A model generated the notes under the pieces. It saw nothing but the letters and a program-made list of their open reading frames with translations. It ran no database searches and was not told the origin of the DNA. The translations under genes and the position numbers were made by a program. Below are positions 1 through 64,000 of a DNA stretch of 64,000 nucleotides, piece by piece; within the stretch, counting starts at the first letter, position 1, and every line of letters begins with the position of its first letter. The DNA comes from Candidatus Pacearchaeota archaeon (GTDB lineage: Archaea; Nanobdellota; Nanobdellia; Pacearchaeales; UBA284), in contig CP061211.1 of NCBI GenBank assembly GCA_026016245.1, positions 29,449-93,448 of the forward strand. Direction: 5' to 3'.

Positions 1-1
1 T

Positions 2-2233
2 TTTGCTGAAGAAGAAATACCACCAACAGAATGTAAAATTATAGATGCAGATGTTAAGACATATTGTGGAACTGAAGGATGTGATAATGGAGACAAAGTT
101 GAATTGAATATAACAGTAGAAGATATGAGTAAGTGTGAGGCATTAAATGTCAATAAAATGCAAATAGATGCTTTTTCAGATGCGCAATCACAACCAACAG
201 GCATGGTTATTGGTGGAGGAGCTTTATGTAATGTTTATATGGTTAATTCAAGTGTAATAAAACAAGGTGATACTTATTTAGGAAATTGGACTGTTATAGT
301 TCCTCAAGGCTGTCAAGGAGAAACTGTAGATGCGAATATAGCAAAAGTTTTCAATAATACTGGACAAATAGCACAAAAATTTGGAAATTTCGGATCTTTT
401 GATTTTGTTGATGAACCTACAAACTGGTATGTACTTGAAGATATTAGTGTTTCACCTTCAGTTTTTGTTTTGAATATTACTGACACACAACAACTTGAAG
501 TTATTGCATTAATGAAATGGGTAAAAAACAATAGCTTCTTTACTTTGGATGTAACCCAACAAGCAGATTATATTTCAAATGATACTAGCGTTGCTTCTGT
601 TTCAGCACTCGGCTTAGTTACTGGAATTGGAGATGGGACAGGAAAAATAACTGCAGAATACACACATTCTGAGGTCACAAAAGAAGACTCTAGTATTGTT
701 AATGTCAGATATTTTGAAGATGATTATATTAGATATATTAATCTGGCTTTAAATAAATATGAAATTGAAATAAATGAAGAAACAAGTTATGAAGTTAAGG
801 CTTATTGGTCTAATGGTCTGACAACTGATATAACTTCTGAATCAGATGTTCAGAGTTTAAATCCAAATGTTGCTTCTGTAAATCAAAATACTCATAGAGT
901 TAAGGGAGAGGATGAAGGAATAGCCATCATAAATGCTAGCTATATTCATAATAATCTTCCTTATGGAGATGAAAAATTTATAATTGTTACTGGAGAAGCA
1001 GTTGGAGAATATAATCTTTCAGTTGACACATGTGGAGATACATCTATTCCACCAGATGGAGATTGTGAAGATTTTATTAATGTGAAAGGTGAAATAACTG
1101 TTAATCAAGAATCTTGGGGCATTGCACCACAAGAAAGATTCCCACTTCCTTCAGATAATTATAGAGTTTCTTTTGGTCCTCTTCAGGATTGGTATGAACC
1201 TGGGGAGATGTCAGTATTTTTGCCTCCAAATGTTTCTTTGATGGGTATTTATACTAAAGAGCCTGTGGAGTATGCTCTAATAATTGTCCAAGCTAAAGAT
1301 GAACAGACAGGACAATTTATCAATGCTTTAATTAACTTATATCTTGAAGATGATCTTGTTAATTCTACTATAAATGATGTGAGATATAATTATTCAGAGA
1401 CATATCCTATTGAATTCACAGCTGAATTTGAAGACCAAAGTGGTTACATTACACCATCTAATTTAACAATAACAATTTATGGAAATGGAATTTATTTCTT
1501 TACAGTTTATTATGAAAAAGAAGCAGTTGGAGAATGTTTCTGTGAACCAAAGCATGTTCCTTGTGGTTTTTGTTATGATTTTTATTCTGAATGTGATGGC
1601 CCTCCACAAGGACCTGGACAAATAATTCCTTGTTCACCTGGTTGGATATGTAATTATGTGACAGGAAAATGTCAACCAACTTCAACCCAAGATGAGTGTC
1701 ATGATAATGCTACTACTTGTAATATTATCACTGGTTGTTATTGGGATTATCCAGACATCCCTCCTCCTTATTGTAAACATTGCCAAACAGAAGGTCCTGA
1801 AACATGTTCAGGTTATGATAATCAGGGAACTTGTAATTTAGATCCTTGTGTTGTCAAGAATGTTGGTTGTCCTTCTGGTGCTAGTGACTGTAGATGTGAA
1901 TGGGAAACTGATGAATGTATTCTTAAATATCAACAACAAACAAATGGAGATTTTTGTGAGATAACTTTAAGACAGGGGACTTGTGAAGAAGGTTGCCAAG
2001 GAAAAATAAATTATAGATGGCAAAATTATACTTGTGATCCTGGTTCATGTTCAGAACAAGCTTGCGTGGATTTAACCTATCCTCCCCCAGATTATACAAA
2101 ATCAGAATGTGTGATTTGTCCGACACCTTTTAGAGAGCTTCCATTTTTTTCATGGTGGAATATTTTAGCTGTTGTGTCTGTATTGATAGTGTTTTATATA
2201 TTCATGCTTAGAAAAAAGAGAATTAATTATTAA
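2..2233 (+). CDS. Large surface protein, 5'-truncated at the window edge. It has a Big_2-like domain, a Cys-rich C-terminal region and a C-terminal TM anchor.
   Basis: The frame is open from nt 2 (FAEEEIPPTECK...) into the 104 ORF. A Big_2-like motif is present (SVASVSALGLVTGIGDGTGKITAEY). There are many N-x-S/T sequons. Near the C-terminus there is a dense Cys cluster followed by a hydrophobic helix, WWNILAVVSVLIVFYIF, and then RKKR. Confidence 0.6.
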   Translation, partial: FAEEEIPPTECKIIDADVKTYCGTEGCDNGDKVELNITVEDMSKCEALNVNKMQIDAFSDAQSQPTGMVIGGGALCNVYMVNSSVIKQGDTYLGNWTVIVPQGCQGETVDANIAKVFNNTGQIAQKFGNFGSFDFVDEPTNWYVLEDISVSPSVFVLNITDTQQLEVIALMKWVKNNSFFTLDVTQQADYISNDTSVASVSALGLVTGIGDGTGKITAEYTHSEVTKEDSSIVNVRYFEDDYIRYINLALNKYEIEINEETSYEVKAYWSNGLTTDITSESDVQSLNPNVASVNQNTHRVKGEDEGIAIINASYIHNNLPYGDEKFIIVTGEAVGEYNLSVDTCGDTSIPPDGDCEDFINVKGEITVNQESWGIAPQERFPLPSDNYRVSFGPLQDWYEPGEMSVFLPPNVSLMGIYTKEPVEYALIIVQAKDEQTGQFINALINLYLEDDLVNSTINDVRYNYSETYPIEFTAEFEDQSGYITPSNLTITIYGNGIYFFTVYYEKEAVGECFCEPKHVPCGFCYDFYSECDGPPQGPGQIIPCSPGWICNYVTGKCQPTSTQDECHDNATTCNIITGCYWDYPDIPPPYCKHCQTEGPETCSGYDNQGTCNLDPCVVKNVGCPSGASDCRCEWETDECILKYQQQTNGDFCEITLRQGTCEEGCQGKINYRWQNYTCDPGSCSEQACVDLTYPPPDYTKSECVICPTPFRELPFFSWWNILAVVSVLIVFYIFMLRKKRINY

Positions 2234-2263
2234 ATTATTTTTTCCTGGTAAAAAAGAGGTGAA

Positions 2264-4942
2264 ATGATAAAAAAAGAAGGAGTGATTTTAGTATTAGTAT
2301 TTTTTATTTTATGTTGTTCTTTTAGTTCTGCTTCTGTTATTCCTGGAAATCCTTTTTTTAATTTAAGTCAAGGAAGTTTTGGTCCAGGCCAAGTTCTTGA
2401 GGGTTATTTTAACTTTTCTTTGGAAAATGAACCTGGTAATATTATGGTTAGCGGGCAAGTTGCTGCTGAGATGAAAGAGATGAATCTTCTTGATTTTTTA
2501 CAAGAAGGAGAAGTAGATTTTAATTGTGATCCTAGTGATTGTGATGTTACTTACCAGGCATCGATTCCTTCCCAAACAAAGACAGTAGTTCTTAGTGAAG
2601 AAGAGAAGTATTTTGGTTTAGTTGCTTTTGGTACTAATCCCCAGATTTTGAACTTAAGTTTTTATCTTACTGGACAAAGCACTGCTAATCCTATTTGTGG
2701 TGAATCTCCTTTGAAAATTGATTTGCTTGATGATGGCATTATAGATTATGAATATAAAGAGCCAAGTGGAGAATGGTGTTCTGATTTAAGACATAGTAGA
2801 TGTTATGATCCTTCTATTGCTACTGGTGTTTCTGTTTTAACTTCTACTCCTCTTTGCCAGAAAATTTCTCTGAATAAGACAGGAAGGTTAGAAGTTGCTG
2901 CTGAACTTAAAGTGTATAGTGGTGAACCTTGGGATTATGATATAGAATTTACTGTTTATGATTTAGGTGGTAGTTTAATTGGAAACTGCAGTGTTGATTA
3001 TTTTTATGAATTAGAATATAGTTTTGCAAAATGTTTTATAGGTCCTGAATTTCTAGGAGAGGAATCAACATTCTTTATTGAAGAAGCAGGTGATTATCTT
3101 CTTTGTATCAGGAATAAGGGAACAAGTAGTGCAGAATATTGGATTAAAAAAGAAACTCAAGAAGAGGTTTGTGGTTTTTATGGAGAGCCGCCTTCACAGA
3201 CTTATAATGAGGATTATTCTATTTATGTTCATGAAGCTAAATTTAATGCTTTTACTGAGGAAGTTGTTTTTGATGAGAGCATGCATCTTGGTGATGTTCC
3301 TTTAATGACTTATGTCCAGAATTATATTAATTCAGAATATGGAGGTAATTGTACTGGATTTAGTGGTTGTATTATTCCTATAAAATTTATTTCATCAGCT
3401 AGCCAGACTTTGACATTGAGTGATATCAACTTCAAATATCACCCACAAGGCACTTCTCCAACTTATAATAATTATTTTTATGATTTGATTGTTGAGTGGC
3501 CTAAAATTGATATGGATATACAGACAGTTCCATTCTCTATTCTTAATCTTAGTGCGCCTGAACAGCCAGGTTTCCAGATGGTTTTAGCTAAGATTGGAAT
3601 AGCTTCGAGAAGTCTTGGTTTTGATGTTGCAGAAGTCCCAACAATCCAAAGTGTTAGTCCTCTTATTGTAATTCCAGGAAAGCTAACAGAATTTAGGACT
3701 GTTGCTACTGCTCCAGCTGGCAAACAGATTATTCAATATAGATGGGATTTTGGTGATGGTTCAGGAGAGCAAATGACAGCTGGGCCTAATATAACACATA
3801 CATACAGCCAGATAAAAACATATATTTTAACTGTCAAGGCTCAAGATACTTCTGGTTTGGTTGGTTCAAGAACTTTTACTATTACCAGCAATATAACCCG
3901 CGAACTTTTGAATACTACAATACAGAATTTAAGAATAAGATTGGATAATTTTGCTTCTCAGTACAATAATATTGAATATTGGTACAGAGATATGATTGGA
4001 GTGAATGTTACAATAATAAGCACAACCCTTGATGTTTTAGAATCTCAATTAGCTACAGCAACCCAAACACAGCTTCTTGATATTAAAAATGAACTTGATG
4101 CTTTGAATGTTCCAATATCTATAAATGATACTTTGGTTTTGAGAGATTCTCCTTATATTCCAAATTTAAATGAAATAGATCCAAGTTATGTTAGTGATAT
4201 GACAGGAGAGGATTATGATTCAAATCTCAAAACAGAATATCAGAATGCTGTGGCTTTATGGCAGCAGGATAATGTTAATTTGAGATTAGGAGGAGAGGCA
4301 AAAGCTTTATTTTATGAAGATAGAATAGAAGATAAGATTACAGTTGTTAATATAAAAGTTGATCCTCTTGTTGGTATTTCTAATGCTTATGTTATTTTCT
4401 CCTTGCCTTATGGTGTTAGTTACAATGATGTCAGATTACTGCATGATGCATATGAAGTAAGTGATTTAAATGATGCTATTGGCTTTGTCTATACTGGCTT
4501 AAGTGGCTTGGAAACAATTAGTATAACATTGCCAGGCAAGGTTGATTTTTCAGATATTAATTTTTATATCTCACCTTCTCTTCAGGAAGTACAAGTAGGA
4601 GTACAACCTCTGACAGAGCCACCAAAGAAACCACCCTATCTTCTAGCAATATTTTTAATAATTGTTATTGCGATAGTTGTCCTTATTATCTTATGGTTTA
4701 TATGGAAAGGCTCTGGGAAAAGAGAGAAAAAGAAGCTGTTCAAGAATCCTATGGATCTTTATCATATTACTAATTTTATTTCTAACAATCAAGCTGCTGG
4801 AGTTCCAAAAAACAAGATAATAGAGAGGCTGAAAAAAGCTGGTTGGTCAAAAAAACAAATAGATCATGCTTTTAAACAAATTGGAAAACAGAAACCAATT
4901 TTTACACCTTCAGTGAAAAGAAGACCCACAAGAAGAATTTAA
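2264..4942 (+). CDS. Secreted surface protein with a PKD domain and a C-terminal TM anchor
   Basis: Signal peptide MIKKEGVILVLVFFILCCSFSSA. PKD-like motif (YRWDFGDGSGEQMTAGPNITHTYSQ...). C-terminal TM helix LLAIFLIIVIAIVVLIILWFIW followed by a basic tail. An AAGAGGTGA Shine-Dalgarno motif precedes the ATG. Confidence 0.6.
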   Translation: MIKKEGVILVLVFFILCCSFSSASVIPGNPFFNLSQGSFGPGQVLEGYFNFSLENEPGNIMVSGQVAAEMKEMNLLDFLQEGEVDFNCDPSDCDVTYQASIPSQTKTVVLSEEEKYFGLVAFGTNPQILNLSFYLTGQSTANPICGESPLKIDLLDDGIIDYEYKEPSGEWCSDLRHSRCYDPSIATGVSVLTSTPLCQKISLNKTGRLEVAAELKVYSGEPWDYDIEFTVYDLGGSLIGNCSVDYFYELEYSFAKCFIGPEFLGEESTFFIEEAGDYLLCIRNKGTSSAEYWIKKETQEEVCGFYGEPPSQTYNEDYSIYVHEAKFNAFTEEVVFDESMHLGDVPLMTYVQNYINSEYGGNCTGFSGCIIPIKFISSASQTLTLSDINFKYHPQGTSPTYNNYFYDLIVEWPKIDMDIQTVPFSILNLSAPEQPGFQMVLAKIGIASRSLGFDVAEVPTIQSVSPLIVIPGKLTEFRTVATAPAGKQIIQYRWDFGDGSGEQMTAGPNITHTYSQIKTYILTVKAQDTSGLVGSRTFTITSNITRELLNTTIQNLRIRLDNFASQYNNIEYWYRDMIGVNVTIISTTLDVLESQLATATQTQLLDIKNELDALNVPISINDTLVLRDSPYIPNLNEIDPSYVSDMTGEDYDSNLKTEYQNAVALWQQDNVNLRLGGEAKALFYEDRIEDKITVVNIKVDPLVGISNAYVIFSLPYGVSYNDVRLLHDAYEVSDLNDAIGFVYTGLSGLETISITLPGKVDFSDINFYISPSLQEVQVGVQPLTEPPKKPPYLLAIFLIIVIAIVVLIILWFIWKGSGKREKKKLFKNPMDLYHITNFISNNQAAGVPKNKIIERLKKAGWSKKQIDHAFKQIGKQKPIFTPSVKRRPTRRI

Positions 4943-4947
4943 TTTTA

Positions 4948-7212
4948 TTAAGAAGGTTTAGGAGCTGGAGGCAAAGGTTTTGGTTTTCTTACTGGTTTTA
5001 TTGGCATTGGTTTTGGCTTTATAGGTCTGGCTATTGGTTTTGCAGGCATTCTTACTGGCCTTGCTGGAGCTCTTCCTGGTGGCATTCTTCTTACAGGCCT
5101 AGATGGCATCATTCCAGGAAACTCCAATTTGGGTTTGGCTGGTTTTGCTTTCTTCCTTTTTTTAATGGATAGGAATATTAAAACACCTAATCCTAAGACT
5201 AAGAAAATGATGAGAGTTGTTAGCCATGGGAACACACTTGGTTTTTTACATTTCCCTAAACAACATCTGCTTGTATCAGAAGCTTCAACAATTGTTCCGT
5301 CACAAGCAAGGCTAGCATTACAGGCAGTTCCTCCTAAAGACGAACATGAACTTAAACAGCTTCCATCAACACAACATCTCGTAGCCTCACTTGTCTCATA
5401 CATTGTTCCAGAACAAATCTGTCCAGCTTCACAAGAAACACCAGGACAGGTTTTTGGAATACATTTCCCTCCTTGGATACAACAAGTTTGTTGGCCACCA
5501 GTATTAGCAGCCTCCACTAAAGTTCCGTCTTTACAATCCTCGTCACTAGCACAAATCTCACCACCCATTACAGCGCAGGTTTGAGAACCTGTACAAAAAC
5601 CTGATTCACAGCAATAATTTGTATCAGAAGCAACAATCCATCTGTCTGAAGGACATGATTTTCCTTGACTAGGATCACAAATCTCTCCTCCAAGATCAAA
5701 ACAAGTATCACTTGCTGTTGTGCAAACCCCTTTACAACAATAAGGAGTGTCAGCTGATACAATGAATGGAATTATATTACCAAGATTATCCAAACATTTC
5801 TGTCCAGAGCCGCAAATCTGGCCACCTATCTCATTAATACACATTGATTTATCATAAGGTTTACAACATTTCAATCCTGGCTCACAGATATAAGGAACTT
5901 CAGTTTCATTGTCAGAACAAGAACTTTTACAAGAACCATATTTATCTTCACATGACTGGGCAATATCACAACATTCACGATCTCCAAAACAAGCATAAGG
6001 TTGAGATATGCCACCACTATTACTGCAATTGATAACACAACTATATCCATATTGCTCACATTCAGAAAGTAATTCTAGAGTCGGCCAAACTCCAAGAAGA
6101 ATTAAAGCTGTATCACGAACATTATCGCAAGCTGATCCAGAACATTCCCAGCTTCCATCTTGTTTTTGTTCTTCTAATAATGTTTCTTTTGTCTTTTCAA
6201 TATCTCCTGCCATGGCTTGGGTCATTAATACAACAAGAGCAGTATCATAATATTTGTTAGAAGAACCTTGTCCAAGCCATAATCCATCAGCTCTTTGTAA
6301 TGCTATTAGTTCTGAAATAAAACTTTGTTTTTTTGTTATTTCATAAAGGAAAGGTTGAGGCATATATTGCAGATTTTCATCATAATTTATTACAAGGTAA
6401 GGCATAAATGTTTTTGCTGTATTTATTTTTCCTTGCTTCATGAATGCATAAGCTGTCCATAAACTTGCTTCATAATCACATGATCCAAGAGTTGTGATAC
6501 AAGAAGAATTCAAACCTATAGAAAGAAGTCCCTGAGGGCCAGCTTCTTCATACAAGCCAGGAACATACCAATCATTTTCTTTCTTGAATAAAAAATTAGC
6601 TATAACACTTTCATTACAACTGACATTGAAAATTTTATCAGAACATTCTGGACTAAGACTTAACCAATAATTTTCAGCTATTGTAAAACAAGATCCTGGA
6701 TTGCCTCCTAATTTGTCTTCTTTATCAATACTAATTTCATAATCAGTATTATCATAGAACAAAAGACAGCGGGCAGGAACATTGTTGGTTGTTAATTGCA
6801 AATACCAATCAATTCCAGTAGGCATGGCTGTCTTGTTTAATAGCCATTCATTTGCTTTTTCTGTGTCTTCTCCTATTGCATCAAGGGCAAGTTTTGCAAG
6901 AGCTGTATCTTTTGTTTTACAGTTTGGAGAAGGCCAGCATGTCTCATTTTCAAAGCTCTTGTCAATCAACTTTATTTTTGATGCTTTGGTTTGTGCAAGA
7001 CTCATTTCATCTCGTAAAACAAGTAATGAGAAAACATGTTGTTCTATATTGAGATTTTGCCATCTTCCAATAGCTTTATTTTTTAACCAGAGATAAGCTC
7101 TTTTAATTTGTATTTTTTCTTGTTCTTGCTGAGCAGAGATTAAAAAAGAGCATAAAAAAAGTATTAGAATAAATACTATAAATAATAGAGCAAAGCCTCT
7201 TTTCTTATTCAT
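4948..7212 (-). CDS. Secreted modular surface protein. Its parts are a signal peptide, alpha/alpha-toroid-like repeats, tandem Cys-rich modules, a TM helix, and a Pro/Lys-rich cytoplasmic tail.
   Basis: The N-terminal signal is MNKKRGFALLFIVFILILFLCSF. The QRADGLWLGQ...DGSWECSG segment resembles terpenoid-cyclase or thioester-type repeats. The repeated Cys-rich modules include GGEICDPSQGKSC, GGEICASDEDCKDG and GGTACNASLACDG. A TM helix, LTTLIIFLVLGLGVLIFLSI, is followed by the tail KPKPMPIKPVRKPKPLPPAPKPS. Confidence 0.55.
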   Translation of the reverse strand: MNKKRGFALLFIVFILILFLCSFLISAQQEQEKIQIKRAYLWLKNKAIGRWQNLNIEQHVFSLLVLRDEMSLAQTKASKIKLIDKSFENETCWPSPNCKTKDTALAKLALDAIGEDTEKANEWLLNKTAMPTGIDWYLQLTTNNVPARCLLFYDNTDYEISIDKEDKLGGNPGSCFTIAENYWLSLSPECSDKIFNVSCNESVIANFLFKKENDWYVPGLYEEAGPQGLLSIGLNSSCITTLGSCDYEASLWTAYAFMKQGKINTAKTFMPYLVINYDENLQYMPQPFLYEITKKQSFISELIALQRADGLWLGQGSSNKYYDTALVVLMTQAMAGDIEKTKETLLEEQKQDGSWECSGSACDNVRDTALILLGVWPTLELLSECEQYGYSCVINCSNSGGISQPYACFGDRECCDIAQSCEDKYGSCKSSCSDNETEVPYICEPGLKCCKPYDKSMCINEIGGQICGSGQKCLDNLGNIIPFIVSADTPYCCKGVCTTASDTCFDLGGEICDPSQGKSCPSDRWIVASDTNYCCESGFCTGSQTCAVMGGEICASDEDCKDGTLVEAANTGGQQTCCIQGGKCIPKTCPGVSCEAGQICSGTMYETSEATRCCVDGSCLSSCSSLGGTACNASLACDGTIVEASDTSRCCLGKCKKPSVFPWLTTLIIFLVLGLGVLIFLSIKKRKKAKPAKPKLEFPGMMPSRPVRRMPPGRAPARPVRMPAKPIARPIKPKPMPIKPVRKPKPLPPAPKPS

Positions 7213-7257
7213 AGTTCTCTAAGCATTTTAATATTTAAAAAACTTTTTAAATGTCAG

Positions 7258-8052
7258 ATGATACTAAGAAATATGGATAGAGATAAAAGAGGACAGGTAA
7301 CTCTTTTTATTATAATTGCTATTGTTATTGTGGCTGTTGTGATTCTAGCTATTGTTCTTGTCCCACAACTTCTTCCTAGAGAAAGAATTCCCCCAACAGT
7401 ACTTGATCCAGAAGCTTATATTGCTGATTGCGTTAACTTACATTTAGAACCATTAGTTGAGGTACTTGCAAGTCAAGGAGGCTATTTGGAAACAGGAAAT
7501 TGTATTTTTTATGAAGATATCTGCAGGCATTATTTATGTTATACTACTACTCCTTATATTAATTGCACTAATCAAGAACCTTTACTTAAAGAGCATGTTG
7601 AAGAAGAATTAAAAACTAAGCTGCAACAAGAAAATGTGGTTAAAAATTGTATTTCTAGTTTTGCTGAAGCTGCAAGAAAACAGAATTGGAATGTTGAAGC
7701 ATGCTCTGTTCCAAAATTTTCAGTTAATTTGACAGAAGGCAGGATTAATATCCCTATAGAGTGTGATATAACAATGTCTAAAGGACAGGAAGTTAAAAAA
7801 TTTGAAGAACTTAATCCTTTTTTAAAATGGCCTTTGTTTGAATTTGTTATACTTAGTAAAGAAATTATTAATGAAGAAATAGAAAATTGTGATTTTGATC
7901 CCTTAGCTTATATGACTATGCATTATCAGATTGAGATTGAGAAATTTAGAACAGGCGATGGAAGTAAGATTTATATACTTCGGGAAAGAGAAACTGGAAA
8001 AGAATTTGTATTTGCTGTAAGAAATTGTGTGTTACCAGGAGGGGTATTTTAG
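7258..8052 (+). CDS. Small membrane-anchored, Cys-containing hypothetical protein
   Basis: N-terminal TM helix LFIIIAIVIVAVVILAIVLV. No recognisable catalytic motif. Confidence 0.4.
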   Translation: MILRNMDRDKRGQVTLFIIIAIVIVAVVILAIVLVPQLLPRERIPPTVLDPEAYIADCVNLHLEPLVEVLASQGGYLETGNCIFYEDICRHYLCYTTTPYINCTNQEPLLKEHVEEELKTKLQQENVVKNCISSFAEAARKQNWNVEACSVPKFSVNLTEGRINIPIECDITMSKGQEVKKFEELNPFLKWPLFEFVILSKEIINEEIENCDFDPLAYMTMHYQIEIEKFRTGDGSKIYILRERETGKEFVFAVRNCVLPGGVF

Positions 8053-8053
8053 A

Positions 8054-11000
8054 ATGCCAAACAGGAAAAACAAAGGTGATATGGCAATAGCATTATTCCT
8101 TTCATTTTTGGCAGTAATGATGCCAGTGACCTTTACATCATTACAACCAGAATTTACAGAAGAAGGAATAAAACAAAATTCTATCATTGAAACTTTCTCA
8201 GAAATAGTCTTATTTTTTGATCTAATTCCAAGTGTAGCTGCTTCTGATTATTTTGGATGCTGTGAAGAAACAAAAAATAAAGCTAAATGTGTTATAACTC
8301 TTGAGAATGAATGTAAGGTTAATAAATGGCATAATGGAACAGCTTGTGATACTGTATGCCAGATAGGTTGTTGTATAGATAATGAAGGAATGTGTATTAA
8401 AAATTCTATAAATACAGATTGTCAACTTGGAACTTTTATTGTTAAGGATCCAAGTTGTGAACAGAGTCCTTTATGCAAGGAAGGTTGTTGTACAATTGGT
8501 TATCAAAAAAGATGGACAACAAATTTAACTTGTGTTAATGTTTATAATGGTGTTTGGGATAGTGCTGTTCCTGATTGGTTGACTTGTATTAAACAAGCTT
8601 ATGAAGAACAGCATGGATGTTGTAAAAGTTATGCTGGTTGTGAGTATATTACAGGACAAGAATGCCAGGGCAAATCAGGATATTTTTTCTCAAATATGAA
8701 GTGCTATGAGAATATTCCTGGCTGCGAGATTTGTCAATTACAGCCTACTGAAGGAAAATGTATAGAAGGTTTTCCTGATTTATACAAGACAGATAGTTGT
8801 GGGAATGTTTATAGTGATGAAATTAAAAAATATTGTACTGGTGGTTTTTGTAATCCTGAGACAAATCAATGTGAATCTGGAGATTGTTTTAATATCTACA
8901 AAAATTATGTTGGTGGAGAATTTGGGCCTAAAGAATCTTCAGACAAAGCAAAAAGTGGTGAGGCTTGGTGTGTTTATGATACTCTTAGTGACTTAGGTAA
9001 TGGAACAGCACCTGTAGGTTCACGACACTGGAGACGTTATTGTTTATATGGGCAAGAATATAATGAGCCTTGTGCAGATTACAGACAAGAAGTTTGTATG
9101 GGTTTTGGAGAAGGAGGGCAAGCAGAATATGCCAACTGTGCTCCAAATGGATGGAGACTATGTGCTAATGTTACATCAAAAAATGAATGTAATGAGAATC
9201 CTTTCTGTTTCTGGTGGACAGATTTTGGTGAACAACATGAAGACCTAGGTCTTGGTAGCGGATTGAAAGATGCAATTGATAAAGTAGGTAATGATAAATG
9301 GCGTATTTTTGCTGAAGAAAAAATAGAATCTGGAAAAAGTAAAAGAGAGAAAGGAGACCCACAAATTTGTTTACCTAAAATACCTCCAGGCTATAGTGAA
9401 CTTAATCAAGAGCTTGGTTGTGTTGGAGCTGGAAGTTCTATGTGTGTTTATGAAGAAGCTTGGTGGGGTTTAGATACAGAAAATAAAGAATGTCGTGATG
9501 ATGAATGGCGTATTACATCTGCACACACATGTAGAAGTGTAGGAGATTGTGGAACTTGGTTTAATTGGGTTGGAGAGCCTATGTCTGGTTTTAGGATCAT
9601 AGAAGTTGAAGAAGGAGATGTAGAAAGAGAGAAAAAAGAAATAATGATACCACAAGCATATACTGATTTTGTTTCAGAACATATTAAAGGAGTAAAGGGA
9701 GCTGGTGGCTTAGGCCTCTTGAATATTTTTGCAGCTGCTTTTGTAGTTTGGGCTGGAGGTTATTTAGGAGTTGCAGTTTTAGATCTAGTTGGTGTAGACG
9801 TTTTTTTCAGTGGTGTACCTTGGGCAATGTTTAGTGTCAGTAAAGGATCATTAACTACAGCAGGTATAGTGGTTGGATGGTCTATTATAGCTACTGGAGT
9901 GATCTTAATTTTATGGTCTTTTTGGATTTCACCAGGAGCAAAACAAGGAGCAATGCAATCAATTGGTGCTGGCCTTATTTCAGGAGGTGCTGCTGCTTTA
10001 GCAGGATTAACTGCTGTTCCTGCTGTACTTGTTGGCATTGTAATTGCTGGAATTGCTGCTCTTTTATACTGGTTAGGTTATAGTAAGGAATTTTATTATC
10101 AACAATGTAATCCTTCAATGCCTCCTCTTAATGGAAATGACTGTCATCTTTGTAATGAAGATTCTGAAAGGCCTTGTTCTAAGTATAGATGTGAGAGTCT
10201 AGGAGCTGCCTGTTCATATAATGATACTATAACTGTTGGTGGTAAAACATACCAGCTTGCAGATTCTGAATGTATAGCAACAATAAATGATGGTGCTCCT
10301 CCTTGGATTACTGAAATAGAGGCTTTTGACATGGAAGGAAGGAGTATCTTCAAAAGAACAGGATTAGGAACAATGCCTACAACCATCAATATTAATATGG
10401 GCGGCCAACCTATTCCTGATGGCACGCAACTTGTAATACAAATAAACTTGAATGAAAAAGCATTTTGTATGTGGGATATTGAAAGCACAGCCAACATTGG
10501 AGAGATGGACTTCCCTTATCAAAGTTCTGTATTGCGGGATGAGCTAAGACAGCAATTCCTAGTGAAACAGGCTCTGCCACAATATTATGTAAGATGTGCT
10601 GATGTTTATGGCAATGCGAACATTGCAGAATACATTTTCAAATTTTCAACTACAACAGGACCAGATTTAACACCACCAGTTATTTTAGGTACAGATAGAG
10701 ATTATAATCCTTATTTTGGATATAGTGTTACTGAGCTTCCTTTATCTATTTATATTAGTGAAGATGCTTTTTGTCGTTGGAACCCAGGACAGGACACTGA
10801 TTATGAATTAATGTCACAAGAAACAGAATGTGAAACAGATATCACACCGACTGGATGGGAATGTGAAACAACCCTCACTGGCTTGCAGCCAGATATTGCA
10901 AATCCTTTCTATATAAGATGTAAAGACAAAAGTCCTCAAGAAAATGTTATGCCTAGCGGTTACCTTCTTACATTACTTCCTACACCGCCTTTATTAATCA

Positions 11001-11557
11001 CTTCAATTGATCCAACAGATGGTTCTATAATTAAAGGATGCGAAGTTTCTGGTGTAGAACTTGAAGTTACAACTGCTGAAGGAGCAGATAATGGAATAGC
11101 TACTTGTTATTGGTCTAATGCTGATATTGGCATTGAACAAGGAATGACTAAATTTACTGAAACTAATACTGTTATTCATAGACAGAACCTTTCTGCTATG
11201 AGCCAGATTGTTTACATCAAATGTCATGATTCTGCTTTAAATATAGCAAATAATAGGACAAGCTTTACTGTAATTGTTGATACTTTCCCACCAAAAATAA
11301 CTCGTCTTTACAAATCTGGTGGAAGTCTTATTTTAAAGACAGATGAGAATGCTGTTTGTGCATATCACTATAGTGCTGGCAGAAAAATACATAATTGTAA
11401 TTTTGATCCTAAGGATACTCTCAGAGCAAGAAGGTTTGATACCACAGGAACTAAAGAACATAGAGTTTATGATGATGGAGAGCCTTGGCATGTAATATGT
11501 TATGATGAGTGTGATAATATTGGACAGTGTTTCGTAATATCTTCAATAGAATCTTAA
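8054..11557 (+). CDS. Giant Cys-rich surface protein with a central multi-TM block
   Basis: Start moved to MPNRKNKG (ATG 8054), which has a GGAGGGG SD 8 nt upstream and follows the upstream TAG stop. The N-terminal 500 aa are Cys-rich. Four to six hydrophobic helices span aa 540-680. A large C-terminal domain follows. Confidence 0.5.
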   Translation: MPNRKNKGDMAIALFLSFLAVMMPVTFTSLQPEFTEEGIKQNSIIETFSEIVLFFDLIPSVAASDYFGCCEETKNKAKCVITLENECKVNKWHNGTACDTVCQIGCCIDNEGMCIKNSINTDCQLGTFIVKDPSCEQSPLCKEGCCTIGYQKRWTTNLTCVNVYNGVWDSAVPDWLTCIKQAYEEQHGCCKSYAGCEYITGQECQGKSGYFFSNMKCYENIPGCEICQLQPTEGKCIEGFPDLYKTDSCGNVYSDEIKKYCTGGFCNPETNQCESGDCFNIYKNYVGGEFGPKESSDKAKSGEAWCVYDTLSDLGNGTAPVGSRHWRRYCLYGQEYNEPCADYRQEVCMGFGEGGQAEYANCAPNGWRLCANVTSKNECNENPFCFWWTDFGEQHEDLGLGSGLKDAIDKVGNDKWRIFAEEKIESGKSKREKGDPQICLPKIPPGYSELNQELGCVGAGSSMCVYEEAWWGLDTENKECRDDEWRITSAHTCRSVGDCGTWFNWVGEPMSGFRIIEVEEGDVEREKKEIMIPQAYTDFVSEHIKGVKGAGGLGLLNIFAAAFVVWAGGYLGVAVLDLVGVDVFFSGVPWAMFSVSKGSLTTAGIVVGWSIIATGVILILWSFWISPGAKQGAMQSIGAGLISGGAAALAGLTAVPAVLVGIVIAGIAALLYWLGYSKEFYYQQCNPSMPPLNGNDCHLCNEDSERPCSKYRCESLGAACSYNDTITVGGKTYQLADSECIATINDGAPPWITEIEAFDMEGRSIFKRTGLGTMPTTININMGGQPIPDGTQLVIQINLNEKAFCMWDIESTANIGEMDFPYQSSVLRDELRQQFLVKQALPQYYVRCADVYGNANIAEYIFKFSTTTGPDLTPPVILGTDRDYNPYFGYSVTELPLSIYISEDAFCRWNPGQDTDYELMSQETECETDITPTGWECETTLTGLQPDIANPFYIRCKDKSPQENVMPSGYLLTLLPTPPLLITSIDPTDGSIIKGCEVSGVELEVTTAEGADNGIATCYWSNADIGIEQGMTKFTETNTVIHRQNLSAMSQIVYIKCHDSALNIANNRTSFTVIVDTFPPKITRLYKSGGSLILKTDENAVCAYHYSAGRKIHNCNFDPKDTLRARRFDTTGTKEHRVYDDGEPWHVICYDECDNIGQCFVISSIES

Positions 11558-11558
11558 A

Positions 11559-12377
11559 ATGAAAATGAAAAAAAGAAAAGCAGGAAAAAAGAAAAATATT
11601 TTTGATATTATTGGTATGAGTTTTAGAAAGTGGTGGTATAATTTTATTATTGTCTTGCCTTTTGTTTTTAATGCTGTTGCTTCTATTATTGGTATTCTTA
11701 TTTTATTTTTAATCTTTGGTTTGCTTTTTATGGTAATTTTTGGTTTATCTCCTTTGGGTTTATTAGGAGATTTAGTTCTTTTAGGACAACTAGAAGGAGT
11801 AATTCCTGATTTTTCACCAGGAATTCTTATTTATCTTGCTCTTGTTTTCATTGTGATGATTTTAGTTCTTGAATTAATTAAGGCGTATTTCTATAGTGGT
11901 GGGATTGCCATGGCTTCTGAGATAGTTAGAGGAAAGAAAACAAGTTTAAGAGTTATGGATAAGAATGGATGGAAATTTTTATGGCGTTTTTGGATTATTG
12001 AGATTATTATTGCTCTTGGTGTTATTATCTGGTTATTTATTTTCGCACTGCCTTTTATTTTTACTCAAGACATATCCTTATTATCTATAATGGGTATAAG
12101 TGTCATACCTATGATGTTTGTTTATGTATTTTTCATTCTAGTTGAGTATTTTCTTGTTCTTGAAGATTTAAGTGTGTGGAAATCTTTTGAAAGAGGCATT
12201 TCTATAGTAAAAACTAATTATTGGGCAATGCTCGGTTTAGGTGTTTTATTTTTATTGATGACAGGTCTTGCTAGTTTTATTCCTTGGATTGGTGGTATCG
12301 CAAGTTTGATAATTTTTATTCCTTGCCAGACAATTGCTTTTGTTATTTTTGCTCTTAAGCGTGCATATCGACGGTAA
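11559..12377 (+). CDS. Polytopic integral membrane protein
   Basis: At least six hydrophobic helices. The start overlaps the TAA stop of the upstream giant protein (TAAAATG). Confidence 0.45.
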   Translation: MKMKKRKAGKKKNIFDIIGMSFRKWWYNFIIVLPFVFNAVASIIGILILFLIFGLLFMVIFGLSPLGLLGDLVLLGQLEGVIPDFSPGILIYLALVFIVMILVLELIKAYFYSGGIAMASEIVRGKKTSLRVMDKNGWKFLWRFWIIEIIIALGVIIWLFIFALPFIFTQDISLLSIMGISVIPMMFVYVFFILVEYFLVLEDLSVWKSFERGISIVKTNYWAMLGLGVLFLLMTGLASFIPWIGGIASLIIFIPCQTIAFVIFALKRAYRR

Positions 12378-12452
12378 ATAACAGATTTAGAACAATAAAG
12401 TTTATATATTCAAACCAGTTGTTCTTTATAATAAAAAAAGGAGAAGAAAGAT

Positions 12453-13094
12453 ATGCCAATAAAAATAATTAAGAATTTTTTCAAAAGAATATTTTATGGC
12501 ATGTTTGCTACTAAGAAACATGTTAAATTAGGTTTTTATGGGCCTCCTAATAGTGGTAAGACTACTCTTGCTAACAGACTTTGTAAGGATTGGTTAGGAG
12601 AAGAGCTTGGAAAAACAAGCAGAGTTCCTCATGAGACAAGAGAAATACAGATAAAGGAGAAAGTTGAGATAGATTTTAATGGAAAAAAGTTGACTTTTAA
12701 GCTAGTTGATACTCCTGGTATTGCCACAAGAATAGATTATGAGGATTTCTTGCATTATGGCATGAAGGTTAGAGAGGCTAAGAAAAGAGCTAAAGAAGCT
12801 ACAAGAGGTGTTATCGAGGCTATAAAATGGTTAGATGACATGGATGCTGTCATTATTGTTCTTGATACAACTAAAAATCCTTACACCCAGGTTAATATTA
12901 CTATCATAGGAAATCTTGTTGCAAGGAAAATTCCTGTGCTTATAGTAGCTAACAAGATAGATTTGAGAGGAGCAAGAGGAAAGATAAAAAAGATAGAGGC
13001 TGCATTCCCAGAATATGATGTTGTTGCTATAAGTGCAAAAAAAGGCAAAAACATGGAAGAGTTTTATGAGAATCTCTTTGCTCTTGTAAAATAA
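12453..13094 (+). CDS. Small P-loop GTPase
   Basis: G1 motif GPPNSGKTT, G3 motif DTPG and G4 motif ANKID, all in canonical order. Confidence 0.75.
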   Translation: MPIKIIKNFFKRIFYGMFATKKHVKLGFYGPPNSGKTTLANRLCKDWLGEELGKTSRVPHETREIQIKEKVEIDFNGKKLTFKLVDTPGIATRIDYEDFLHYGMKVREAKKRAKEATRGVIEAIKWLDDMDAVIIVLDTTKNPYTQVNITIIGNLVARKIPVLIVANKIDLRGARGKIKKIEAAFPEYDVVAISAKKGKNMEEFYENLFALVK

Positions 13095-13104
13095 GAAGAA
13101 AAAA

Positions 13105-13521
13105 ATGGCAAAGAAAAAAATAAAAACAAGGAGAAGCGATAAAGGGATAACAATACAATTCATCCCATATTCAGAAATAGCTTATCTCACTAGCTTTAGA
13201 CGTGTGAAGAAGTTAGTTGATTTAGCTGTCGAGAACAAGATTTTGCTTGTTCAGGGAAAGCTTGCTCCTGAAGAGGAAGTTGACTTGATTGAGGAAACAA
13301 TGAAACATATAGTTAAGAGTAAAAAATCAAAGTTTAGAGGAATTGAGTTAGCTACATTCTCACCGAGATCAAAAGAATTACCTTTTTTTACTTCAATGAA
13401 AGAGAAACTTGCAACAAGTTTATTTGGTGATAGAGATGTTATCACAGTTATTGGTCCTGCTACAATTGTCCGTGAAATTAAAAAAGATCCCACTAAGATA
13501 CAACTCCTTTTAAGGAAATAA
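13105..13521 (+). CDS. Conserved archaeal small protein, DUF2073-like (from recollection, unverified). GTPase partner.
   Basis: It sits between the GTPase and the Zn-ribbon gene, separated by 10-20 nt, matching a gene triad recalled from other archaea. Confidence 0.35.
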   Translation: MAKKKIKTRRSDKGITIQFIPYSEIAYLTSFRRVKKLVDLAVENKILLVQGKLAPEEEVDLIEETMKHIVKSKKSKFRGIELATFSPRSKELPFFTSMKEKLATSLFGDRDVITVIGPATIVREIKKDPTKIQLLLRK

Positions 13522-13539
13522 TAAAAATAATAATTAAAA

Positions 13540-13971
13540 ATGCCTCATCAATGTGTTCGCTGCGGAAGAATCTATGATAGTGCTGCTCCTGAAGTTCTAG
13601 AAGGCTGTTCTTGCGGTTCTCATTACTTTTTCTTCTTTAAGGATGAAGACTTGGCTATGCAAAAGGAAACTGAAAAGCTTACTAGAGATGAAAGAGAAGA
13701 GATTGTCAAGGATGTTAGTGAAATAGTCGGGCCAGATATAGAGAAGCCAATAATCCTTGATTTAGAAAGTATCAGAGTACAGAAACCAGGAAAGTTTGAG
13801 ATTGATTTGGTTAGAATCTTCAAGAGAAAACCTATTATATACAAGATAGAGGAAGGAAAGTATATCATAGATCTTGCATCAACTTTCCAGATGAAATTAA
13901 AGGAGAAAAAGATTGAAAAGTTAAAAAAGGTTGAAGTTCCAGAACCTAAAGAATCTAAAGAAGAGGATTAA
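13540..13971 (+). CDS. Zn-ribbon protein (DUF2072-like)
   Basis: N-terminal C-x2-C...C-x-C ribbon (QCVRCGRIYD...GCSCGSH) followed by a charged tail. Confidence 0.45.
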   Translation: MPHQCVRCGRIYDSAAPEVLEGCSCGSHYFFFFKDEDLAMQKETEKLTRDEREEIVKDVSEIVGPDIEKPIILDLESIRVQKPGKFEIDLVRIFKRKPIIYKIEEGKYIIDLASTFQMKLKEKKIEKLKKVEVPEPKESKEED

Positions 13972-14732
13972 CCCATATAACTTAGCTTTTTCTTTTCTTT
14001 CATTGTCTTTGCTTCTCCAAGTCTCATTAACAAACCCTTTAATTTTTCCTCAACTTCTTTTGCCTTCTCTAGTAAAGGTTTGTAATCTATAGTCAAGCCA
14101 AGATACTTGTCAAGTGCCTGGATTAATTTTGCTGCTGCTTTGTTGTCTGGTAATCCTGTATGAGTCTCAACAAAAAAACATGAGAATGAAACATCTTGAG
14201 CTTTCATTAGCAAAGCTCCTGTTACACCTATTATTATTCCTTCCTGTAATGGTTTTATTTTTGCTTCAATTAATGATTTTCTTTTTTCTTTCTTGTTGCT
14301 GTAGAAAAAAACATTAGCGTTTTTGATTTCTTCTGCTGATGCTACTCCTTCTAAACCAACAATTTCCTTTGCATTAATTTCTTTAGCTAGATCTATTATG
14401 GCGTCTGCTAAACGCCATTCTAAACCCTCAACTGGCGTTACTGCCTGCACAATTATTATATTTGTCTTTTTATCATAGAATATCTCCAAAGGATAGATAA
14501 CTTCATTCTTGTGAACAGCTGCTATTGGCATTAATTTATCACTAACTATCCTGCCTATAGGCTTTGCATTTAGATGCTTGATAATATATTCTGTTGCAAT
14601 AGTTGAAACAAAACCAAAACCAGGAAATCCTTCAACAATGATAGATCTCTGAGGTTTTTCTTCTGTAAACTCTATTCTTATTGCCCTACTATCTTGTCTT
14701 CTAACTTCTTTTTCCTCTATTGGTTTTTCCAT
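13968..14732 (-). CDS. PAC2 family protein, a putative proteasome-assembly-chaperone-like protein
   Basis: N-terminal IVEGFPGFGFVSTIA motif typical of the PAC2 family. Length about 250 aa. Confidence 0.45.
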   Translation of the reverse strand: MEKPIEEKEVRRQDSRAIRIEFTEEKPQRSIIVEGFPGFGFVSTIATEYIIKHLNAKPIGRIVSDKLMPIAAVHKNEVIYPLEIFYDKKTNIIIVQAVTPVEGLEWRLADAIIDLAKEINAKEIVGLEGVASAEEIKNANVFFYSNKKEKRKSLIEAKIKPLQEGIIIGVTGALLMKAQDVSFSCFFVETHTGLPDNKAAAKLIQALDKYLGLTIDYKPLLEKAKEVEEKLKGLLMRLGEAKTMKEKKKLSYMG

Positions 14733-14798
14733 CTTACCTCTTTTAATAGAATGAAAATGGCAGTTACCTTTATAAACTTTTTCTACTTATTTTAGATT

Positions 14799-16511
14799 AT
14801 GAAAGTTTTTGAAGAGAAAATAAAAGGGGCAATAGCAAAAGTTACAAAACTAAAAAAGAAAGAGATAACTTTGAGAGAACCTTTTGGTACTGCTACTAAA
14901 TTCGGGGATATTACCTTTCCTTGTTTTGATTTGGCAAAGAAAAAGAAAAAGAAAAAAAATCCTAAAGAAATAGCAAAAGAAATAGCCAACAAACTGAAAA
15001 AGAAACTACCTAATGAGATAGACAAGGTTGAGGCAGTTGGTGGATATATCAATTTTTTTATTAGCAAAGATTCTTTTACAAAAAACACAATAGAAAAAAT
15101 ATTGAAAGAAAAAAATAAATATGGTTGTCTTGGACTAAAAGGCAAGGCATTAATAGAGCATACAAGTATAAATCCTAATGCAAGCCCTCATGTCGGTAGA
15201 GTTAGAAATGCAATAATTGGGGACATTTTATCTAGATTATTAAAATTTCATGGTTATAAAACAGATATACATTATTATGTTAATGATGTGAGCAAGCAAA
15301 TGGCCTTACTTATTCTTGGTTCTAAAGGGGATGAGAGTTTTGATGATCTTCTAAACTTATATGTGTTTATGTCAGATGAAATGAAGAAAAAACCTGAGAT
15401 AGAAAAAAAGGTTTTTGAAATACTAAGGAAGGTTGAGGATAAGGATAAGGAAATAATAGGAAAATTGAACAAGCTTGTAAGGACAGCTATTGAAGGACAG
15501 AGTGAAATTTTGAATAAGTTAGGAATTTTTTATGATTCTTTTGATTATGAATCTGTTTATTTAGAAAAAGGAAAATTAAAGAAGATTTTAGAGCAGTTAA
15601 AGAAGACTAAAAGACTAAAGAAGGATGTTCAGGATAGATATATTCTTGATCAAAGTGATATGAAGTGGGAATTTGAAAAAGAAATGAAATCTCCAGTATT
15701 GGTTTTAACAAGAAGTAATGGTACAGGTCTTTATCCTTTACGTGATATTGCTTATACAATAGATAAATTGAAGAGTGCGCCTGTGAATATAATTGTTCTA
15801 GGAGAAGACCAGAAACTTTATTTCAAACAATTAAGCGCAACACTCGAGCTTTTAGGTTATAGAGCTCCTAGGGTTGTTCATTATTCTTTTATCTTGCTTA
15901 AAACAAAGAAAGGAGCTAAGAAAATGTCTACAAGAAGAGGGGAGGTTATCTTGTTGAGTGATTTTATCAAGGAAGCAATAAGAAAAGCAAGACAAGAAAT
16001 TAAAAAAAGAGGCAGGGAAAAAAATGTTGACATAGATACAGTCTCTGAAGCTATTGGTATTGGAGCTGTTCGTTATACAATAGCAAAAGTTGAGATGAAT
16101 AAAGACATAACATTTAACTGGGAAGAAGCTTTGAATTTTGAAGGCAATACTTCTCCTTACCTACAATACACACATGCAAGGGCTTCTAGTATAATAAAAA
16201 AGTTGGGAAAAGAAAAACTAGCAAATCCCTTATTCAACAAAGTTCATGAAAAAGAGTATGCCTTGGCAAAAGAACTTGGAAAATTCCCAAAAATTGTGTC
16301 AGATGCTTTAGAAGGATTAAAACCACATTTGTTATGCAATTATACTTATACTCTAGCCCATACTTTCAATGATTTCTATGAAAACTGTCCAGTGATTCAA
16401 ACAGAAGATAAAGAAATCAAGGCAAGAAGGGTGATGTTAGTTCAGACCACAATTATTGTTCTTAAGATTGTGCTTAATTTATTAGGGTTACCTGCTCTTG
16501 AAGCGATGTAA
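14799..16511 (+). CDS. argS: Arginine--tRNA ligase
   Basis: Class I signature NPNASPHVGRVRNAIIGD (an HxGH-type motif) and KMSTRRG (a KMSKS-type motif). A Lys-rich low-complexity insert lies near the N-terminus. Confidence 0.8.
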   Translation: MKVFEEKIKGAIAKVTKLKKKEITLREPFGTATKFGDITFPCFDLAKKKKKKKNPKEIAKEIANKLKKKLPNEIDKVEAVGGYINFFISKDSFTKNTIEKILKEKNKYGCLGLKGKALIEHTSINPNASPHVGRVRNAIIGDILSRLLKFHGYKTDIHYYVNDVSKQMALLILGSKGDESFDDLLNLYVFMSDEMKKKPEIEKKVFEILRKVEDKDKEIIGKLNKLVRTAIEGQSEILNKLGIFYDSFDYESVYLEKGKLKKILEQLKKTKRLKKDVQDRYILDQSDMKWEFEKEMKSPVLVLTRSNGTGLYPLRDIAYTIDKLKSAPVNIIVLGEDQKLYFKQLSATLELLGYRAPRVVHYSFILLKTKKGAKKMSTRRGEVILLSDFIKEAIRKARQEIKKRGREKNVDIDTVSEAIGIGAVRYTIAKVEMNKDITFNWEEALNFEGNTSPYLQYTHARASSIIKKLGKEKLANPLFNKVHEKEYALAKELGKFPKIVSDALEGLKPHLLCNYTYTLAHTFNDFYENCPVIQTEDKEIKARRVMLVQTTIIVLKIVLNLLGLPALEAM

Positions 16512-16633
16512 GATTTTTTTCAATGTATTATCTTTAATTTATTTAATTCTTCTTTTTGGGATATATATCCTACAACATATTCTTTTAAATGCTTTAAAAT
16601 TTAAAAAGATTTAATCTAAATTAAAGTAGGGGA

Positions 16634-18007
16634 GTGTTTAAAAAAATGAATCTTGGAAATTATGAGGCAGATAGGATAGGATATCTGAACAAATGCCACG
16701 AAACTGCCAAAATGTTATCTTACAGAGATTTAAGATTCTCCGCAGAAAGATTGGATATAAGGGATTTTGCTACCAGAGCAGGATCAATTCTTGAAGAAAG
16801 GAAAAAGTTAGAAGATTTAGTTAAAGAATTTCCAGAATTAGGGTGTTCTGTAAATGATCTTTTGGCGGAGGCAGAAAAGATGTGTATGGAAAAAAATAAT
16901 TATATTAATCATGCTCCTTTTGAGTATTCTATACTTATGGAGGTAAAGGAGGAAAATGGAGACTCTTTAATTGAAGTTACACTTCCTATTTTTCTGAAAA
17001 GTAAAAAAAGAATGTTGCAAAAAAAATTAAATAGGGCCTTGCTTGGTGTTTTAGCTAAGAAAGATACTAATGATATAATCTCTGGAGATAATAAAAATCA
17101 ATTTGTGAGTTATATTGTAAAATCTAAATCAAATTTAGTCTATGGGAGAGCTTTAGAAATTGCAGAGGAGTTAAAACAAAGACTAGATAGGCATCTTAAA
17201 AAAGAAAACCTGATATTAGAAAATATTTATTTTTTAAATAATGATTCAATTTCTAATTCAAAAAAGACGGGTGCTCTAGAAGAGAGAATACAAAAAACAG
17301 AAAGGGGAGTTGAGCAGGATTCTAGAGAGGAGACAGATGTCATAAAAATCAGGGGAGGTATGACTCAAAAAGAAATAAGTAGTATCTTAGGCATTAGCCA
17401 GTCTCTTTTGAGTAAGGTGACTAAAGAAAAATTCAAATCTCATTTAGTTAAGGGGCAAGGATATTCAAAAAAAATGTTGGATTATATTATAAAAAAAGCA
17501 CAAGCTGGGATTTTTACAGAGGTTGAGGCAATGCAGAGAGTTGGTGACAATTTTGGAGAAATTAAAAGACAATTGAAAAAAGTAACTTATGACGGGACTT
17601 TATTTTATATTAAAAAAAGTTTAAGAAAAATTAAACTCAAGTCTGAACATAAAAAAATAAAACCTAAAGATGGAGATATTATTATTGAATCTGAAATTTC
17701 TAAAAAAGAATTCTTATCCCTTTTAGGATACAACCTAAATTATTTAAGTATTTTAAGAACAAAAAATAAAAAATATATGGAAAATATCCCTGCGTATGAA
17801 AAGAATCTTAAGGGTGCAACATTAACCTTTCTAATAACCCATGAACTTTTTGGAGTTCTAACTGAACATGATGCAATAGAAAAACTTGATGAGGATTTTG
17901 AAGAGTTTAAAGATAAGTTTGGGGGCTTAGTCTATAAAGGGCAAAAATATTACATCAAAAAGAAAATCCGCCAATTTAAAAAATTAAAAAGAAAATTTAA
18001 AAAGTAG
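16634..18007 (+). CDS. Lys-rich hypothetical protein with a possible HTH segment
   Basis: MTQKEISSILGISQSLLSKV resembles a helix-turn-helix. The rest is coiled and Lys-rich. Confidence 0.3.
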   Translation: MFKKMNLGNYEADRIGYLNKCHETAKMLSYRDLRFSAERLDIRDFATRAGSILEERKKLEDLVKEFPELGCSVNDLLAEAEKMCMEKNNYINHAPFEYSILMEVKEENGDSLIEVTLPIFLKSKKRMLQKKLNRALLGVLAKKDTNDIISGDNKNQFVSYIVKSKSNLVYGRALEIAEELKQRLDRHLKKENLILENIYFLNNDSISNSKKTGALEERIQKTERGVEQDSREETDVIKIRGGMTQKEISSILGISQSLLSKVTKEKFKSHLVKGQGYSKKMLDYIIKKAQAGIFTEVEAMQRVGDNFGEIKRQLKKVTYDGTLFYIKKSLRKIKLKSEHKKIKPKDGDIIIESEISKKEFLSLLGYNLNYLSILRTKNKKYMENIPAYEKNLKGATLTFLITHELFGVLTEHDAIEKLDEDFEEFKDKFGGLVYKGQKYYIKKKIRQFKKLKRKFKK

Positions 18008-18025
18008 TCTTTTCTCTTATTTAAA

Positions 18026-19294
18026 ATGAACATCTATATTGAAACTTATGGATGTAGTGCAAATCAGAGCGATGGAGAGATTATGAAAGGGCTGTTAAGC
18101 AGAAGTTTTTCTATTACTGAAAATGAGAAGTTAGCTAATATAATTATTCTGAATACATGTATTGTTAAAGGTCCTACATTAAAGAGAATGGAATCAAGAA
18201 TCAAACATTTTTCTAGGAAAAGATTGATTGTTAGTGGATGTATGCCTGAAGTTTTGTCTGAAAGAATAAGGAAACTTGCTCCTAAAGCAAGCATGATTAG
18301 TACACATCATGTCAAACAGATTGTTAAAGTTGTTAAGAATATTATTGAGGATAAGAAAGTTGAATTAATTGGTAAAAAGAAAGAAGTAAAGTTGTGTATG
18401 CCCAAAATTCCAAAGAATAAAATTATAGGAATTACTCAATTAAGCAATGGTTGTCTAGGAAATTGTGCTTATTGCATTGTAAAAAATGTTAAAGGAAATT
18501 TGTTTTCATATCCTCAAGATAAGATTTTGAAAGATATTAAGCAGAATTTAAGAGCTGGATGCAAGGAAATATGGTTAACAAGCCAGGATAATGCTGCTTA
18601 TGGTTTAGATAATGGAAAAAATGAACTTCCTATATTATTGAAGAAAATATTATTTCTAAAGAATAGGTTTTTTATTCGTTTGGGTATGATGAATCCTTCT
18701 ACTTTATTGCCTGTAGTTAATGAAATTATTGATTGTTATAAAAATAAGAAGATGTTTAAGTTTTTACATCTGCCTGTTCAGAGTGGAAGTGATAAAATTT
18801 TGAAATTAATGAATAGAGGCTATAGAGTTAAAGATTTTATTAAGATTGTTGAAAAATTTAAGAGAGAGATTCCTGACCTGACTTTGAGCACAGATATTAT
18901 TGTTGGTTTTCCTTCTGAGAGTAAAGAGGATTTTGAAAAAACCTTGGCTTTAGTGAAAAAAATTAAGCCAGATATAATTAATATTAGTAAGTATTGGCCA
19001 ATGCCTAGAACTTCTGCTTCTGAGATGAAACAGTTGGATGAGAAGGAGAAAAAGAAAAGGGCTTTTAGATTAATGAAATTGCATCAGAAAATTGCTCTTG
19101 AGAAAAATGAGAAGCTTGTTGGAAAGAGAATCAGGATTTTTGTTGATGCTAAGGGTTTTGATGATACTTGGCTTGCTAGAACAATGAATTATAAGGTTGT
19201 AGTGTTAAAGGGAAAAAAATTACTTGGCAGAGTTGTGGATATTGAAATTAGAAAAGTAACTAGCCATTATCTTATGGGGGTTTTGTTAGAGTAA
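18026..19294 (+). CDS. Radical-SAM methylthiotransferase of the MiaB/RimO/MtaB family, probably a tRNA ms2t6A enzyme
   Basis: N-terminal methylthiotransferase motif TYGCSANQSD. Radical-SAM motif C-x3-C-x2-C (GCLGNCAYC). C-terminal TRAM-like domain. Confidence 0.8.
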   Translation: MNIYIETYGCSANQSDGEIMKGLLSRSFSITENEKLANIIILNTCIVKGPTLKRMESRIKHFSRKRLIVSGCMPEVLSERIRKLAPKASMISTHHVKQIVKVVKNIIEDKKVELIGKKKEVKLCMPKIPKNKIIGITQLSNGCLGNCAYCIVKNVKGNLFSYPQDKILKDIKQNLRAGCKEIWLTSQDNAAYGLDNGKNELPILLKKILFLKNRFFIRLGMMNPSTLLPVVNEIIDCYKNKKMFKFLHLPVQSGSDKILKLMNRGYRVKDFIKIVEKFKREIPDLTLSTDIIVGFPSESKEDFEKTLALVKKIKPDIINISKYWPMPRTSASEMKQLDEKEKKKRAFRLMKLHQKIALEKNEKLVGKRIRIFVDAKGFDDTWLARTMNYKVVVLKGKKLLGRVVDIEIRKVTSHYLMGVLLE

Positions 19295-19333
19295 TTTAGT
19301 AATATTTATAAATTTCTTAAGCCTTTTTATTTT

Positions 19334-19981
19334 ATGATAATACAACTTCATAAAGAAGATTTAAAAAGCGTTATGAAATTAGAAAGAAATTCTTGGATTC
19401 CTTTTCTACAAGCAGATGAAAAGACTATTCTAAAAAGATTTGATTTAGGGCATATTATGCTTGGAGCACAAGAAGATAGTGATTTGGTTGGAATGATATC
19501 TTTTTCATATTCTAATTTTTCTCCAGATGATTATCCAAGTTTTCCAAAAACATTTAGAGAATTTTCATCACAACCGATTTTAAAAAATTATAATACAGCA
19601 TTTTGCTATAACTTAGCAATACTTCCTGACAAGAGGGGATATAGGTATGCCTCCTTACTAATAAGAGCTGGATGGGACAAAGCAAAAAAGGATGGGTGTA
19701 TGTATGGTGTAGCAGATGGTAGATGTTCTTCATATAATGGAAGCTCTGAATTTGAGCAAGAACAGATTAAACAGAATACTGAATTTAAAAAAATAATTGA
19801 TAGGTACTTAAAAGAAGGAATATTTCCTCAACAGAAAGAATTTTTGAAAGACCCTACACTTGCGTTTTATCATAGGGTGACAGGTTGTAAATTCTTATGG
19901 TTAATCCCTAACTTTTTGCCAGAAGACAAACCTGCGGGAGGATTAAGGGTAATATCCTATAAAAATATTTTAGAAAAATAA
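19334..19981 (+). CDS. GNAT-like acetyltransferase
   Basis: LAILPDKRGYRYASLLI loosely resembles GNAT motif A. Confidence 0.3.
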   Translation: MIIQLHKEDLKSVMKLERNSWIPFLQADEKTILKRFDLGHIMLGAQEDSDLVGMISFSYSNFSPDDYPSFPKTFREFSSQPILKNYNTAFCYNLAILPDKRGYRYASLLIRAGWDKAKKDGCMYGVADGRCSSYNGSSEFEQEQIKQNTEFKKIIDRYLKEGIFPQQKEFLKDPTLAFYHRVTGCKFLWLIPNFLPEDKPAGGLRVISYKNILEK

Positions 19982-19982
19982 A

Positions 19983-20708
19983 ATGATTTCATTATCTAGA
20001 GAATGGATTTCTGTATCTAAAGCAATATATGGTCAAGAATTTATAGATGAATTAGCTGAATTTTTAAGACAACAAAAGGTTAAAATAATTCTTGAATGTG
20101 GTTGTGGTGGTGGGCATATTCTACATGGTCTTGTAAACAAAGGATTTTATGGTTTAGGAATTGATTCAAATAAGGAAATGATTAATCATGCATTAAGAAA
20201 TTATAAGAATCTAAATATAAAATATAAACAAATGAATTGGTTAAATATAGATGAATTAAAAGAAAATTTTGATGCAGTTATATGTCGAGGGAATAGCCTG
20301 GTTTTTGTGACTAGCTGGGAAAAGAAAAAACAAGATTTTGATCCAAACGTTGCAAAAGATTGTCTAGTTAAAAGTATAAATAAATTTTTTGAAAAAATTA
20401 GAGATGGTGGTTTACTCTATGTGGATACAATTTCTCAAATAGAAATCAATAATAATGGTGGGCCAATTGAATTTAAAACAGAAAAAATACAATTAAAAGG
20501 AAAAATAGAATACGATTGGAAGAGGAGAATAAGATATATTTATGGTGGTGGTAAAGTAAATGGGAAAGAATTTTATGGAAGTTCAACTAGTTATTTGATA
20601 ACACCGAAAGAACTAGAGGATATCATTAAGACTTTTAATCCCTCCGCTATTTGGACGCCAGAACTAGTGCATGAAAAAGATTATCATGTAATTTGTGCAA
20701 GAAAATAA
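19983..20708 (+). CDS. Class I SAM-dependent methyltransferase
   Basis: Motif I ILECGCGGG. Confidence 0.65.
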   Translation: MISLSREWISVSKAIYGQEFIDELAEFLRQQKVKIILECGCGGGHILHGLVNKGFYGLGIDSNKEMINHALRNYKNLNIKYKQMNWLNIDELKENFDAVICRGNSLVFVTSWEKKKQDFDPNVAKDCLVKSINKFFEKIRDGGLLYVDTISQIEINNNGGPIEFKTEKIQLKGKIEYDWKRRIRYIYGGGKVNGKEFYGSSTSYLITPKELEDIIKTFNPSAIWTPELVHEKDYHVICARK

Positions 20709-20781
20709 TAATAAAATAAAAAAATAGGAAAAGGAAAAATCCTCTTTCTTCTACCTCTTTTTTTGTTCTCAAGCAGCCTGT

Positions 20782-21600
20782 TTATCTTATTTTTATCTTA
20801 CTTAGTGGTTTCATTGTTGCCCAACTTGTCTGGAAGATCTGTCCTAGTGCGTTGGTAAAGAAAGGACTGTTAATCCATATTCCAACATCATAATTTGGAT
20901 GCACTTCCTCATCATCTAGGATCATAAACATCATCTCTTTGTTGTCCATAAATGCAAATCTTGCTTTGAACTTGCCATTTTTGATCTCTGCCACTTTGCT
21001 TAGGTCTTTGGCGACTTTGTAGTTCTTTGGGGTTATTGGTGCAGCTATCTGAATTTTTACACCTTTTTTCTTCGCTTTTTCCATTGCTGTCTTTAATGAT
21101 TCAAATTTTCTGTTTAAGCCATCTGCACTTGTCACGATTGTTACATTCTTGCTGGCATTCCTAATCATCATATCAAGATGATTGTAGATGTTATGCCTTC
21201 CTCTTATTGCTCCACTTAAGTCTGTAGGTTCAATGTATTTTATTCCGTTTGTGTAAAGATTACCTAGTTCAGAAAGAACATCGCTTTCTTTTAACTCATC
21301 CAATCTTTTTGATGTTGACTGTGCATTCCTCATAACATTCCTCTTAACTCTCTCCACTACTTCAGTTGGTTTTAGAGCCACGAACTTAATTGGTTTTCCT
21401 AGTTTTAGTACAACAAAACCTTTTTTTTCTAAAGATTCAAGAATGTCATATGTTCTACTTCTTGGAACACTGCTTATATCACTCAACTCACCTGCTGTGC
21501 TTACCCCTCTTGATAACAATGCAGTCCATACTTTTACTTCATAGAGATTCAAACCAAAAATCTTCCTAAGTCTGCTTAAAAACTCGTCCTTAACAATCAT
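20782..21600 (-). CDS. TrmB-family transcriptional regulator
   Basis: N-terminal winged HTH (LYEVKVWTALLSRGVSTAGELSDISSVPRSRTYDILESLEKKGFV). Confidence 0.65.
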   Translation of the reverse strand: MIVKDEFLSRLRKIFGLNLYEVKVWTALLSRGVSTAGELSDISSVPRSRTYDILESLEKKGFVVLKLGKPIKFVALKPTEVVERVKRNVMRNAQSTSKRLDELKESDVLSELGNLYTNGIKYIEPTDLSGAIRGRHNIYNHLDMMIRNASKNVTIVTSADGLNRKFESLKTAMEKAKKKGVKIQIAAPITPKNYKVAKDLSKVAEIKNGKFKARFAFMDNKEMMFMILDDEEVHPNYDVGIWINSPFFTNALGQIFQTSWATMKPLSKIKIR

Positions 21601-21674
21601 TTTATTTACTTATGTATAGTAAACTTATTGTTCTTAATATAAAGTAGTATTTAAAGTTTTCTGTGTTAATTCAC

Positions 21675-24524
21675 TTATTTTAAGACGCTGAAAGCTATCT
21701 TTATCGTCTGTTTTTTAATTTTAGTTTTATATCCATGTTTTTTCTTTTCTTTTACCTCTTTTCCTAGTGTAAGTTTTGAAGCATTAACCCTCTCCTTAAC
21801 AAAACTCTCAAATTTTTTGACATATTCTTGAATTTTTTTCTCGCAATCTATTGTCAAGGAAATTTTTTGTTCCTTTTTCAAGCCAGCTTTTTTTCTTGCT
21901 CCCTGAATAAATCTTGTTATTTCTCTGACATAGCCCTCTGCTTCAAGTTCAGAAGTAATTTTTGTATCCAGAGTTACTTCTAGAATTTTTTTCTCACCTA
22001 CTTTTTTCTTTATATTTATTTTTTTAATATTAGTTTGTTTTAGAATTACATTATTGAATTGCGGATTTAATTTTTGGTTTGTTTCTACTGTCAAATTTGC
22101 AAGAGGCCATCTGATACCCCTAGCTTTTTCAGATCTTGCTGCCAAAGTTTTTTCAATAATTTCCTGAGCTAAAGCAAAATCTTGTTCAAGCTTGCTATTC
22201 ATTATTTTTTTATTTTCTTTAGGCCAGGAATGAAGATGAATAGATTCTTCCTTTAGTTTGAATTTTGTTTTTAATTCCTGATATAGAGATTCTGTTATGA
22301 ATGGGCAGATTGGAGCAAGAAGTTTTAATAGCTCTGTATAAACATAATATATCACACTGAGTGTTTTTTCATTTTTTTCACTTATTTTGTCTCTTACAAA
22401 TTGGATATACCCCCTACTAAAATCATTAAGCCAGAAGTCTATCAGTGTTTTTGTTGCAGTGTGTGGATGTAAATTATCTAATTCTTGTGTCATTTTTTTT
22501 ATTATTGTATTTAATCTTGATAAAATCCACTTATCTTCTATGTTTTCTGTTTTTAATTGCTGTATTTTATTTGATTCTAAAACAAGCCTACTTATGTTCC
22601 AGAAAATATTTAATGCGCGACTGGAATCTTTTGTGCTGTTCCAGCCAAACCATAATTCTGCTGTAGGATCTTGCGAGCAGAATACAAGCCTTAAAGGATC
22701 TGCCCCAAGTTTTTCAAGAGCTTCCTTAGCCCAGATAGCATTTCCCAAAGATTTATGCATTTCTTTTCCTTTTTCATCTTTTAATGTTTCATAACCCATT
22801 ATTGATTTATAAGGAGTTTTTCCAGTCAAGGTCACAGATGCCCAGAATAATGCATTAAACCATCCACGGTACTGGCCAGGCATATTTTCACAGATAAAGT
22901 CTGGGGGGAACCACTTTTCCCACTCTTTCCGGTTTGTTAGATAACCTATTGTTGAGAAAGGAACTATGCCGGCATCTAACCAAGCGTCACCAACATCAGG
23001 AACTCTTTTCATTTCTCTACCACATTTAGGACATTTTAGAATCACATTATCAACCCATGGCCTATGTATTTCTTTTAACTGCTTTATTCCTTTTATTGCT
23101 TTCTTTTTTAATTCTTCTAAAGACCCTATAACCTCCAAAAAGTTGCATTTTTCACATTCCCAGAATGGAAGAGGCAAACCATAATATCTTTTTCTAGAGA
23201 TCAGCCAATCAGACATAGCATCAAACCAGTCTTCCTGCCTTTTCTTTCCATATTCAGGGAACCACTTAATTTTTTTATTCTCTTTTTTTAGTTTCTCTCT
23301 AATTTCATCAGCTTTGATATACCACTCATCCACAAGTCTAAAAACAAGTTCCTCTCCACACCTCCAGCAATGAGGATATCTATGAAAATAAGATTCAATC
23401 TTGTAGATAAAACCTCTTTTTTCCATATCTTTTAACACGAGTTTGTTTACTTCTGAATAAGATTTTCCACTAAAAGCTTGCCAGTTTTCTAGATAAACTC
23501 CTGCCTGGTCAAGAGGAGAGACTGCAGGAAGATTTTCTTTTTTTCCTAAATCATAATCCTCTGCTCCACAGCCAGGAGCAATGTGAACAATGCCCGTGCC
23601 TTCTTCTTCTGATGCAAGCCCCCAGGATAGCACAATGAAAGGTGACTTTGCTTTTTTTTGTTCAGGTAATTCAGAATAAGGCATTTCATATCTCATTCCT
23701 ACTAATTCTTTTCCTAGTTTTTCTTCTATAATCTTATAATCTTTTTTAAGAATATTCTCTACTTGGCTCTTGACTAGCCAGTATTTTTTCCCTTTATATT
23801 CTACTTTAGCATACATTAGGTTAGGATTGACTGCAATAGCAACATTTGCAGGAACTGTCCAGGGAGTTGTTGTGAATATTAAGAAGTATTTATCTTTCTT
23901 GCCTTTCACAGGAAATCTCATGAATAATGCTGTATGTTTAACTTCTTTATAGCCTGCTGTAACAATATCGTGTTTTGAACTTGCTGTACCACACCTAGGG
24001 CACCAAGGGACAGCATCCTTACCTTTATACAGCCAACCTTTCTTGTAATATTCTTTCAGAAGATGCCAATTATGCAGGTTATTTTCATCAGTATTTGTAT
24101 AGTAAGAATTATCCCAATCCATCCACTGCCCAAGTCTTATAGAATCCTCTGTCTGGAGTTTAGCAAATTTTCTTGTTCTAGCCTTGCATCTTTCTGCAAA
24201 TTTTAAAACTCCAAACTTCTCAATATCCTCTTTTCTCTTGAATCCGAGATCTTTTTCCTCCTCTCTTTCAATCCAAAGCCCTTGGCAATCAAATCCATTT
24301 TGGAATCTTTGGTCATAGCCCTGCATTGCCTTGAATCTCTGGAACAAGTCTTTGTAAGTTCTACCCCAAGCATGATGCACCCCCATCGGATTATTAGCTG
24401 TTATAGGGCCATCTAGAAAAGAAAATCTTTTATTACCTTTATTTTTCTGTCTAAGTTTTTCAAATATCTTCTTCTCTTTCCAAAACTTCAATATTTGTGG
24501 TTCTGTGGATATAGGATTGTACAT
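21675..24524 (-). CDS. ileS: Isoleucine--tRNA ligase, compact form (ValRS is the less likely alternative)
   Basis: N-terminal ILKFWKEKKIFEK. An FLDGP...HH.WG motif of the HIGH class. Also WCPRCGT, GTGIVHIAPGCGAEDY, HCWRCGEEL, RVPDVGDAWLDAG and KMHKSLGN. Confidence 0.65.
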   Translation of the reverse strand: MYNPISTEPQILKFWKEKKIFEKLRQKNKGNKRFSFLDGPITANNPMGVHHAWGRTYKDLFQRFKAMQGYDQRFQNGFDCQGLWIEREEEKDLGFKRKEDIEKFGVLKFAERCKARTRKFAKLQTEDSIRLGQWMDWDNSYYTNTDENNLHNWHLLKEYYKKGWLYKGKDAVPWCPRCGTASSKHDIVTAGYKEVKHTALFMRFPVKGKKDKYFLIFTTTPWTVPANVAIAVNPNLMYAKVEYKGKKYWLVKSQVENILKKDYKIIEEKLGKELVGMRYEMPYSELPEQKKAKSPFIVLSWGLASEEEGTGIVHIAPGCGAEDYDLGKKENLPAVSPLDQAGVYLENWQAFSGKSYSEVNKLVLKDMEKRGFIYKIESYFHRYPHCWRCGEELVFRLVDEWYIKADEIREKLKKENKKIKWFPEYGKKRQEDWFDAMSDWLISRKRYYGLPLPFWECEKCNFLEVIGSLEELKKKAIKGIKQLKEIHRPWVDNVILKCPKCGREMKRVPDVGDAWLDAGIVPFSTIGYLTNRKEWEKWFPPDFICENMPGQYRGWFNALFWASVTLTGKTPYKSIMGYETLKDEKGKEMHKSLGNAIWAKEALEKLGADPLRLVFCSQDPTAELWFGWNSTKDSSRALNIFWNISRLVLESNKIQQLKTENIEDKWILSRLNTIIKKMTQELDNLHPHTATKTLIDFWLNDFSRGYIQFVRDKISEKNEKTLSVIYYVYTELLKLLAPICPFITESLYQELKTKFKLKEESIHLHSWPKENKKIMNSKLEQDFALAQEIIEKTLAARSEKARGIRWPLANLTVETNQKLNPQFNNVILKQTNIKKINIKKKVGEKKILEVTLDTKITSELEAEGYVREITRFIQGARKKAGLKKEQKISLTIDCEKKIQEYVKKFESFVKERVNASKLTLGKEVKEKKKHGYKTKIKKQTIKIAFSVLK

Positions 24525-24594
24525 AATAATTCCATGGTTAAATATCTTTTAAACTTTTTTGTTAATAAAAAGAAAAAGAGAATATAAACATTAT

Positions 24595-24852
24595 TTACAT
24601 CAATTCCTCATCCTCTTCTTGGCCCCAGTCATCAAATTCTTCTTGCTCTTCCCCTACTTCATTACCAAATATACTTTCTTCTTTTTTAGCCCAAGGCTTA
24701 TCTGTTTCTTCAGATTCTTCAAGACTATCTTTTTTTTCCTTAAACCCTTTCTTTTCAACTTTAGCTACTTTTATTTTTCTCTTACTTGCTTTTGCTTTCT
24801 TTATCTTTGTTTTTCTTGCCTTTCTTGCTCTTGTTTTTTTCTTTCTTGGCAT
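24595..24852 (-). CDS. Small bipolar protein with a strongly basic N-terminal half and an acidic C-terminal half
   Basis: Starts MPRKKKTRARKARKTKIKKAKASKRKIK and ends EEQEEFDDWGQEEDEELM. Confidence 0.35.
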   Translation of the reverse strand: MPRKKKTRARKARKTKIKKAKASKRKIKVAKVEKKGFKEKKDSLEESEETDKPWAKKEESIFGNEVGEEQEEFDDWGQEEDEELM

Positions 24853-24988
24853 CTTACCTCTAAGAATTTAACTTAAAAAATAGTGAGAAAAGGTATTTAT
24901 AAATTTTACTATGGCTAATTTAATCATTATGAAAAGAAAAAAATAAATAAGTAAAAATAAATAAAATAAAAATTCAAATTAATTTCCC

Positions 24989-25483
24989 TTAACTTTTAGT
25001 GTTAAAAATTTCAGTTGGTGTTAGTAATGAGATCGCTGCTTTATCACTAACAATTTCCACTTTAATGATCTTATCTGGATTCTTTAGATCAACTTTCTGT
25101 TTGTCCACTACCTCTGTTAACTTGATGATTATGTCTTTAGGATATTTCTGAGTCACTTTTCTTTTTGCTAGATCCATCTTCCATTTCTCTTCTGGTTTTA
25201 TTCCTTCTTGTATTTTCTTTATACAATTCTGTATGTCTTCTAGAGATGAACCGCACCACTCATCAACAGGCCACCAGTAAAAAGTGTATTTGAATTTTGC
25301 TTTGTCAATGTTTGACAATGCCTTTATTACTTCTCTAGGATTGTCTGCTTCAAGCTCTGCTAATCCATCCTCTACTTTTTCTATTTTTAATCCCTTATCT
25401 ACCTCTTTTGCAATTGCCTCTATTTCTGCTTTTACAGATTCTTCATGTACAGGATCAAAAGTAACCAATAAATTTGACTCCAT
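24989..25483 (-). CDS. Hypothetical protein
   Basis: 164-aa ORF with no diagnostic motif. Confidence 0.3.
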   Translation of the reverse strand: MESNLLVTFDPVHEESVKAEIEAIAKEVDKGLKIEKVEDGLAELEADNPREVIKALSNIDKAKFKYTFYWWPVDEWCGSSLEDIQNCIKKIQEGIKPEEKWKMDLAKRKVTQKYPKDIIIKLTEVVDKQKVDLKNPDKIIKVEIVSDKAAISLLTPTEIFNTKS

Positions 25484-25530
25484 TTACACCTCCTATTCAG
25501 AAAAATAGAGAATGCTATAAATAACTTTCT

Positions 25531-26901
25531 GTGAGCAAAAGAGGAAATCGTTGTCACTTAAAAGTAGATAGTGAACGAAAACTTTATAAATACAAAAAGC
25601 ATTGGAAAAATATGACATTGGGACTTATACCTCTTATCTTACTTGCTGGTGGAAATGAACCAGAAGCAACAATTCCTGATACATGTTATGTTTGGGAAGA
25701 TATAACAAAAAAAGGAACTGTTGTGTGGGTAAAAGGATTCTATGGTTATGCTTTAGGCGAGAATCGTAAAGAATCTCTTGAAGAGGATTACCCAAGATGG
25801 ATCAATCCTTTCTTATTAACACATGGATATCCTGCTTTAGATGTAACTTATGATCTTATCATAGATTCTGAAAAAGCCATCAAATCAGAACACGATTATC
25901 AAAATGGTGTGAAATCCTACACCTTTCCTATGTGTCATGATGCTTTCATAAGAAGAGTAGTTGAGCCAGTAGAGCAAAAACTCATAGAAGAACCAAAAAA
26001 ACCAAAAATAAAACAAGATACTACATTTTTGCCACCAGTAGTATTACAAGACACTACTAAAGGACCAGATATTGTTATACAAGACACTATACCAGGACAA
26101 CCGATTATTGTACAAGATACTATAATATTAGAACCAGAAATATTGTCACTTCCTGAAGGCCCAAAAGGATTATTCGCGATGGATAAAAATTTTGGAAGTA
26201 TTGGTGTTTTTTACAGAGATGACAGAGAAAGAGATGAAAAATATTTGGCCATGAATCCAAAACTAAATTTCTTTATCCCTCTAGACAAGAATAAAGCAGA
26301 TATAGGATTAGGAGCTTATGTTTTAAATAATGAGAAGGGTGATGAGAATTTTATAGGTAAAGGTCGTGCTGGTATCCACACATCTTATGCAGGTGGTGGT
26401 GTTGAGATTTCAAGTGATATTGATGGAAGAGTTGATGTAGGACCTTATGCAGTTGTTGGAATTCCTCTACAATATGTAACTATTGGTGCAAAAGGAGAAG
26501 TAGGTATTAATGCTAATGAAAATATAAAGATGAGGCCTTCACTTGAAGGTTTTATTTTTTACAGAGCTCCTAGAGATAATTTCAGATTCAAATTGAGTGC
26601 GAGAAATGGTGTGGATCTTCTTAAAGGACATTATGTTAACAAAGCTAATCTTGATTTTATGATAGGCTCTTTACTTTTTGGTTTAGAAGGAAAAACAAAC
26701 AAGGGAGCAGAGATATGGCCTCATGAAGAAGTGGGAAATGTTATAAAGAGTATTGAAGGAAAAGCCTATATTGGCGGAAGATGGAAATTAGACAAAAATA
26801 CTGGTCTTTATCTAAAAGGCCATGTTTCAGGAAAACATGATAGAGATAGAACATTGAAGGCAGTTGAAGGTGGAATTGAATTAGGTTTAGATTTCTATTA
26901 A
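25531..26901 (+). CDS. Beta-rich secreted protein with tandem V(I/L)QDT repeats and an OMP-like C-terminus
   Basis: The likely start is MTLGLIPLILLAGG (about nt 25612), which gives a signal peptide. The tandem repeats read VVLQDT, IVIQDT, IIVQDT. The C-terminal half is Gly/Tyr-rich with alternating hydrophobic residues and ends GLDFY. Confidence 0.4.
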   Translation: MSKRGNRCHLKVDSERKLYKYKKHWKNMTLGLIPLILLAGGNEPEATIPDTCYVWEDITKKGTVVWVKGFYGYALGENRKESLEEDYPRWINPFLLTHGYPALDVTYDLIIDSEKAIKSEHDYQNGVKSYTFPMCHDAFIRRVVEPVEQKLIEEPKKPKIKQDTTFLPPVVLQDTTKGPDIVIQDTIPGQPIIVQDTIILEPEILSLPEGPKGLFAMDKNFGSIGVFYRDDRERDEKYLAMNPKLNFFIPLDKNKADIGLGAYVLNNEKGDENFIGKGRAGIHTSYAGGGVEISSDIDGRVDVGPYAVVGIPLQYVTIGAKGEVGINANENIKMRPSLEGFIFYRAPRDNFRFKLSARNGVDLLKGHYVNKANLDFMIGSLLFGLEGKTNKGAEIWPHEEVGNVIKSIEGKAYIGGRWKLDKNTGLYLKGHVSGKHDRDRTLKAVEGGIELGLDFY

Positions 26902-26931
26902 GATTTAGATTAAATTTAAAATTTTTTAGAA

Positions 26932-27048
26932 TTATTTAGCAGCCATTCTTCTCTGCTTTCTCTTTCTCTTTTCCCTCTTCATACGTTTTCTCTGCCATTT
27001 CCATCTCATCTGTTTCTTTTTTTTCCATCTTCTGCTTGATCTCTTCAT
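26932..27048 (-). CDS. rpl41e: Ribosomal protein eL41 (L41e). A 38-aa ORF below the ORF-track length cutoff.
   Basis: Minus-strand translation is MKRSSRRWKKKKQMRWKWQRKRMKREKRKRKQRRMAAK, which has the RRWKKK..MRWKW..KR character of the eL41 family. Its ATG overlaps the rpoL TGA stop (ATGA). Confidence 0.55.
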   Translation of the reverse strand: MKRSSRRWKKKKQMRWKWQRKRMKREKRKRKQRRMAAK

Positions 27049-27332
27049 TTTCTGAAAGCTTTCTTGAATTCTCTTGCTAATTCAGAATTAATTTTCTGAA
27101 TCTTGGCAATTGTGTCAGCAAGAATTTTTTTTGAATCTTTTCCAGATGTTTTTAAAACTAATCGGGGATTTTTAGTTGGGTGTTTTCTACTCCAGGCAGC
27201 AACTTCTGTGGCTTTATCTTTCCATAACATACTCCTAAGAAGTTCAGCCATTGTAAGATTATCTAATTCAATTTCAAGCTCATTCTTTTTGTATTTTATT
27301 AACTTGACTTCCATCTTTATTATAAAACTCAA
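27045..27332 (-). CDS. rpoL: DNA-directed RNA polymerase subunit L (Rpo11)
   Basis: NELEIELDNLTMAELLRSML...VAAWSRKHPTKNPRLVLKT matches the Rpb11/RpoL pattern. Confidence 0.65.
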   Translation of the reverse strand: MSFIIKMEVKLIKYKKNELEIELDNLTMAELLRSMLWKDKATEVAAWSRKHPTKNPRLVLKTSGKDSKKILADTIAKIQKINSELAREFKKAFRK

Positions 27333-27342
27333 GAAATCCTAT

Positions 27343-27978
27343 TTAAATTTTTTCCTCTTCCCGTATCTCCTTCATTACCTCTTCCCCCACTTCTTCTTTC
27401 TCTTCTGCTGGCTTTTCCTCTACTTTCTCTATTTCTTTATCTGTTCTTTTCATCCTTTCTAGCAAATCACGAATTCTCGTATGTTTTGTTGTTTCTATAT
27501 TAAAGTCTATGGTTTCTTCTTTTTTTTCTGCTGGCTCTCCTTTCTCTTCTTTTTCAAGGTGCTTTATAAATTCTTTTTCATCCAGAACTTTTTCTTTCTC
27601 TTTCTTTTCTTCTACCTCAGTTTCTGCCTTTTCTTTTTCTTCTTTCTCTTTAAGCAATCTTCTTCTTTCTTTCACTTTTTCATATCTCTTTCTAAGATCT
27701 TCAAGAGTTACTTTTGATGACGGTTTTTCTAATGGTTTTGGTTTAAATCCAGACATTTCTTCTAAAATTTCATGCACAGAACGTCTTGGAATATCTTCTT
27801 CCCTAACATCAAGTGGTTTTTTTATTAATATTACAGGATTTGCTATGACACATCTCTGACAGATTTTTTTAAGTTTGCCATCTATAACAGCACTAACAAG
27901 AACACCCCTATAGCCACATTCCTCACATTCCTCTTCCTTATTAATGTTCATAGATTTTATGGACTCAAACATAAACAC
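27343..27978 (-). CDS. Zn-ribbon protein with a long Lys/Glu-rich coiled tail
   Basis: CEECGY...CQRC ribbon near the N-terminus, then a KE-rich low-complexity region. Confidence 0.35.
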   Translation of the reverse strand: MFMFESIKSMNINKEEECEECGYRGVLVSAVIDGKLKKICQRCVIANPVILIKKPLDVREEDIPRRSVHEILEEMSGFKPKPLEKPSSKVTLEDLRKRYEKVKERRRLLKEKEEKEKAETEVEEKKEKEKVLDEKEFIKHLEKEEKGEPAEKKEETIDFNIETTKHTRIRDLLERMKRTDKEIEKVEEKPAEEKEEVGEEVMKEIREEEKI

Positions 27979-28035
27979 AATAATATTTTTAACTTTTAAT
28001 ATCTTACGGTTTTTTATTATAGAGTTACAATTATT

Positions 28036-29097
28036 ATGTTATCCATAATATTACCAACAAAAAATGAAGCAACAAATATTAGGAATCTTTTTAATAGAAT
28101 TTCTAGAATAAAGAAAAAGATTGGAGATTTTGAGATAATCCTTGTTGATAGTGATAGCAAGGATAACACTATCAAAGTAGCTAAAAATTTTAGTAGAGTT
28201 TATAAATTAAAAGTTCAAGTTTTTAATTCTGGTAAGAAGGATTTGAGTAATTCAGTTCTTGTTGGTTTAAAAAAAGCTAAAGGCAGTATTGTTTGTATAA
28301 TGGATTCTGATTTGCAGCATCCTCCAGAGATGATCCCTTTAATGATAAAGACCTTGAATAGAGAGAATGCTGATATCATAATTGCTTCAAGATTTGTTAA
28401 AGGTTCTAAACTTAGATTTGGACCCTGGAGAATCTTTGTTTCAAAGGTTTATTGTTTACTTGCACATTTATTTATTCCTAAATCTTTGTATATCAAGGAT
28501 CCTGCAACTGGCTTCTTTGTTTTCAGAAAAAAAATTCTGAAGAAAGCAAGATTAAGGCCTCTGGGTTTCAAAATTCTTCTAGAGATTCTGGCAAGAGCAA
28601 AATATGATAAAGTTATTGAGGTTCCTTTTTCATTTAAAGAAAGGAGAGAGGGAAAGAGCAAATTTAATTTCAAGCAGACTTTTATGGCTTTCAGGCATTT
28701 GCTTAGACTTGCCAAAAGTGGAAGAGAACATTATCGTTTCTTGAAATTCTGTGCTGTTGGAGCTAGTGGAATTGTAGTGAATGAAGGCCTGCTTTGGCTT
28801 TTGACAGAGTTCGCTGGCCTATTTTATCTTATATCTGGGGCTATTGCTATTGAATCTTCTATCTTATCTAATTTTATTTTGAATGATTTATGGACTTTTA
28901 GAAAAGAGAGAAAAGGAAAATACTTGAAAAGGCTCTTGAGGTTTAATGTAGCTAGAATTTTTGCATTGGGTATTAATTTTTCAGTCTTATTGGCTCTAAC
29001 TTCTTTAGGTGTGCACTATCTTATCTCTAATCTTTTTGGTATTGTTCTGGCTACCATGTTTACCTATCTCAGCAGTTTATGGTGGGTTTGGAAATGA
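28036..29097 (+). CDS. GT2 glycosyltransferase, dolichyl-phosphate sugar synthase-like, with a C-terminal GtrA-like TM domain
   Basis: Starts MLSIILPTKNEATNI. Catalytic-region motifs VDSDSKDNT and DSDLQHPP. The C-terminus has 3-4 TM helices. Confidence 0.7.
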   Translation: MLSIILPTKNEATNIRNLFNRISRIKKKIGDFEIILVDSDSKDNTIKVAKNFSRVYKLKVQVFNSGKKDLSNSVLVGLKKAKGSIVCIMDSDLQHPPEMIPLMIKTLNRENADIIIASRFVKGSKLRFGPWRIFVSKVYCLLAHLFIPKSLYIKDPATGFFVFRKKILKKARLRPLGFKILLEILARAKYDKVIEVPFSFKERREGKSKFNFKQTFMAFRHLLRLAKSGREHYRFLKFCAVGASGIVVNEGLLWLLTEFAGLFYLISGAIAIESSILSNFILNDLWTFRKERKGKYLKRLLRFNVARIFALGINFSVLLALTSLGVHYLISNLFGIVLATMFTYLSSLWWVWK

Positions 29098-30449
29098 AAA
29101 AAAATAAGAAAAAAGAATTTATAATTATAGGAATTTTCCTTCTAGTCCTTTTAATTTTATTTTTAATTCTCAATTGGTTTAGTCCTATGTTATTATGGGA
29201 TGAGAATGTTTATCTAGGAAATGCAAGAAGTCACATTTCTAATAGTGCATTTACAGAGGATTTTAGATTTCCTCTCTTAGAGTATCTTATAGCTTTTGCA
29301 TGGTTTTTTTCTGGAGAAAGTATTTTTATTGCTCAGCTGATTATTATTCTTTTTAGTCTTGCATCAGTTTTTTTTCTTTATCTTATAAGCAAAAGATTTT
29401 TTTCAGAGAGATTTTCCTTTCTGCTTTGCTTCTTCTTTGCTTTATGCCCTTTAATTCTTTTTTGGGGTTTTCGTGCTTATGCTGATATTCCTGCAATGTT
29501 TTTTGTTATCCTCTCATTTTACTTCTTGTTAAAATCAGAAAAAAATAATAAAATTATTTTTCTAGCTTTAGCTGGCTTTGTGGCAGCTCTTGCTTTCTTA
29601 ACTAGGTTTCCAACTGCTTTATTTGCTTTATCTGCTGGCCTTTACTTTATTTTCAAAAAAAGATTTAAAGATTTAGGTATTTTTACTCTTTTTTTTATTG
29701 TTGCTCTTTTGCCTTGGCTTACATGTAATTATTTGAGTTATGGAAATTTTATATGGGACCTTCAGGAGCAGTATCTTGTGATAAGTAAATGGACTTCTTC
29801 TGAGCCTATAATCAAGCAGATAACTAACCTATTTGTCTATATTAATTTTTTAATCCCTTTACTATTGCTTCTTGGAATTTATGTTACAATAAGAAAGAAT
29901 GAAAAATTTAATTTATTAATTTTGATTTATGTTATCTTGTCTTTTATTTATTATCTCTTTTTTGTTAGGCTGAAAGATGCTCGTTATTATCTTACATTTT
30001 TACCCTTCATTTATCTTATTTCTTTTCAAGGCTTATATTATCTGAAGAAAAAGAAAATTTTTAGATATGTGTTTATGATTCTGATTATTATTCTGGTTTT
30101 AAACACTGTGTTTATTTTTGGTTATTTGGCTGGTAAGAATTATTGTGAAAAAAATAGCTCAATTACTCAATCTATAAATTATTTAAAAGGTGAAGTAGAT
30201 GTAGATGATGTTGTGTTGAGTAATGTTTGGCCTTGGTTTGGTTATCATCTTAATGTTAAGGTCTTTAGTTTATGGGATAAAAATATTGGGATATTGCTGG
30301 AGACGTATGAACCGGTTTATGTTGTTTATTGTGATGGACTGGGCATAGAATATGAAAAAGAAATTCTTGATAATTCTACAAATCTGAAATTAGAACAAGT
30401 TTTTAGAGGAAGATGTGGAGAGAAAGTTTATATTTATAGAGTAATTTAA
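29079..30449 (+). CDS. GT-C fold glycosyltransferase (PMT/ArnT-like, GT39/83-like)
   Basis: Polytopic, with 10 or more TM helices. Its position next to the Dol-P-sugar synthase fits a GT-C enzyme. Confidence 0.5.
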   Translation: MVGLEMKKNKKKEFIIIGIFLLVLLILFLILNWFSPMLLWDENVYLGNARSHISNSAFTEDFRFPLLEYLIAFAWFFSGESIFIAQLIIILFSLASVFFLYLISKRFFSERFSFLLCFFFALCPLILFWGFRAYADIPAMFFVILSFYFLLKSEKNNKIIFLALAGFVAALAFLTRFPTALFALSAGLYFIFKKRFKDLGIFTLFFIVALLPWLTCNYLSYGNFIWDLQEQYLVISKWTSSEPIIKQITNLFVYINFLIPLLLLLGIYVTIRKNEKFNLLILIYVILSFIYYLFFVRLKDARYYLTFLPFIYLISFQGLYYLKKKKIFRYVFMILIIILVLNTVFIFGYLAGKNYCEKNSSITQSINYLKGEVDVDDVVLSNVWPWFGYHLNVKVFSLWDKNIGILLETYEPVYVVYCDGLGIEYEKEILDNSTNLKLEQVFRGRCGEKVYIYRVI

Positions 30450-31141
30450 TCAAGATCTTCAAAAATTTCTTCAAATTCTTCTTTTGGATGGAATCCTATG
30501 TAAACCTTGTTATTCATCACAGTGCTAGGTAATGTGTTGATGCTGTAAAGTTCTTTTAAGCTATTTATTATTCCTAGATCTAAATCACCATCAATAGAAT
30601 AAACTTTAATTTTTTCATAACCATACTTATCTGATAAATAACTTAAAATATAACCTTGTTTTTCTGATTCACCAATATTTTCTTTCTTATTTGAATAAAA
30701 GAATAAGATAATAGTATAATCCTCTTCACATTTTTCAATTCTTTTTCTGATAAGTAGATAATGCTGTATTTGTAATAAGGTATAAGGCTTTTTTAATTCA
30801 ATAACTCTTTTGTCATTCTTCCCTAACTGATTTTCAAGCATTATTATTCGTGTTCCTAAATTATCTATTCTCTCTCCTAGTGCATAGAGAAAATAAGTGC
30901 CACAAGGATTATATTCTGCCAGGGCATTTTGCAATTCAATATCAAGCATTTCTAATCTTATGTCTTCCTCTGTTGTTGTTATAGATTTCATCTTACTTGA
31001 TGTGACTGCTGAACCTATGAGGATGCCTATAATGAAGAACAAAGTAGCTAGGGCAATTGCTAAGAGATATCTCTCTAAGGATAATCTAGACTTTTTGACT
31101 GTTTTTGTTCCCCTCTTTCTCTTTCTTATCTGAATGACCAT
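30446..31141 (-). CDS. Membrane-anchored hypothetical protein
   Basis: Single N-terminal TM helix LLAIALATLFFIIGILIGSAV. Confidence 0.3.
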   Translation of the reverse strand: MVIQIRKRKRGTKTVKKSRLSLERYLLAIALATLFFIIGILIGSAVTSSKMKSITTTEEDIRLEMLDIELQNALAEYNPCGTYFLYALGERIDNLGTRIIMLENQLGKNDKRVIELKKPYTLLQIQHYLLIRKRIEKCEEDYTIILFFYSNKKENIGESEKQGYILSYLSDKYGYEKIKVYSIDGDLDLGIINSLKELYSINTLPSTVMNNKVYIGFHPKEEFEEIFEDLD

Positions 31142-31203
31142 CTTATCATCTTGCTTTTGGAATTTATAAAAATTTATATAGAGAAAAGAATATTTTGGAT
31201 TTG

Positions 31204-32310
31204 TTAATATTTTACATTAATACCCTTATAACTAAGAATTCTAATTACTGAAGAATCAATTCTTTTTTCATCAATAATACCATCTTTTACTGCTTTTTCA
31301 ATGATTTTTATCATATGATAAATATTTTTTATGTTTGGGTCAGTATTAAGAATGATATCATTATCAGCTTTGAACAGATCCATATACATCTGATCTTCAT
31401 TTGTATAATAGTCTCTTAATCCTAACATTCTGATTTCATCTGTGATTATTAATCCATCAAACTTATTTCTTAATTCATTTGTCAATTGTTCTGAAACAAC
31501 AGCTGGCTTTGATTCTGAATTTAAAATTCCTTCTGTGATTACATGTGAAACCATAATAGCAGACACATTACTTTTGATACTTTCTTCAAAAGGAAATAAA
31601 TCATTACTATCTATTTTAACATAAACAACATATTTATGAGGATCTTGAATAGAAAGTGTTTTTCCTGGATAGTGTTTGGAAGTTGCAATAATGCCATTTA
31701 ATTGTAGGCCATTAATATAAGCATTAGCTTTTTCTGAAATTTCTTCTGGCGTGCCAATAAAACTTCTACAATTCCATATTTCATCCTTAAGGTCAACTAC
31801 TGGAGCAAAATTTATTGTAAATCCTAAGGTTTTAAGTAACTTCCCTTCTTCATAACCTACCTGATAGGCTTCTTCTTTAGTTTTAATTTCTTTCAGAGAA
31901 GGAAAATGATGGAAGTTTTCAAAAGGATTCCAGCAGCCTTCTAAATCAGTAGAAATAAATAAAGGGATATAAGCGTCTTTTTGGAAATAATTAATTTTAT
32001 CAATAAATTCTTGAGCATTACTTTTTGCACCAAGATGAATTCCCCCTATTAACATGTTCTGCAAAGCATTTTTATTTTCTTCTTTCCCAGATGTAATGAT
32101 CATTTGGGCAATTTTTTGTTTCAAGGTTAAGGAATTAAGATATAGGGTATTTGTGGATTTATCATAAATGACCTTGGTTGGAGGTTGAATTTCAAGGGGT
32201 TTATCTTTTTCAAAATTTATAAAAACTAAAATTAGACACAATATTATAAGCAGAAAAGTTAAAAGAATCCCTATATTGATCTTGCTTATTTTATTTGATT
32301 TTGACATCAT
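31204..32310 (-). CDS. Glycoside hydrolase family 3 N-terminal domain, beta-N-acetylhexosaminidase-like
   Basis: KIAQMIITSG, ISTDLEG and SKHYPG correspond to the GH3 KxGQ...D...KHFPG pattern. Confidence 0.6.
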   Translation of the reverse strand: MMSKSNKISKINIGILLTFLLIILCLILVFINFEKDKPLEIQPPTKVIYDKSTNTLYLNSLTLKQKIAQMIITSGKEENKNALQNMLIGGIHLGAKSNAQEFIDKINYFQKDAYIPLFISTDLEGCWNPFENFHHFPSLKEIKTKEEAYQVGYEEGKLLKTLGFTINFAPVVDLKDEIWNCRSFIGTPEEISEKANAYINGLQLNGIIATSKHYPGKTLSIQDPHKYVVYVKIDSNDLFPFEESIKSNVSAIMVSHVITEGILNSESKPAVVSEQLTNELRNKFDGLIITDEIRMLGLRDYYTNEDQMYMDLFKADNDIILNTDPNIKNIYHMIKIIEKAVKDGIIDEKRIDSSVIRILSYKGINVKY

Positions 32311-32632
32311 AACCTTCTTTTTTGCAATAATTAAAAATTTTGTAATTTATTAAATAACTATAGTCAGAACTTTCAGAGATATAACAATACAAGTCAAAAT
32401 TTTCTGAATCTATTTTTTTGCAATTAAGTTGTTTTTGCAATTCATAACAACACCTATTTATGTCTGATATCTCACCCAACTCATCAACATTTTGAAAATA
32501 ACATTTAGGAGAAGACATATCTAAATTATAAATCATATCTCCTGTAACTGAATTTAAAGGATAAATTAGATTTATAGCCAAGATGATTACTAGTAGAATT
32601 AATATAATATTGATTGTTTTTACTGCTCTCAT
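32291..32632 (-). CDS. Small secreted Cys-containing protein
   Basis: N-terminal hydrophobic segment. 113 aa. Confidence 0.3.
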   Translation of the reverse strand: MRAVKTINIILILLVIILAINLIYPLNSVTGDMIYNLDMSSPKCYFQNVDELGEISDINRCCYELQKQLNCKKIDSENFDLYCYISESSDYSYLINYKIFNYCKKEGYDVKIK

Positions 32633-32665
32633 ACAGTAAGAATTATTTTATGATTTTAAAAAGTT

Positions 32666-33499
32666 TTATGTTAACAGAGCTCTTGCTGCGGTAACAACTA
32701 GATAAGTGAATATGAGTAGTATTGCGCTGTGTTTGATACCATAATGTATTGATCCTTGGCTTAACTTGCCTATAACTAAGCCAGCAAACAAGGCTTGGAC
32801 AAGTAGTAAGATAAAGAATGATCTTTCAATTATCTCTGTTGAAATTCCTCCACCAACAGAGATGCCAAGACCAGTTGTTTGAATTTCTGTTCCTGTTAAT
32901 GCCCCAGCAATGAGGGGCATGAATTTTAATTCAACAAAAAGCATGATAACAACAAAGATAAAGAAAATTATATAACCTTGAACAACCATGCTATAAACTC
33001 TTGCCATTCTCTCCTTTTTTAAGTCCTCTATTTCATTAACACTTTTTACAACAGCATCTAGGACAGAGCCTATCTCCCCTCCAGAAGTTTCAGCCTCAAT
33101 AATTAATTCTACAGAACGTGAGATAACTTTATTCTTGATGTCAGATGCAAAAGTCCTTAGTGCTTGTTTGACAGGAATAGCTATCTTGATCTGATTTGCT
33201 AATTTCTGAATATGAGGGGTAAGACTACTATAGTCTTTTGATGCCACATTTATTATGCTCCTTGATATTGGTGCACCTACTCTAACACTTTCAACTAGAT
33301 TACGAGCAAACTCAAGGAACATCTCTTCCTTTTCTTTTTCACGTCCTGTTTCTGTTATAAAGGAGATAAGGAAAGGCAAGACAGCTATAACTATTGCTAT
33401 GCCAAGAAGAAAGTAAAAAAGGCTTTTGAGGAAGATAAGGCTAAGTACAACTATCAAGATTGATGTTATGATTGCGATTACTTGTATTTTTTTAGGCAT
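32666..33499 (-). CDS. Type II secretion F-domain membrane protein, the C-terminal half of a FlaJ/TadC-like platform
   Basis: Polytopic, with a T2SSF-like cytoplasmic domain. Adjacent to a second T2SSF-like gene and the ATPase. Confidence 0.55.
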   Translation of the reverse strand: MPKKIQVIAIITSILIVVLSLIFLKSLFYFLLGIAIVIAVLPFLISFITETGREKEKEEMFLEFARNLVESVRVGAPISRSIINVASKDYSSLTPHIQKLANQIKIAIPVKQALRTFASDIKNKVISRSVELIIEAETSGGEIGSVLDAVVKSVNEIEDLKKERMARVYSMVVQGYIIFFIFVVIMLFVELKFMPLIAGALTGTEIQTTGLGISVGGGISTEIIERSFFILLLVQALFAGLVIGKLSQGSIHYGIKHSAILLIFTYLVVTAARALLT

Positions 33500-33505
33500 T
33501 TTATT

Positions 33506-34783
33506 TTAAATTTCTGGTTGTGTTAAATGTAAAAATATGAGGAAAATGATGTTGAGTAGGGCTATGGCAACTATCCCTACATTAGCAAGTGTTGAGGCAG
33601 GCATTCCTATGAAGCTTGTGCCTATGATTGAGATTATTGCTAAGAGGAGCATGAATATAAGTGGAGCTGCAATAAGCAAGGCAGTATAAATATCAGAATA
33701 CATACCTATAATATTTGAGTATCTTTCATGGCTAAGTTTATAGTCAAGAAGACTATTTTTTGCTTTCTCATTTAAATAAATAGTTAGATTGCCTCCTGTA
33801 GTGATTGTGGTGGCCATTCCATTGAGCAAGTCAGCAAATTTTCTGCTTGATGTTTGTCTTGATACATTTTTTAAAGCAGTTGTTAAATCATAGCCAAAAA
33901 CATTAATCTGATTCACTATTTTTTTCATTTCTGTACTAAAGGCCTTATATTCTTTTGTTAGAGCCATTATTGAAAAAATTCTTGAAGGTTCTACTTTGCT
34001 AGAAGCTATGGCTGCCATATGAGATGTTGCAAAAGGAAGTTCAGAATCTACCTTCTTCCCATGAGAAGATGCTGTGTTTGACGGCCAGCTTAGTGTGAGG
34101 AAAAATATTATAGCTGTTAAAGCAATAACTATGGCAAAATTTCTTATGGCTGTGCTAAGAGAAGTTGTAAAGAAAAGAGCAATTACAAGAATTATAATAA
34201 AGGATAGTAGAGTTAAGAATAATATTATAGAAATATAGCTGCTGAGAGTGTAGGGCATGTTAGCTTTTCTCAGATCTTTCCCTATACTTTTGAAGAATGG
34301 TTTTTTAGAAAGTTTTTTTGAAGTGTTGTAAAAAATCTTATTTGCAAATGAAGCCAGGGCAGAAGGTCTTGCTATTATTTCCTCAGTTATCTCAGGTTTT
34401 TTCTTCAGAATTTTTTTTCTGACTTTTCTGAGGGCTTTTTTTTCTATTCCCAAGTCTTCTAAAAATTTTTCCTTACTTTCTTTTGTGATATAAACTGGGC
34501 CTGACACTGTTGTTATTCTTTCATATTTTTTTCTTTTTGCAGATGGCCTTTTTACTGGTTTTGCTTTTTCAACCACTATGCTTTCAACAAGAGCTCCAAT
34601 TGGTTCATTAATTAGCTGAAGTTGATTAATCAGAGCCATGGCTGATTTTTCTATCATTACTTTTTCTTCACCTCTGGCAATATTATAAGAAGCAGATAAA
34701 GCATACAATTCACGTACTATCTTTTCTGATCTGCTGATATTAGATTTTATTGATCCCAGAGCTTCTTCTAGTATAGACACCAT
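33506..34783 (-). CDS. Type II secretion F-domain membrane protein, the N-terminal half of a FlaJ/TadC-like platform
   Basis: T2SSF-like segment and multiple TM helices. Confidence 0.55.
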   Translation of the reverse strand: MVSILEEALGSIKSNISRSEKIVRELYALSASYNIARGEEKVMIEKSAMALINQLQLINEPIGALVESIVVEKAKPVKRPSAKRKKYERITTVSGPVYITKESKEKFLEDLGIEKKALRKVRKKILKKKPEITEEIIARPSALASFANKIFYNTSKKLSKKPFFKSIGKDLRKANMPYTLSSYISIILFLTLLSFIIILVIALFFTTSLSTAIRNFAIVIALTAIIFFLTLSWPSNTASSHGKKVDSELPFATSHMAAIASSKVEPSRIFSIMALTKEYKAFSTEMKKIVNQINVFGYDLTTALKNVSRQTSSRKFADLLNGMATTITTGGNLTIYLNEKAKNSLLDYKLSHERYSNIIGMYSDIYTALLIAAPLIFMLLLAIISIIGTSFIGMPASTLANVGIVAIALLNIIFLIFLHLTQPEI

Positions 34784-34787
34784 TTTC

Positions 34788-34979
34788 CTATTTTACTCTC
34801 CTTATTTTTAATTCAGATAGATTTTTTTTGATATTTCTGTTGAGAGTAATAATATCTTTTTTTATCTCCTCAACTTTTTTCTCATCACCAACTTTTAGAG
34901 CCTGCTCGAGAGCTATGGTAGATTCTTTTGATGATAAAATCAATTGCATTAGAGAAGCTATTTTATCGCTTGATATCAT
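34788..34979 (-). CDS. Small coiled-coil protein between the ATPase and the platform
   Basis: 63-aa ORF tightly packed within the operon. Confidence 0.3.
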   Translation of the reverse strand: MISSDKIASLMQLILSSKESTIALEQALKVGDEKKVEEIKKDIITLNRNIKKNLSELKIRRVK

Positions 34980-34986
34980 TTTTTAT

Positions 34987-36564
34987 TTATTTTAATCTTT
35001 TTGCTTCTTCTGGCACATATTTTGAAAGCACAGCTTTTGGATTCTTATAGTATTCATTGATCATTTTCTGTACTGTTGAAAAATCATAAATTCTCTTTTT
35101 ATACAAGGCAAAGAGCAGTTTTGTTCTGATTTTGAATTCTCTAAGAATCTGTTCTTTTGAAAGTCCATAACGTTTTTGTATTTTCTCAAAAACTTTACTT
35201 TCTGTTTTAAAATAAAAAGAATCTTCAGATGGATTCCACATGAAAGGTGTATTTGTAAGGGCAATGCCTTCTGCTGTAACATCAACTACTTCAATAACTT
35301 CCCTCAGACGTCTTGTTTCTTCTTTATCAACCAAAGCATGAGTCATTACAGCTACAGCATCTAGACTGTTTACAAGAGTTGGGCTAAGATTTATTGGTGG
35401 TGTTTCTAATCTTCTTATCACTGTTTCTACAGAATCAGCGTGCATTGTACTAAGTGATGGATGGCCTGCTGCCATTGCCTGGAATAAGACAAAAGCCTCT
35501 TTACCTCTGACCTCACCAACAATGACATAATCAGGATTTTGCCTGAAACTTTCTTTAAGCAAAGTAAACATATCTATCTCTCCTGCTCCTGCAAGTCCTG
35601 CTCTGGCTACGCTTGGGAGCCAGTTTTCTCTTGGCAAATTAATCTCCCTAGTGTCCTCAACAGAAACAACTCTTGCTTCAGGTGGAATAAAGAAAGCTAG
35701 AGCATTCAACATAGAGGTTTTCCCTGAACCTGTCCCTCCTGTTATTAAGATATTTGCTTTGTACTGCATAAGAATCCAGAAATAAGCCAGCATTTCCGGA
35801 CTTAATGTGTTCATAGAAATAAGCTGTATAGGTGTCCAAGGAACTTTAGTGAATTTTCTTATTGTGAAAGTTGGCCCTCTACTTGTTATTTCAGTTGTGT
35901 ATGTGGCATTTACTCTAGAACCATCAGGAAGTGTTCCATCAAGCAAGGGAGTGGCATAAGAAATGTAACGTCCACATCTTTGAGCAAGTTTTTCAACAAA
36001 ACTTGCAAGCTCTTTTATATTTTTATAAGTAAGATTTGTTTTCATATTTCTGTAAAGTCTGTGAACTATGTAGACAGGTGTATTAACCCCATTACACTCT
36101 ATATCCTCAATGAAAAAATCTCTAAGCAGGGGTTCAGTTTCATTAAGGCCAATAAAATCACGGTAAAGATAATAAAAAATTCTTGAATAGGATTCTTCAC
36201 TTAATGTTCTTCCTAGCTCATTTAGAATAAGCTTGGCCATCTTGTCAATATAAGATAAAAGAGCTTCTTGTGTTTTTTCTATTACTGCTCCAAGATTAAT
36301 CAATTCGAGCATTCCTGATTCTATCTCTTCTAAAGTCTTTTTTTCAAATTCATTTAATATGGGCTCTTCTACTTCATAAATCAGTTCAGAAGATTTTTTA
36401 TTCCAGTATATATGTGCTGTTGCATGAGGTGCAATTAAGATGTAGCGAATATTTATCTTTGTCTTGTCCTCCACTCTCCTTAAAACAGGAATTTCTGGAT
36501 TAATATTGATTACAGGATGCTCTGGTTTTGGTGGTGAAGGGATTTCTGGAACTGGCAAAGCCAT
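34987..36564 (-). CDS. Secretion ATPase of the FlaI/TadA/VirB11 family, the type IV pilus or archaellum assembly motor
   Basis: Walker A GGTGSGKTS. Downstream Asp box, Walker B and His box. Confidence 0.8.
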   Translation of the reverse strand: MALPVPEIPSPPKPEHPVININPEIPVLRRVEDKTKINIRYILIAPHATAHIYWNKKSSELIYEVEEPILNEFEKKTLEEIESGMLELINLGAVIEKTQEALLSYIDKMAKLILNELGRTLSEESYSRIFYYLYRDFIGLNETEPLLRDFFIEDIECNGVNTPVYIVHRLYRNMKTNLTYKNIKELASFVEKLAQRCGRYISYATPLLDGTLPDGSRVNATYTTEITSRGPTFTIRKFTKVPWTPIQLISMNTLSPEMLAYFWILMQYKANILITGGTGSGKTSMLNALAFFIPPEARVVSVEDTREINLPRENWLPSVARAGLAGAGEIDMFTLLKESFRQNPDYVIVGEVRGKEAFVLFQAMAAGHPSLSTMHADSVETVIRRLETPPINLSPTLVNSLDAVAVMTHALVDKEETRRLREVIEVVDVTAEGIALTNTPFMWNPSEDSFYFKTESKVFEKIQKRYGLSKEQILREFKIRTKLLFALYKKRIYDFSTVQKMINEYYKNPKAVLSKYVPEEAKRLK

Positions 36565-36649
36565 TTTTATCTATCTCTTTTATTACCTCTTTTATTCTCT
36601 AAAATATATATTAAAATAGGAGAATTGTTATTTAAATTTAACGAAAATT

Positions 36650-36910
36650 TTATTTTTTATCTCTTGATTTATACATTTCAAGCCATTCTTTGCTCAATGG
36701 CCAACCTTCAAATTTTTCACACGGAAACTTATCACAATCTTTAGAGCAGACATCAGTCTTATTGCTGACTGCACACCCAAGTATAGGGCAATTAGCCTTT
36801 ATACTTTTTAAGAATTCAATATGTTCTTTTGTTTTATCACAACCTTTACAAATTCCCTTAACAAACAAACCACAAGTTTCACAACAAATACCACAAGCAC
36901 CGACTTTCAT
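36650..36910 (-). CDS. Cys-rich putative metal-binding protein, about 14 Cys in 86 aa
   Basis: [19 protein letters not shown]...CPILGC...[10 protein letters not shown]. Confidence 0.4.
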
Positions 36911-37095
36911 TTCCCTTCTTCCTCTTTTTTCTTCTTCCTCTTCCTTATCCAGCCCAATCTTTTTTTATTTCTTCCTAACTTATGGGCCTTACGGCACTTC
37001 CCAGAACAAAAATGAAGGATCTTGCCTTCAGCAGTAACAAACATTATGCCTTTTCCAGGTTCAATATCTTGAGAACAGAAAGTACATTTTGCCAT
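36907..37095 (-). CDS. rpl24e: Ribosomal protein eL24 (L24e)
   Basis: [20 protein letters not shown]...[16 protein letters not shown]. Confidence 0.85.
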
Positions 37096-37096
37096 T

Positions 37097-37606
37097 TTAT
37101 GTAATAAATATTTCTCTTCTCTTAGGAATGATTATATTTCCAGAGTATTTTAATTCATGGGCTTTTCTTTCTTTAAAAAATATGGTTTCTAATCCATCAA
37201 ATTTTTTAATATCCCCTTGGTTTTCATCGAAATATTCATATTTTCCTTGTTTAAATTTTACAGGACCTCTAAATGGCCTTTCTATTTTAATATTTTGTAG
37301 TGTTTCTTTTAAAAAATCAAAAGTTTCTTCAGCAAATTCATAATCAAGATTGGCATCTATCATGCTAGTCATGCCCCAACCATAACTCATAGACCATATA
37401 AGTTCTCCCTTAAATCTTACAGTTTCAAAGCCACGAATAAGATAAAAACCTACATAATAATCTTCATATTTTAAATCTCTTTCATTATATTCAAATTTTT
37501 TAAATCCTGGGATTTCAGAAACTACTTCTTTCCCATCACCAGCCCAAGTCACTTTTTTAGCTTTAACTAAAAATTTTGCAAGCTCTTGCCTATGTATTTC
37601 TTCCAT
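37097..37606 (-). CDS. Hypothetical protein inserted between rps28e and rpl24e
   Basis: 169-aa ORF with 1-2 nt spacing to both neighbours. Confidence 0.4.
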
Positions 37607-37607
37607 T

Positions 37608-37901
37608 TTATGTAAAAGCTCCTTTCATCACTTTAGTTCTGATTCTTCTAGCCTCAATTTGAGTTTCCCTTAACATCAAAACATCTCTTAATCTTACAGG
37701 ACCTTTAACATTTCTCCTAATGAGCTTGCCTTTATCAGACCCTTGAAGAACTCTAACCTTAACTTGTGTTAGCTCTCCTCTAAAGCCTGTCCTTCCACTT
37801 ATTTCTTCAACTACTGCAGGCACAGCACCGCCTACTATCTTATCTACACCTTTCATACCTGCTGTTTTAGTCTCTCTAATATGCTGCTGCTTTCTTCCCA
37901 T
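37608..37901 (-). CDS. rps28e: Ribosomal protein eS28 (S28e)
   Basis: [57 protein letters not shown]. Confidence 0.85.
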
Positions 37902-37910
37902 TTTACCTTA

Positions 37911-38321
37911 TTATTTATTTTTTTCAGGTTTTTCTGCGGGCTTAGCTTCTTCTTTTTTCTCCATAGGTTCTTCCTTTTCCTTTTTTGCAGGCTTTGTCTT
38001 AGTTTTTCCTAGAAATGAGATTTGTGATGCAGCATCTCCTGCCTCTATAACAGCAATAGAAGCGCATCCAACATTAATACCTGCAGCCACTCCCAGCTTT
38101 TTTTTACTGTCTGCTGTTGTGTAAGCAATTCCTTTTTCATCACACAATAAAGGCAGATGTTGTATAACTTCTTTAGGTTCAACATCCTCTGCTATAACAA
38201 CTAGCTTTGCTGTTCCTCTCTCTATTGCTTTGGTAACTTCATTTGTTCCTTTCTCTATTTTTCCAGTCTTTCTTGCTAACTCCACGACTTCATAAGCAGA
38301 AACCATTTTAACCTCCCTCAT
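37911..38321 (-). CDS. rpl7ae: Ribosomal protein L7Ae (kink-turn binding) with a Lys/Glu/Pro-rich C-terminal extension
   Basis: [11 protein letters not shown]...[18 protein letters not shown], then a roughly 25-aa KE-rich tail. Confidence 0.85.
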
Positions 38322-38514
38322 CTTTTAATTTAAAATCAGTCATATGGTCTAAAGAATTAGAAAAAAGAGATTTAAAAAGGTTTCGAGAAAAATAAAATAT
38401 CAATAAAATAATAAAAAAAGAAAAAAAAGAAAAATAAAAAGGTTAAAAAATAAAAAATTAAATTTTTGTTTTGTTGTTTTTGTTTTGTTTAGCCTTCGGG
38501 ATTCTCAACTAGAC

Positions 38515-39894
38515 TTAGTAGTAGCTCTCAATAGCTTCAGGCTTTTCCTCTTCACCAGCTTGTTTTTGTTTTACAAGCAAGAATACAAGTAAAACAATAA
38601 CTGCAATAGCAAGGATTATACCTACAACCATTAAGATTGCTTCCCAGTCTACTCCGTTACTTTGTTCAACGTTTGCAGTAAAGTTGAACTGCTTAGCTTC
38701 ATTGCCATACTTAACACGTACAGTGAAAGGATATTTTCCTTCAGATGTGTCTTCATTAATATCTAAGTAGACATTAATTATCCTGCTCTCTCCATTTGCT
38801 AGACTGAAAGAAGCTGGGTTGATTTTGACTGTAGACCAGCCATTAGCTCCTAGAACTTCAACAACAAAGTTTTCGCTAGTTTCACCAAGGTTTGTCACAA
38901 AAAGACTGAATTTAGCCTCTTCACCTTGTTTTGCAAAAGCTTCTGTAATCTGTGGAAGAACTTCAATCTCTCTTTCAGCTTCTCTTTCAAGGACAAGAGT
39001 TCTAGTTTCTCTTGTTTCAAGCTCAGAGTTGTAAACTTCAATAACAAGATTGTAGATTCCTTCATCTTCTGGCAATCGTAGAGCTATAGTTACTTTTTCT
39101 GCATCTTCGTACTTACCGTCACGGCTTCCTAGATCGCCTAGATAGACAGTTCTTTCTATGCAAAGTTCAGGAATGCTTAGCTTAACAAAGACATCTTCTG
39201 CAACATGGTTTCCTCTATTCTTAACAACAATATCTGCATAAAGAGTTGTATCTGCTTCGAATGTAACTGAACATCCACCACAGACTCCTTTATAGAAATT
39301 GTTGTGATCATAAAGATCAACAGACAAAATCTCAAGAAGATTTGAAACACGTTGCACGTCAGTCTTTATTTCAGCTTCATCCACACCACTGAATTCTTTC
39401 TTGCCTTCTATCTTGACGTGTAGAGTATACTGGTCACGAGCATCGACATCATAAGGTATCTCTAAAAATAGAGTCTTAGAGTAAAGATTACCTCTGAAAA
39501 CATCGAATTCACCAGTTCTGTCCTCTATCTCTTCTCTGTAGCCGTTTATCCAAGCGTGAACTTTCACTTCGTCTAGGTTTCTATTAGCCTTAAATACAAC
39601 TTTAACAGACATGCTTTCTCCTCTTTCAAGAGCAGGAGTTGCAATCTGCCATGTATAGCAAGTGTATCCACCATCTATAACAGGATCAGGTTCCCAATAA
39701 GGTGGTGTTGGCCAACAATAACCATACCAAACAACATTGCTGTTGACATATACAGTCATTTCTTGGATTTCAGGCATAGTATCTTGATGCCATTCATCAG
39801 CAACTGCTCCACCAAGTAACCCTAGAAATACTCCAACAAAGGCCAAAACTAAAAACAAACCAAGTTTGTTTTTCATTTTGTTTTGGTTTTTCAT
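38515..39894 (-). CDS. Secreted surface protein with a C-terminal TM anchor
   Basis: N-terminal signal/TM segment. Beta-rich CARDB-like repeats. C-terminal helix ILMVVGIILAIAVIVLLVFLLV followed by a short charged tail. Confidence 0.5.
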   Translation of the reverse strand: MKNQNKMKNKLGLFLVLAFVGVFLGLLGGAVADEWHQDTMPEIQEMTVYVNSNVVWYGYCWPTPPYWEPDPVIDGGYTCYTWQIATPALERGESMSVKVVFKANRNLDEVKVHAWINGYREEIEDRTGEFDVFRGNLYSKTLFLEIPYDVDARDQYTLHVKIEGKKEFSGVDEAEIKTDVQRVSNLLEILSVDLYDHNNFYKGVCGGCSVTFEADTTLYADIVVKNRGNHVAEDVFVKLSIPELCIERTVYLGDLGSRDGKYEDAEKVTIALRLPEDEGIYNLVIEVYNSELETRETRTLVLEREAEREIEVLPQITEAFAKQGEEAKFSLFVTNLGETSENFVVEVLGANGWSTVKINPASFSLANGESRIINVYLDINEDTSEGKYPFTVRVKYGNEAKQFNFTANVEQSNGVDWEAILMVVGIILAIAVIVLLVFLLVKQKQAGEEEKPEAIESYY

Positions 39895-40160
39895 TTATAT
39901 TTATTTAATTTTAAAATTGTTTATGTTATTATTTTCAAGTGACAGCCTTTTATAAACCTTTCTGTTATTCGGTTATTTGTTACCACCTATTTAGAATAAC
40001 AAGAATAATAACAAAATTTCCCAGAATCAGAAGAAAATAAAATCCCGACGGTAAAGTATATATTAACTTATTAGTGGTAACACACCAAAACATTTAAATA
40101 GCTCCTTTTCTTGCTTATTTCATAAAAATTAAACTAAATTGAAAGTTAAAAAAACAAAAA

Positions 40161-40487
40161 ATGGAAGATAATGCAATAAAAAGAGTGTATAAATCTAGAA
40201 GAATTGTTGTTCATCCTGATGTTGTTGATAGATCAAGAAACTGCGGAATAGGACGTTCTCTTTGTATGAATGTCAGCACAAGAGAAATTTCAGAATTATA
40301 TGATTTAGGGAAAATAGTAAGAACTGAAAAAGAAAAACAATATTTCTTCAATAAAGATCCTGCAAGTCAATTTTGTAAAGATTTTTTTGAATTAATGATA
40401 TTATATGAAATAACAAAGAAAAAAATAAAAAAATATTTTGAAAAACTAAATTTTAAAAAAACAAAAAATGAGAAAACCAACATATGA
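40161..40487 (+). CDS. Hypothetical protein
   Basis: 108-aa ORF. Overlaps the next gene by 20 nt. Confidence 0.3.
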   Translation: MEDNAIKRVYKSRRIVVHPDVVDRSRNCGIGRSLCMNVSTREISELYDLGKIVRTEKEKQYFFNKDPASQFCKDFFELMILYEITKKKIKKYFEKLNFKKTKNEKTNI

Positions 40488-41013
40488 AGAACAAAACAAG
40501 TTTTTAGAATCATATGTAGCACCAATTACATTAGATGCTGATGTTGAACAAGTTATTGAGAACATCAAAGAGAACAGTAAAGAAGCAAAGTGGAAAAGAG
40601 AATATTATGCAAAGAGATTAGATGATGAAAATTTCTTGAAAGAATCAGAAAAAGCTGGAGTTTTTATATCTCTTGCTTCTATGGATATTAGAGACTGCAG
40701 TTCTTTTGAGAAGTTAATGTCTAAAATGAGACATAAAATTAAAGGAACAGAAGAATATGAGGCAGATCAAATAGACAAAAAACTATTTAATTACAAGTTT
40801 ATAGGTCCAGAATCTCTTATAAAACTATTTAATTACAAGTTTATAGGTCCAGAATCTCTTATAAAACTATTTAATTACAAGTTTATAGGTCCAGAATCTC
40901 TTCCTGATTGCTTTAAGATTTATTTTAACCATCTAGGAAAAGAAGATAATAGACCTTGTCCATGTGGTTCTGGAAAACCTGCTGATAGATGCTGCATAAA
41001 AGAAGATAAATAA
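40468..41013 (+). CDS. Protein with a C-terminal SEC-C metal-binding motif and three perfect 14-aa tandem repeats
   Basis: C-terminal PCPCGSGKPADRCC is a SEC-C-type motif. Repeat unit KLFNYKFIGPESLI, three copies. Confidence 0.5.
   Translation: MRKPTYEEQNKFLESYVAPITLDADVEQVIENIKENSKEAKWKREYYAKRLDDENFLKESEKAGVFISLASMDIRDCSSFEKLMSKMRHKIKGTEEYEADQIDKKLFNYKFIGPESLIKLFNYKFIGPESLIKLFNYKFIGPESLPDCFKIYFNHLGKEDNRPCPCGSGKPADRCCIKEDK
40780..40901 (+). repeat. Perfect 42-bp tandem repeat, 2.9 copies, in-frame within a CDS
   Basis: The unit aaactatttaattacaagtttataggtccagaatctcttata repeats exactly. Confidence 0.9.
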
Positions 41014-41026
41014 TTTTTTTCTATTT

Positions 41027-42016
41027 TCATAACCACTTAACTTCAACATCATCTGTTCTTTCATAAGGATTGATATCAACTTTTTCTATCTCGCATCTCT
41101 GTCCAGCCTTAAACATAAGAATGCCAAGCCAAGCAATCATTGTGGCATTGTCTGTCAAAAATTCATTAGGAGGGCAGAAGAATTTAGCATCTCGTTCCTT
41201 ACACATAATCTTGCACATTTCTTGAAGTCTTGTATTGCAAGCAACACCCCCACCTAATAACAACTCTTTTTTCTTGAGATGTGCCATTGCTCTTTCAGAT
41301 ACTTCAACTAACATGGCAAAAGCATGTTCCTGCAATGAAAAAGAAAGCTCTTCAATTTTATTTCCTTTATCATATTTTTGCTTTAAATTAGTGAGCAGGC
41401 CAGAGAAGGCAACATCCATGCCTTTCACAGAATAAGGAAGCTCAATAAAGTTATTAGATTTTTTAGCAAGTTCAGCAATTCTTGGGCCGCCAGGAAAGCC
41501 CAATCCTATATATCTTGCAAATGAATCAATAAAATTACCTACTCCAATGTCAAGAGTTTCACCAAAAATTCTGTATTTGCCAGAAGCATAGCTTATCACT
41601 TGTGTATTAGCTCCTGAAACATATAACAAGACAGGATCTTTTGCTTTTGTAAGAAGCTTGCCAATTTCAAGATGAGCAATGCAATGATTTACTGGAATTA
41701 AAGGGATATTCAATTTTTTAGCCAGTTCTTTTGCAAACCTCATTCCTTGAAGTAAGCAAGGAGCAATACCAGGACCTTGAGAAAAAGAGATAATATTAAT
41801 ATCATTAAGAGCTAAGCCTGCCTCATTCAAAGCATCATTTAATATTTTATCTTTAATTTTTTTATGATGCTTTGCTGCTTCATTAGGAATTATACCTCCT
41901 TTTTTTGTTGTATAGGAATCTCTAACATTAGCTAATACTTTTCCTTTGCTATCTATAATACCTACACCAAATGTATGGGCAGTGCTTTCTATTCCCAAGC
42001 AAACCAATTTTTTCAT
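41027..42016 (-). CDS. kae1: tRNA N6-adenosine threonylcarbamoyltransferase Kae1/TsaD, stand-alone
   Basis: MKKLVCLGIESTAHTFGVGII and PVNHCIAHLEIG. ASKHA fold. Length 329 aa. Confidence 0.8.
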   Translation of the reverse strand: MKKLVCLGIESTAHTFGVGIIDSKGKVLANVRDSYTTKKGGIIPNEAAKHHKKIKDKILNDALNEAGLALNDINIISFSQGPGIAPCLLQGMRFAKELAKKLNIPLIPVNHCIAHLEIGKLLTKAKDPVLLYVSGANTQVISYASGKYRIFGETLDIGVGNFIDSFARYIGLGFPGGPRIAELAKKSNNFIELPYSVKGMDVAFSGLLTNLKQKYDKGNKIEELSFSLQEHAFAMLVEVSERAMAHLKKKELLLGGGVACNTRLQEMCKIMCKERDAKFFCPPNEFLTDNATMIAWLGILMFKAGQRCEIEKVDINPYERTDDVEVKWL

Positions 42017-42133
42017 AACAGATTGAGAGGAAAATAACTTTTATATTTTACTAAACTAAAAAGCTATAAAAGTTTGTTATATTCAATCGCTACGGGGCAA
42101 AACTTTATTAATGAATCTTATTTTTATTAATAT

Positions 42134-42484
42134 ATGAAGATAACTATTTGTTGTTCAAAAAAATATTTTCCAGAAATTCAAAAGTTTTTAGGAAGTTTAA
42201 ATGATTCTAAAAATGAATTTTTAACTCCTGATTTGAATTTTATGGGTGAAATAAATGAGACGACAAAAAGGAAGCTTTCCGATGTCCATCATGAAAAAAT
42301 TAGGAGTAGTGATGCAATATATATTTACAATCCAAATAACGAAATTGGCCGAAGTACTAATTTAGAGATGGGATTTGCCATCGCATTAAATAAAAAAATC
42401 TTTGCATTCAAAAAAATAGGAGAACCTGGTTTAGATTGTTTTATAGAGAAATTATTAACATTAGAAGAGTTAACAAAATTATAG
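42134..42484 (+). CDS. Nucleoside 2-deoxyribosyltransferase-like small protein
   Basis: GRSTNLEMGFAIALNKKIF resembles the DSGTAFEIGYA catalytic-Glu motif. Confidence 0.35.
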   Translation: MKITICCSKKYFPEIQKFLGSLNDSKNEFLTPDLNFMGEINETTKRKLSDVHHEKIRSSDAIYIYNPNNEIGRSTNLEMGFAIALNKKIFAFKKIGEPGLDCFIEKLLTLEELTKL

Positions 42485-42564
42485 TTTTGCCCCTTCACGA
42501 CTCTGGATTTTTCCCTTCGGGGACGTTGCACTAAAATTTTACCCTTCAGAGAATATAACAGGAA

Positions 42565-42837
42565 TTAAGTACATCTTTTCCTATGTACATTCAAATATCT
42601 CCTCAAGAAATAATTCACAAAGCCATCTTCATCTTTTTGTAATGCTTTATAATATGCTCGCCTTTTAGCATACTTAATGATTAACATTGGATAATTATTA
42701 TACCACAAAATATGATTCATGATCAATCGACCAATCCTTCCATTCCCATCCCCAAATGGATGGATTTTCTCAAATTTGTAATGAGCTCTGGCAGCTAGCT
42801 CTACAGGATTCTTGTGGCAAGCTATTACACCAAGCAT
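42565..42837 (-). pseudogene. Fic/Doc-family gene remnant
   Basis: The Fic motif HPFGDGNGR is 26 aa from the ORF start. Upstream, 37 codons stay open and then hit an in-frame TAA at 42847-42849. The N-terminal roughly 100 aa of a Fic core are missing. The divergent neighbour starts at 42958. Confidence 0.55.
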
Positions 42838-42957
42838 GGCTTTTGTTTATGCTACTGTTATTAGTCTTCTTTCAGTAATTTTATTTCTTGCGCATAAATA
42901 ACTAGACAGAAAGTTTATATACTCCTTTTGTGCAGTAAAAAAAGGCTTTGGTAGAAG

Positions 42958-43863
42958 ATGTCAAAAAAATCATACAAATCCAAAAAATATTATAAGCAAT
43001 TAGTTGAGGAAGCAGGTATCGCTATTTTAATTGATGACGAAAAAGGGAATTTCAGATTTGGTAATAAAAAATTTGCAGAGCTTTTTGGTTATTCTACAGG
43101 AGGGATATTAAAAAAATCAATAAAAGATATTGTTCATCCTGATGATGTTGAAAGAGTTATGGAAATCCACAGAACAAGAGTTAGAGGAGAAAAAGTTCCT
43201 TCAAATTATGAATTTAAAGGTATAACAAAAGATAAAAAACCTATATGGTTAGAAATACACGCTGAACAGTTAAGAGAGAAAGACAAGATAGTAGGAACTC
43301 GTTCTTTTATCTGGGAAATTACTGATCGTAAGAAAAAAGAAGAGTATATGGTTTATTTAGCTTATCATGATGTTCTTACAGGCTTGGCTAATAGGTGGTT
43401 GTTGTATGATAAGTTTGATTCAGAGTTAACTCATATAAGCCGTCACAATCTTAAAGATATTTTAATGTCTGTAATGTATCTTGATTTGGATTATTTTAAG
43501 GATATTAATGATAATTTAGGACATAACACTGGGGATATGTTATTAAGGGATGCAGCAAGAAAATTAGAAAAATGTGTTAGAAAGGGCGATACTTTAGCTC
43601 GTCTTGGAGGAGATGAGTTTTTAATTCTATATACTAATGTTACAAAAAAAGAAGATATTAAATTTTTAGCAGATAAAGTCTATGAAGTTTTTCAAAAACC
43701 ATTTAATATTAGTAATAAAAAAATAAACATGACTACTAGCATGGGTATTTCAGTATATCCTAATGATAGTGAAGAGATAGAACAGTTAATTGATAATGCT
43801 GATAAAGCACTTTATGTCGCTAAAAGGAAAGGAAGAAATAGGTATGAATTTTTCAGCCAATAA
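42958..43863 (+). CDS. PAS-GGDEF protein, a putative diguanylate cyclase
   Basis: N-terminal PAS-like fold. GGDEF active site in RLGGDEFLILY. RYEF near the C-terminus. Confidence 0.7.
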   Translation: MSKKSYKSKKYYKQLVEEAGIAILIDDEKGNFRFGNKKFAELFGYSTGGILKKSIKDIVHPDDVERVMEIHRTRVRGEKVPSNYEFKGITKDKKPIWLEIHAEQLREKDKIVGTRSFIWEITDRKKKEEYMVYLAYHDVLTGLANRWLLYDKFDSELTHISRHNLKDILMSVMYLDLDYFKDINDNLGHNTGDMLLRDAARKLEKCVRKGDTLARLGGDEFLILYTNVTKKEDIKFLADKVYEVFQKPFNISNKKINMTTSMGISVYPNDSEEIEQLIDNADKALYVAKRKGRNRYEFFSQ

Positions 43864-43896
43864 ATAATAATAGAATAAAAAATTAGCTAAGGGAAA

Positions 43897-44265
43897 ATGT
43901 CAAAAAGTATTTTGATTGTTGAAGATGAAGGAATCGTAGCAATGGATATAAAAAGAACTTTGCAAGGTTTTGGATACTCAGTTATTGGTATTGTGCCTTC
44001 TGGGGAAGAAGCTATTGAAAAAGTAAAAAATGCTTGTCTTGATTTAATACTTATGAATATATCATTAAGAGGAAATATGGATGGTATTGAAGCTGTTGAA
44101 AAAATACATGAGAATTCTGATATTCCTATTATTTACATTACAGGACACTTTAATGACGAGCTTTATGAGCGAGCAAAAAAGACAAAACATTTTAGATATT
44201 TAAAAAAACCATTGAATACAGAAGAGTTACAAAAAACCATAGAAGCAGCATTCTGCAAAAAATAA
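43897..44265 (+). CDS. Stand-alone response-regulator receiver (REC) domain
   Basis: ILIVEDEG...DLILMNISLRGNMDG carries the phospho-acceptor Asp context. K at the expected position. Confidence 0.7.
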   Translation: MSKSILIVEDEGIVAMDIKRTLQGFGYSVIGIVPSGEEAIEKVKNACLDLILMNISLRGNMDGIEAVEKIHENSDIPIIYITGHFNDELYERAKKTKHFRYLKKPLNTEELQKTIEAAFCKK

Positions 44266-44302
44266 AATATAAAAATAAAAAAAGAAAAATTAAATCTGGG
44301 GT

Positions 44303-44455
44303 TTACTTCTTTTTCTTCTTCTTTTTGGCCTTCTTTTTTTTCTTTTTTCTTCCACCACGAGCCATTTTTGCTTCACAGACATTACCTTTTCCGTCGATGT
44401 AGTATAAGTATCCTTTCTTTCTTTTTACTGCGCCTTTAACAAGAACTTTTCCCAT
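44303..44455 (-). CDS. Unannotated 50-aa basic protein, below the ORF-track length cutoff
   Basis: Translation MGKVLVKGAVKRKKGYLYYIDGKGNVCEAKMARGGRKKKKKKAKKKKKKK. Strong SD AGGAGGT at 44466-44472, 10 nt from the ATG. Confidence 0.5.
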   Translation of the reverse strand: MGKVLVKGAVKRKKGYLYYIDGKGNVCEAKMARGGRKKKKKKAKKKKKKK

Positions 44456-44537
44456 TTTTTATTTAACCTCCTTTTGATTTAAATTGACCTTAGCCATTTA
44501 ATTAATAATTTAAGGCAGAACTATTATTTAAATCTTT

Positions 44538-44921
44538 CTATTCTCCGTCGATAGATTTTTTGTATCTGCTGAATAGTCTCTTTATTCTTGCTTTTGTTAT
44601 GACATTATGGTGCCTGAAACCGCCGCCAAAGCTCTTCGGTATATGCAACAATTCATGAATCAAGGTTTTAAGCTTCTCTTCCTCGCTTTGTTTATCAAAA
44701 TTTTTACTTATCACTTCTATTATATAAGCTGGTTCTGCCCCGAGAGAGAGCTGCATCACCTTCGGTAATGAATGGCATCGAGCTATTATTCCTCTAGATT
44801 TTGAACCATGACTTCTCAAACAAAATATTCTGTCTTTGTTAAGATGCCCCATATCTAAAATATTAATTATCAAATCTATTTTTCTCTTGATATCTGGAGC
44901 ATCTTCATATTTTATTCTCAT
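44538..44921 (-). CDS. Minimal HExxH zinc metalloprotease-like protein, WLM/DUF45-like
   Basis: LIHELLHIPKSFGGGFRHHN. Length 127 aa. Confidence 0.45.
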   Translation of the reverse strand: MRIKYEDAPDIKRKIDLIINILDMGHLNKDRIFCLRSHGSKSRGIIARCHSLPKVMQLSLGAEPAYIIEVISKNFDKQSEEEKLKTLIHELLHIPKSFGGGFRHHNVITKARIKRLFSRYKKSIDGE

Positions 44922-45799
44922 TTTTTGAATTTTACCCTTATCTTACTATCTCTTATAGTAATCATAGCATATTTACCATACTTGGCTGCTCCTGGATTTA
45001 TGATAAGGGTTTTTCCTATTTTATCTTGTCCTTGGTTTTCATGCATGTGACCAGCCACACACAATAAAGGTTTATGCTTTTCTATTATTTTACGAGTAAG
45101 ATAAGAACCATAATGTTTTCCTTTAGCTAATTTATGTGCTCCTTTTGCCCTTATTAAATCAAGTTTTGTTTTGTATGGAACATTATGAGAAATAAAAATA
45201 AAATTTTTCCTATCTATTTTTTTTATTTCTTTCTCTATTCTCTTTTTTTGATTTCTATAATCTTTCAATCTTAATCTTAATTTATCTTTCATTCTAGGTT
45301 TAATACCATAATAAGAACTTCTTGGATAACCCACAAAATAAAGATTTTCAAAATTTACTAACTTATAGTCAGCAACTTTTATTTTATGCTTTTTAAGAAG
45401 AGGAGTAATTAAATCTTTTTTGTGCAATCTTCTTCTACGGGGGCTGGAAATTTCACCTATATCTCTATAAGTAGTTAGGTCTATATTTCCTGTGACTGAT
45501 ATTGCTGGTATATTTAAATTACCTATATAAACAATAACTTTCTTCCCATCTCTTAAATTTTTTTTTGTGAATTCTTTTTGTTTTTTCTTTCCTATTACTT
45601 GCCATAATGGTTTGTCTGTCCCATAAGAATATTTGAAAATAAGTTTTCTTTCATAAAGAGGACAGAAATCTCCCGGACTTATGATTAAATCTGGTTTTTC
45701 TTTTTTGATTACTTTTTTTATGAAATAAGGGATTTTTCCATGAAAGTCGCCAATTGCTAAGATCTTTATCTCTTTCATTTTGGTAAGTTTCTTGCCCAT
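44918..45799 (-). CDS. Calcineurin-like metallophosphoesterase
   Basis: GDFHG, PGDF, GN.D and GHMHE motifs in order. Confidence 0.7.
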   Translation of the reverse strand: MGKKLTKMKEIKILAIGDFHGKIPYFIKKVIKKEKPDLIISPGDFCPLYERKLIFKYSYGTDKPLWQVIGKKKQKEFTKKNLRDGKKVIVYIGNLNIPAISVTGNIDLTTYRDIGEISSPRRRRLHKKDLITPLLKKHKIKVADYKLVNFENLYFVGYPRSSYYGIKPRMKDKLRLRLKDYRNQKKRIEKEIKKIDRKNFIFISHNVPYKTKLDLIRAKGAHKLAKGKHYGSYLTRKIIEKHKPLLCVAGHMHENQGQDKIGKTLIINPGAAKYGKYAMITIRDSKIRVKFKK

Positions 45800-46653
45800 C
45801 TGTTGAGATTTTTTATTACTTTTTCTGGTGTTAATGATTCAAGTTTTTTAACAAGAGTTTTGTCTTGCAACATTTTTTCATTGAGTGGAACTGAGATGCC
45901 ATCCACTTCTTTTGGACTTTTCATATGCAGACTAAAAGGACATCTTGCTAGTTTTCCACTTGGTGTCTGGCTTGGATCTATTATTATTGTATTAAAAGTT
46001 TTTTCATGTCCCCCTTTTACTTTTATTTTTGTTTCTTTGCTGATTTTTTGAGCCCATCTTCCTGTGAAACTTTCCAAAGGCTTATCTTTTTTACAACTTA
46101 TGTATTTTTGATAGAAACTTTGTGGCACAGCCTTGTTTAGCATTAAATAGAGATGAAAACTCTTGCCTGTCCACATCAAGAAAGTTTTGAACTTGATTAA
46201 TTTTTTAAATTCTTTATCACTCCTTATTGTTTTTATTAAAGCTATGATAACTTGTTGGGTTTGCTGCGCTGTTGTTCCTTTTCCTCTATCAATATCAAAG
46301 AAAATTCTGTCTATTGGCTTGCCTTTTCCTTCCCTGTTGGTGGCATAGAAAAAATCTATTAGTTTGGCTTGAGGAAAATATCCCCATATCTTATCTTGCT
46401 GTTTTGTTATCTTGTCTCTTGCTCTTTTTAGATTAGTCTTACTTCTTAATTCTAAGAGTTTATTATCCACAACACTGAATTCTTCAATGTATAAAGGTTG
46501 GGCTTTGGAGCCTCTTTTTATGAAAAAACCAAAAGGAAGCCATACTTTTGATGCAATTTCCTTGTTTTTCAGAAAATTTTTTAGTTTATTTGCGATAGCA
46601 CTATAGTATGAAAGAACGTCAGTCTTGCCAAAAGGTTTGAGTATATCTTGCAT
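45775..46653 (-). CDS. Archaeo-eukaryotic primase (AEP) superfamily protein, resembling the DNA primase small subunit PriS
   Basis: Motif I FFDIDRG (D-x-D). Motif II WTGKSFHLY (sGxxGxH). Motif III IIDPSQT..KLARCPFSLHMKS. Confidence 0.5.
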   Translation of the reverse strand: MQDILKPFGKTDVLSYYSAIANKLKNFLKNKEIASKVWLPFGFFIKRGSKAQPLYIEEFSVVDNKLLELRSKTNLKRARDKITKQQDKIWGYFPQAKLIDFFYATNREGKGKPIDRIFFDIDRGKGTTAQQTQQVIIALIKTIRSDKEFKKLIKFKTFLMWTGKSFHLYLMLNKAVPQSFYQKYISCKKDKPLESFTGRWAQKISKETKIKVKGGHEKTFNTIIIDPSQTPSGKLARCPFSLHMKSPKEVDGISVPLNEKMLQDKTLVKKLESLTPEKVIKNLNRWARNLPK

Positions 46654-46675
46654 GTTTGTAAAATGTAAGAAACAT

Positions 46676-46689
46676 TTATAAATATATAC
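46676..46689 (+). promoter_or_regulatory. Putative archaeal TATA box for the rps12-rps7-fusA operon
   Basis: tttataaatatata lies about 40 nt upstream of the rps12 ATG, with a GAGGGT SD in between. Confidence 0.35.
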
Positions 46690-46723
46690 GAAAATTAACT
46701 TATATCAGATTATAGAGGGTAAA

Positions 46724-47146
46724 ATGGGAATGTTGAATGCTCGAAAAATTAAGAAGAAAAGGAAGAAGTTCCGTTGGTCTAGTCAGAAGTATAAAAAAAG
46801 ATTATTGAAATTAAAGGAAAAGTCTGACCCTCTTCAAGGCACAAGCCAGGCTAAAGGAATTGTTTTAGAAAAGGTGCAATTTGAAGCAAAGCAGCCAAAC
46901 TCTGCTATGAGAAAGTGTGTTAGAGTCCAGCTTATTAAGAATGGAAGGCAAGTCACTGCCTATGTTCCTGGCAATCTAGCTTCTAAGTTTATTGACGAGC
47001 ACGATGAGGTTATGATAGAAGCTATTGGAGGAAAACAAGGAAGAGCTAAAGGAGATATCCCTTGTGTTAGATATACTGTTATCAAGGTAAATGACCAGCC
47101 TCTTGCGATGTTAGTTAGAGGTAAGATAGAGAAAGGTGGAAGATAA
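46724..47146 (+). CDS. rps12: Ribosomal protein uS12
   Basis: [13 protein letters not shown]...[15 protein letters not shown]. Confidence 0.85.
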
Positions 47147-47741
47147 AGAGAATAAGATGAAAATTTTTGATTTATATGGTACTGAAGATGTGAAAATTGA
47201 GGATTTTGGTTTGAAGAGATATATTAATCTAGATATAAAACTAGTGTTAAAATCCAGAGGAAGATATCGTGAGAGATTTGGTAAGGCTAAGGTAAATATT
47301 GTTGAGAGGCTGATAAATATTGTTGCTGTTCCAGGTCATAGAGGAAAGAAACACAAAATTATGACCAAATCTTGTGGTAAGTATACAAAAGGAGCTAATA
47401 TTGTGCTAGGGGCTTTTAAGATTATTGAGGAAAGAACCAAAGAAAATCCTATTCAAGTTCTTGTTAGAGCTGTAGAGAAAGCTGCTCCAAGAGATGAAAT
47501 AACAACTATAGAGTATGGGGGTGCTAGATATCCTCAAGCAACTGATAGCGCACCTCTTAGAAGATTAAATGTTGCCTTAAAGCATATTGTTCATGGAGCT
47601 TACGATAAAGCTTTTGCCAAAAAAAAGAAGATTCCTGAAACACTTGCAAATGAAATCATTCTTGCGTCTAAAGGGACTAATGAGAGTTTTGCTATAACCA
47701 AAAAAATTGAAACAGAAAAACAAGCTGATTCTGCACGTTAA
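47136..47741 (+). CDS. rps7: Ribosomal protein uS7
   Basis: uS7 signature with archaeal length. The start may be the internal MKIFD. Confidence 0.8.
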
Positions 47742-47745
47742 AAAG

Positions 47746-49905
47746 ATGGTTGAGGACAAAAAAACACATAAAATAACAGAATTAATGTTTAAACCCAAAT
47801 ATATTAGGAATATTGGTATAGTTGCACATATTGATCATGGAAAGACTACTATGACAGATTCCTTACTTGCTGGAGCAGGTATGATATCTGAAGATTTGGC
47901 TGGGAAGCTACTAGTTATGGATTTCCACGAAGATGAGAAAGCAAGAGGAATTACAATTGATAGTGCTAATGTGAATATGGTCCATAGTGTTGAAGGCAAG
48001 GACTATTTGGTTAATCTTATAGATACCCCAGGACATGTTGATTTTTCAGGAGAAGTTACAAGAGCAATGAGAGCTACTGATGGAGCTATTGTTCTTGTGG
48101 ATGCAGCAGAGGGAATGATGCCACAAACAGAAACTGTATTAAGACAGGCATTAAGGGAGAGAGTTAAACCTACTTTGTTTATCAATAAAGTTGATAGGTT
48201 GATAAAGGAATTAAAACTTAATCCTCAAGAAATTCAGAATAGGCTGTTGAAAACAATAGACTCTGTTAATAAATTTATTCTAAGTATTGCATCAAAAGAG
48301 TGCAAGAGCTGGTTGGTGGGTGTTAAAGAAGGAAGTGTTACTTTTGGTTCTGCAAAAGATAGATGGGCAATGTCTATTCCTTTTATGCAAAAAACTAATC
48401 TCAGTTTCAAGGATGTTATTGATGCTTATGAAAACAATAAGTTGGAGGAGATGGCAAAAAAAGCTCCCCTCTACACTATAATTATGAATATGGTTGTTAA
48501 GCATCTTCCAGATCCTATCGAAGCTCAAGTTTATAGAATCCCTAAAATATGGCATGGAGATATTGAAAGTGAGGAAGGACAGGCATTGAAAAATTGTGAT
48601 CCTAAAGGCCCTGTTATTTTTGTTCCTACTAAAATTGTTATTGATAAACATGCTGGAGAAGTTGCTGGTGGAAGACTTTTCTCTGGATCAATAAAAAAAG
48701 GCCAGGAATTATGGATGAATATGGCTAAAAAAACTGTGAGAGTGCAGCAAGTTAATGTTTATAGAGGCAGTCGAAGACTTATTATTGATGAGGCTCCTGC
48801 TGGAAATATTGTTGGGGTAGTAGGATTAACTGGAGTTTCTGCTGGAGAGACTGTAAGTAGTGAAAAAGTTGAACCTTTTGAAGCTCTAAAACATATGTTT
48901 GAGCCAGTTGTTACAACAAGCATTGAAGCAAAGAAGCCAGCTGACCTACCAAAACTTATCTCAGTTCTCAAACAGATAGGAAAAGAGGATCCTACTATAA
49001 AGATTGAAATTAATGAAGAAACAGGGCAACATCTACTTAGCGGAATGGGTGAATTACATTTAGATGTTGTTGCCAATAGAATCAAAACAGAGAAAGGTGT
49101 TGATATAAGCACAAGCCCACCAATAGTTGTTTATAGAGAAACAATAACCAAGCCAAGTAGAACTTTTGAGGGAAGAAGTCCAAACAAACATAATGTCTTT
49201 TTCTTGCAAGTAGAACCATTAGAAAATGCTGTTTACAAAGCAATTAAAGATGGAGAGATCCCTGAAGTAAAGATAAAGAAGAAAGATGAAAATCTATCTA
49301 AGATTCTTACTTCTTTGGGTGTAAGCCATGATGAAGCTAAGCAGTATAAGGAAGTTTACAGAGATTGTGTTCTTTGTGATAAGACTAGAGGTATAGTACA
49401 TATAGGAGAGGTTATAGAAATGGTTATGGCAGCATTTGAGCAAGTAGTTGATTCAGGAATTCTTGCAAAAGAACCTTGCATGAAAATGAAAGTCTCTCTT
49501 ATGGATACAAAACTTCACGAGGACGCTATCCATAGAGGTCCTGCACAAGTTCTTCCAGCAGTGAGAGATTCATTAAGACTAGCGATGCAAGATGCTAGGC
49601 CCTTGATGTTTGAGCCACTTCAAAATATATTAATAGAAGCTCCTTTCAGATTTATAGGAGAAGTTACAAAAACAATACAGAGCAAGAGGGGCCAATTGCT
49701 TAGTATGGATCAGGAAGGAGAGCATTTGAGTGCAAAAGCCAAGCTTCCAGTAAGTGAGATGATTGGTTTAAGCAATGAACTTAGAGGAGCCACAGAAGGA
49801 AGAGCAACCTTCTTCATTACTAATCAGCTTTTTGCTCCTGTTCCAAAAGATCTGCAAGAAAAAATCATCAGACAGATAAGACAGAGAAAAGGTATTGAGA
49901 GTTAA
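47746..49905 (+). CDS. fusA: Elongation factor 2 (aEF-2)
   Basis: AHIDHGKTT, DTPGHVDF and NKVDR motifs. Start moved to MVEDKK (ATG 47746), just after the rps7 stop. Confidence 0.85.
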   Translation: MVEDKKTHKITELMFKPKYIRNIGIVAHIDHGKTTMTDSLLAGAGMISEDLAGKLLVMDFHEDEKARGITIDSANVNMVHSVEGKDYLVNLIDTPGHVDFSGEVTRAMRATDGAIVLVDAAEGMMPQTETVLRQALRERVKPTLFINKVDRLIKELKLNPQEIQNRLLKTIDSVNKFILSIASKECKSWLVGVKEGSVTFGSAKDRWAMSIPFMQKTNLSFKDVIDAYENNKLEEMAKKAPLYTIIMNMVVKHLPDPIEAQVYRIPKIWHGDIESEEGQALKNCDPKGPVIFVPTKIVIDKHAGEVAGGRLFSGSIKKGQELWMNMAKKTVRVQQVNVYRGSRRLIIDEAPAGNIVGVVGLTGVSAGETVSSEKVEPFEALKHMFEPVVTTSIEAKKPADLPKLISVLKQIGKEDPTIKIEINEETGQHLLSGMGELHLDVVANRIKTEKGVDISTSPPIVVYRETITKPSRTFEGRSPNKHNVFFLQVEPLENAVYKAIKDGEIPEVKIKKKDENLSKILTSLGVSHDEAKQYKEVYRDCVLCDKTRGIVHIGEVIEMVMAAFEQVVDSGILAKEPCMKMKVSLMDTKLHEDAIHRGPAQVLPAVRDSLRLAMQDARPLMFEPLQNILIEAPFRFIGEVTKTIQSKRGQLLSMDQEGEHLSAKAKLPVSEMIGLSNELRGATEGRATFFITNQLFAPVPKDLQEKIIRQIRQRKGIES

Positions 49906-49941
49906 GAGTTAAGTATTTAAAATATCCTTCTATAAAAAATC

Positions 49942-50361
49942 ATGACAGAACAAAAACAATATCAAGATTTATTAGAAAAGGCATATAAAGAAGTCAAGCA
50001 AGTCAAGACAATTGAGCGTTTCGAGATTCCTAAGGTTGAATCACACATAGTAGGATATCAAACCATAATCAGCAATTTCTCCCAGATATGCTCTAATTTA
50101 AGAAGAAAACCAGAACACCTTGCAAAATTCTTAGCAAGAGAATTAGCAACTCAAGGAAATATCAAAGGAGATAGATTAATTTTAAATAGAAAATTAAGTT
50201 CCAGGATGATTAATGAAAAAATTGAGGCTTATGTTAAAGAATTTGTCTTATGCCCAGAATGCGGCAAGCCAGATACTGAACTTATTAAAGAAGGTAAATT
50301 CATGTTCCTACATTGTCTTGCTTGCGGAGCAAAACATTCTGTTAGGGCAAAGATTGTTTAA
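49942..50361 (+). CDS. Translation initiation factor 2 beta subunit (aIF-2 beta)
   Basis: C-terminal Zn ribbon CPECGKPDTELIKEG...LHCLACG. Confidence 0.8.
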   Translation: MTEQKQYQDLLEKAYKEVKQVKTIERFEIPKVESHIVGYQTIISNFSQICSNLRRKPEHLAKFLARELATQGNIKGDRLILNRKLSSRMINEKIEAYVKEFVLCPECGKPDTELIKEGKFMFLHCLACGAKHSVRAKIV

Positions 50362-50362
50362 A

Positions 50363-50725
50363 ATGGTAAGAATCGATAAAAAACTTAAAAATTTAATTCA
50401 AAAAAATATTCTGGCATTTGCTACATCTTATTCTAAAAAACCAAATGTGGTAGCTATTGCTTGTGTTAAAGTAACAGGACCAGATACTTTAGTTATTACA
50501 GACAATTATATGAATAAAACAAAAAAGAATTTACTGAAAAATAAAAATGTTGCCATAGTTGTATGGAACAAAAAAGGAACTATTGGCTATCAGTTAAAGG
50601 GAAAAGCAAATTATATTACAAAAGGCAAATGGTTAAAGTTTGTTAAAAATATGAAAGAAAATAAAGAAATGCCAGCAAAAGCTGCAATAATAGTTAAAGT
50701 AAAAGAAGTCTATAAACTTGCTTAA
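50363..50725 (+). CDS. PNPOx-like FMN-binding split-barrel protein
   Basis: Start taken at MVRIDKK immediately after the aIF-2 beta stop. VVAIACVKVTG...VAIVVWN pattern. Confidence 0.45.
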   Translation: MVRIDKKLKNLIQKNILAFATSYSKKPNVVAIACVKVTGPDTLVITDNYMNKTKKNLLKNKNVAIVVWNKKGTIGYQLKGKANYITKGKWLKFVKNMKENKEMPAKAAIIVKVKEVYKLA

Positions 50726-51032
50726 GATGCCAAAAATTCTTGTCAAGATACATCAAGCATATAGAGAAGTTATTTCTATTTGTGATTCTGATTTAATAGG
50801 GAAGAGGTTTGAAGAGGGAAATATGCAGCTTGAGGTTAGTGAGCAATTTTACAAAGGAGAGGAGATGTCTAAAGATAAAGTCATAGAACTCTTGAAAGAA
50901 AAATCACAAGAGAATGCATGTTTTAATTTTGTTGGAAAGCAGGCTATTGAGACTGGGATTAAAGCAGAGATTGTTGATGAAGGTAGGGTTATAGAAATTC
51001 AGGGTGTGCCTCATGCAATGGCTCTTCTTTAA
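50718..51032 (+). CDS. Hypothetical conserved small protein
   Basis: 104-aa ORF overlapping the upstream gene by 8 nt. Confidence 0.3.
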   Translation: MLKMPKILVKIHQAYREVISICDSDLIGKRFEEGNMQLEVSEQFYKGEEMSKDKVIELLKEKSQENACFNFVGKQAIETGIKAEIVDEGRVIEIQGVPHAMALL

Positions 51033-51067
51033 AAGCTTTTATAAGCTTATTTTATTTCTTTTATAAA

Positions 51068-51400
51068 ATGGCTAGATTCAAAAAGAAAAGGAAAAAACAA
51101 ACAAAAGAAGAGGTATTTAGAGTTAGGCTGCCTAGGGGTAAAGAAGTTTTAGGAATTCTTGAACAGAGATTAGGAGGAAATAGAATGACGATTAAATGTC
51201 TAGATGGTAAAAGTCGTATTTGTAGAGTTCCTGGAAGATTAAGAAGAAGACTTTGGTTGAGAGAAGGTAATGTTGTGTTAGTTGAGCCCTGGGAGTTAGG
51301 TGGAGAAGAGAAAGGAGATATAATATGGAAATATCATCCTGCTGAAGTTGACTGGCTAAGACGTAAGGGTTTTCTTAAGACTTTGGAAGAAGAGTTTTGA
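51068..51400 (+). CDS. Translation initiation factor 1A (aIF-1A)
   Basis: RVRLPRGKEVLGILEQRLGGNRMTIKCLDGKSRICRVPGRLRRRLWLREGNVVLV is an S1-like OB fold. Confidence 0.8.
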   Translation: MARFKKKRKKQTKEEVFRVRLPRGKEVLGILEQRLGGNRMTIKCLDGKSRICRVPGRLRRRLWLREGNVVLVEPWELGGEEKGDIIWKYHPAEVDWLRRKGFLKTLEEEF

Positions 51401-51566
51401 TTTTGTTACTATTTCTAAATTCCATTAGTAGAAGTTCATAAAGCAAAGATATCAGATATTTGGGGTAAATTCTTATCTATGGTAAACGAATCAATAAAAG
51501 AATATAATGAGAGTTTAAGAGTTATTGAATAGTTAAATATTTAATTTAGATTTCTTTTATTTTTTC

Positions 51567-52118
51567 ATGCAAAAAGTTCCTTTAGAAAAAAGGTTGAGTA
51601 TAGTTAAGAAAAATAAAGCAAGGTTAGAGAAAGCCCTTAATGTTTCTTTGGAATTTTCAGGAAAAACTGTTTTAATAGAAAGCGAGGATTCTTTTGCTGA
51701 GTATCTTGCTGGCGAGATTCTTGATTCTATTTCTCTTGGTTTTGATATTGATACTGCTTTACTGCTTAAAGATACAGATTTCATGCTGAAGAAGATAGAT
51801 ATAAAAACTAGGACTAAAAGTTCTAGAGTCCATATTGTTATTGGGAGGATAATTGGCAAGCAAGGAAGGACAAAGGAACTTATTGAAAAGTTGAGTGAGT
51901 GTGATATTGTTTTGATGGATCATATTGTTGGAATTATTGGAAGGAGTGAGAATGTTGATGTTGCAAGCCATGCTATAGAGGCTTTAATTCGAGGATCCTC
52001 ACAATCAAAAGTTTATACTTATCTTGAAAAAAGTAGAAATAGATTAAGGGAATTGGCTGAAGAGGATATTGAAGAGATGATTAAGAAAGAAGAAAAAAAG
52101 GAAGAGGATAAGAAATAG
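51567..52118 (+). CDS. KH-domain RNA-binding protein, aDim2/Pno1-like
   Basis: Two KH-like segments, including IVIGRIIGKQGRTKELIE. Located next to aIF-1A. Confidence 0.6.
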   Translation: MQKVPLEKRLSIVKKNKARLEKALNVSLEFSGKTVLIESEDSFAEYLAGEILDSISLGFDIDTALLLKDTDFMLKKIDIKTRTKSSRVHIVIGRIIGKQGRTKELIEKLSECDIVLMDHIVGIIGRSENVDVASHAIEALIRGSSQSKVYTYLEKSRNRLRELAEEDIEEMIKKEEKKEEDKK

Positions 52119-52119
52119 A

Positions 52120-52129
52120 TTTATAAATA
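52120..52129 (+). promoter_or_regulatory. TATA box for tRNA-Asn
   Basis: tttataaata is centred about 26 nt upstream of the tRNA 5' end. Confidence 0.45.
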
Positions 52130-52150
52130 ATTCTTAACTTTTTATTCTAT

Positions 52151-52284
52151 GCTCCGGTAGCTCAGTGGCTAGAGCACACGGCTGTTACTACAGCTTTCTT
52201 TAGAAAAGAAAGCTCTAGGAGGTAAAGAAACTATTTTTGCCTGCAGAAACCGTGGGGTCGTAGGTTCGAATCCTATCCGGAGCG
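52151..52284 (+). tRNA. tRNA-Asn(GUU) with a 61-nt intron at the canonical 37/38 position
   Basis: Acceptor stem GCUCCGG/CCGGAGC. D arm GCUC...GAGC. Anticodon stem CACGG/CCGUG. Anticodon GTT at 52184-52186. Intron 52188-52248 has a GCTGT/ACAGC helix consistent with bulge-helix-bulge. T arm GTAGG-TTCGAAT-CCTAT. Confidence 0.75.
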
Positions 52285-52350
52285 CTTCTTGTCTTCTTTT
52301 TATTTTTTCTAAAAACATTTTTAAATTAAAATTGCTTTATATTTGTTATT

Positions 52351-52499
52351 GGGCCCGTAGCTCAGCCTGGTTTAGAGCACTACGCTGATAGCCTTACTAC
52401 AGCCTCTTAAAGGGGGTGATGGAACTGGAGCGCTTTGCGTTCCACTGTAGTTTGGTTCTAGAAACGTAGGGGTCATGGGTTCGAATCCCATCGGGCCCA
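52351..52499 (+). tRNA. tRNA-Ile(GAU) with a 73-nt intron at 37/38
   Basis: Acceptor stem GGGCCCG/CGGGCCC. Anticodon stem CUACG/CGUAG. Anticodon GAT at 52387-52389. Intron 52391-52463. T arm GGGTT... TTCGAAT. Confidence 0.75.
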
Positions 52500-52524
52500 C
52501 TCCAAACCAAATAAAAAGAGGATA

Positions 52525-53208
52525 ATGGACAAAAAAAAGAAAACAAGACTTTTGATAGCAGTTTGTGCTATGCTTTTTATGATTCTTGTATATTTTTTAT
52601 TTGCAATATTTGTTTTAAAAATTCCTATTTTTTGGAAAAAGACAATAACAGGTAAAGGTACTGTGGGTATAGTTTCTGTAACCATAGTGCCTGTATGTAC
52701 TTTTTATATTGGCCCTGGATGGAGTTTATTATCATTATGTGCAAATGCCACCAACAAATCTGTGGATGGTGTTTTTCAGAATATAAGTTATAGGTATGTG
52801 ATGAGATGGAACACAACAAGAATGGAGTATGATATTTATAGTCCAAGAGCTGTAAATAATCCTTTTGACAGTCTTGATGTTAATGAATCATATTTTGTTT
52901 TAGATTATTCTAGTGAGATATTTTCTGTATTTGGACCACCTAATTCTGATATGGATATAGCAATGGTTCAAGGATGGGATGCTCCTAGCTGGCCTTATCT
53001 TTTTGAGACTAATGTAACTAAATATATAGATTCAGCAAAACACAGGTATATGATGAAATGGGACCTCCCTGGTCAAGAATTTGACATCTATAGCCCTAGG
53101 GCAGCGCAGAATCCTTTCACAAAAATATATAAGGGAGAAGGCCAATTTATTTATGCATATCTAAATCACACACTTCAATATAATAAAACATATTTATTTG
53201 ATCCATAA
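52525..53208 (+). CDS. Secreted hypothetical protein with an internal duplicated motif of about 45 aa
   Basis: N-terminal TM/signal segment. The repeats are YRYVMRWNTTRMEYDIYSPRAVNNPF and HRYMMKWDLPGQEFDIYSPRAAQNPF. Confidence 0.4.
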   Translation: MDKKKKTRLLIAVCAMLFMILVYFLFAIFVLKIPIFWKKTITGKGTVGIVSVTIVPVCTFYIGPGWSLLSLCANATNKSVDGVFQNISYRYVMRWNTTRMEYDIYSPRAVNNPFDSLDVNESYFVLDYSSEIFSVFGPPNSDMDIAMVQGWDAPSWPYLFETNVTKYIDSAKHRYMMKWDLPGQEFDIYSPRAAQNPFTKIYKGEGQFIYAYLNHTLQYNKTYLFDP

Positions 53209-54928
53209 TTATAAAATGAGAATAAAAAAAGAGGTTTTGGTTTTAGTATTTCTAGTGTCTATTCTTTTTTTGAGCAGTGCTGTTAAGACAGATATTTTCA
53301 TGGGAACTTGTGAAGGTTTTGTTTTTTATCTAAATGGGACAAAAGTTACAGGAGCTAATGTTACTGTCTCTGTTGATGGCTGTACAACACCACCTGAAAA
53401 TTGTGTCAGAAGCGCTTTGACTGATTTAGGTGGCTATTATGTTATAGCTAATCTTAACTTGCAGCCTTATGGAAATGTTAGTGTTACAGCAAAAAAAGGA
53501 ACTTTTTACAGAACAAACACAGGACAGGCAGATGCATATCAAGCTGCTTTTGTTAATGTCACTCTATGTGAAGCTCCAACATCTCCATCACTTGTTCCTG
53601 TTCCAGACAGCCATTATCCTAACATAACTTTTTGGTTTAACTGGAGTTCTGGAACTTCTCCTTATGCTACTTTTGACCAGTGGAATTTTGATAATTCTGG
53701 TTGGATAACTGCCACTTCCCCCCAAAGCAAAACAAACCTTGCTTTTAAGAATTATACATGGAGTGTTAAAACATGTCTAAGCTCTTTGCCTTCTTGTTGC
53801 TCGCCTCCATCTACTGATACCTTTTCAGTTTACAACACACCCCCTTGTGTTCCAATCCTGACACCACAACCAGATACATATAGTAATACTGTTACTTTAA
53901 ATTGGACTTCAAATACCACTGCCCCATGTCCTGATGCTGATAATGATATAACATATTATAATTTCAGAATAGATGGAAATTTAACAACTCATGCTACTCC
54001 TCCTATGATCATAAGTGGTTTAGGTTATGGTTCTCACATATGGCAAGTACAAGAATGTGATCTATGGGAGTGCAGTGCTTGGGCATCTGACACTTTCAAT
54101 ATTGGAAATAACCCTTGCCCTTCTCCAAATCTAACAAATCAATCAGATACTTGTGTTAATCAAGTAACATTAAAATGGACTTCTGCTAATATAGATGGTG
54201 AGGGAGATGCTTGTCATGATGAATTTTATTTCCATGGCACTACTCAAAGTCCTGCAAGCTCGCCACAAACACTCATTCTAACAGATCAAGCTCTTTATAC
54301 ATGGCGTGTCAGGACTTGCGATAATTATTCAGCATGTTCTGATTGGGTTGAAGATAGTTTTATTTTCTGTACTTGCCCACCACTCATAGAAGAAGTTGAA
54401 GGAGAAAGAAGAGGCTATGTTGGTGGCTGTAGACTTCCAGCTGGCTATGAAATTGTTTTTTCAGTGCCCAGAGATGTTTATCCAGGAGAACATTTTAAGA
54501 TTGATGTGGGCTTTAAATACTTCCTATCTATCACTGACCTAATAATTGAAACTGAATCCCCTGAAGGTATAGAGGTAGAGACATTGAATTATTGTCCTGT
54601 TTCTGGAAATACTAATATGAATCTTAAATTAGAAGGAAGAGTTCCTGTTGATTTTAGGGAAGGGACTTATTATCTTTTTGTTAAGGGATATGATAGTAAA
54701 AAGCTTTTATTCAATAAACCTATAGAGCTGAAAGTTGTGAGCCCTCCTACTACAATTGTTAGCTTGTTAAGGCTGCCTTACTTGCCTTGCTGTATAATCT
54801 TGCTTATTTTGATAATATTGATACTTGCTGCAGCATCTATATGGGCTGGAAAGGAAGTTTACAAGAGAATGAAAGAAAAAGGAGAAAAAAGAACAAAGAT
54901 GCTGAAAAAAATAAAAGAAGGGATATAA
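53198..54928 (+). CDS. Surface protein with Ig/FN3-like repeats and a C-terminal TM anchor
   Basis: N-terminal signal peptide. Repeated LNWTSNTT- and LKWTSANI-type modules. C-terminal helix ILLILIILILAAASIWAG followed by a KR-rich tail. Confidence 0.5.
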   Translation: MIHNYKMRIKKEVLVLVFLVSILFLSSAVKTDIFMGTCEGFVFYLNGTKVTGANVTVSVDGCTTPPENCVRSALTDLGGYYVIANLNLQPYGNVSVTAKKGTFYRTNTGQADAYQAAFVNVTLCEAPTSPSLVPVPDSHYPNITFWFNWSSGTSPYATFDQWNFDNSGWITATSPQSKTNLAFKNYTWSVKTCLSSLPSCCSPPSTDTFSVYNTPPCVPILTPQPDTYSNTVTLNWTSNTTAPCPDADNDITYYNFRIDGNLTTHATPPMIISGLGYGSHIWQVQECDLWECSAWASDTFNIGNNPCPSPNLTNQSDTCVNQVTLKWTSANIDGEGDACHDEFYFHGTTQSPASSPQTLILTDQALYTWRVRTCDNYSACSDWVEDSFIFCTCPPLIEEVEGERRGYVGGCRLPAGYEIVFSVPRDVYPGEHFKIDVGFKYFLSITDLIIETESPEGIEVETLNYCPVSGNTNMNLKLEGRVPVDFREGTYYLFVKGYDSKKLLFNKPIELKVVSPPTTIVSLLRLPYLPCCIILLILIILILAAASIWAGKEVYKRMKEKGEKRTKMLKKIKEGI

Positions 54929-55761
54929 TGGCAAGGAAGAAAACTAAAAAGAAAAAGAGAAAAAGGAAAACAAGGAAGAAGCAAAAGAAAACAAAACAAA
55001 AAATCACCATTCTTGTTTTAAGTATAGTTATGATTGCTCTTATCTTATCTCTTGTTTTTACTATTCTTATTTCACTCTCCCTTTTTCCTGTTTCAGTGGT
55101 AGAGGAAGAGCCACAAAAGATAGAGTTCATGATAAAAAAACCATTGCTTAATTCAACCCAAGCTGTAACTTATTTGCCTGCTGTTGATAAGGAGGGCAAT
55201 GGTGTCATGACTGTGCTTGTGGTGGAAGCTGTTCCAGGAAGTGGGAGAACTTTAGTTGACATAGACAATTTATTGTTCTGGGCTGATACACAACATAGTA
55301 TTAGAATAGCTAAGAATGTGGCATCAGAAATAACAGAAGAGGATATTAATAATTATGATTTTGTTTATAATATTTATGCTAATGCTTCTGTCATAGGTAG
55401 GGAAAGTGCTGGAGCTGCGATAACCATAGCAACAATATCTATTTTAGAAAATAAAGAATTGAGGGATGATGTTGTTATAACAGGGACAGTGAATCATGAT
55501 GGCACTATAGGTCCTGTTAGTGCAATACTTCCTAAAGCAAAAATCTCTGGGGATGCTGGAGCAAAAATTTTCCTTGTCCCCCTACTTCAAGGTCAGGAGA
55601 TTATTTATGAGACAAGAGAACATTGTGAGAAATTTGGCCCGAATGAATTCTGTACAACAGAGCAAGTTCCAAGGAAAGTTAATATAAGTGAAGAGGCTGG
55701 TATAGAGGTTATAGAGGTTGGAACAATAGAAGAAGCTTTAGAATACTTTTTTGAAAAATAG
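54928..55761 (+). CDS. Membrane-anchored Lon-like (S16) peptidase-domain protein
   Basis: Start at MARKK (TAATG overlap with the upstream stop). KR-rich N-terminus, one TM helix, then a Lon proteolytic-domain-like segment (GRESAGAAITIATISIL, TGTVNHDGTIGPV, KAKISGDAGAK). Confidence 0.55.
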   Translation: MARKKTKKKKRKRKTRKKQKKTKQKITILVLSIVMIALILSLVFTILISLSLFPVSVVEEEPQKIEFMIKKPLLNSTQAVTYLPAVDKEGNGVMTVLVVEAVPGSGRTLVDIDNLLFWADTQHSIRIAKNVASEITEEDINNYDFVYNIYANASVIGRESAGAAITIATISILENKELRDDVVITGTVNHDGTIGPVSAILPKAKISGDAGAKIFLVPLLQGQEIIYETREHCEKFGPNEFCTTEQVPRKVNISEEAGIEVIEVGTIEEALEYFFEK

Positions 55762-55776
55762 AAATAAATAGATAAA

Positions 55777-56535
55777 ATGGTTGCTTTTGATATTATAGGA
55801 AATATAGCTATATTACACCTAGATAAAGTTACAAGACAAAATAAAAAATTTGCAAAGGTTCTATTAAAGAAACATAAGAATATCAAATCAGTTTATAGTC
55901 AGAGCAAAATATCTGGTAGGCTTAGAATTCCAAAGCTGAGATGGATTGCTGGCAAGAAGCAGACAGAAATACTACATAAGGAAAGTGGCTGTGTGCTAAA
56001 ACTTGATATCAACAAGTGTTATTTTAGTCCAAGACTAGGTACTGACAGATTAGAAATAGCAAAAAAAGTCAAAAGAGGTGAGAAAGTTCTTGTCATGTTT
56101 TCTGGAGTAGCACCTTATGGTATTGTAATAGGAAAAAAGAGCAAAGCAAAAGAAATTTATTGTATTGAAATTAGCAGGATGGCTTCAAAATATGCTAAAG
56201 AAAATGTCAGACTAAACAAATTGGCGAATATAAAAATCATCCAAGGAGATGTCAAGAGAATTATTCCTAAATTAAAGACAAAATTTGATAGAATTGTCAT
56301 GGCAAGACCTCAGTTAAAAGAGACTTTCTTAAAAGAGGCTTTCAAAGTTTCTAAACTTGGTACAATAATTCATTTTTATGATTTTGTAAAAGAACAAAAT
56401 TTGAAGGAAGTAGAATACAAGATAACGAGAGAAGCAGAAAAAGCAAAAAAGAAAATTAAGATAACAAAAATAAAAAAAGTCAGGGAGATAGCTCCTTACA
56501 AATATCATATTAGGATAGATTTTAGAATTAAGTAA
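55777..56535 (+). CDS. tRNA methyltransferase of the Trm5/Tyw2 (Met-10+) family
   Basis: FDIIGNIAIL start. Class I SAM fold VLVMFSGVAPYG. Confidence 0.55.
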   Translation: MVAFDIIGNIAILHLDKVTRQNKKFAKVLLKKHKNIKSVYSQSKISGRLRIPKLRWIAGKKQTEILHKESGCVLKLDINKCYFSPRLGTDRLEIAKKVKRGEKVLVMFSGVAPYGIVIGKKSKAKEIYCIEISRMASKYAKENVRLNKLANIKIIQGDVKRIIPKLKTKFDRIVMARPQLKETFLKEAFKVSKLGTIIHFYDFVKEQNLKEVEYKITREAEKAKKKIKITKIKKVREIAPYKYHIRIDFRIK

Positions 56536-56567
56536 ATTTTTAAAGTTATAAATCAAAATAAATAAAG

Positions 56568-57137
56568 ATGGCAAATATAAAAAGTGTCTTGAAAAAAACA
56601 TGGGATTTTTTGTGGCACAGCAATAGTATCTGGAGCTGGATTGTTGATTTAATTCTAGTTTTCCTTATAGTGAAATTTATTATATTCCCCTTATTTGGCT
56701 TGATTCTTTGCACTCCTTTGCCTTTTGTTATTATTGAGAGCCATAGTATGGAGCATGAGGGTAATTTTGATTCCTGGTTTTCCTTGCATGGCCAGTGGTA
56801 TTTAGATAATGACATAACAAAAGAACAAGTTAGAGAATGGTCCTGGAACAAAGGTCTTGATAAAGGCGACATTATAGTTGTGAAAGGAGAGGAAAGTTAT
56901 GAGCTAGGCAATGTTATTATTTTCAAAATACAGGAACAAGCAACCCCTATCATACATAGGATTGTGGAAGTAAAAAGTGAGGATAGTGAGATTGTTTTCG
57001 AAACAAAAGGTGATCATAATGATGGTCAGTGGCCTTATGAAGAAAATATAGGAGAAGAGCAGATTTTAGGCAAAGCAGCAGTCAGAATCCCGAAACTTGG
57101 CTGGGTTAAGCTTTTCTTTGTTGAACTTTTCAGGTAA
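56568..57137 (+). CDS. Signal peptidase I (archaeal Sec11-type, S26B)
   Basis: N-terminal TM helix. SHSMEH (Ser box), GDIIVV, HRIVEV and GDHNDG boxes. Confidence 0.6.
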   Translation: MANIKSVLKKTWDFLWHSNSIWSWIVDLILVFLIVKFIIFPLFGLILCTPLPFVIIESHSMEHEGNFDSWFSLHGQWYLDNDITKEQVREWSWNKGLDKGDIIVVKGEESYELGNVIIFKIQEQATPIIHRIVEVKSEDSEIVFETKGDHNDGQWPYEENIGEEQILGKAAVRIPKLGWVKLFFVELFR

Positions 57138-57215
57138 TTTATTTAATACCCCTCTAAAGTTTTAATTTCTAATAGAAAAGTTTTTAAATATAGAAACTAA
57201 AGTTAAAAGAATAAA

Positions 57216-57524
57216 ATGAAATTTTGTCCGAAGTGTGGGGCTATTTTAGTACAAAAAAAGAAGAATTTTTCTTGTCCTAAATGTGGTCATAGATCTAAAG
57301 AAAAAATAAAAATCATTAGTTCTGAAAAAGTTGGTAAGGTGACAAAGATAGATGTTTTACATGAGAAAGATTCCAGTGTTTGGCCAGTTGTTACAGAGAC
57401 CTGCCCTGAATGTGGTAATGATAAAGCATATTATTTTTCTGCTCAAATGCGATCAGGAGATGAAGCCGAGACCCAATTTTTCAAATGTGTTAGGTGTAAA
57501 AAAACTTGGAGAAAATATTCCTAA
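57216..57524 (+). CDS. tfs: Transcription factor S / RNAP subunit M (TFS)
   Basis: N-terminal Zn ribbon CPKCG...CPKCG. C-terminal TFIIS-type ribbon CPECGN...RSGDEAETQFFKCVRCKKTW. Confidence 0.8.
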   Translation: MKFCPKCGAILVQKKKNFSCPKCGHRSKEKIKIISSEKVGKVTKIDVLHEKDSSVWPVVTETCPECGNDKAYYFSAQMRSGDEAETQFFKCVRCKKTWRKYS

Positions 57525-57550
57525 CTTCTTTCTTTCCTAACTTATAAAAA

Positions 57551-57558
57551 TTTATAAA
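57551..57558 (+). promoter_or_regulatory. TATA box upstream of the tRNA-Lys-like gene
   Basis: tttataaa is centred about 27 nt upstream of 57582. Confidence 0.4.
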
Positions 57559-57581
57559 CAAATTTTCCTTCTTTTAGTAAT

Positions 57582-57690
57582 GGGTATATATCGAAGTCTG
57601 GCAGAGCACCTGGCTCTTAATAAGGGCATATCCCTTATCAACCCTAAAGGAGATACCAGGGTGTCGCGCGTTCGAATCGCGTCGGGCCCA
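57582..57690 (+). tRNA. tRNA-Lys(CUU)-like gene with a 35-nt intron at 37/38 and a degenerate 5' 13 nt
   Basis: The D loop through the 3' end is a perfect tRNA. It has AGTCTGGCA-GAGC, anticodon stem CCTGG/CCAGG, anticodon CTT at 57616-57618, T arm GCGCG-TTCGAAT-CGCGT, and 3' acceptor CGGGCCC plus A. The 5' 13 nt read GGGTATATATCGA, where GGGCCCGTAGCTC would be needed. Confidence 0.5.
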
Positions 57691-57697
57691 TAAAAAG

Positions 57698-58072
57698 ATG
57701 AAAAAGTATAATATTCTGAATGAAATTAATAAAGCAGTTGATTCTCATATATTGGTTATTGTTGAGGGCAAAAAAGACAAAAAAGCTCTTGAAAAGATTG
57801 GTTTTGAGAATATTTTTATTTTACATGGTAGACCTCTTTATGTTCAAATAGAAAAAATTTCTTCTGAGGTAAAAGAATGTATCATATTGACAGATTTTGA
57901 TAAAAAAGGCAAACAGTTGTATCATTGGCTAAAAAAAGAGCTTGTCAAGAATGGAGTTAGGATAAATGATAGATTAAGGAGAGTAATACTGGGAGAAAAG
58001 GTCAGCCATATTGAGGGCTTAGCGACTTTTATACAGAATCAGAATAGAAAAAAAGTCAGACTAATAGCTTGA
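57698..58072 (+). CDS. Small Toprim-domain protein (COG1658-like)
   Basis: ILVIVEGKKDKKAL...CIILTDFDKKG carries the Toprim E...DxD pattern. Confidence 0.55.
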   Translation: MKKYNILNEINKAVDSHILVIVEGKKDKKALEKIGFENIFILHGRPLYVQIEKISSEVKECIILTDFDKKGKQLYHWLKKELVKNGVRINDRLRRVILGEKVSHIEGLATFIQNQNRKKVRLIA

Positions 58073-58094
58073 TAAATCCTTTCTTTGTTTTTGT

Positions 58095-58361
58095 TTATTT
58101 TCTCTTTCTTTTGTGTTTCTTGTTGTTTGAGTTGATAAGTTTTAGACATTCATTACAGAGAAACATTCCTTCATGTTTTGATAGAATGTCAAAGCCGCCA
58201 CATTCCTCACATGTGCCTTCCTTGACCCATTTCTTCTCCATGAATTTAAGTTCCCTGAATTGCGCTTCTTTGAGTGCATCTGTGTCCTGCAAAAGATACC
58301 ATTCAGTGAATCTTGTCATTCCATTAGCCTCTTCATCTCGAATTAAATTTTTTCTTTTCAT
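58095..58361 (-). CDS. Small protein with a C-terminal Zn ribbon
   Basis: WVKEGTCEECGGFDILSKHEGMFLCNEC. Confidence 0.4.
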   Translation of the reverse strand: MKRKNLIRDEEANGMTRFTEWYLLQDTDALKEAQFRELKFMEKKWVKEGTCEECGGFDILSKHEGMFLCNECLKLINSNNKKHKRKRK

Positions 58362-58532
58362 TTTCCTTAGCCACAGGTATATAATAAAGAACCCATATAA
58401 ATACTTGAGCTATATAAAGTATATATGGTATATACCTCTAACAACTGCATGATAATAACATGAAAAAAACCATTATTTTTTAGAATATAAATATTTAAAA
58501 GCATATAGAGTATATATTTTCTACAAAGGCTA

Positions 58533-59495
58533 TTGGAAATGGAAACTAGAAAAATCATTAAATTTGGAAACTCATCTCACATAATTTCTATTCCAAAGTC
58601 CTGGATGAAAGAAAACAAACTAAAGAAAGGTGATGTAGTGTATCTAAAACAGAATTCTAATGGCGAACTTTTAGTATTACCAAAAGAAAGAAGTGATATT
58701 ATTTATAAAAAAGCTGTAATACATGCTACATCTAAAGATATGAAATTAATACAAAGAGAAATTCTTGCCGCATATATTAAAGGTTTCAATGTTTTGTCAG
58801 TAACTGCACCAAATATCAAGGAAAAAATTCCGGAAATAAAAAAGAATTTGAAACAATTCATTGGTATAGATATTATTGATAAAAATTCCAAAGAAATAGT
58901 TGCTGCCGATTTTCTTGATATTAACAATGTTTCAATTAAGAGCATAATCAGAAGAATAGATAATAATGTGAGAAGTATGTTTGAGGATCTTCAATTTTGT
59001 TTAGATAATCACAAAATCAATGAAAAAGAGTTTAATGAAATATACGAAACTGATGGTGATGTTAATAAATTCTACTTCCTTTTATGGAAATTAACAGTTT
59101 ATGGTCTTGAGAATCCCTCTATCTTGAATAAATGGGGTTTTAATTCAGTAGAGTTGACACATACTTGGTGGTTAGGTATGAATATGGAAAGAATTGGGGA
59201 TGAATTAAAAAGAATCGCCCGTGAATTAAAACACAAGAAATTTAATAGGACAACAATAAAAAAGATTTTAGAAATTTTTATAATCATTAAAAAAACTTAT
59301 CTTGATGTGATGCATTCCTATTACAAGAAAGATATCAAGCTTGCTTATAATGCATCTTCAAAAAAAGAAGATATTATGAAAAGAGGTGATTCTATTTCAG
59401 CTAATAATCTGAAGGTTGGAAAAATATGTGAGAAATTGAAATCAGCTCAAAGTTATATTCATAATATGGCTAAATGTACAATTTACTTTACTTAA
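58533..59495 (+). CDS. PhoU-family regulator with an N-terminal AbrB/SpoVT-like domain
   Basis: N-terminal KIIKFGNSSHIISIPKSW swapped-hairpin domain. Two PhoU-like helical repeats. Confidence 0.5.
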   Translation: MEMETRKIIKFGNSSHIISIPKSWMKENKLKKGDVVYLKQNSNGELLVLPKERSDIIYKKAVIHATSKDMKLIQREILAAYIKGFNVLSVTAPNIKEKIPEIKKNLKQFIGIDIIDKNSKEIVAADFLDINNVSIKSIIRRIDNNVRSMFEDLQFCLDNHKINEKEFNEIYETDGDVNKFYFLLWKLTVYGLENPSILNKWGFNSVELTHTWWLGMNMERIGDELKRIARELKHKKFNRTTIKKILEIFIIIKKTYLDVMHSYYKKDIKLAYNASSKKEDIMKRGDSISANNLKVGKICEKLKSAQSYIHNMAKCTIYFT

Positions 59496-59496
59496 A

Positions 59497-60795
59497 ATGT
59501 TGAAACCATCACCAAAGGAAAAAAGTTCGATGTTAGGAGTAGAAATGTCAAGAGAGGAACTAGAAGAACATCTCTCATCAATTCTCTCTAGATATCTTGC
59601 TGGAGTAAAGGTTGTTGGTGTAGATGTTGTTCCTATAGAGAGATCTATTTTCAATAGGAGACAGGGAAATAAAACCCTAACAAATAAGATTACTATTAAA
59701 GATTATACAGCATATCCCTCTCCTGGTTCTAATTTACATCTTCCTATGAATTTTATAATTAAAAAAGATAAAGACGAAGCACATTATGCTTTGAGAAGAA
59801 CAATATTAGATATATGCAACAAAGATCCACTTAGACCAGATAGATATAGTTCTTTTCTTGGTGCATGGGCAGGAACATTTCCTTATTGTTGGAGTGTAGG
59901 ATATGAACCTTTTGATAAATTAAAATTAACTCTTTCTACTTTTGTTTCTGAAAAATCACTCGATGAAAGGATGAAAGAGCTTGTATCAGGAATAAATAAT
60001 GGAAATTCAAAATTAATTGATGTTGAAATACTCAAGCAAGCAAATAATCCAAAAATAGTTATACATGAAAAATTATCTCTCTATGAAGGAGCAATAGTAA
60101 GAGATCTGAGAAGTAAAATAAGAGAACCTTCCTTAGAAGATTTAACTAAGATTTACATGAATTCCCTTGTGTTTTTATCTGGAAAAGATGCTAAAGGATG
60201 GCCTAAATCTTTGAAAAAAGAAACAGAAAAAGCTTTTAAAAATCTGGCCAAAAAATACTTAGCTGAAGATAACCTTAAAACCTTAGATCAGTTTGATGGC
60301 TATCCTTGGCATAATTTATTTGTATGTTTAGTAGATCCTGGAAGTGTAAAAAGGATTTCAAGAGGGATTGGTTTGGCTGCTCAGTGGTGTTTCCCAACTA
60401 TATTTAATTATTTCAAGAATCCAAAAACAACAATAAAAATTTTAACAGAAGATTATGTTAAAAAAAGAAAAAATTTTTTAGAAGAATTGCAAATAAAAGA
60501 TGCCCCAGAAATAAATCAGGAAGAATTGGAAAGAGCTATTTATTTTGGTGGTCTTTTTATAAATACTAGACATACTTCTGTAGTTGGGAATGGCTCTGAT
60601 GAAGACATAAAACCATATATAAATTCAATTAAGACATTATTCAAGATTTGTGAAAACATAGAATCAGGTAATACAAAAAAATTGAGAAAACCATATGAGG
60701 AATTTGGTTTATTTGAAAAAAAATCTCTTGTTGGAAAAGTTGCATCCACAGCAAAATTAACAGCAAAACAAGTAACTAGAGTAATGAATAGTTAA
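59497..60795 (+). CDS. Hypothetical protein
   Basis: 432-aa ORF. Translationally coupled to the PhoU-like gene (1-nt gap). Confidence 0.3.
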   Translation: MLKPSPKEKSSMLGVEMSREELEEHLSSILSRYLAGVKVVGVDVVPIERSIFNRRQGNKTLTNKITIKDYTAYPSPGSNLHLPMNFIIKKDKDEAHYALRRTILDICNKDPLRPDRYSSFLGAWAGTFPYCWSVGYEPFDKLKLTLSTFVSEKSLDERMKELVSGINNGNSKLIDVEILKQANNPKIVIHEKLSLYEGAIVRDLRSKIREPSLEDLTKIYMNSLVFLSGKDAKGWPKSLKKETEKAFKNLAKKYLAEDNLKTLDQFDGYPWHNLFVCLVDPGSVKRISRGIGLAAQWCFPTIFNYFKNPKTTIKILTEDYVKKRKNFLEELQIKDAPEINQEELERAIYFGGLFINTRHTSVVGNGSDEDIKPYINSIKTLFKICENIESGNTKKLRKPYEEFGLFEKKSLVGKVASTAKLTAKQVTRVMNS

Positions 60796-60796
60796 A

Positions 60797-61375
60797 TCAC
60801 TCTTCCCATTGTCCTGATTCTTTTCTCCTACAATTTGCGCAAAGATATCTGTTACCTATCTTATAAAGTAAATCAAAAACACCACATTCATGGCAAGGTC
60901 CCTCTCTCACCCAACGAAATTCATCCACTGCCCTGATACGCTTCCATTTCTCTTCTTCCTCCGCAATCTTAACATTCTGGAAAGCAATATCAAAAAGATC
61001 TGGCTGTATTTTCAGAATGTCCTTCTCTGTAAGAAAGCCAATAACCTTATGATTAACAAGAACAGGAAGCCATCTTACTCTTTTCTTTTTCATAGTCACA
61101 AGAGCATCAAAAATGTCCTTCCCAGGCTTGATTCCATGAACTTTCTTTGTCATTATCTTATTTACCTTGGTCTTTTTTTTATTGAGACTTTTGGCCATGG
61201 CCCTTACTAAATCACCTTCTGTAACTATTCCTTTCAACATTTGATCAGATCTGACAATAACAGAACCAACTCCCTTTTTAACCATAATTTTAGCACATTC
61301 AACCATAGTTATATCTGGCTTTATTGACACAAATTTCCTGGTCATGACATCACCTACTTTAATCCCGACTTTCAT
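60797..61375 (-). CDS. Tandem CBS-domain protein with a C-terminal Zn ribbon
   Basis: Two CBS motifs (GDVMTRKFVSI..., and a second CBS motif). C-terminal WVREGPCHECGVFDLLYKIGNRYLCANC. Confidence 0.6.
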   Translation of the reverse strand: MKVGIKVGDVMTRKFVSIKPDITMVECAKIMVKKGVGSVIVRSDQMLKGIVTEGDLVRAMAKSLNKKKTKVNKIMTKKVHGIKPGKDIFDALVTMKKKRVRWLPVLVNHKVIGFLTEKDILKIQPDLFDIAFQNVKIAEEEEKWKRIRAVDEFRWVREGPCHECGVFDLLYKIGNRYLCANCRRKESGQWEE

Positions 61376-61397
61376 AAACGCAGATAGTTATTTTGTT

Positions 61398-63203
61398 TTA
61401 AATAGTTTTTGTTAAGAAATCTTTTATTTCTGGAAGATGGGGAATTAGTATTTTACTCCAAGTTTCATAATTATATTCATAAGATATTTCTTTAAGTATA
61501 TCTATGGGGATAAAATCACTTTTTACAATAGAAGATTCTTTTGGTCTTACATTTCCATCTGTTTGGATAGCATAAATAAATCCAAAATGAACTCTATCTA
61601 CTGGTTTTTCACTTGCCATTAATGTTCCAACAAGAACTGGTTCTGATGATTGTTTTTCAAATTTTACTTCTTCTTCATGAACTTCACGTTTTACACAATT
61701 TAACAAATAGTCTGGCCTGTCAGATTCATTTATGTGACCTCCAACACCAATAGAATACTTACCAAAAAGTCTAGAATCTCCATATGCTTTTATATCCTTT
61801 GTTCTAACATAATAAAAAACTTCATCTTTATTATTATCTTTTCTAAAAATTAAAACATAAGGCACTATTTGTAATATCTCTTGATCTTCCTCACAATCAT
61901 ATCTTAATGAAAACATAGGAGCCGCTTGTACGAGTTTTTCCAAATTCTTTGCTTTGGTTGGAGTTATAATTTCAAAACCTTCTTTAGAGTCACGAAATTC
62001 AAGCAGTTCTCTTTTTGGTAAAGCTAATACTTTTCTGTTTAATTTTTTGTAGTCTTTCCCAAGTTTCGGGAAATCTACTTTTTTAAAATTATTTGATAGC
62101 CTAGGTCCTATTTGTCCATTATAACTAGAACCTTTGTCTTTTCCATAACATTTTTTTGGAGTTAAACCACGGAAAATCTGTAGTTCGCTTATAGCCATTC
62201 CATCTCTCAAAATCATTGGAGAAATTTCTTCAGATCTAACCTCAAAAACAGCACATCCATTAAAACCATTATCAAAAAAACCTGCAAAATGTAACGGCCC
62301 ATGTATGCCAACATGTGAATGGTCTTTTAATTCAGCGCTTAGGTTTGATGGAATTTTAATATATTCTTTTGAAGATAATAAATAACACTTTCCTGGTTTG
62401 ATTTCTACTGTGTTATTTTTCATGATTATAGGCTCAAAATATTCTTCAACATTATATCCCTCTTTTTCCTTAATATCTATGGGAATAGGGTTATTCCTTG
62501 CTTTAAATCCAACTATCCCAGAAGTTTGTTTTCCTGAAATATCTAAAGTTAATCTTAATCCATCATGAATTTGTGGATTTTTTATCTCTTTTAAAGAATC
62601 TTCCTCTATAGAGTAAAGTATAGGCTCTTTTTGATATTCTTTTTCTAGTTCTTTATCTGTTAATTTATTTTCATTTCCTATGAGAAATCTTAGTTGATTA
62701 AAAGTCATTCCTGGCTGTATTATTAAATTAAAAGCAAGAGGTTGTAAGAGCAGCCAGAGTTCTAATTTTTTATTGCTAACTGTAACTTCATCAAAACAAT
62801 CATGATAATCTGTGAGTAGCCTGTTTAAAATAAAAACTCTCCCTCTACTGCTTTTTGGAGAAGATTTGACTCTAAAATTCCCAGGTAGCATAAGTTTTTC
62901 TTCCAGAGGCAAGAGATAGCTATACCCTTTTTTTATTTCAAATTCTTTATCTATAGTATGTTTTTGACGTCTTTTGTTAGGAAGTTGTAATAAACTTCTA
63001 TAAACAGGCTCATAATTGCTTGGCCTAAAAAGACCACCACTTTCTGTATCAATAACATAAACTTCATCTCCTATCCTTGGTTCAAAAGAAGATGGTTGAA
63101 TTCTATTTTCTAAATCTTCATTTGAAGTAGAAATAATTTCTTCTTCCACAGCTTGTTTAATTTCAAAATCCACTAAACATCTAGAAGTTGATTTGTCTAA
63201 CAT
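61398..63203 (-). CDS. Fusion protein with dCTP-deaminase/dUTPase-fold domain(s) and a C-terminal NUDIX hydrolase
   Basis: AGFFDNGFNGCAVFEV resembles the DCD motif AGFIDPGFEGQITLEL. The C-terminal Nudix box is GGHINESDRPDYLLNCVKREVHEEE. Confidence 0.5.
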   Translation of the reverse strand: MLDKSTSRCLVDFEIKQAVEEEIISTSNEDLENRIQPSSFEPRIGDEVYVIDTESGGLFRPSNYEPVYRSLLQLPNKRRQKHTIDKEFEIKKGYSYLLPLEEKLMLPGNFRVKSSPKSSRGRVFILNRLLTDYHDCFDEVTVSNKKLELWLLLQPLAFNLIIQPGMTFNQLRFLIGNENKLTDKELEKEYQKEPILYSIEEDSLKEIKNPQIHDGLRLTLDISGKQTSGIVGFKARNNPIPIDIKEKEGYNVEEYFEPIIMKNNTVEIKPGKCYLLSSKEYIKIPSNLSAELKDHSHVGIHGPLHFAGFFDNGFNGCAVFEVRSEEISPMILRDGMAISELQIFRGLTPKKCYGKDKGSSYNGQIGPRLSNNFKKVDFPKLGKDYKKLNRKVLALPKRELLEFRDSKEGFEIITPTKAKNLEKLVQAAPMFSLRYDCEEDQEILQIVPYVLIFRKDNNKDEVFYYVRTKDIKAYGDSRLFGKYSIGVGGHINESDRPDYLLNCVKREVHEEEVKFEKQSSEPVLVGTLMASEKPVDRVHFGFIYAIQTDGNVRPKESSIVKSDFIPIDILKEISYEYNYETWSKILIPHLPEIKDFLTKTI

Positions 63204-63335
63204 TTTAATCCCAAACTGATTTATTTTAAATAGATTATGTGGGAATAAAATATATATTACAAAATTAGAGAAAACTTTTTAAATCTGCTAAGCAAGGGTT
63301 ATATAGGTTAAGGGTATAATTATATTTTTGAAAAA

Positions 63336-63623
63336 ATGGCTGAACAAAGAGTAAAAATTGAAGGAACAAATGATTTAGATGTTAGTTATGCTTTAGCTTA
63401 TCTAGCTGGTTTCCGAAAAGGCACTCTTGTAACACCTAGATATCCCGGTAAACAAGGATATAGAGAAGTTATGGTGTTTCATAAAGATACAATTGCAAAA
63501 GATCCAGATTTATTCCTACTTACACAATCTCCTGATATAGTGGTAAGTGCTTTGCTTAATAGTGAATATTTAATAGATTTTAAGAAAGAAAAAGTTGATC
63601 CAGCTTTGAAGAAATTAGATTAG
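63336..63623 (+). CDS. Hypothetical small protein
   Basis: 95-aa ORF upstream of the thermosome gene. Confidence 0.3.
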   Translation: MAEQRVKIEGTNDLDVSYALAYLAGFRKGTLVTPRYPGKQGYREVMVFHKDTIAKDPDLFLLTQSPDIVVSALLNSEYLIDFKKEKVDPALKKLD

Positions 63624-63641
63624 CTTGTTCCCAAAAATAAA

Positions 63642-64000
63642 ATGGCTGAAAAACAACCAATATATGTATTGCCTGAAAACATCCAAAGAATGATAGGTAG
63701 AGATGCTCAGAGAAACAATATTTTGGCAGCTAGGCTTGTAGCAGATGCAATAAAAACCACACTAGGACCTAAAGGAATGGACAAGATGTTAGTAGATAGT
63801 ATAGGTGATATTACAGTTACAAATGATGGTGTTACTATTTTGGATGAGATGGAGATTGAACATCCTGCTGCAAAGATGATGGTTGAAATTGCAAAAACTC
63901 AAGAAGATGAGGTAGGAGACGGAACTACAACAGCTGTAATTATCGCAGGAAAACTTCTTGAAAATGCTGAAAAACTTTTAGATGAGAAGATACATCCTAC
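63642..64000 (+). CDS. ths: Thermosome (group II chaperonin) subunit, 3'-truncated at the window edge
   Basis: [37 protein letters not shown]...TNDGVTIL...[10 protein letters not shown]. Confidence 0.85.

What the first reader, a model, noticed from the sequence alone, without database searches (positions are those of the whole stretch)
57582..57690. tRNA-Lys(CUU)-like gene whose 5' 13 nt cannot form the acceptor and D stems
From the D loop through the 3' end, including a 35-nt canonical intron, the gene is a flawless tRNA. Its 3' acceptor strand CGGGCCC-A is identical to that of tRNA-Ile. The first 13 nt read GGGTATATATCGA, whereas GGGCCCGTAGCTC would be required. That is the correct length but gives mismatches at acceptor-stem positions 4-7 and no D-stem pairing. 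Three explanations are possible. It could be a tRNA pseudogene. It could be a gene whose 5' portion has been overwritten by promoter-like TATA sequence. Or it could be a split or trans-spliced tRNA whose 5' exon is encoded elsewhere, as is known in Nanoarchaeota.
Basis: seen in the sequence. Interest (0 to 1): 0.65.

Follow-up and report, generated by a model that had tools for sequence, protein, structure and literature searches.

The report
Ordinary tRNA-Lys gene, garbled 10-base block
This is an ordinary intron-containing lysine tRNA gene of a Pacearchaeota archaeon in which ten bases at the 5' end are scrambled only in this record; an independent assembly of the same clone and all relatives read the normal sequence, so it is not a split tRNA.

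Summary
Window 57582-57690 (+) is a tRNA-Lys(CUU) gene with a 35-nt intron at 37/38. Its first 13 nt, GGGTATATATCGA, break 2 acceptor pairs and 3 of 4 D-stem pairs (Rfam tRNA 16.7 bits; gathering score 29).

The anomaly is private to this record. Six Logan contigs assembled from run DRR463595 match about 46.5 kb of the window with no isolated SNP. One of them, L001, matches 52352-57584 at 100%, then reads taatGGGCCCGTAGCTCAGTC. All 7 differences fall in a 10-nt block, 57585-57594.

Two relatives with the same gene order (TYW2, hypothetical, TFS, tRNA, Toprim) carry a contiguous, canonical, intron-containing tRNA-Lys(CUU) at this spot (55.6 and 57 bits). One of them has a compensatory acceptor-stem change.

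Nothing supports a 5' piece supplied in trans. No sequence in the window is complementary to the 13-mer, and the only other GGGCCCGTAGCTC is the start of an intact tRNA-Ile.

My best reading is a local sequence or assembly error in the record (about 0.55). The alternative is a very recent inactivating lesion in that strain (about 0.38). A split tRNA is not supported. Interest is low.

The parts
57542..57565 (+). A/T-rich promoter block TTATAAAAATTTATAAACAAATTT, with TATA-like boxes at 57542-57549 and 57551-57558. It ends 17 nt upstream of the tRNA start.
   Evidence: Read from the sequence. The same 24-mer lies upstream of the orthologous tRNA-Lys in relative L013 (2821-2844), although the neighbouring Toprim protein is only 68% identical. 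Its role as an archaeal TATA/BRE promoter is an inference. So a promoter exists separately from the aberrant TATATAT block.
57582..57619 (+). 5' exon of tRNA-Lys(CUU), tRNA positions 1-37; anticodon CTT at 57616-57618
   Evidence: Rfam tRNA alignment and alignment to orthologues.
57585..57594 (+). Aberrant 10-nt block TATATATCGA where CCCGTAGCTC is expected (7 substitutions). It breaks acceptor pairs 5:68 and 7:66 and D-stem pairs 10:25, 12:23 and 13:22.
   Evidence: Logan contig L001 is 100% identical to window 52352-57584 and to 57595-57598, and differs only here. All five unpaired cells in alignment A1 belong to the window row. The 20-mer GGGTATATATCGAAGTCTGG is absent from viral contigs and metagenome contigs.
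57620..57654 (+). 35-nt intron at the canonical 37/38 position. The central 4-bp helix pairs C32-U35 (57614-57617) with GGAG (57649-57652). Three-nt bulges U36 A37|A and A U|A38 carry the splice sites. An intron hairpin forms between 57621-57626 and 57632-57637.
   Evidence: Read from the sequence. The hairpin is also predicted by ViennaRNA. The same central helix (CUCU with AGAG) is kept in the 48-nt introns of L009 and L013. The helix on the intron side of the 5' bulge is not the strict BHB form, so I read the motif as relaxed.
57655..57690 (+). 3' exon: positions 38-73, T arm GCGCG/TTCGAAT/CGCGT, acceptor 3' strand CGGGCCC, discriminator A. CCA is not encoded.
57216..57524 (+). Upstream neighbour: transcription factor S (TFIIS-type zinc ribbon)
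   Evidence: Pfam PF01096, E = 2.7e-17. It holds the same position in relatives L009 and L013.
57698..58072 (+). Downstream neighbour: small Toprim-domain protein, identical to UZE94039.1 (MAG: Candidatus Pacearchaeota archaeon, contig of 710,724 nt)
   Evidence: Pfam Toprim_4; identity to the NCBI protein; same position in relatives.
52351..52499 (+). tRNA-Ile(GAU) with a 74-nt intron. It is the only other GGGCCCGTAGCTC in the window, so the only conceivable in-window donor of a 5' piece.
   Evidence: Rfam 54.9 bits and pattern search. It is a complete gene with its own D loop and no sequence complementary to the aberrant 13-mer.

Best explanation
The locus is an ordinary, contiguous, intron-containing tRNA-Lys(CUU) gene of a Pacearchaeota (DPANN) archaeon.

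Inferred mechanism, from general knowledge of archaeal tRNA maturation:
- It is transcribed from the A/T-rich TATA-type promoter about 25-40 nt upstream.
- The ends are trimmed.
- The 35-nt intron is cut out at a bulge-helix-bulge-like motif between positions 37 and 38 by the splicing endonuclease, and the exons are ligated.
- CCA is added.

The 10-nt block 57585-57594 (TATATATCGA instead of CCCGTAGCTC) is not an evolved feature. It exists only in this record. Most likely it is a local sequence, assembly or gap-closing error (or another alteration of the record), sitting at a spot where the short-read assembly graph breaks.

Shown: the block is private to the record, and the canonical sequence exists in reads of the same clone and in relatives. 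Inferred: that the block is an error rather than a real mutation.
For: 1. Same clone, canonical sequence.
- Six Logan contigs from run DRR463595 cover about 46.5 kb of the window with no isolated SNP.
- L001 is 100% identical over window 52352-57584. It then reads taatGGGCCCGTAGCTCAGTC against the window's taatGGGTATATATCGAAGTC. That is 7 substitutions, all within 10 nt.
- The last 31-mers of L001 join 14 nt of unique upstream sequence to the canonical 5' end. From my knowledge of how Logan contigs are built from 31-mers seen in reads, such reads must exist.
- Seven coordinated errors that happen to recreate the exact sequence required by base pairing cannot be chance.

2. A 7-of-10 mismatch block in an otherwise identical 46 kb looks like a random replacement, not point mutation.

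3. The block lies at a break in the independent assembly. L001 ends at 57598, 4 nt after the block, and the next contig L002 starts at 57662.

4. Relatives.
- L009 (GCA_964396475.1) and L013 (GCA_964493265.1) have the same gene order.
- Both carry a contiguous tRNA-Lys(CUU) with an intron at 37/38, scoring 55.6 and 57 bits.
- L013 has GGGTCCG paired with CGGACCC and L006 has A7 paired with T66. These are compensatory changes, and they show the 5' strand pairs in cis.
- Four more distant DPANN MAGs also have GGGCCC(G/A)TAGCTC directly joined to the D loop.

5. All 5 unpaired cells among 147 in the alignment are in the window row.

6. AAG makes up 24% of Lys codons in the window's long ORFs, so the gene is expected to be under selection.
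Against: - Assemblers rarely invent 10 bases, so some reads with this block may exist.
- I could not see reads or the GenBank record itself.
- The Logan assembly breaks inside this very gene, at 57598 and 57662. That could also mean the read set is heterogeneous here.
- The record differs from Logan at a second complex site: a SNP at 63584 plus a 22-nt deletion after 63607. The record may therefore represent a slightly different sub-strain with real differences.
- It is not known whether DRR463595 is the read set from which the record was assembled.
Confidence: 0.55

Rival explanations
1. The block is a real, very recent multi-nucleotide mutation (or minor allele) in the sequenced strain. The tRNA-Lys(CUU) gene is then a fresh pseudogene. 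Its transcript cannot form the acceptor and D stems, and AAG codons would be read by tRNA-Lys(UUU) or by another copy elsewhere in the genome.
For: - The sequence is in the record, and assemblers seldom create such a block de novo.
- The independent assembly breaks at 57598 and 57662, inside this gene, which fits heterogeneity among the reads.
- A second complex difference between the record and Logan lies at 63584-63607.
- With the block, only the first four acceptor pairs form in the predicted fold (the full 7-bp stem does not), and the minimum free energy rises from -36.4 to -25.4 kcal/mol for the spliced RNA. The allele would therefore be non-functional. That outcome is ordinary for a pseudogene.
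Against: - There are no isolated SNPs in about 46.5 kb between the record and Logan. A 7-substitution block would then be the main divergence, an odd mutational spectrum.
- The canonical allele is the one taken by the only Logan contig that carries the TFS gene.
- AAG is 24% of Lys codons.
- The 26-mer of this tRNA found no second copy attributable to this genome in genome contigs. This is weak evidence, because I do not know whether the genome is in that collection.
- The window holds no nearby template for the new 10-mer.
Confidence: 0.38
2. Split or trans-spliced tRNA. The 3' 96 nt are a separate gene, and a 13-nt 5' exon GGGCCCGTAGCTC is supplied from elsewhere. The source could be a stand-alone mini-gene or the identical 5' end of tRNA-Ile at 52351. 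The pieces would be joined by the splicing endonuclease and ligase after leader-trailer annealing.
For: - tRNA-Ile, 5.2 kb upstream, begins with exactly the 13 nt needed.
- DPANN and Nanoarchaeota are lineages in which disrupted tRNA genes are known (PMC4033280).
Against: - The same clone has the contiguous canonical gene at this very locus.
- Syntenic orthologues are contiguous, with cis-compensatory acceptor changes.
- The aberrant 13 nt occupy the exon's own positions, with the same length, GGG kept and T8 A9 kept. They do not form a leader.
- No sequence in the window is complementary to the 13-mer at up to 2 mismatches, and no leader-exon BHB can be drawn.
- The tRNA-Ile 5' end runs on into its own intact gene.
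- No known split tRNA has an exon this short. I know of split sites at about 25/26, 29/30 and 37/38 (own knowledge).
Confidence: 0.02
3. A partial 3' tRNA copy left at the edge of an integrated virus or plasmid (an att-site duplicate), with the intact gene at the other end of the element.
For: Partial tRNA copies covering the 3' portion are typical att remnants in archaea (own knowledge). The Logan contigs break at the tRNA, as they would at a repeat.
Against: - The sequence upstream of the block is the same chromosomal context as in L001, identical for 5,233 nt up to 57584, so there is no junction with foreign DNA.
- The flanking genes are housekeeping genes (TYW2, TFS, Toprim) in the same order as in relatives.
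- The window has no second copy of the 3' 25-mer.
- Viral contigs has no match to the 3' part.
- The Pfam scan of the ten neighbouring ORFs (52525-60795) returned no integrase family.
Confidence: 0.01

Closest known systems
Archaeal intron-containing tRNA genes with a bulge-helix-bulge intron at position 37/38 (common in DPANN and other archaea)
   Same: - Cloverleaf from the D loop to the 3' end.
- Intron exactly at 37/38.
- A 4-bp central helix between anticodon-loop positions 32-35 and the intron's 3' end, with 3-nt bulges at both splice sites.
- A/T-rich promoter upstream, and CCA not encoded.
- Syntenic orthologues in L009 and L013 have the same build.
   Different: In this record only, 10 nt of the 5' exon are replaced, so the acceptor and D stems cannot form. 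The intron is 35 nt here and 48 nt in the two relatives, and its sequence differs.
Split tRNA genes of Nanoarchaeum equitans and split or tri-split tRNAs of Caldivirga maquilingensis (reviewed in PMC4033280)
   Same: Only superficial: a 3' tRNA portion that lacks a matching 5' strand next to it, in an archaeon of a lineage with many disrupted tRNA genes.
   Different: - Split tRNAs have separate genes whose leader and trailer are complementary and form a relaxed BHB at the leader-exon boundary (PMC4033280).
- Here there is no complementary partner.
- The odd bases sit in the exon's own register.
- The same clone and its relatives have the contiguous gene.
tRNA pseudogenes and local consensus or assembly errors in metagenome-assembled genomes
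   Same: A short block of substitutions that destroys conserved pairing. It is private to one record and sits at a break point of an independent short-read assembly.
   Different: Nothing distinguishes it from this class with the data available. Only the reads can tell an error from a real lesion.

Membership tests
Canonical archaeal intron-containing tRNA gene | Full cloverleaf: acceptor, D, anticodon and T stems all pair | tested here: not met
   In the window as given, Rfam scores 16.7 bits against a gathering score of 29, and 5 of 21 pairs are broken, all in the first 13 nt. The criterion is met once the block is read as in Logan contig L001. It is also met by orthologues L009 (55.6 bits) and L013 (57 bits).
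Canonical archaeal intron-containing tRNA gene | Intron at 37/38 flanked by a bulge-helix-bulge motif | tested here: met
   Read from the sequence. The central helix is C32-G, U33-A, C34-G, U35-G (57614-57617 with 57649-57652). The 3-nt bulges are U36 A37|A and A U|A38. The inner helix is relaxed and is replaced by an intron hairpin. The central helix is conserved in L009 and L013.
Canonical archaeal intron-containing tRNA gene | Orthologues at the same genomic position in related genomes | tested here: met
   The gene order TYW2, hypothetical, TFS, tRNA-Lys(CUU), Toprim is found in L009, L010, L012, L013, L014 and L015.
Split (trans-spliced) tRNA | A separate gene for the missing piece, with a trailer complementary to the leader of this piece | tested here: not met
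   Within the window, the only GGGCCCGTAGCTC is the start of the intact tRNA-Ile. No complement of GGGTATATATCGA occurs at up to 2 mismatches apart from the site itself. The rest of the 710,724-nt contig could not be searched.
Split (trans-spliced) tRNA | [quoted passage not shown] | tested here: not met
   The aberrant bases occupy positions 4-13 of the exon register, with G1-G3, T8 and A9 kept. There is no extra leader and no partner strand with which to draw a BHB.
Split (trans-spliced) tRNA | No contiguous gene for the same tRNA at this locus in the same organism | tested here: not met
   Logan contig L001 shows the canonical 5' end (positions 1-17) joined directly to this locus's unique upstream sequence in the same clone. 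The middle of the gene, 57599-57661, is not covered by L001 or L002.
Split (trans-spliced) tRNA | Mature joined RNA detected | not testable with these tools
   This needs small-RNA sequencing or a northern blot.
att-site partial tRNA copy of an integrated element | Foreign DNA abutting the partial copy, a second copy of the tRNA segment, and an integrase nearby | tested here: not met
   The upstream flank is identical to the chromosomal context in L001 and syntenic in relatives. The window has no second copy of the 3' part, and viral contigs has no match. The Pfam scan of the ten neighbouring ORFs returned no integrase family.
tRNA pseudogene (real lesion) | The lesion is present in the organism's DNA (read support) | not testable with these tools
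The only independent assembly of the clone reads the canonical sequence.

The most novel reading that the evidence does not exclude
The 10-nt block is real in the organism, and the cell still makes a working tRNA-Lys(CUU). It would do so by joining the 3' 96-nt transcript to a 13-nt 5' exon supplied in trans, for example one shared with the tRNA-Ile transcript that begins with the identical GGGCCCGUAGCUC. That would be the shortest trans-spliced tRNA exon known, and the first split tRNA in Pacearchaeota.
Probability: 0.01. Interest if true: 0.85.

Novelty: not a real feature. Interest (0 to 1): 0.06.

Why it matters
If the exotic reading were true, it would extend split tRNAs to a new archaeal lineage and to an unprecedented split site. 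The evidence says otherwise. The gene is ordinary, and the oddity is a 10-base block private to one record.

The practical value is as a quality flag. The deposited Pacearchaeota genome probably carries a local error in its tRNA-Lys(CUU) gene, or else a very recent knockout. Automated tRNA counts for this genome will wrongly report the isoacceptor as missing.

Tried and rejected
- **ARAGORN on the window.** It found nothing. This is uninformative, because as run here it also misses the intact intron-bearing orthologues.
- **In-window donor of the 5' exon or a complementary trailer.** I found only the intact tRNA-Ile start and no complement of the 13-mer.
- **Second copy of the tRNA 3' part in the window.** None.
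- **Nearby template for the new 10-mer, as template switching or gene conversion would need.** None.
- **Genome-contig scan with the D-loop-to-anticodon 26-mer.** It returned four other DPANN MAGs, all canonical, and not the window's own genome. That collection's single scan is now used, so I could not search the rest of the 710,724-nt contig for another tRNA-Lys or a 5' mini-gene.
- **Metagenome-contig scans.** The species-specific exon-intron junction and the aberrant 20-mer both gave 0 hits. The species seems absent from that collection, so these results say little.
- **Viral-contig scans.** The 3' part and the aberrant 20-mer both gave 0 hits.
- **Exact look-up of the 37-aa ORF that the block opens, 57580-57693.** Not on record.
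- **Literature search for DRR463595 and for the genome's origin.** Nothing useful.
- **Minimum-free-energy folding.** I used it only to show that the acceptor stem is lost.

Full report
**1. The observation**

Window 57582-57690 (+) reads GGGTATATATCGA AGTCTGGCA GAGC A CCTGG CTCTTA [35-nt intron] A CCAGG GTGTC GCGCG TTCGAAT CGCGT CGGGCCC A.

- From the D loop onward it is a clean tRNA-Lys(CUU). The anticodon is at 57616-57618.
- The intron occupies 57620-57654, between positions 37 and 38.
- The 3' acceptor strand and discriminator, CGGGCCC-A, are the same as in tRNA-Ile at 52351-52499.
- The Rfam tRNA model aligns end to end over exactly these coordinates but scores only 16.7 bits (gathering score 29). 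It flags non-standard pairs at acceptor positions 5 and 7 and at three of four D-stem pairs.
- T4 and T6 could still wobble-pair with G69 and G67.
- ARAGORN's empty result is uninformative. As run here it also misses the intact intron-bearing orthologues.

**2. Where the window comes from**

- The neighbours are archaeal housekeeping genes: a TRM5/TYW2 methyltransferase (55777-56535), transcription factor S (57216-57524) and a small Toprim protein (57698-58072).
- The Toprim protein is identical to UZE94039.1, 'MAG: Candidatus Pacearchaeota archaeon', on a contig of 710,724 nt.
- That record itself could not be fetched.

**3. The decisive comparison**

An exact look-up of the TFS protein returned one contig, L001, from the Logan assembly of run DRR463595.

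- L001 equals window 52352-57584 at 100% identity over 5,233 nt.
- It then ends ...cttttagtaatGGGCCCGTAGCTCAGTC, where the window has ...cttttagtaatGGGTATATATCGAAGTC.
- All 7 differences lie in 57585-57594. The 4 bases after the block agree again.

Five further Logan contigs from the same run cover other parts of the window:

| Contig | Window range | Identity |
|---|---|---|
| L016 | 1-11505 | 100% |
| L008 | 20596-31223 | 100% |
| L017 | 31202-37613 | 100% |
| L007 | 40873-47269 | 100% |
| L002 | 57662-64000 | identical except one complex site |

The complex site in L002 is a SNP at 63584 plus a 22-nt deletion in the window after 63607.

Over about 46.5 kb there is therefore not a single isolated SNP, so the run and the record sample the same clone. 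To my knowledge, Logan contigs are built from 31-mers seen repeatedly in the reads. The last 31-mers of L001 join 14 nt of unique upstream sequence to the canonical 5' end. Reads with the canonical gene at this locus must therefore exist. Seven coordinated errors that recreate the exact functional sequence are not credible.

**4. Relatives**

I looked up homologues of the Toprim protein and fetched their contigs.

- L009 (GCA_964396475.1; Toprim 70% identical) and L013 (GCA_964493265.1; 68% identical) have the same gene order: TYW2, hypothetical, TFS, tRNA, Toprim.
- Between TFS and Toprim, both carry a contiguous tRNA-Lys(CUU) with a 48-nt intron at 37/38. They score 55.6 and 57 bits.
- L009 begins GGGCCCGTAGCTC.
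- L013 begins GGGTCCGTAGCTC and ends CGGACCCA, a compensatory C-G to U-A change at pair 4:69.
- Four more distant DPANN MAGs found with the 26-mer AGTCTGGCAGAGCACCTGGCTCTTAA also have GGGCCC(G/A)TAGCTC joined directly to the D loop. L006 has A7 paired with T66.
- In an alignment of the spliced sequences, 96.6% of cells pair. All five unpaired cells belong to the window row.
- The covariation shows that the 5' strand is selected to pair in cis with the 3' strand of the same gene.

**5. The intron and the promoter**

- Read from the sequence, C32-U35 (57614-57617) pair with GGAG (57649-57652). The 3-nt bulges U36 A37|A and A U|A38 carry the two splice sites. This is the normal geometry for a 37/38 intron.
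- The helix on the intron side is replaced by a hairpin (57621-57626 with 57632-57637). I therefore read the motif as relaxed rather than strict.
- The same central helix, CUCU with AGAG, is kept in L009 and L013, although the rest of the intron differs.
- A 24-nt A/T-rich block with TATA-like boxes (57542-57565) is identical upstream of the L013 orthologue.
- The gene thus has its own promoter. The 'TATATAT' inside the exon is not needed to explain transcription.

**6. The split-tRNA idea**

Split tRNAs are defined by separate genes whose complementary leader sequences anneal and form a relaxed BHB at the leader-exon boundary (PMC4033280). Here:

- The odd bases sit in the exon's own register, with the same length and with G1-G3, T8 and A9 retained. 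They are not a leader.
- Nothing in the window is complementary to them at up to 2 mismatches.
- The only GGGCCCGTAGCTC is the start of the intact tRNA-Ile.
- The same clone and its relatives have the contiguous gene.

The idea is not supported.

An att-site remnant is also excluded:

- The upstream flank is the same chromosomal sequence as in L001 and is syntenic in relatives.
- The window has no second copy of the 3' part.
- Viral contigs has no match.

**7. What the block is**

Two ordinary explanations remain.

(a) An error in the record.
- The clone is otherwise identical.
- The change is a 7-of-10 block typical of a replaced stretch rather than of point mutation.
- It lies at a spot where the independent short-read assembly breaks. 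L001 ends at 57598 and L002 starts at 57662, so any assembler, gap closer or curator had to bridge this tRNA gene.
- AAG is 24% of Lys codons, which argues for selection on the gene.

(b) A real, very recent lesion or minor allele.
- Assemblers seldom invent bases.
- The graph break could reflect two alleles.
- The record has a second complex difference from Logan at 63584-63607.

I put (a) at about 0.55 and (b) at about 0.38. With the block, only the first four acceptor pairs form in the predicted fold, and the minimum free energy of the spliced RNA rises from -36.4 to -25.4 kcal/mol. Allele (b) would therefore simply be a dead gene. Only the reads can decide between the two.

**8. Verdict**

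This is an ordinary, syntenically conserved, intron-containing tRNA-Lys(CUU) gene. The striking feature is a 10-nt block private to this record. It is not an evolved or functional peculiarity. Interest is low.

Noticed in passing
window 63584-63623: This is the second and only other discrepancy with the Logan assembly of the same clone. The window has G where Logan has T at 63584, and it lacks 22 nt (AGTCAACGAAGGTAAACTAGAA) after 63607. The frameshift shortens the small ORF just upstream of the thermosome gene from 108 aa (L002 5675-6001) to 95 aa (window 63336-63623). Like the tRNA block, it is a complex local difference in an otherwise identical sequence.
   Followed up: partly
window 52151-52284 and 52351-52499; L009 232-305 and 608-686: tRNA-Asn(GUU) and tRNA-Ile(GAU) in the window carry unusually long insertions at the anticodon loop, 62 and 74 nt. 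Their syntenic orthologues in relative L009 have no intron. So introns were gained or lost recently within this Pacearchaeota group. The introns were not analysed for BHB motifs or embedded small RNAs.
   Followed up: partly
window 52352, 57598, 57662: The Logan contigs break at both tRNA loci. L001 starts at the second base of tRNA-Ile and ends 17 nt into tRNA-Lys. L002 starts 30 nt before the first base after the tRNA-Lys 3' end. With k = 31, this pattern would fit the tRNA-Lys gene plus about 13 nt upstream (57569-57691) being a branch point in the read graph. The cause could be a second copy, another genome in the sample sharing the tRNA, or two alleles. It is unresolved.
   Followed up: no
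window 57580-57693 (+): The aberrant block removes an in-frame TAG (canonical ATG GGC CCG TAG). This opens a 37-codon ORF running through the whole tRNA gene and its intron to the TAA just after it. No such protein is on record. It is probably a coincidence.
   Followed up: yes
window 40779-40902: A perfect tandem repeat of a 42-nt unit, 3.0 copies, 100% identical. Logan contig L007 ends inside it, at 40873.
   Followed up: no
window 42958-43863 (+) and neighbours, about 41000-47200: A 301-aa protein with PAS and GGDEF (diguanylate-cyclase-type) domains lies next to a response-regulator receiver protein. Nearby genes carry Fic, PhageMetallopep and LigD Prim-Pol-like domains (Pfam labels precomputed for Logan contig L007). 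To my knowledge GGDEF proteins are uncommon in archaea, so it may be worth a look.
   Followed up: no
L002 7899-8029 (about 1.56 kb beyond the window's end): Another intron-bearing tRNA (131 nt, 54.6 bits) lies just outside the window. So four of the four tRNA genes seen in or next to this stretch carry introns.
   Followed up: no
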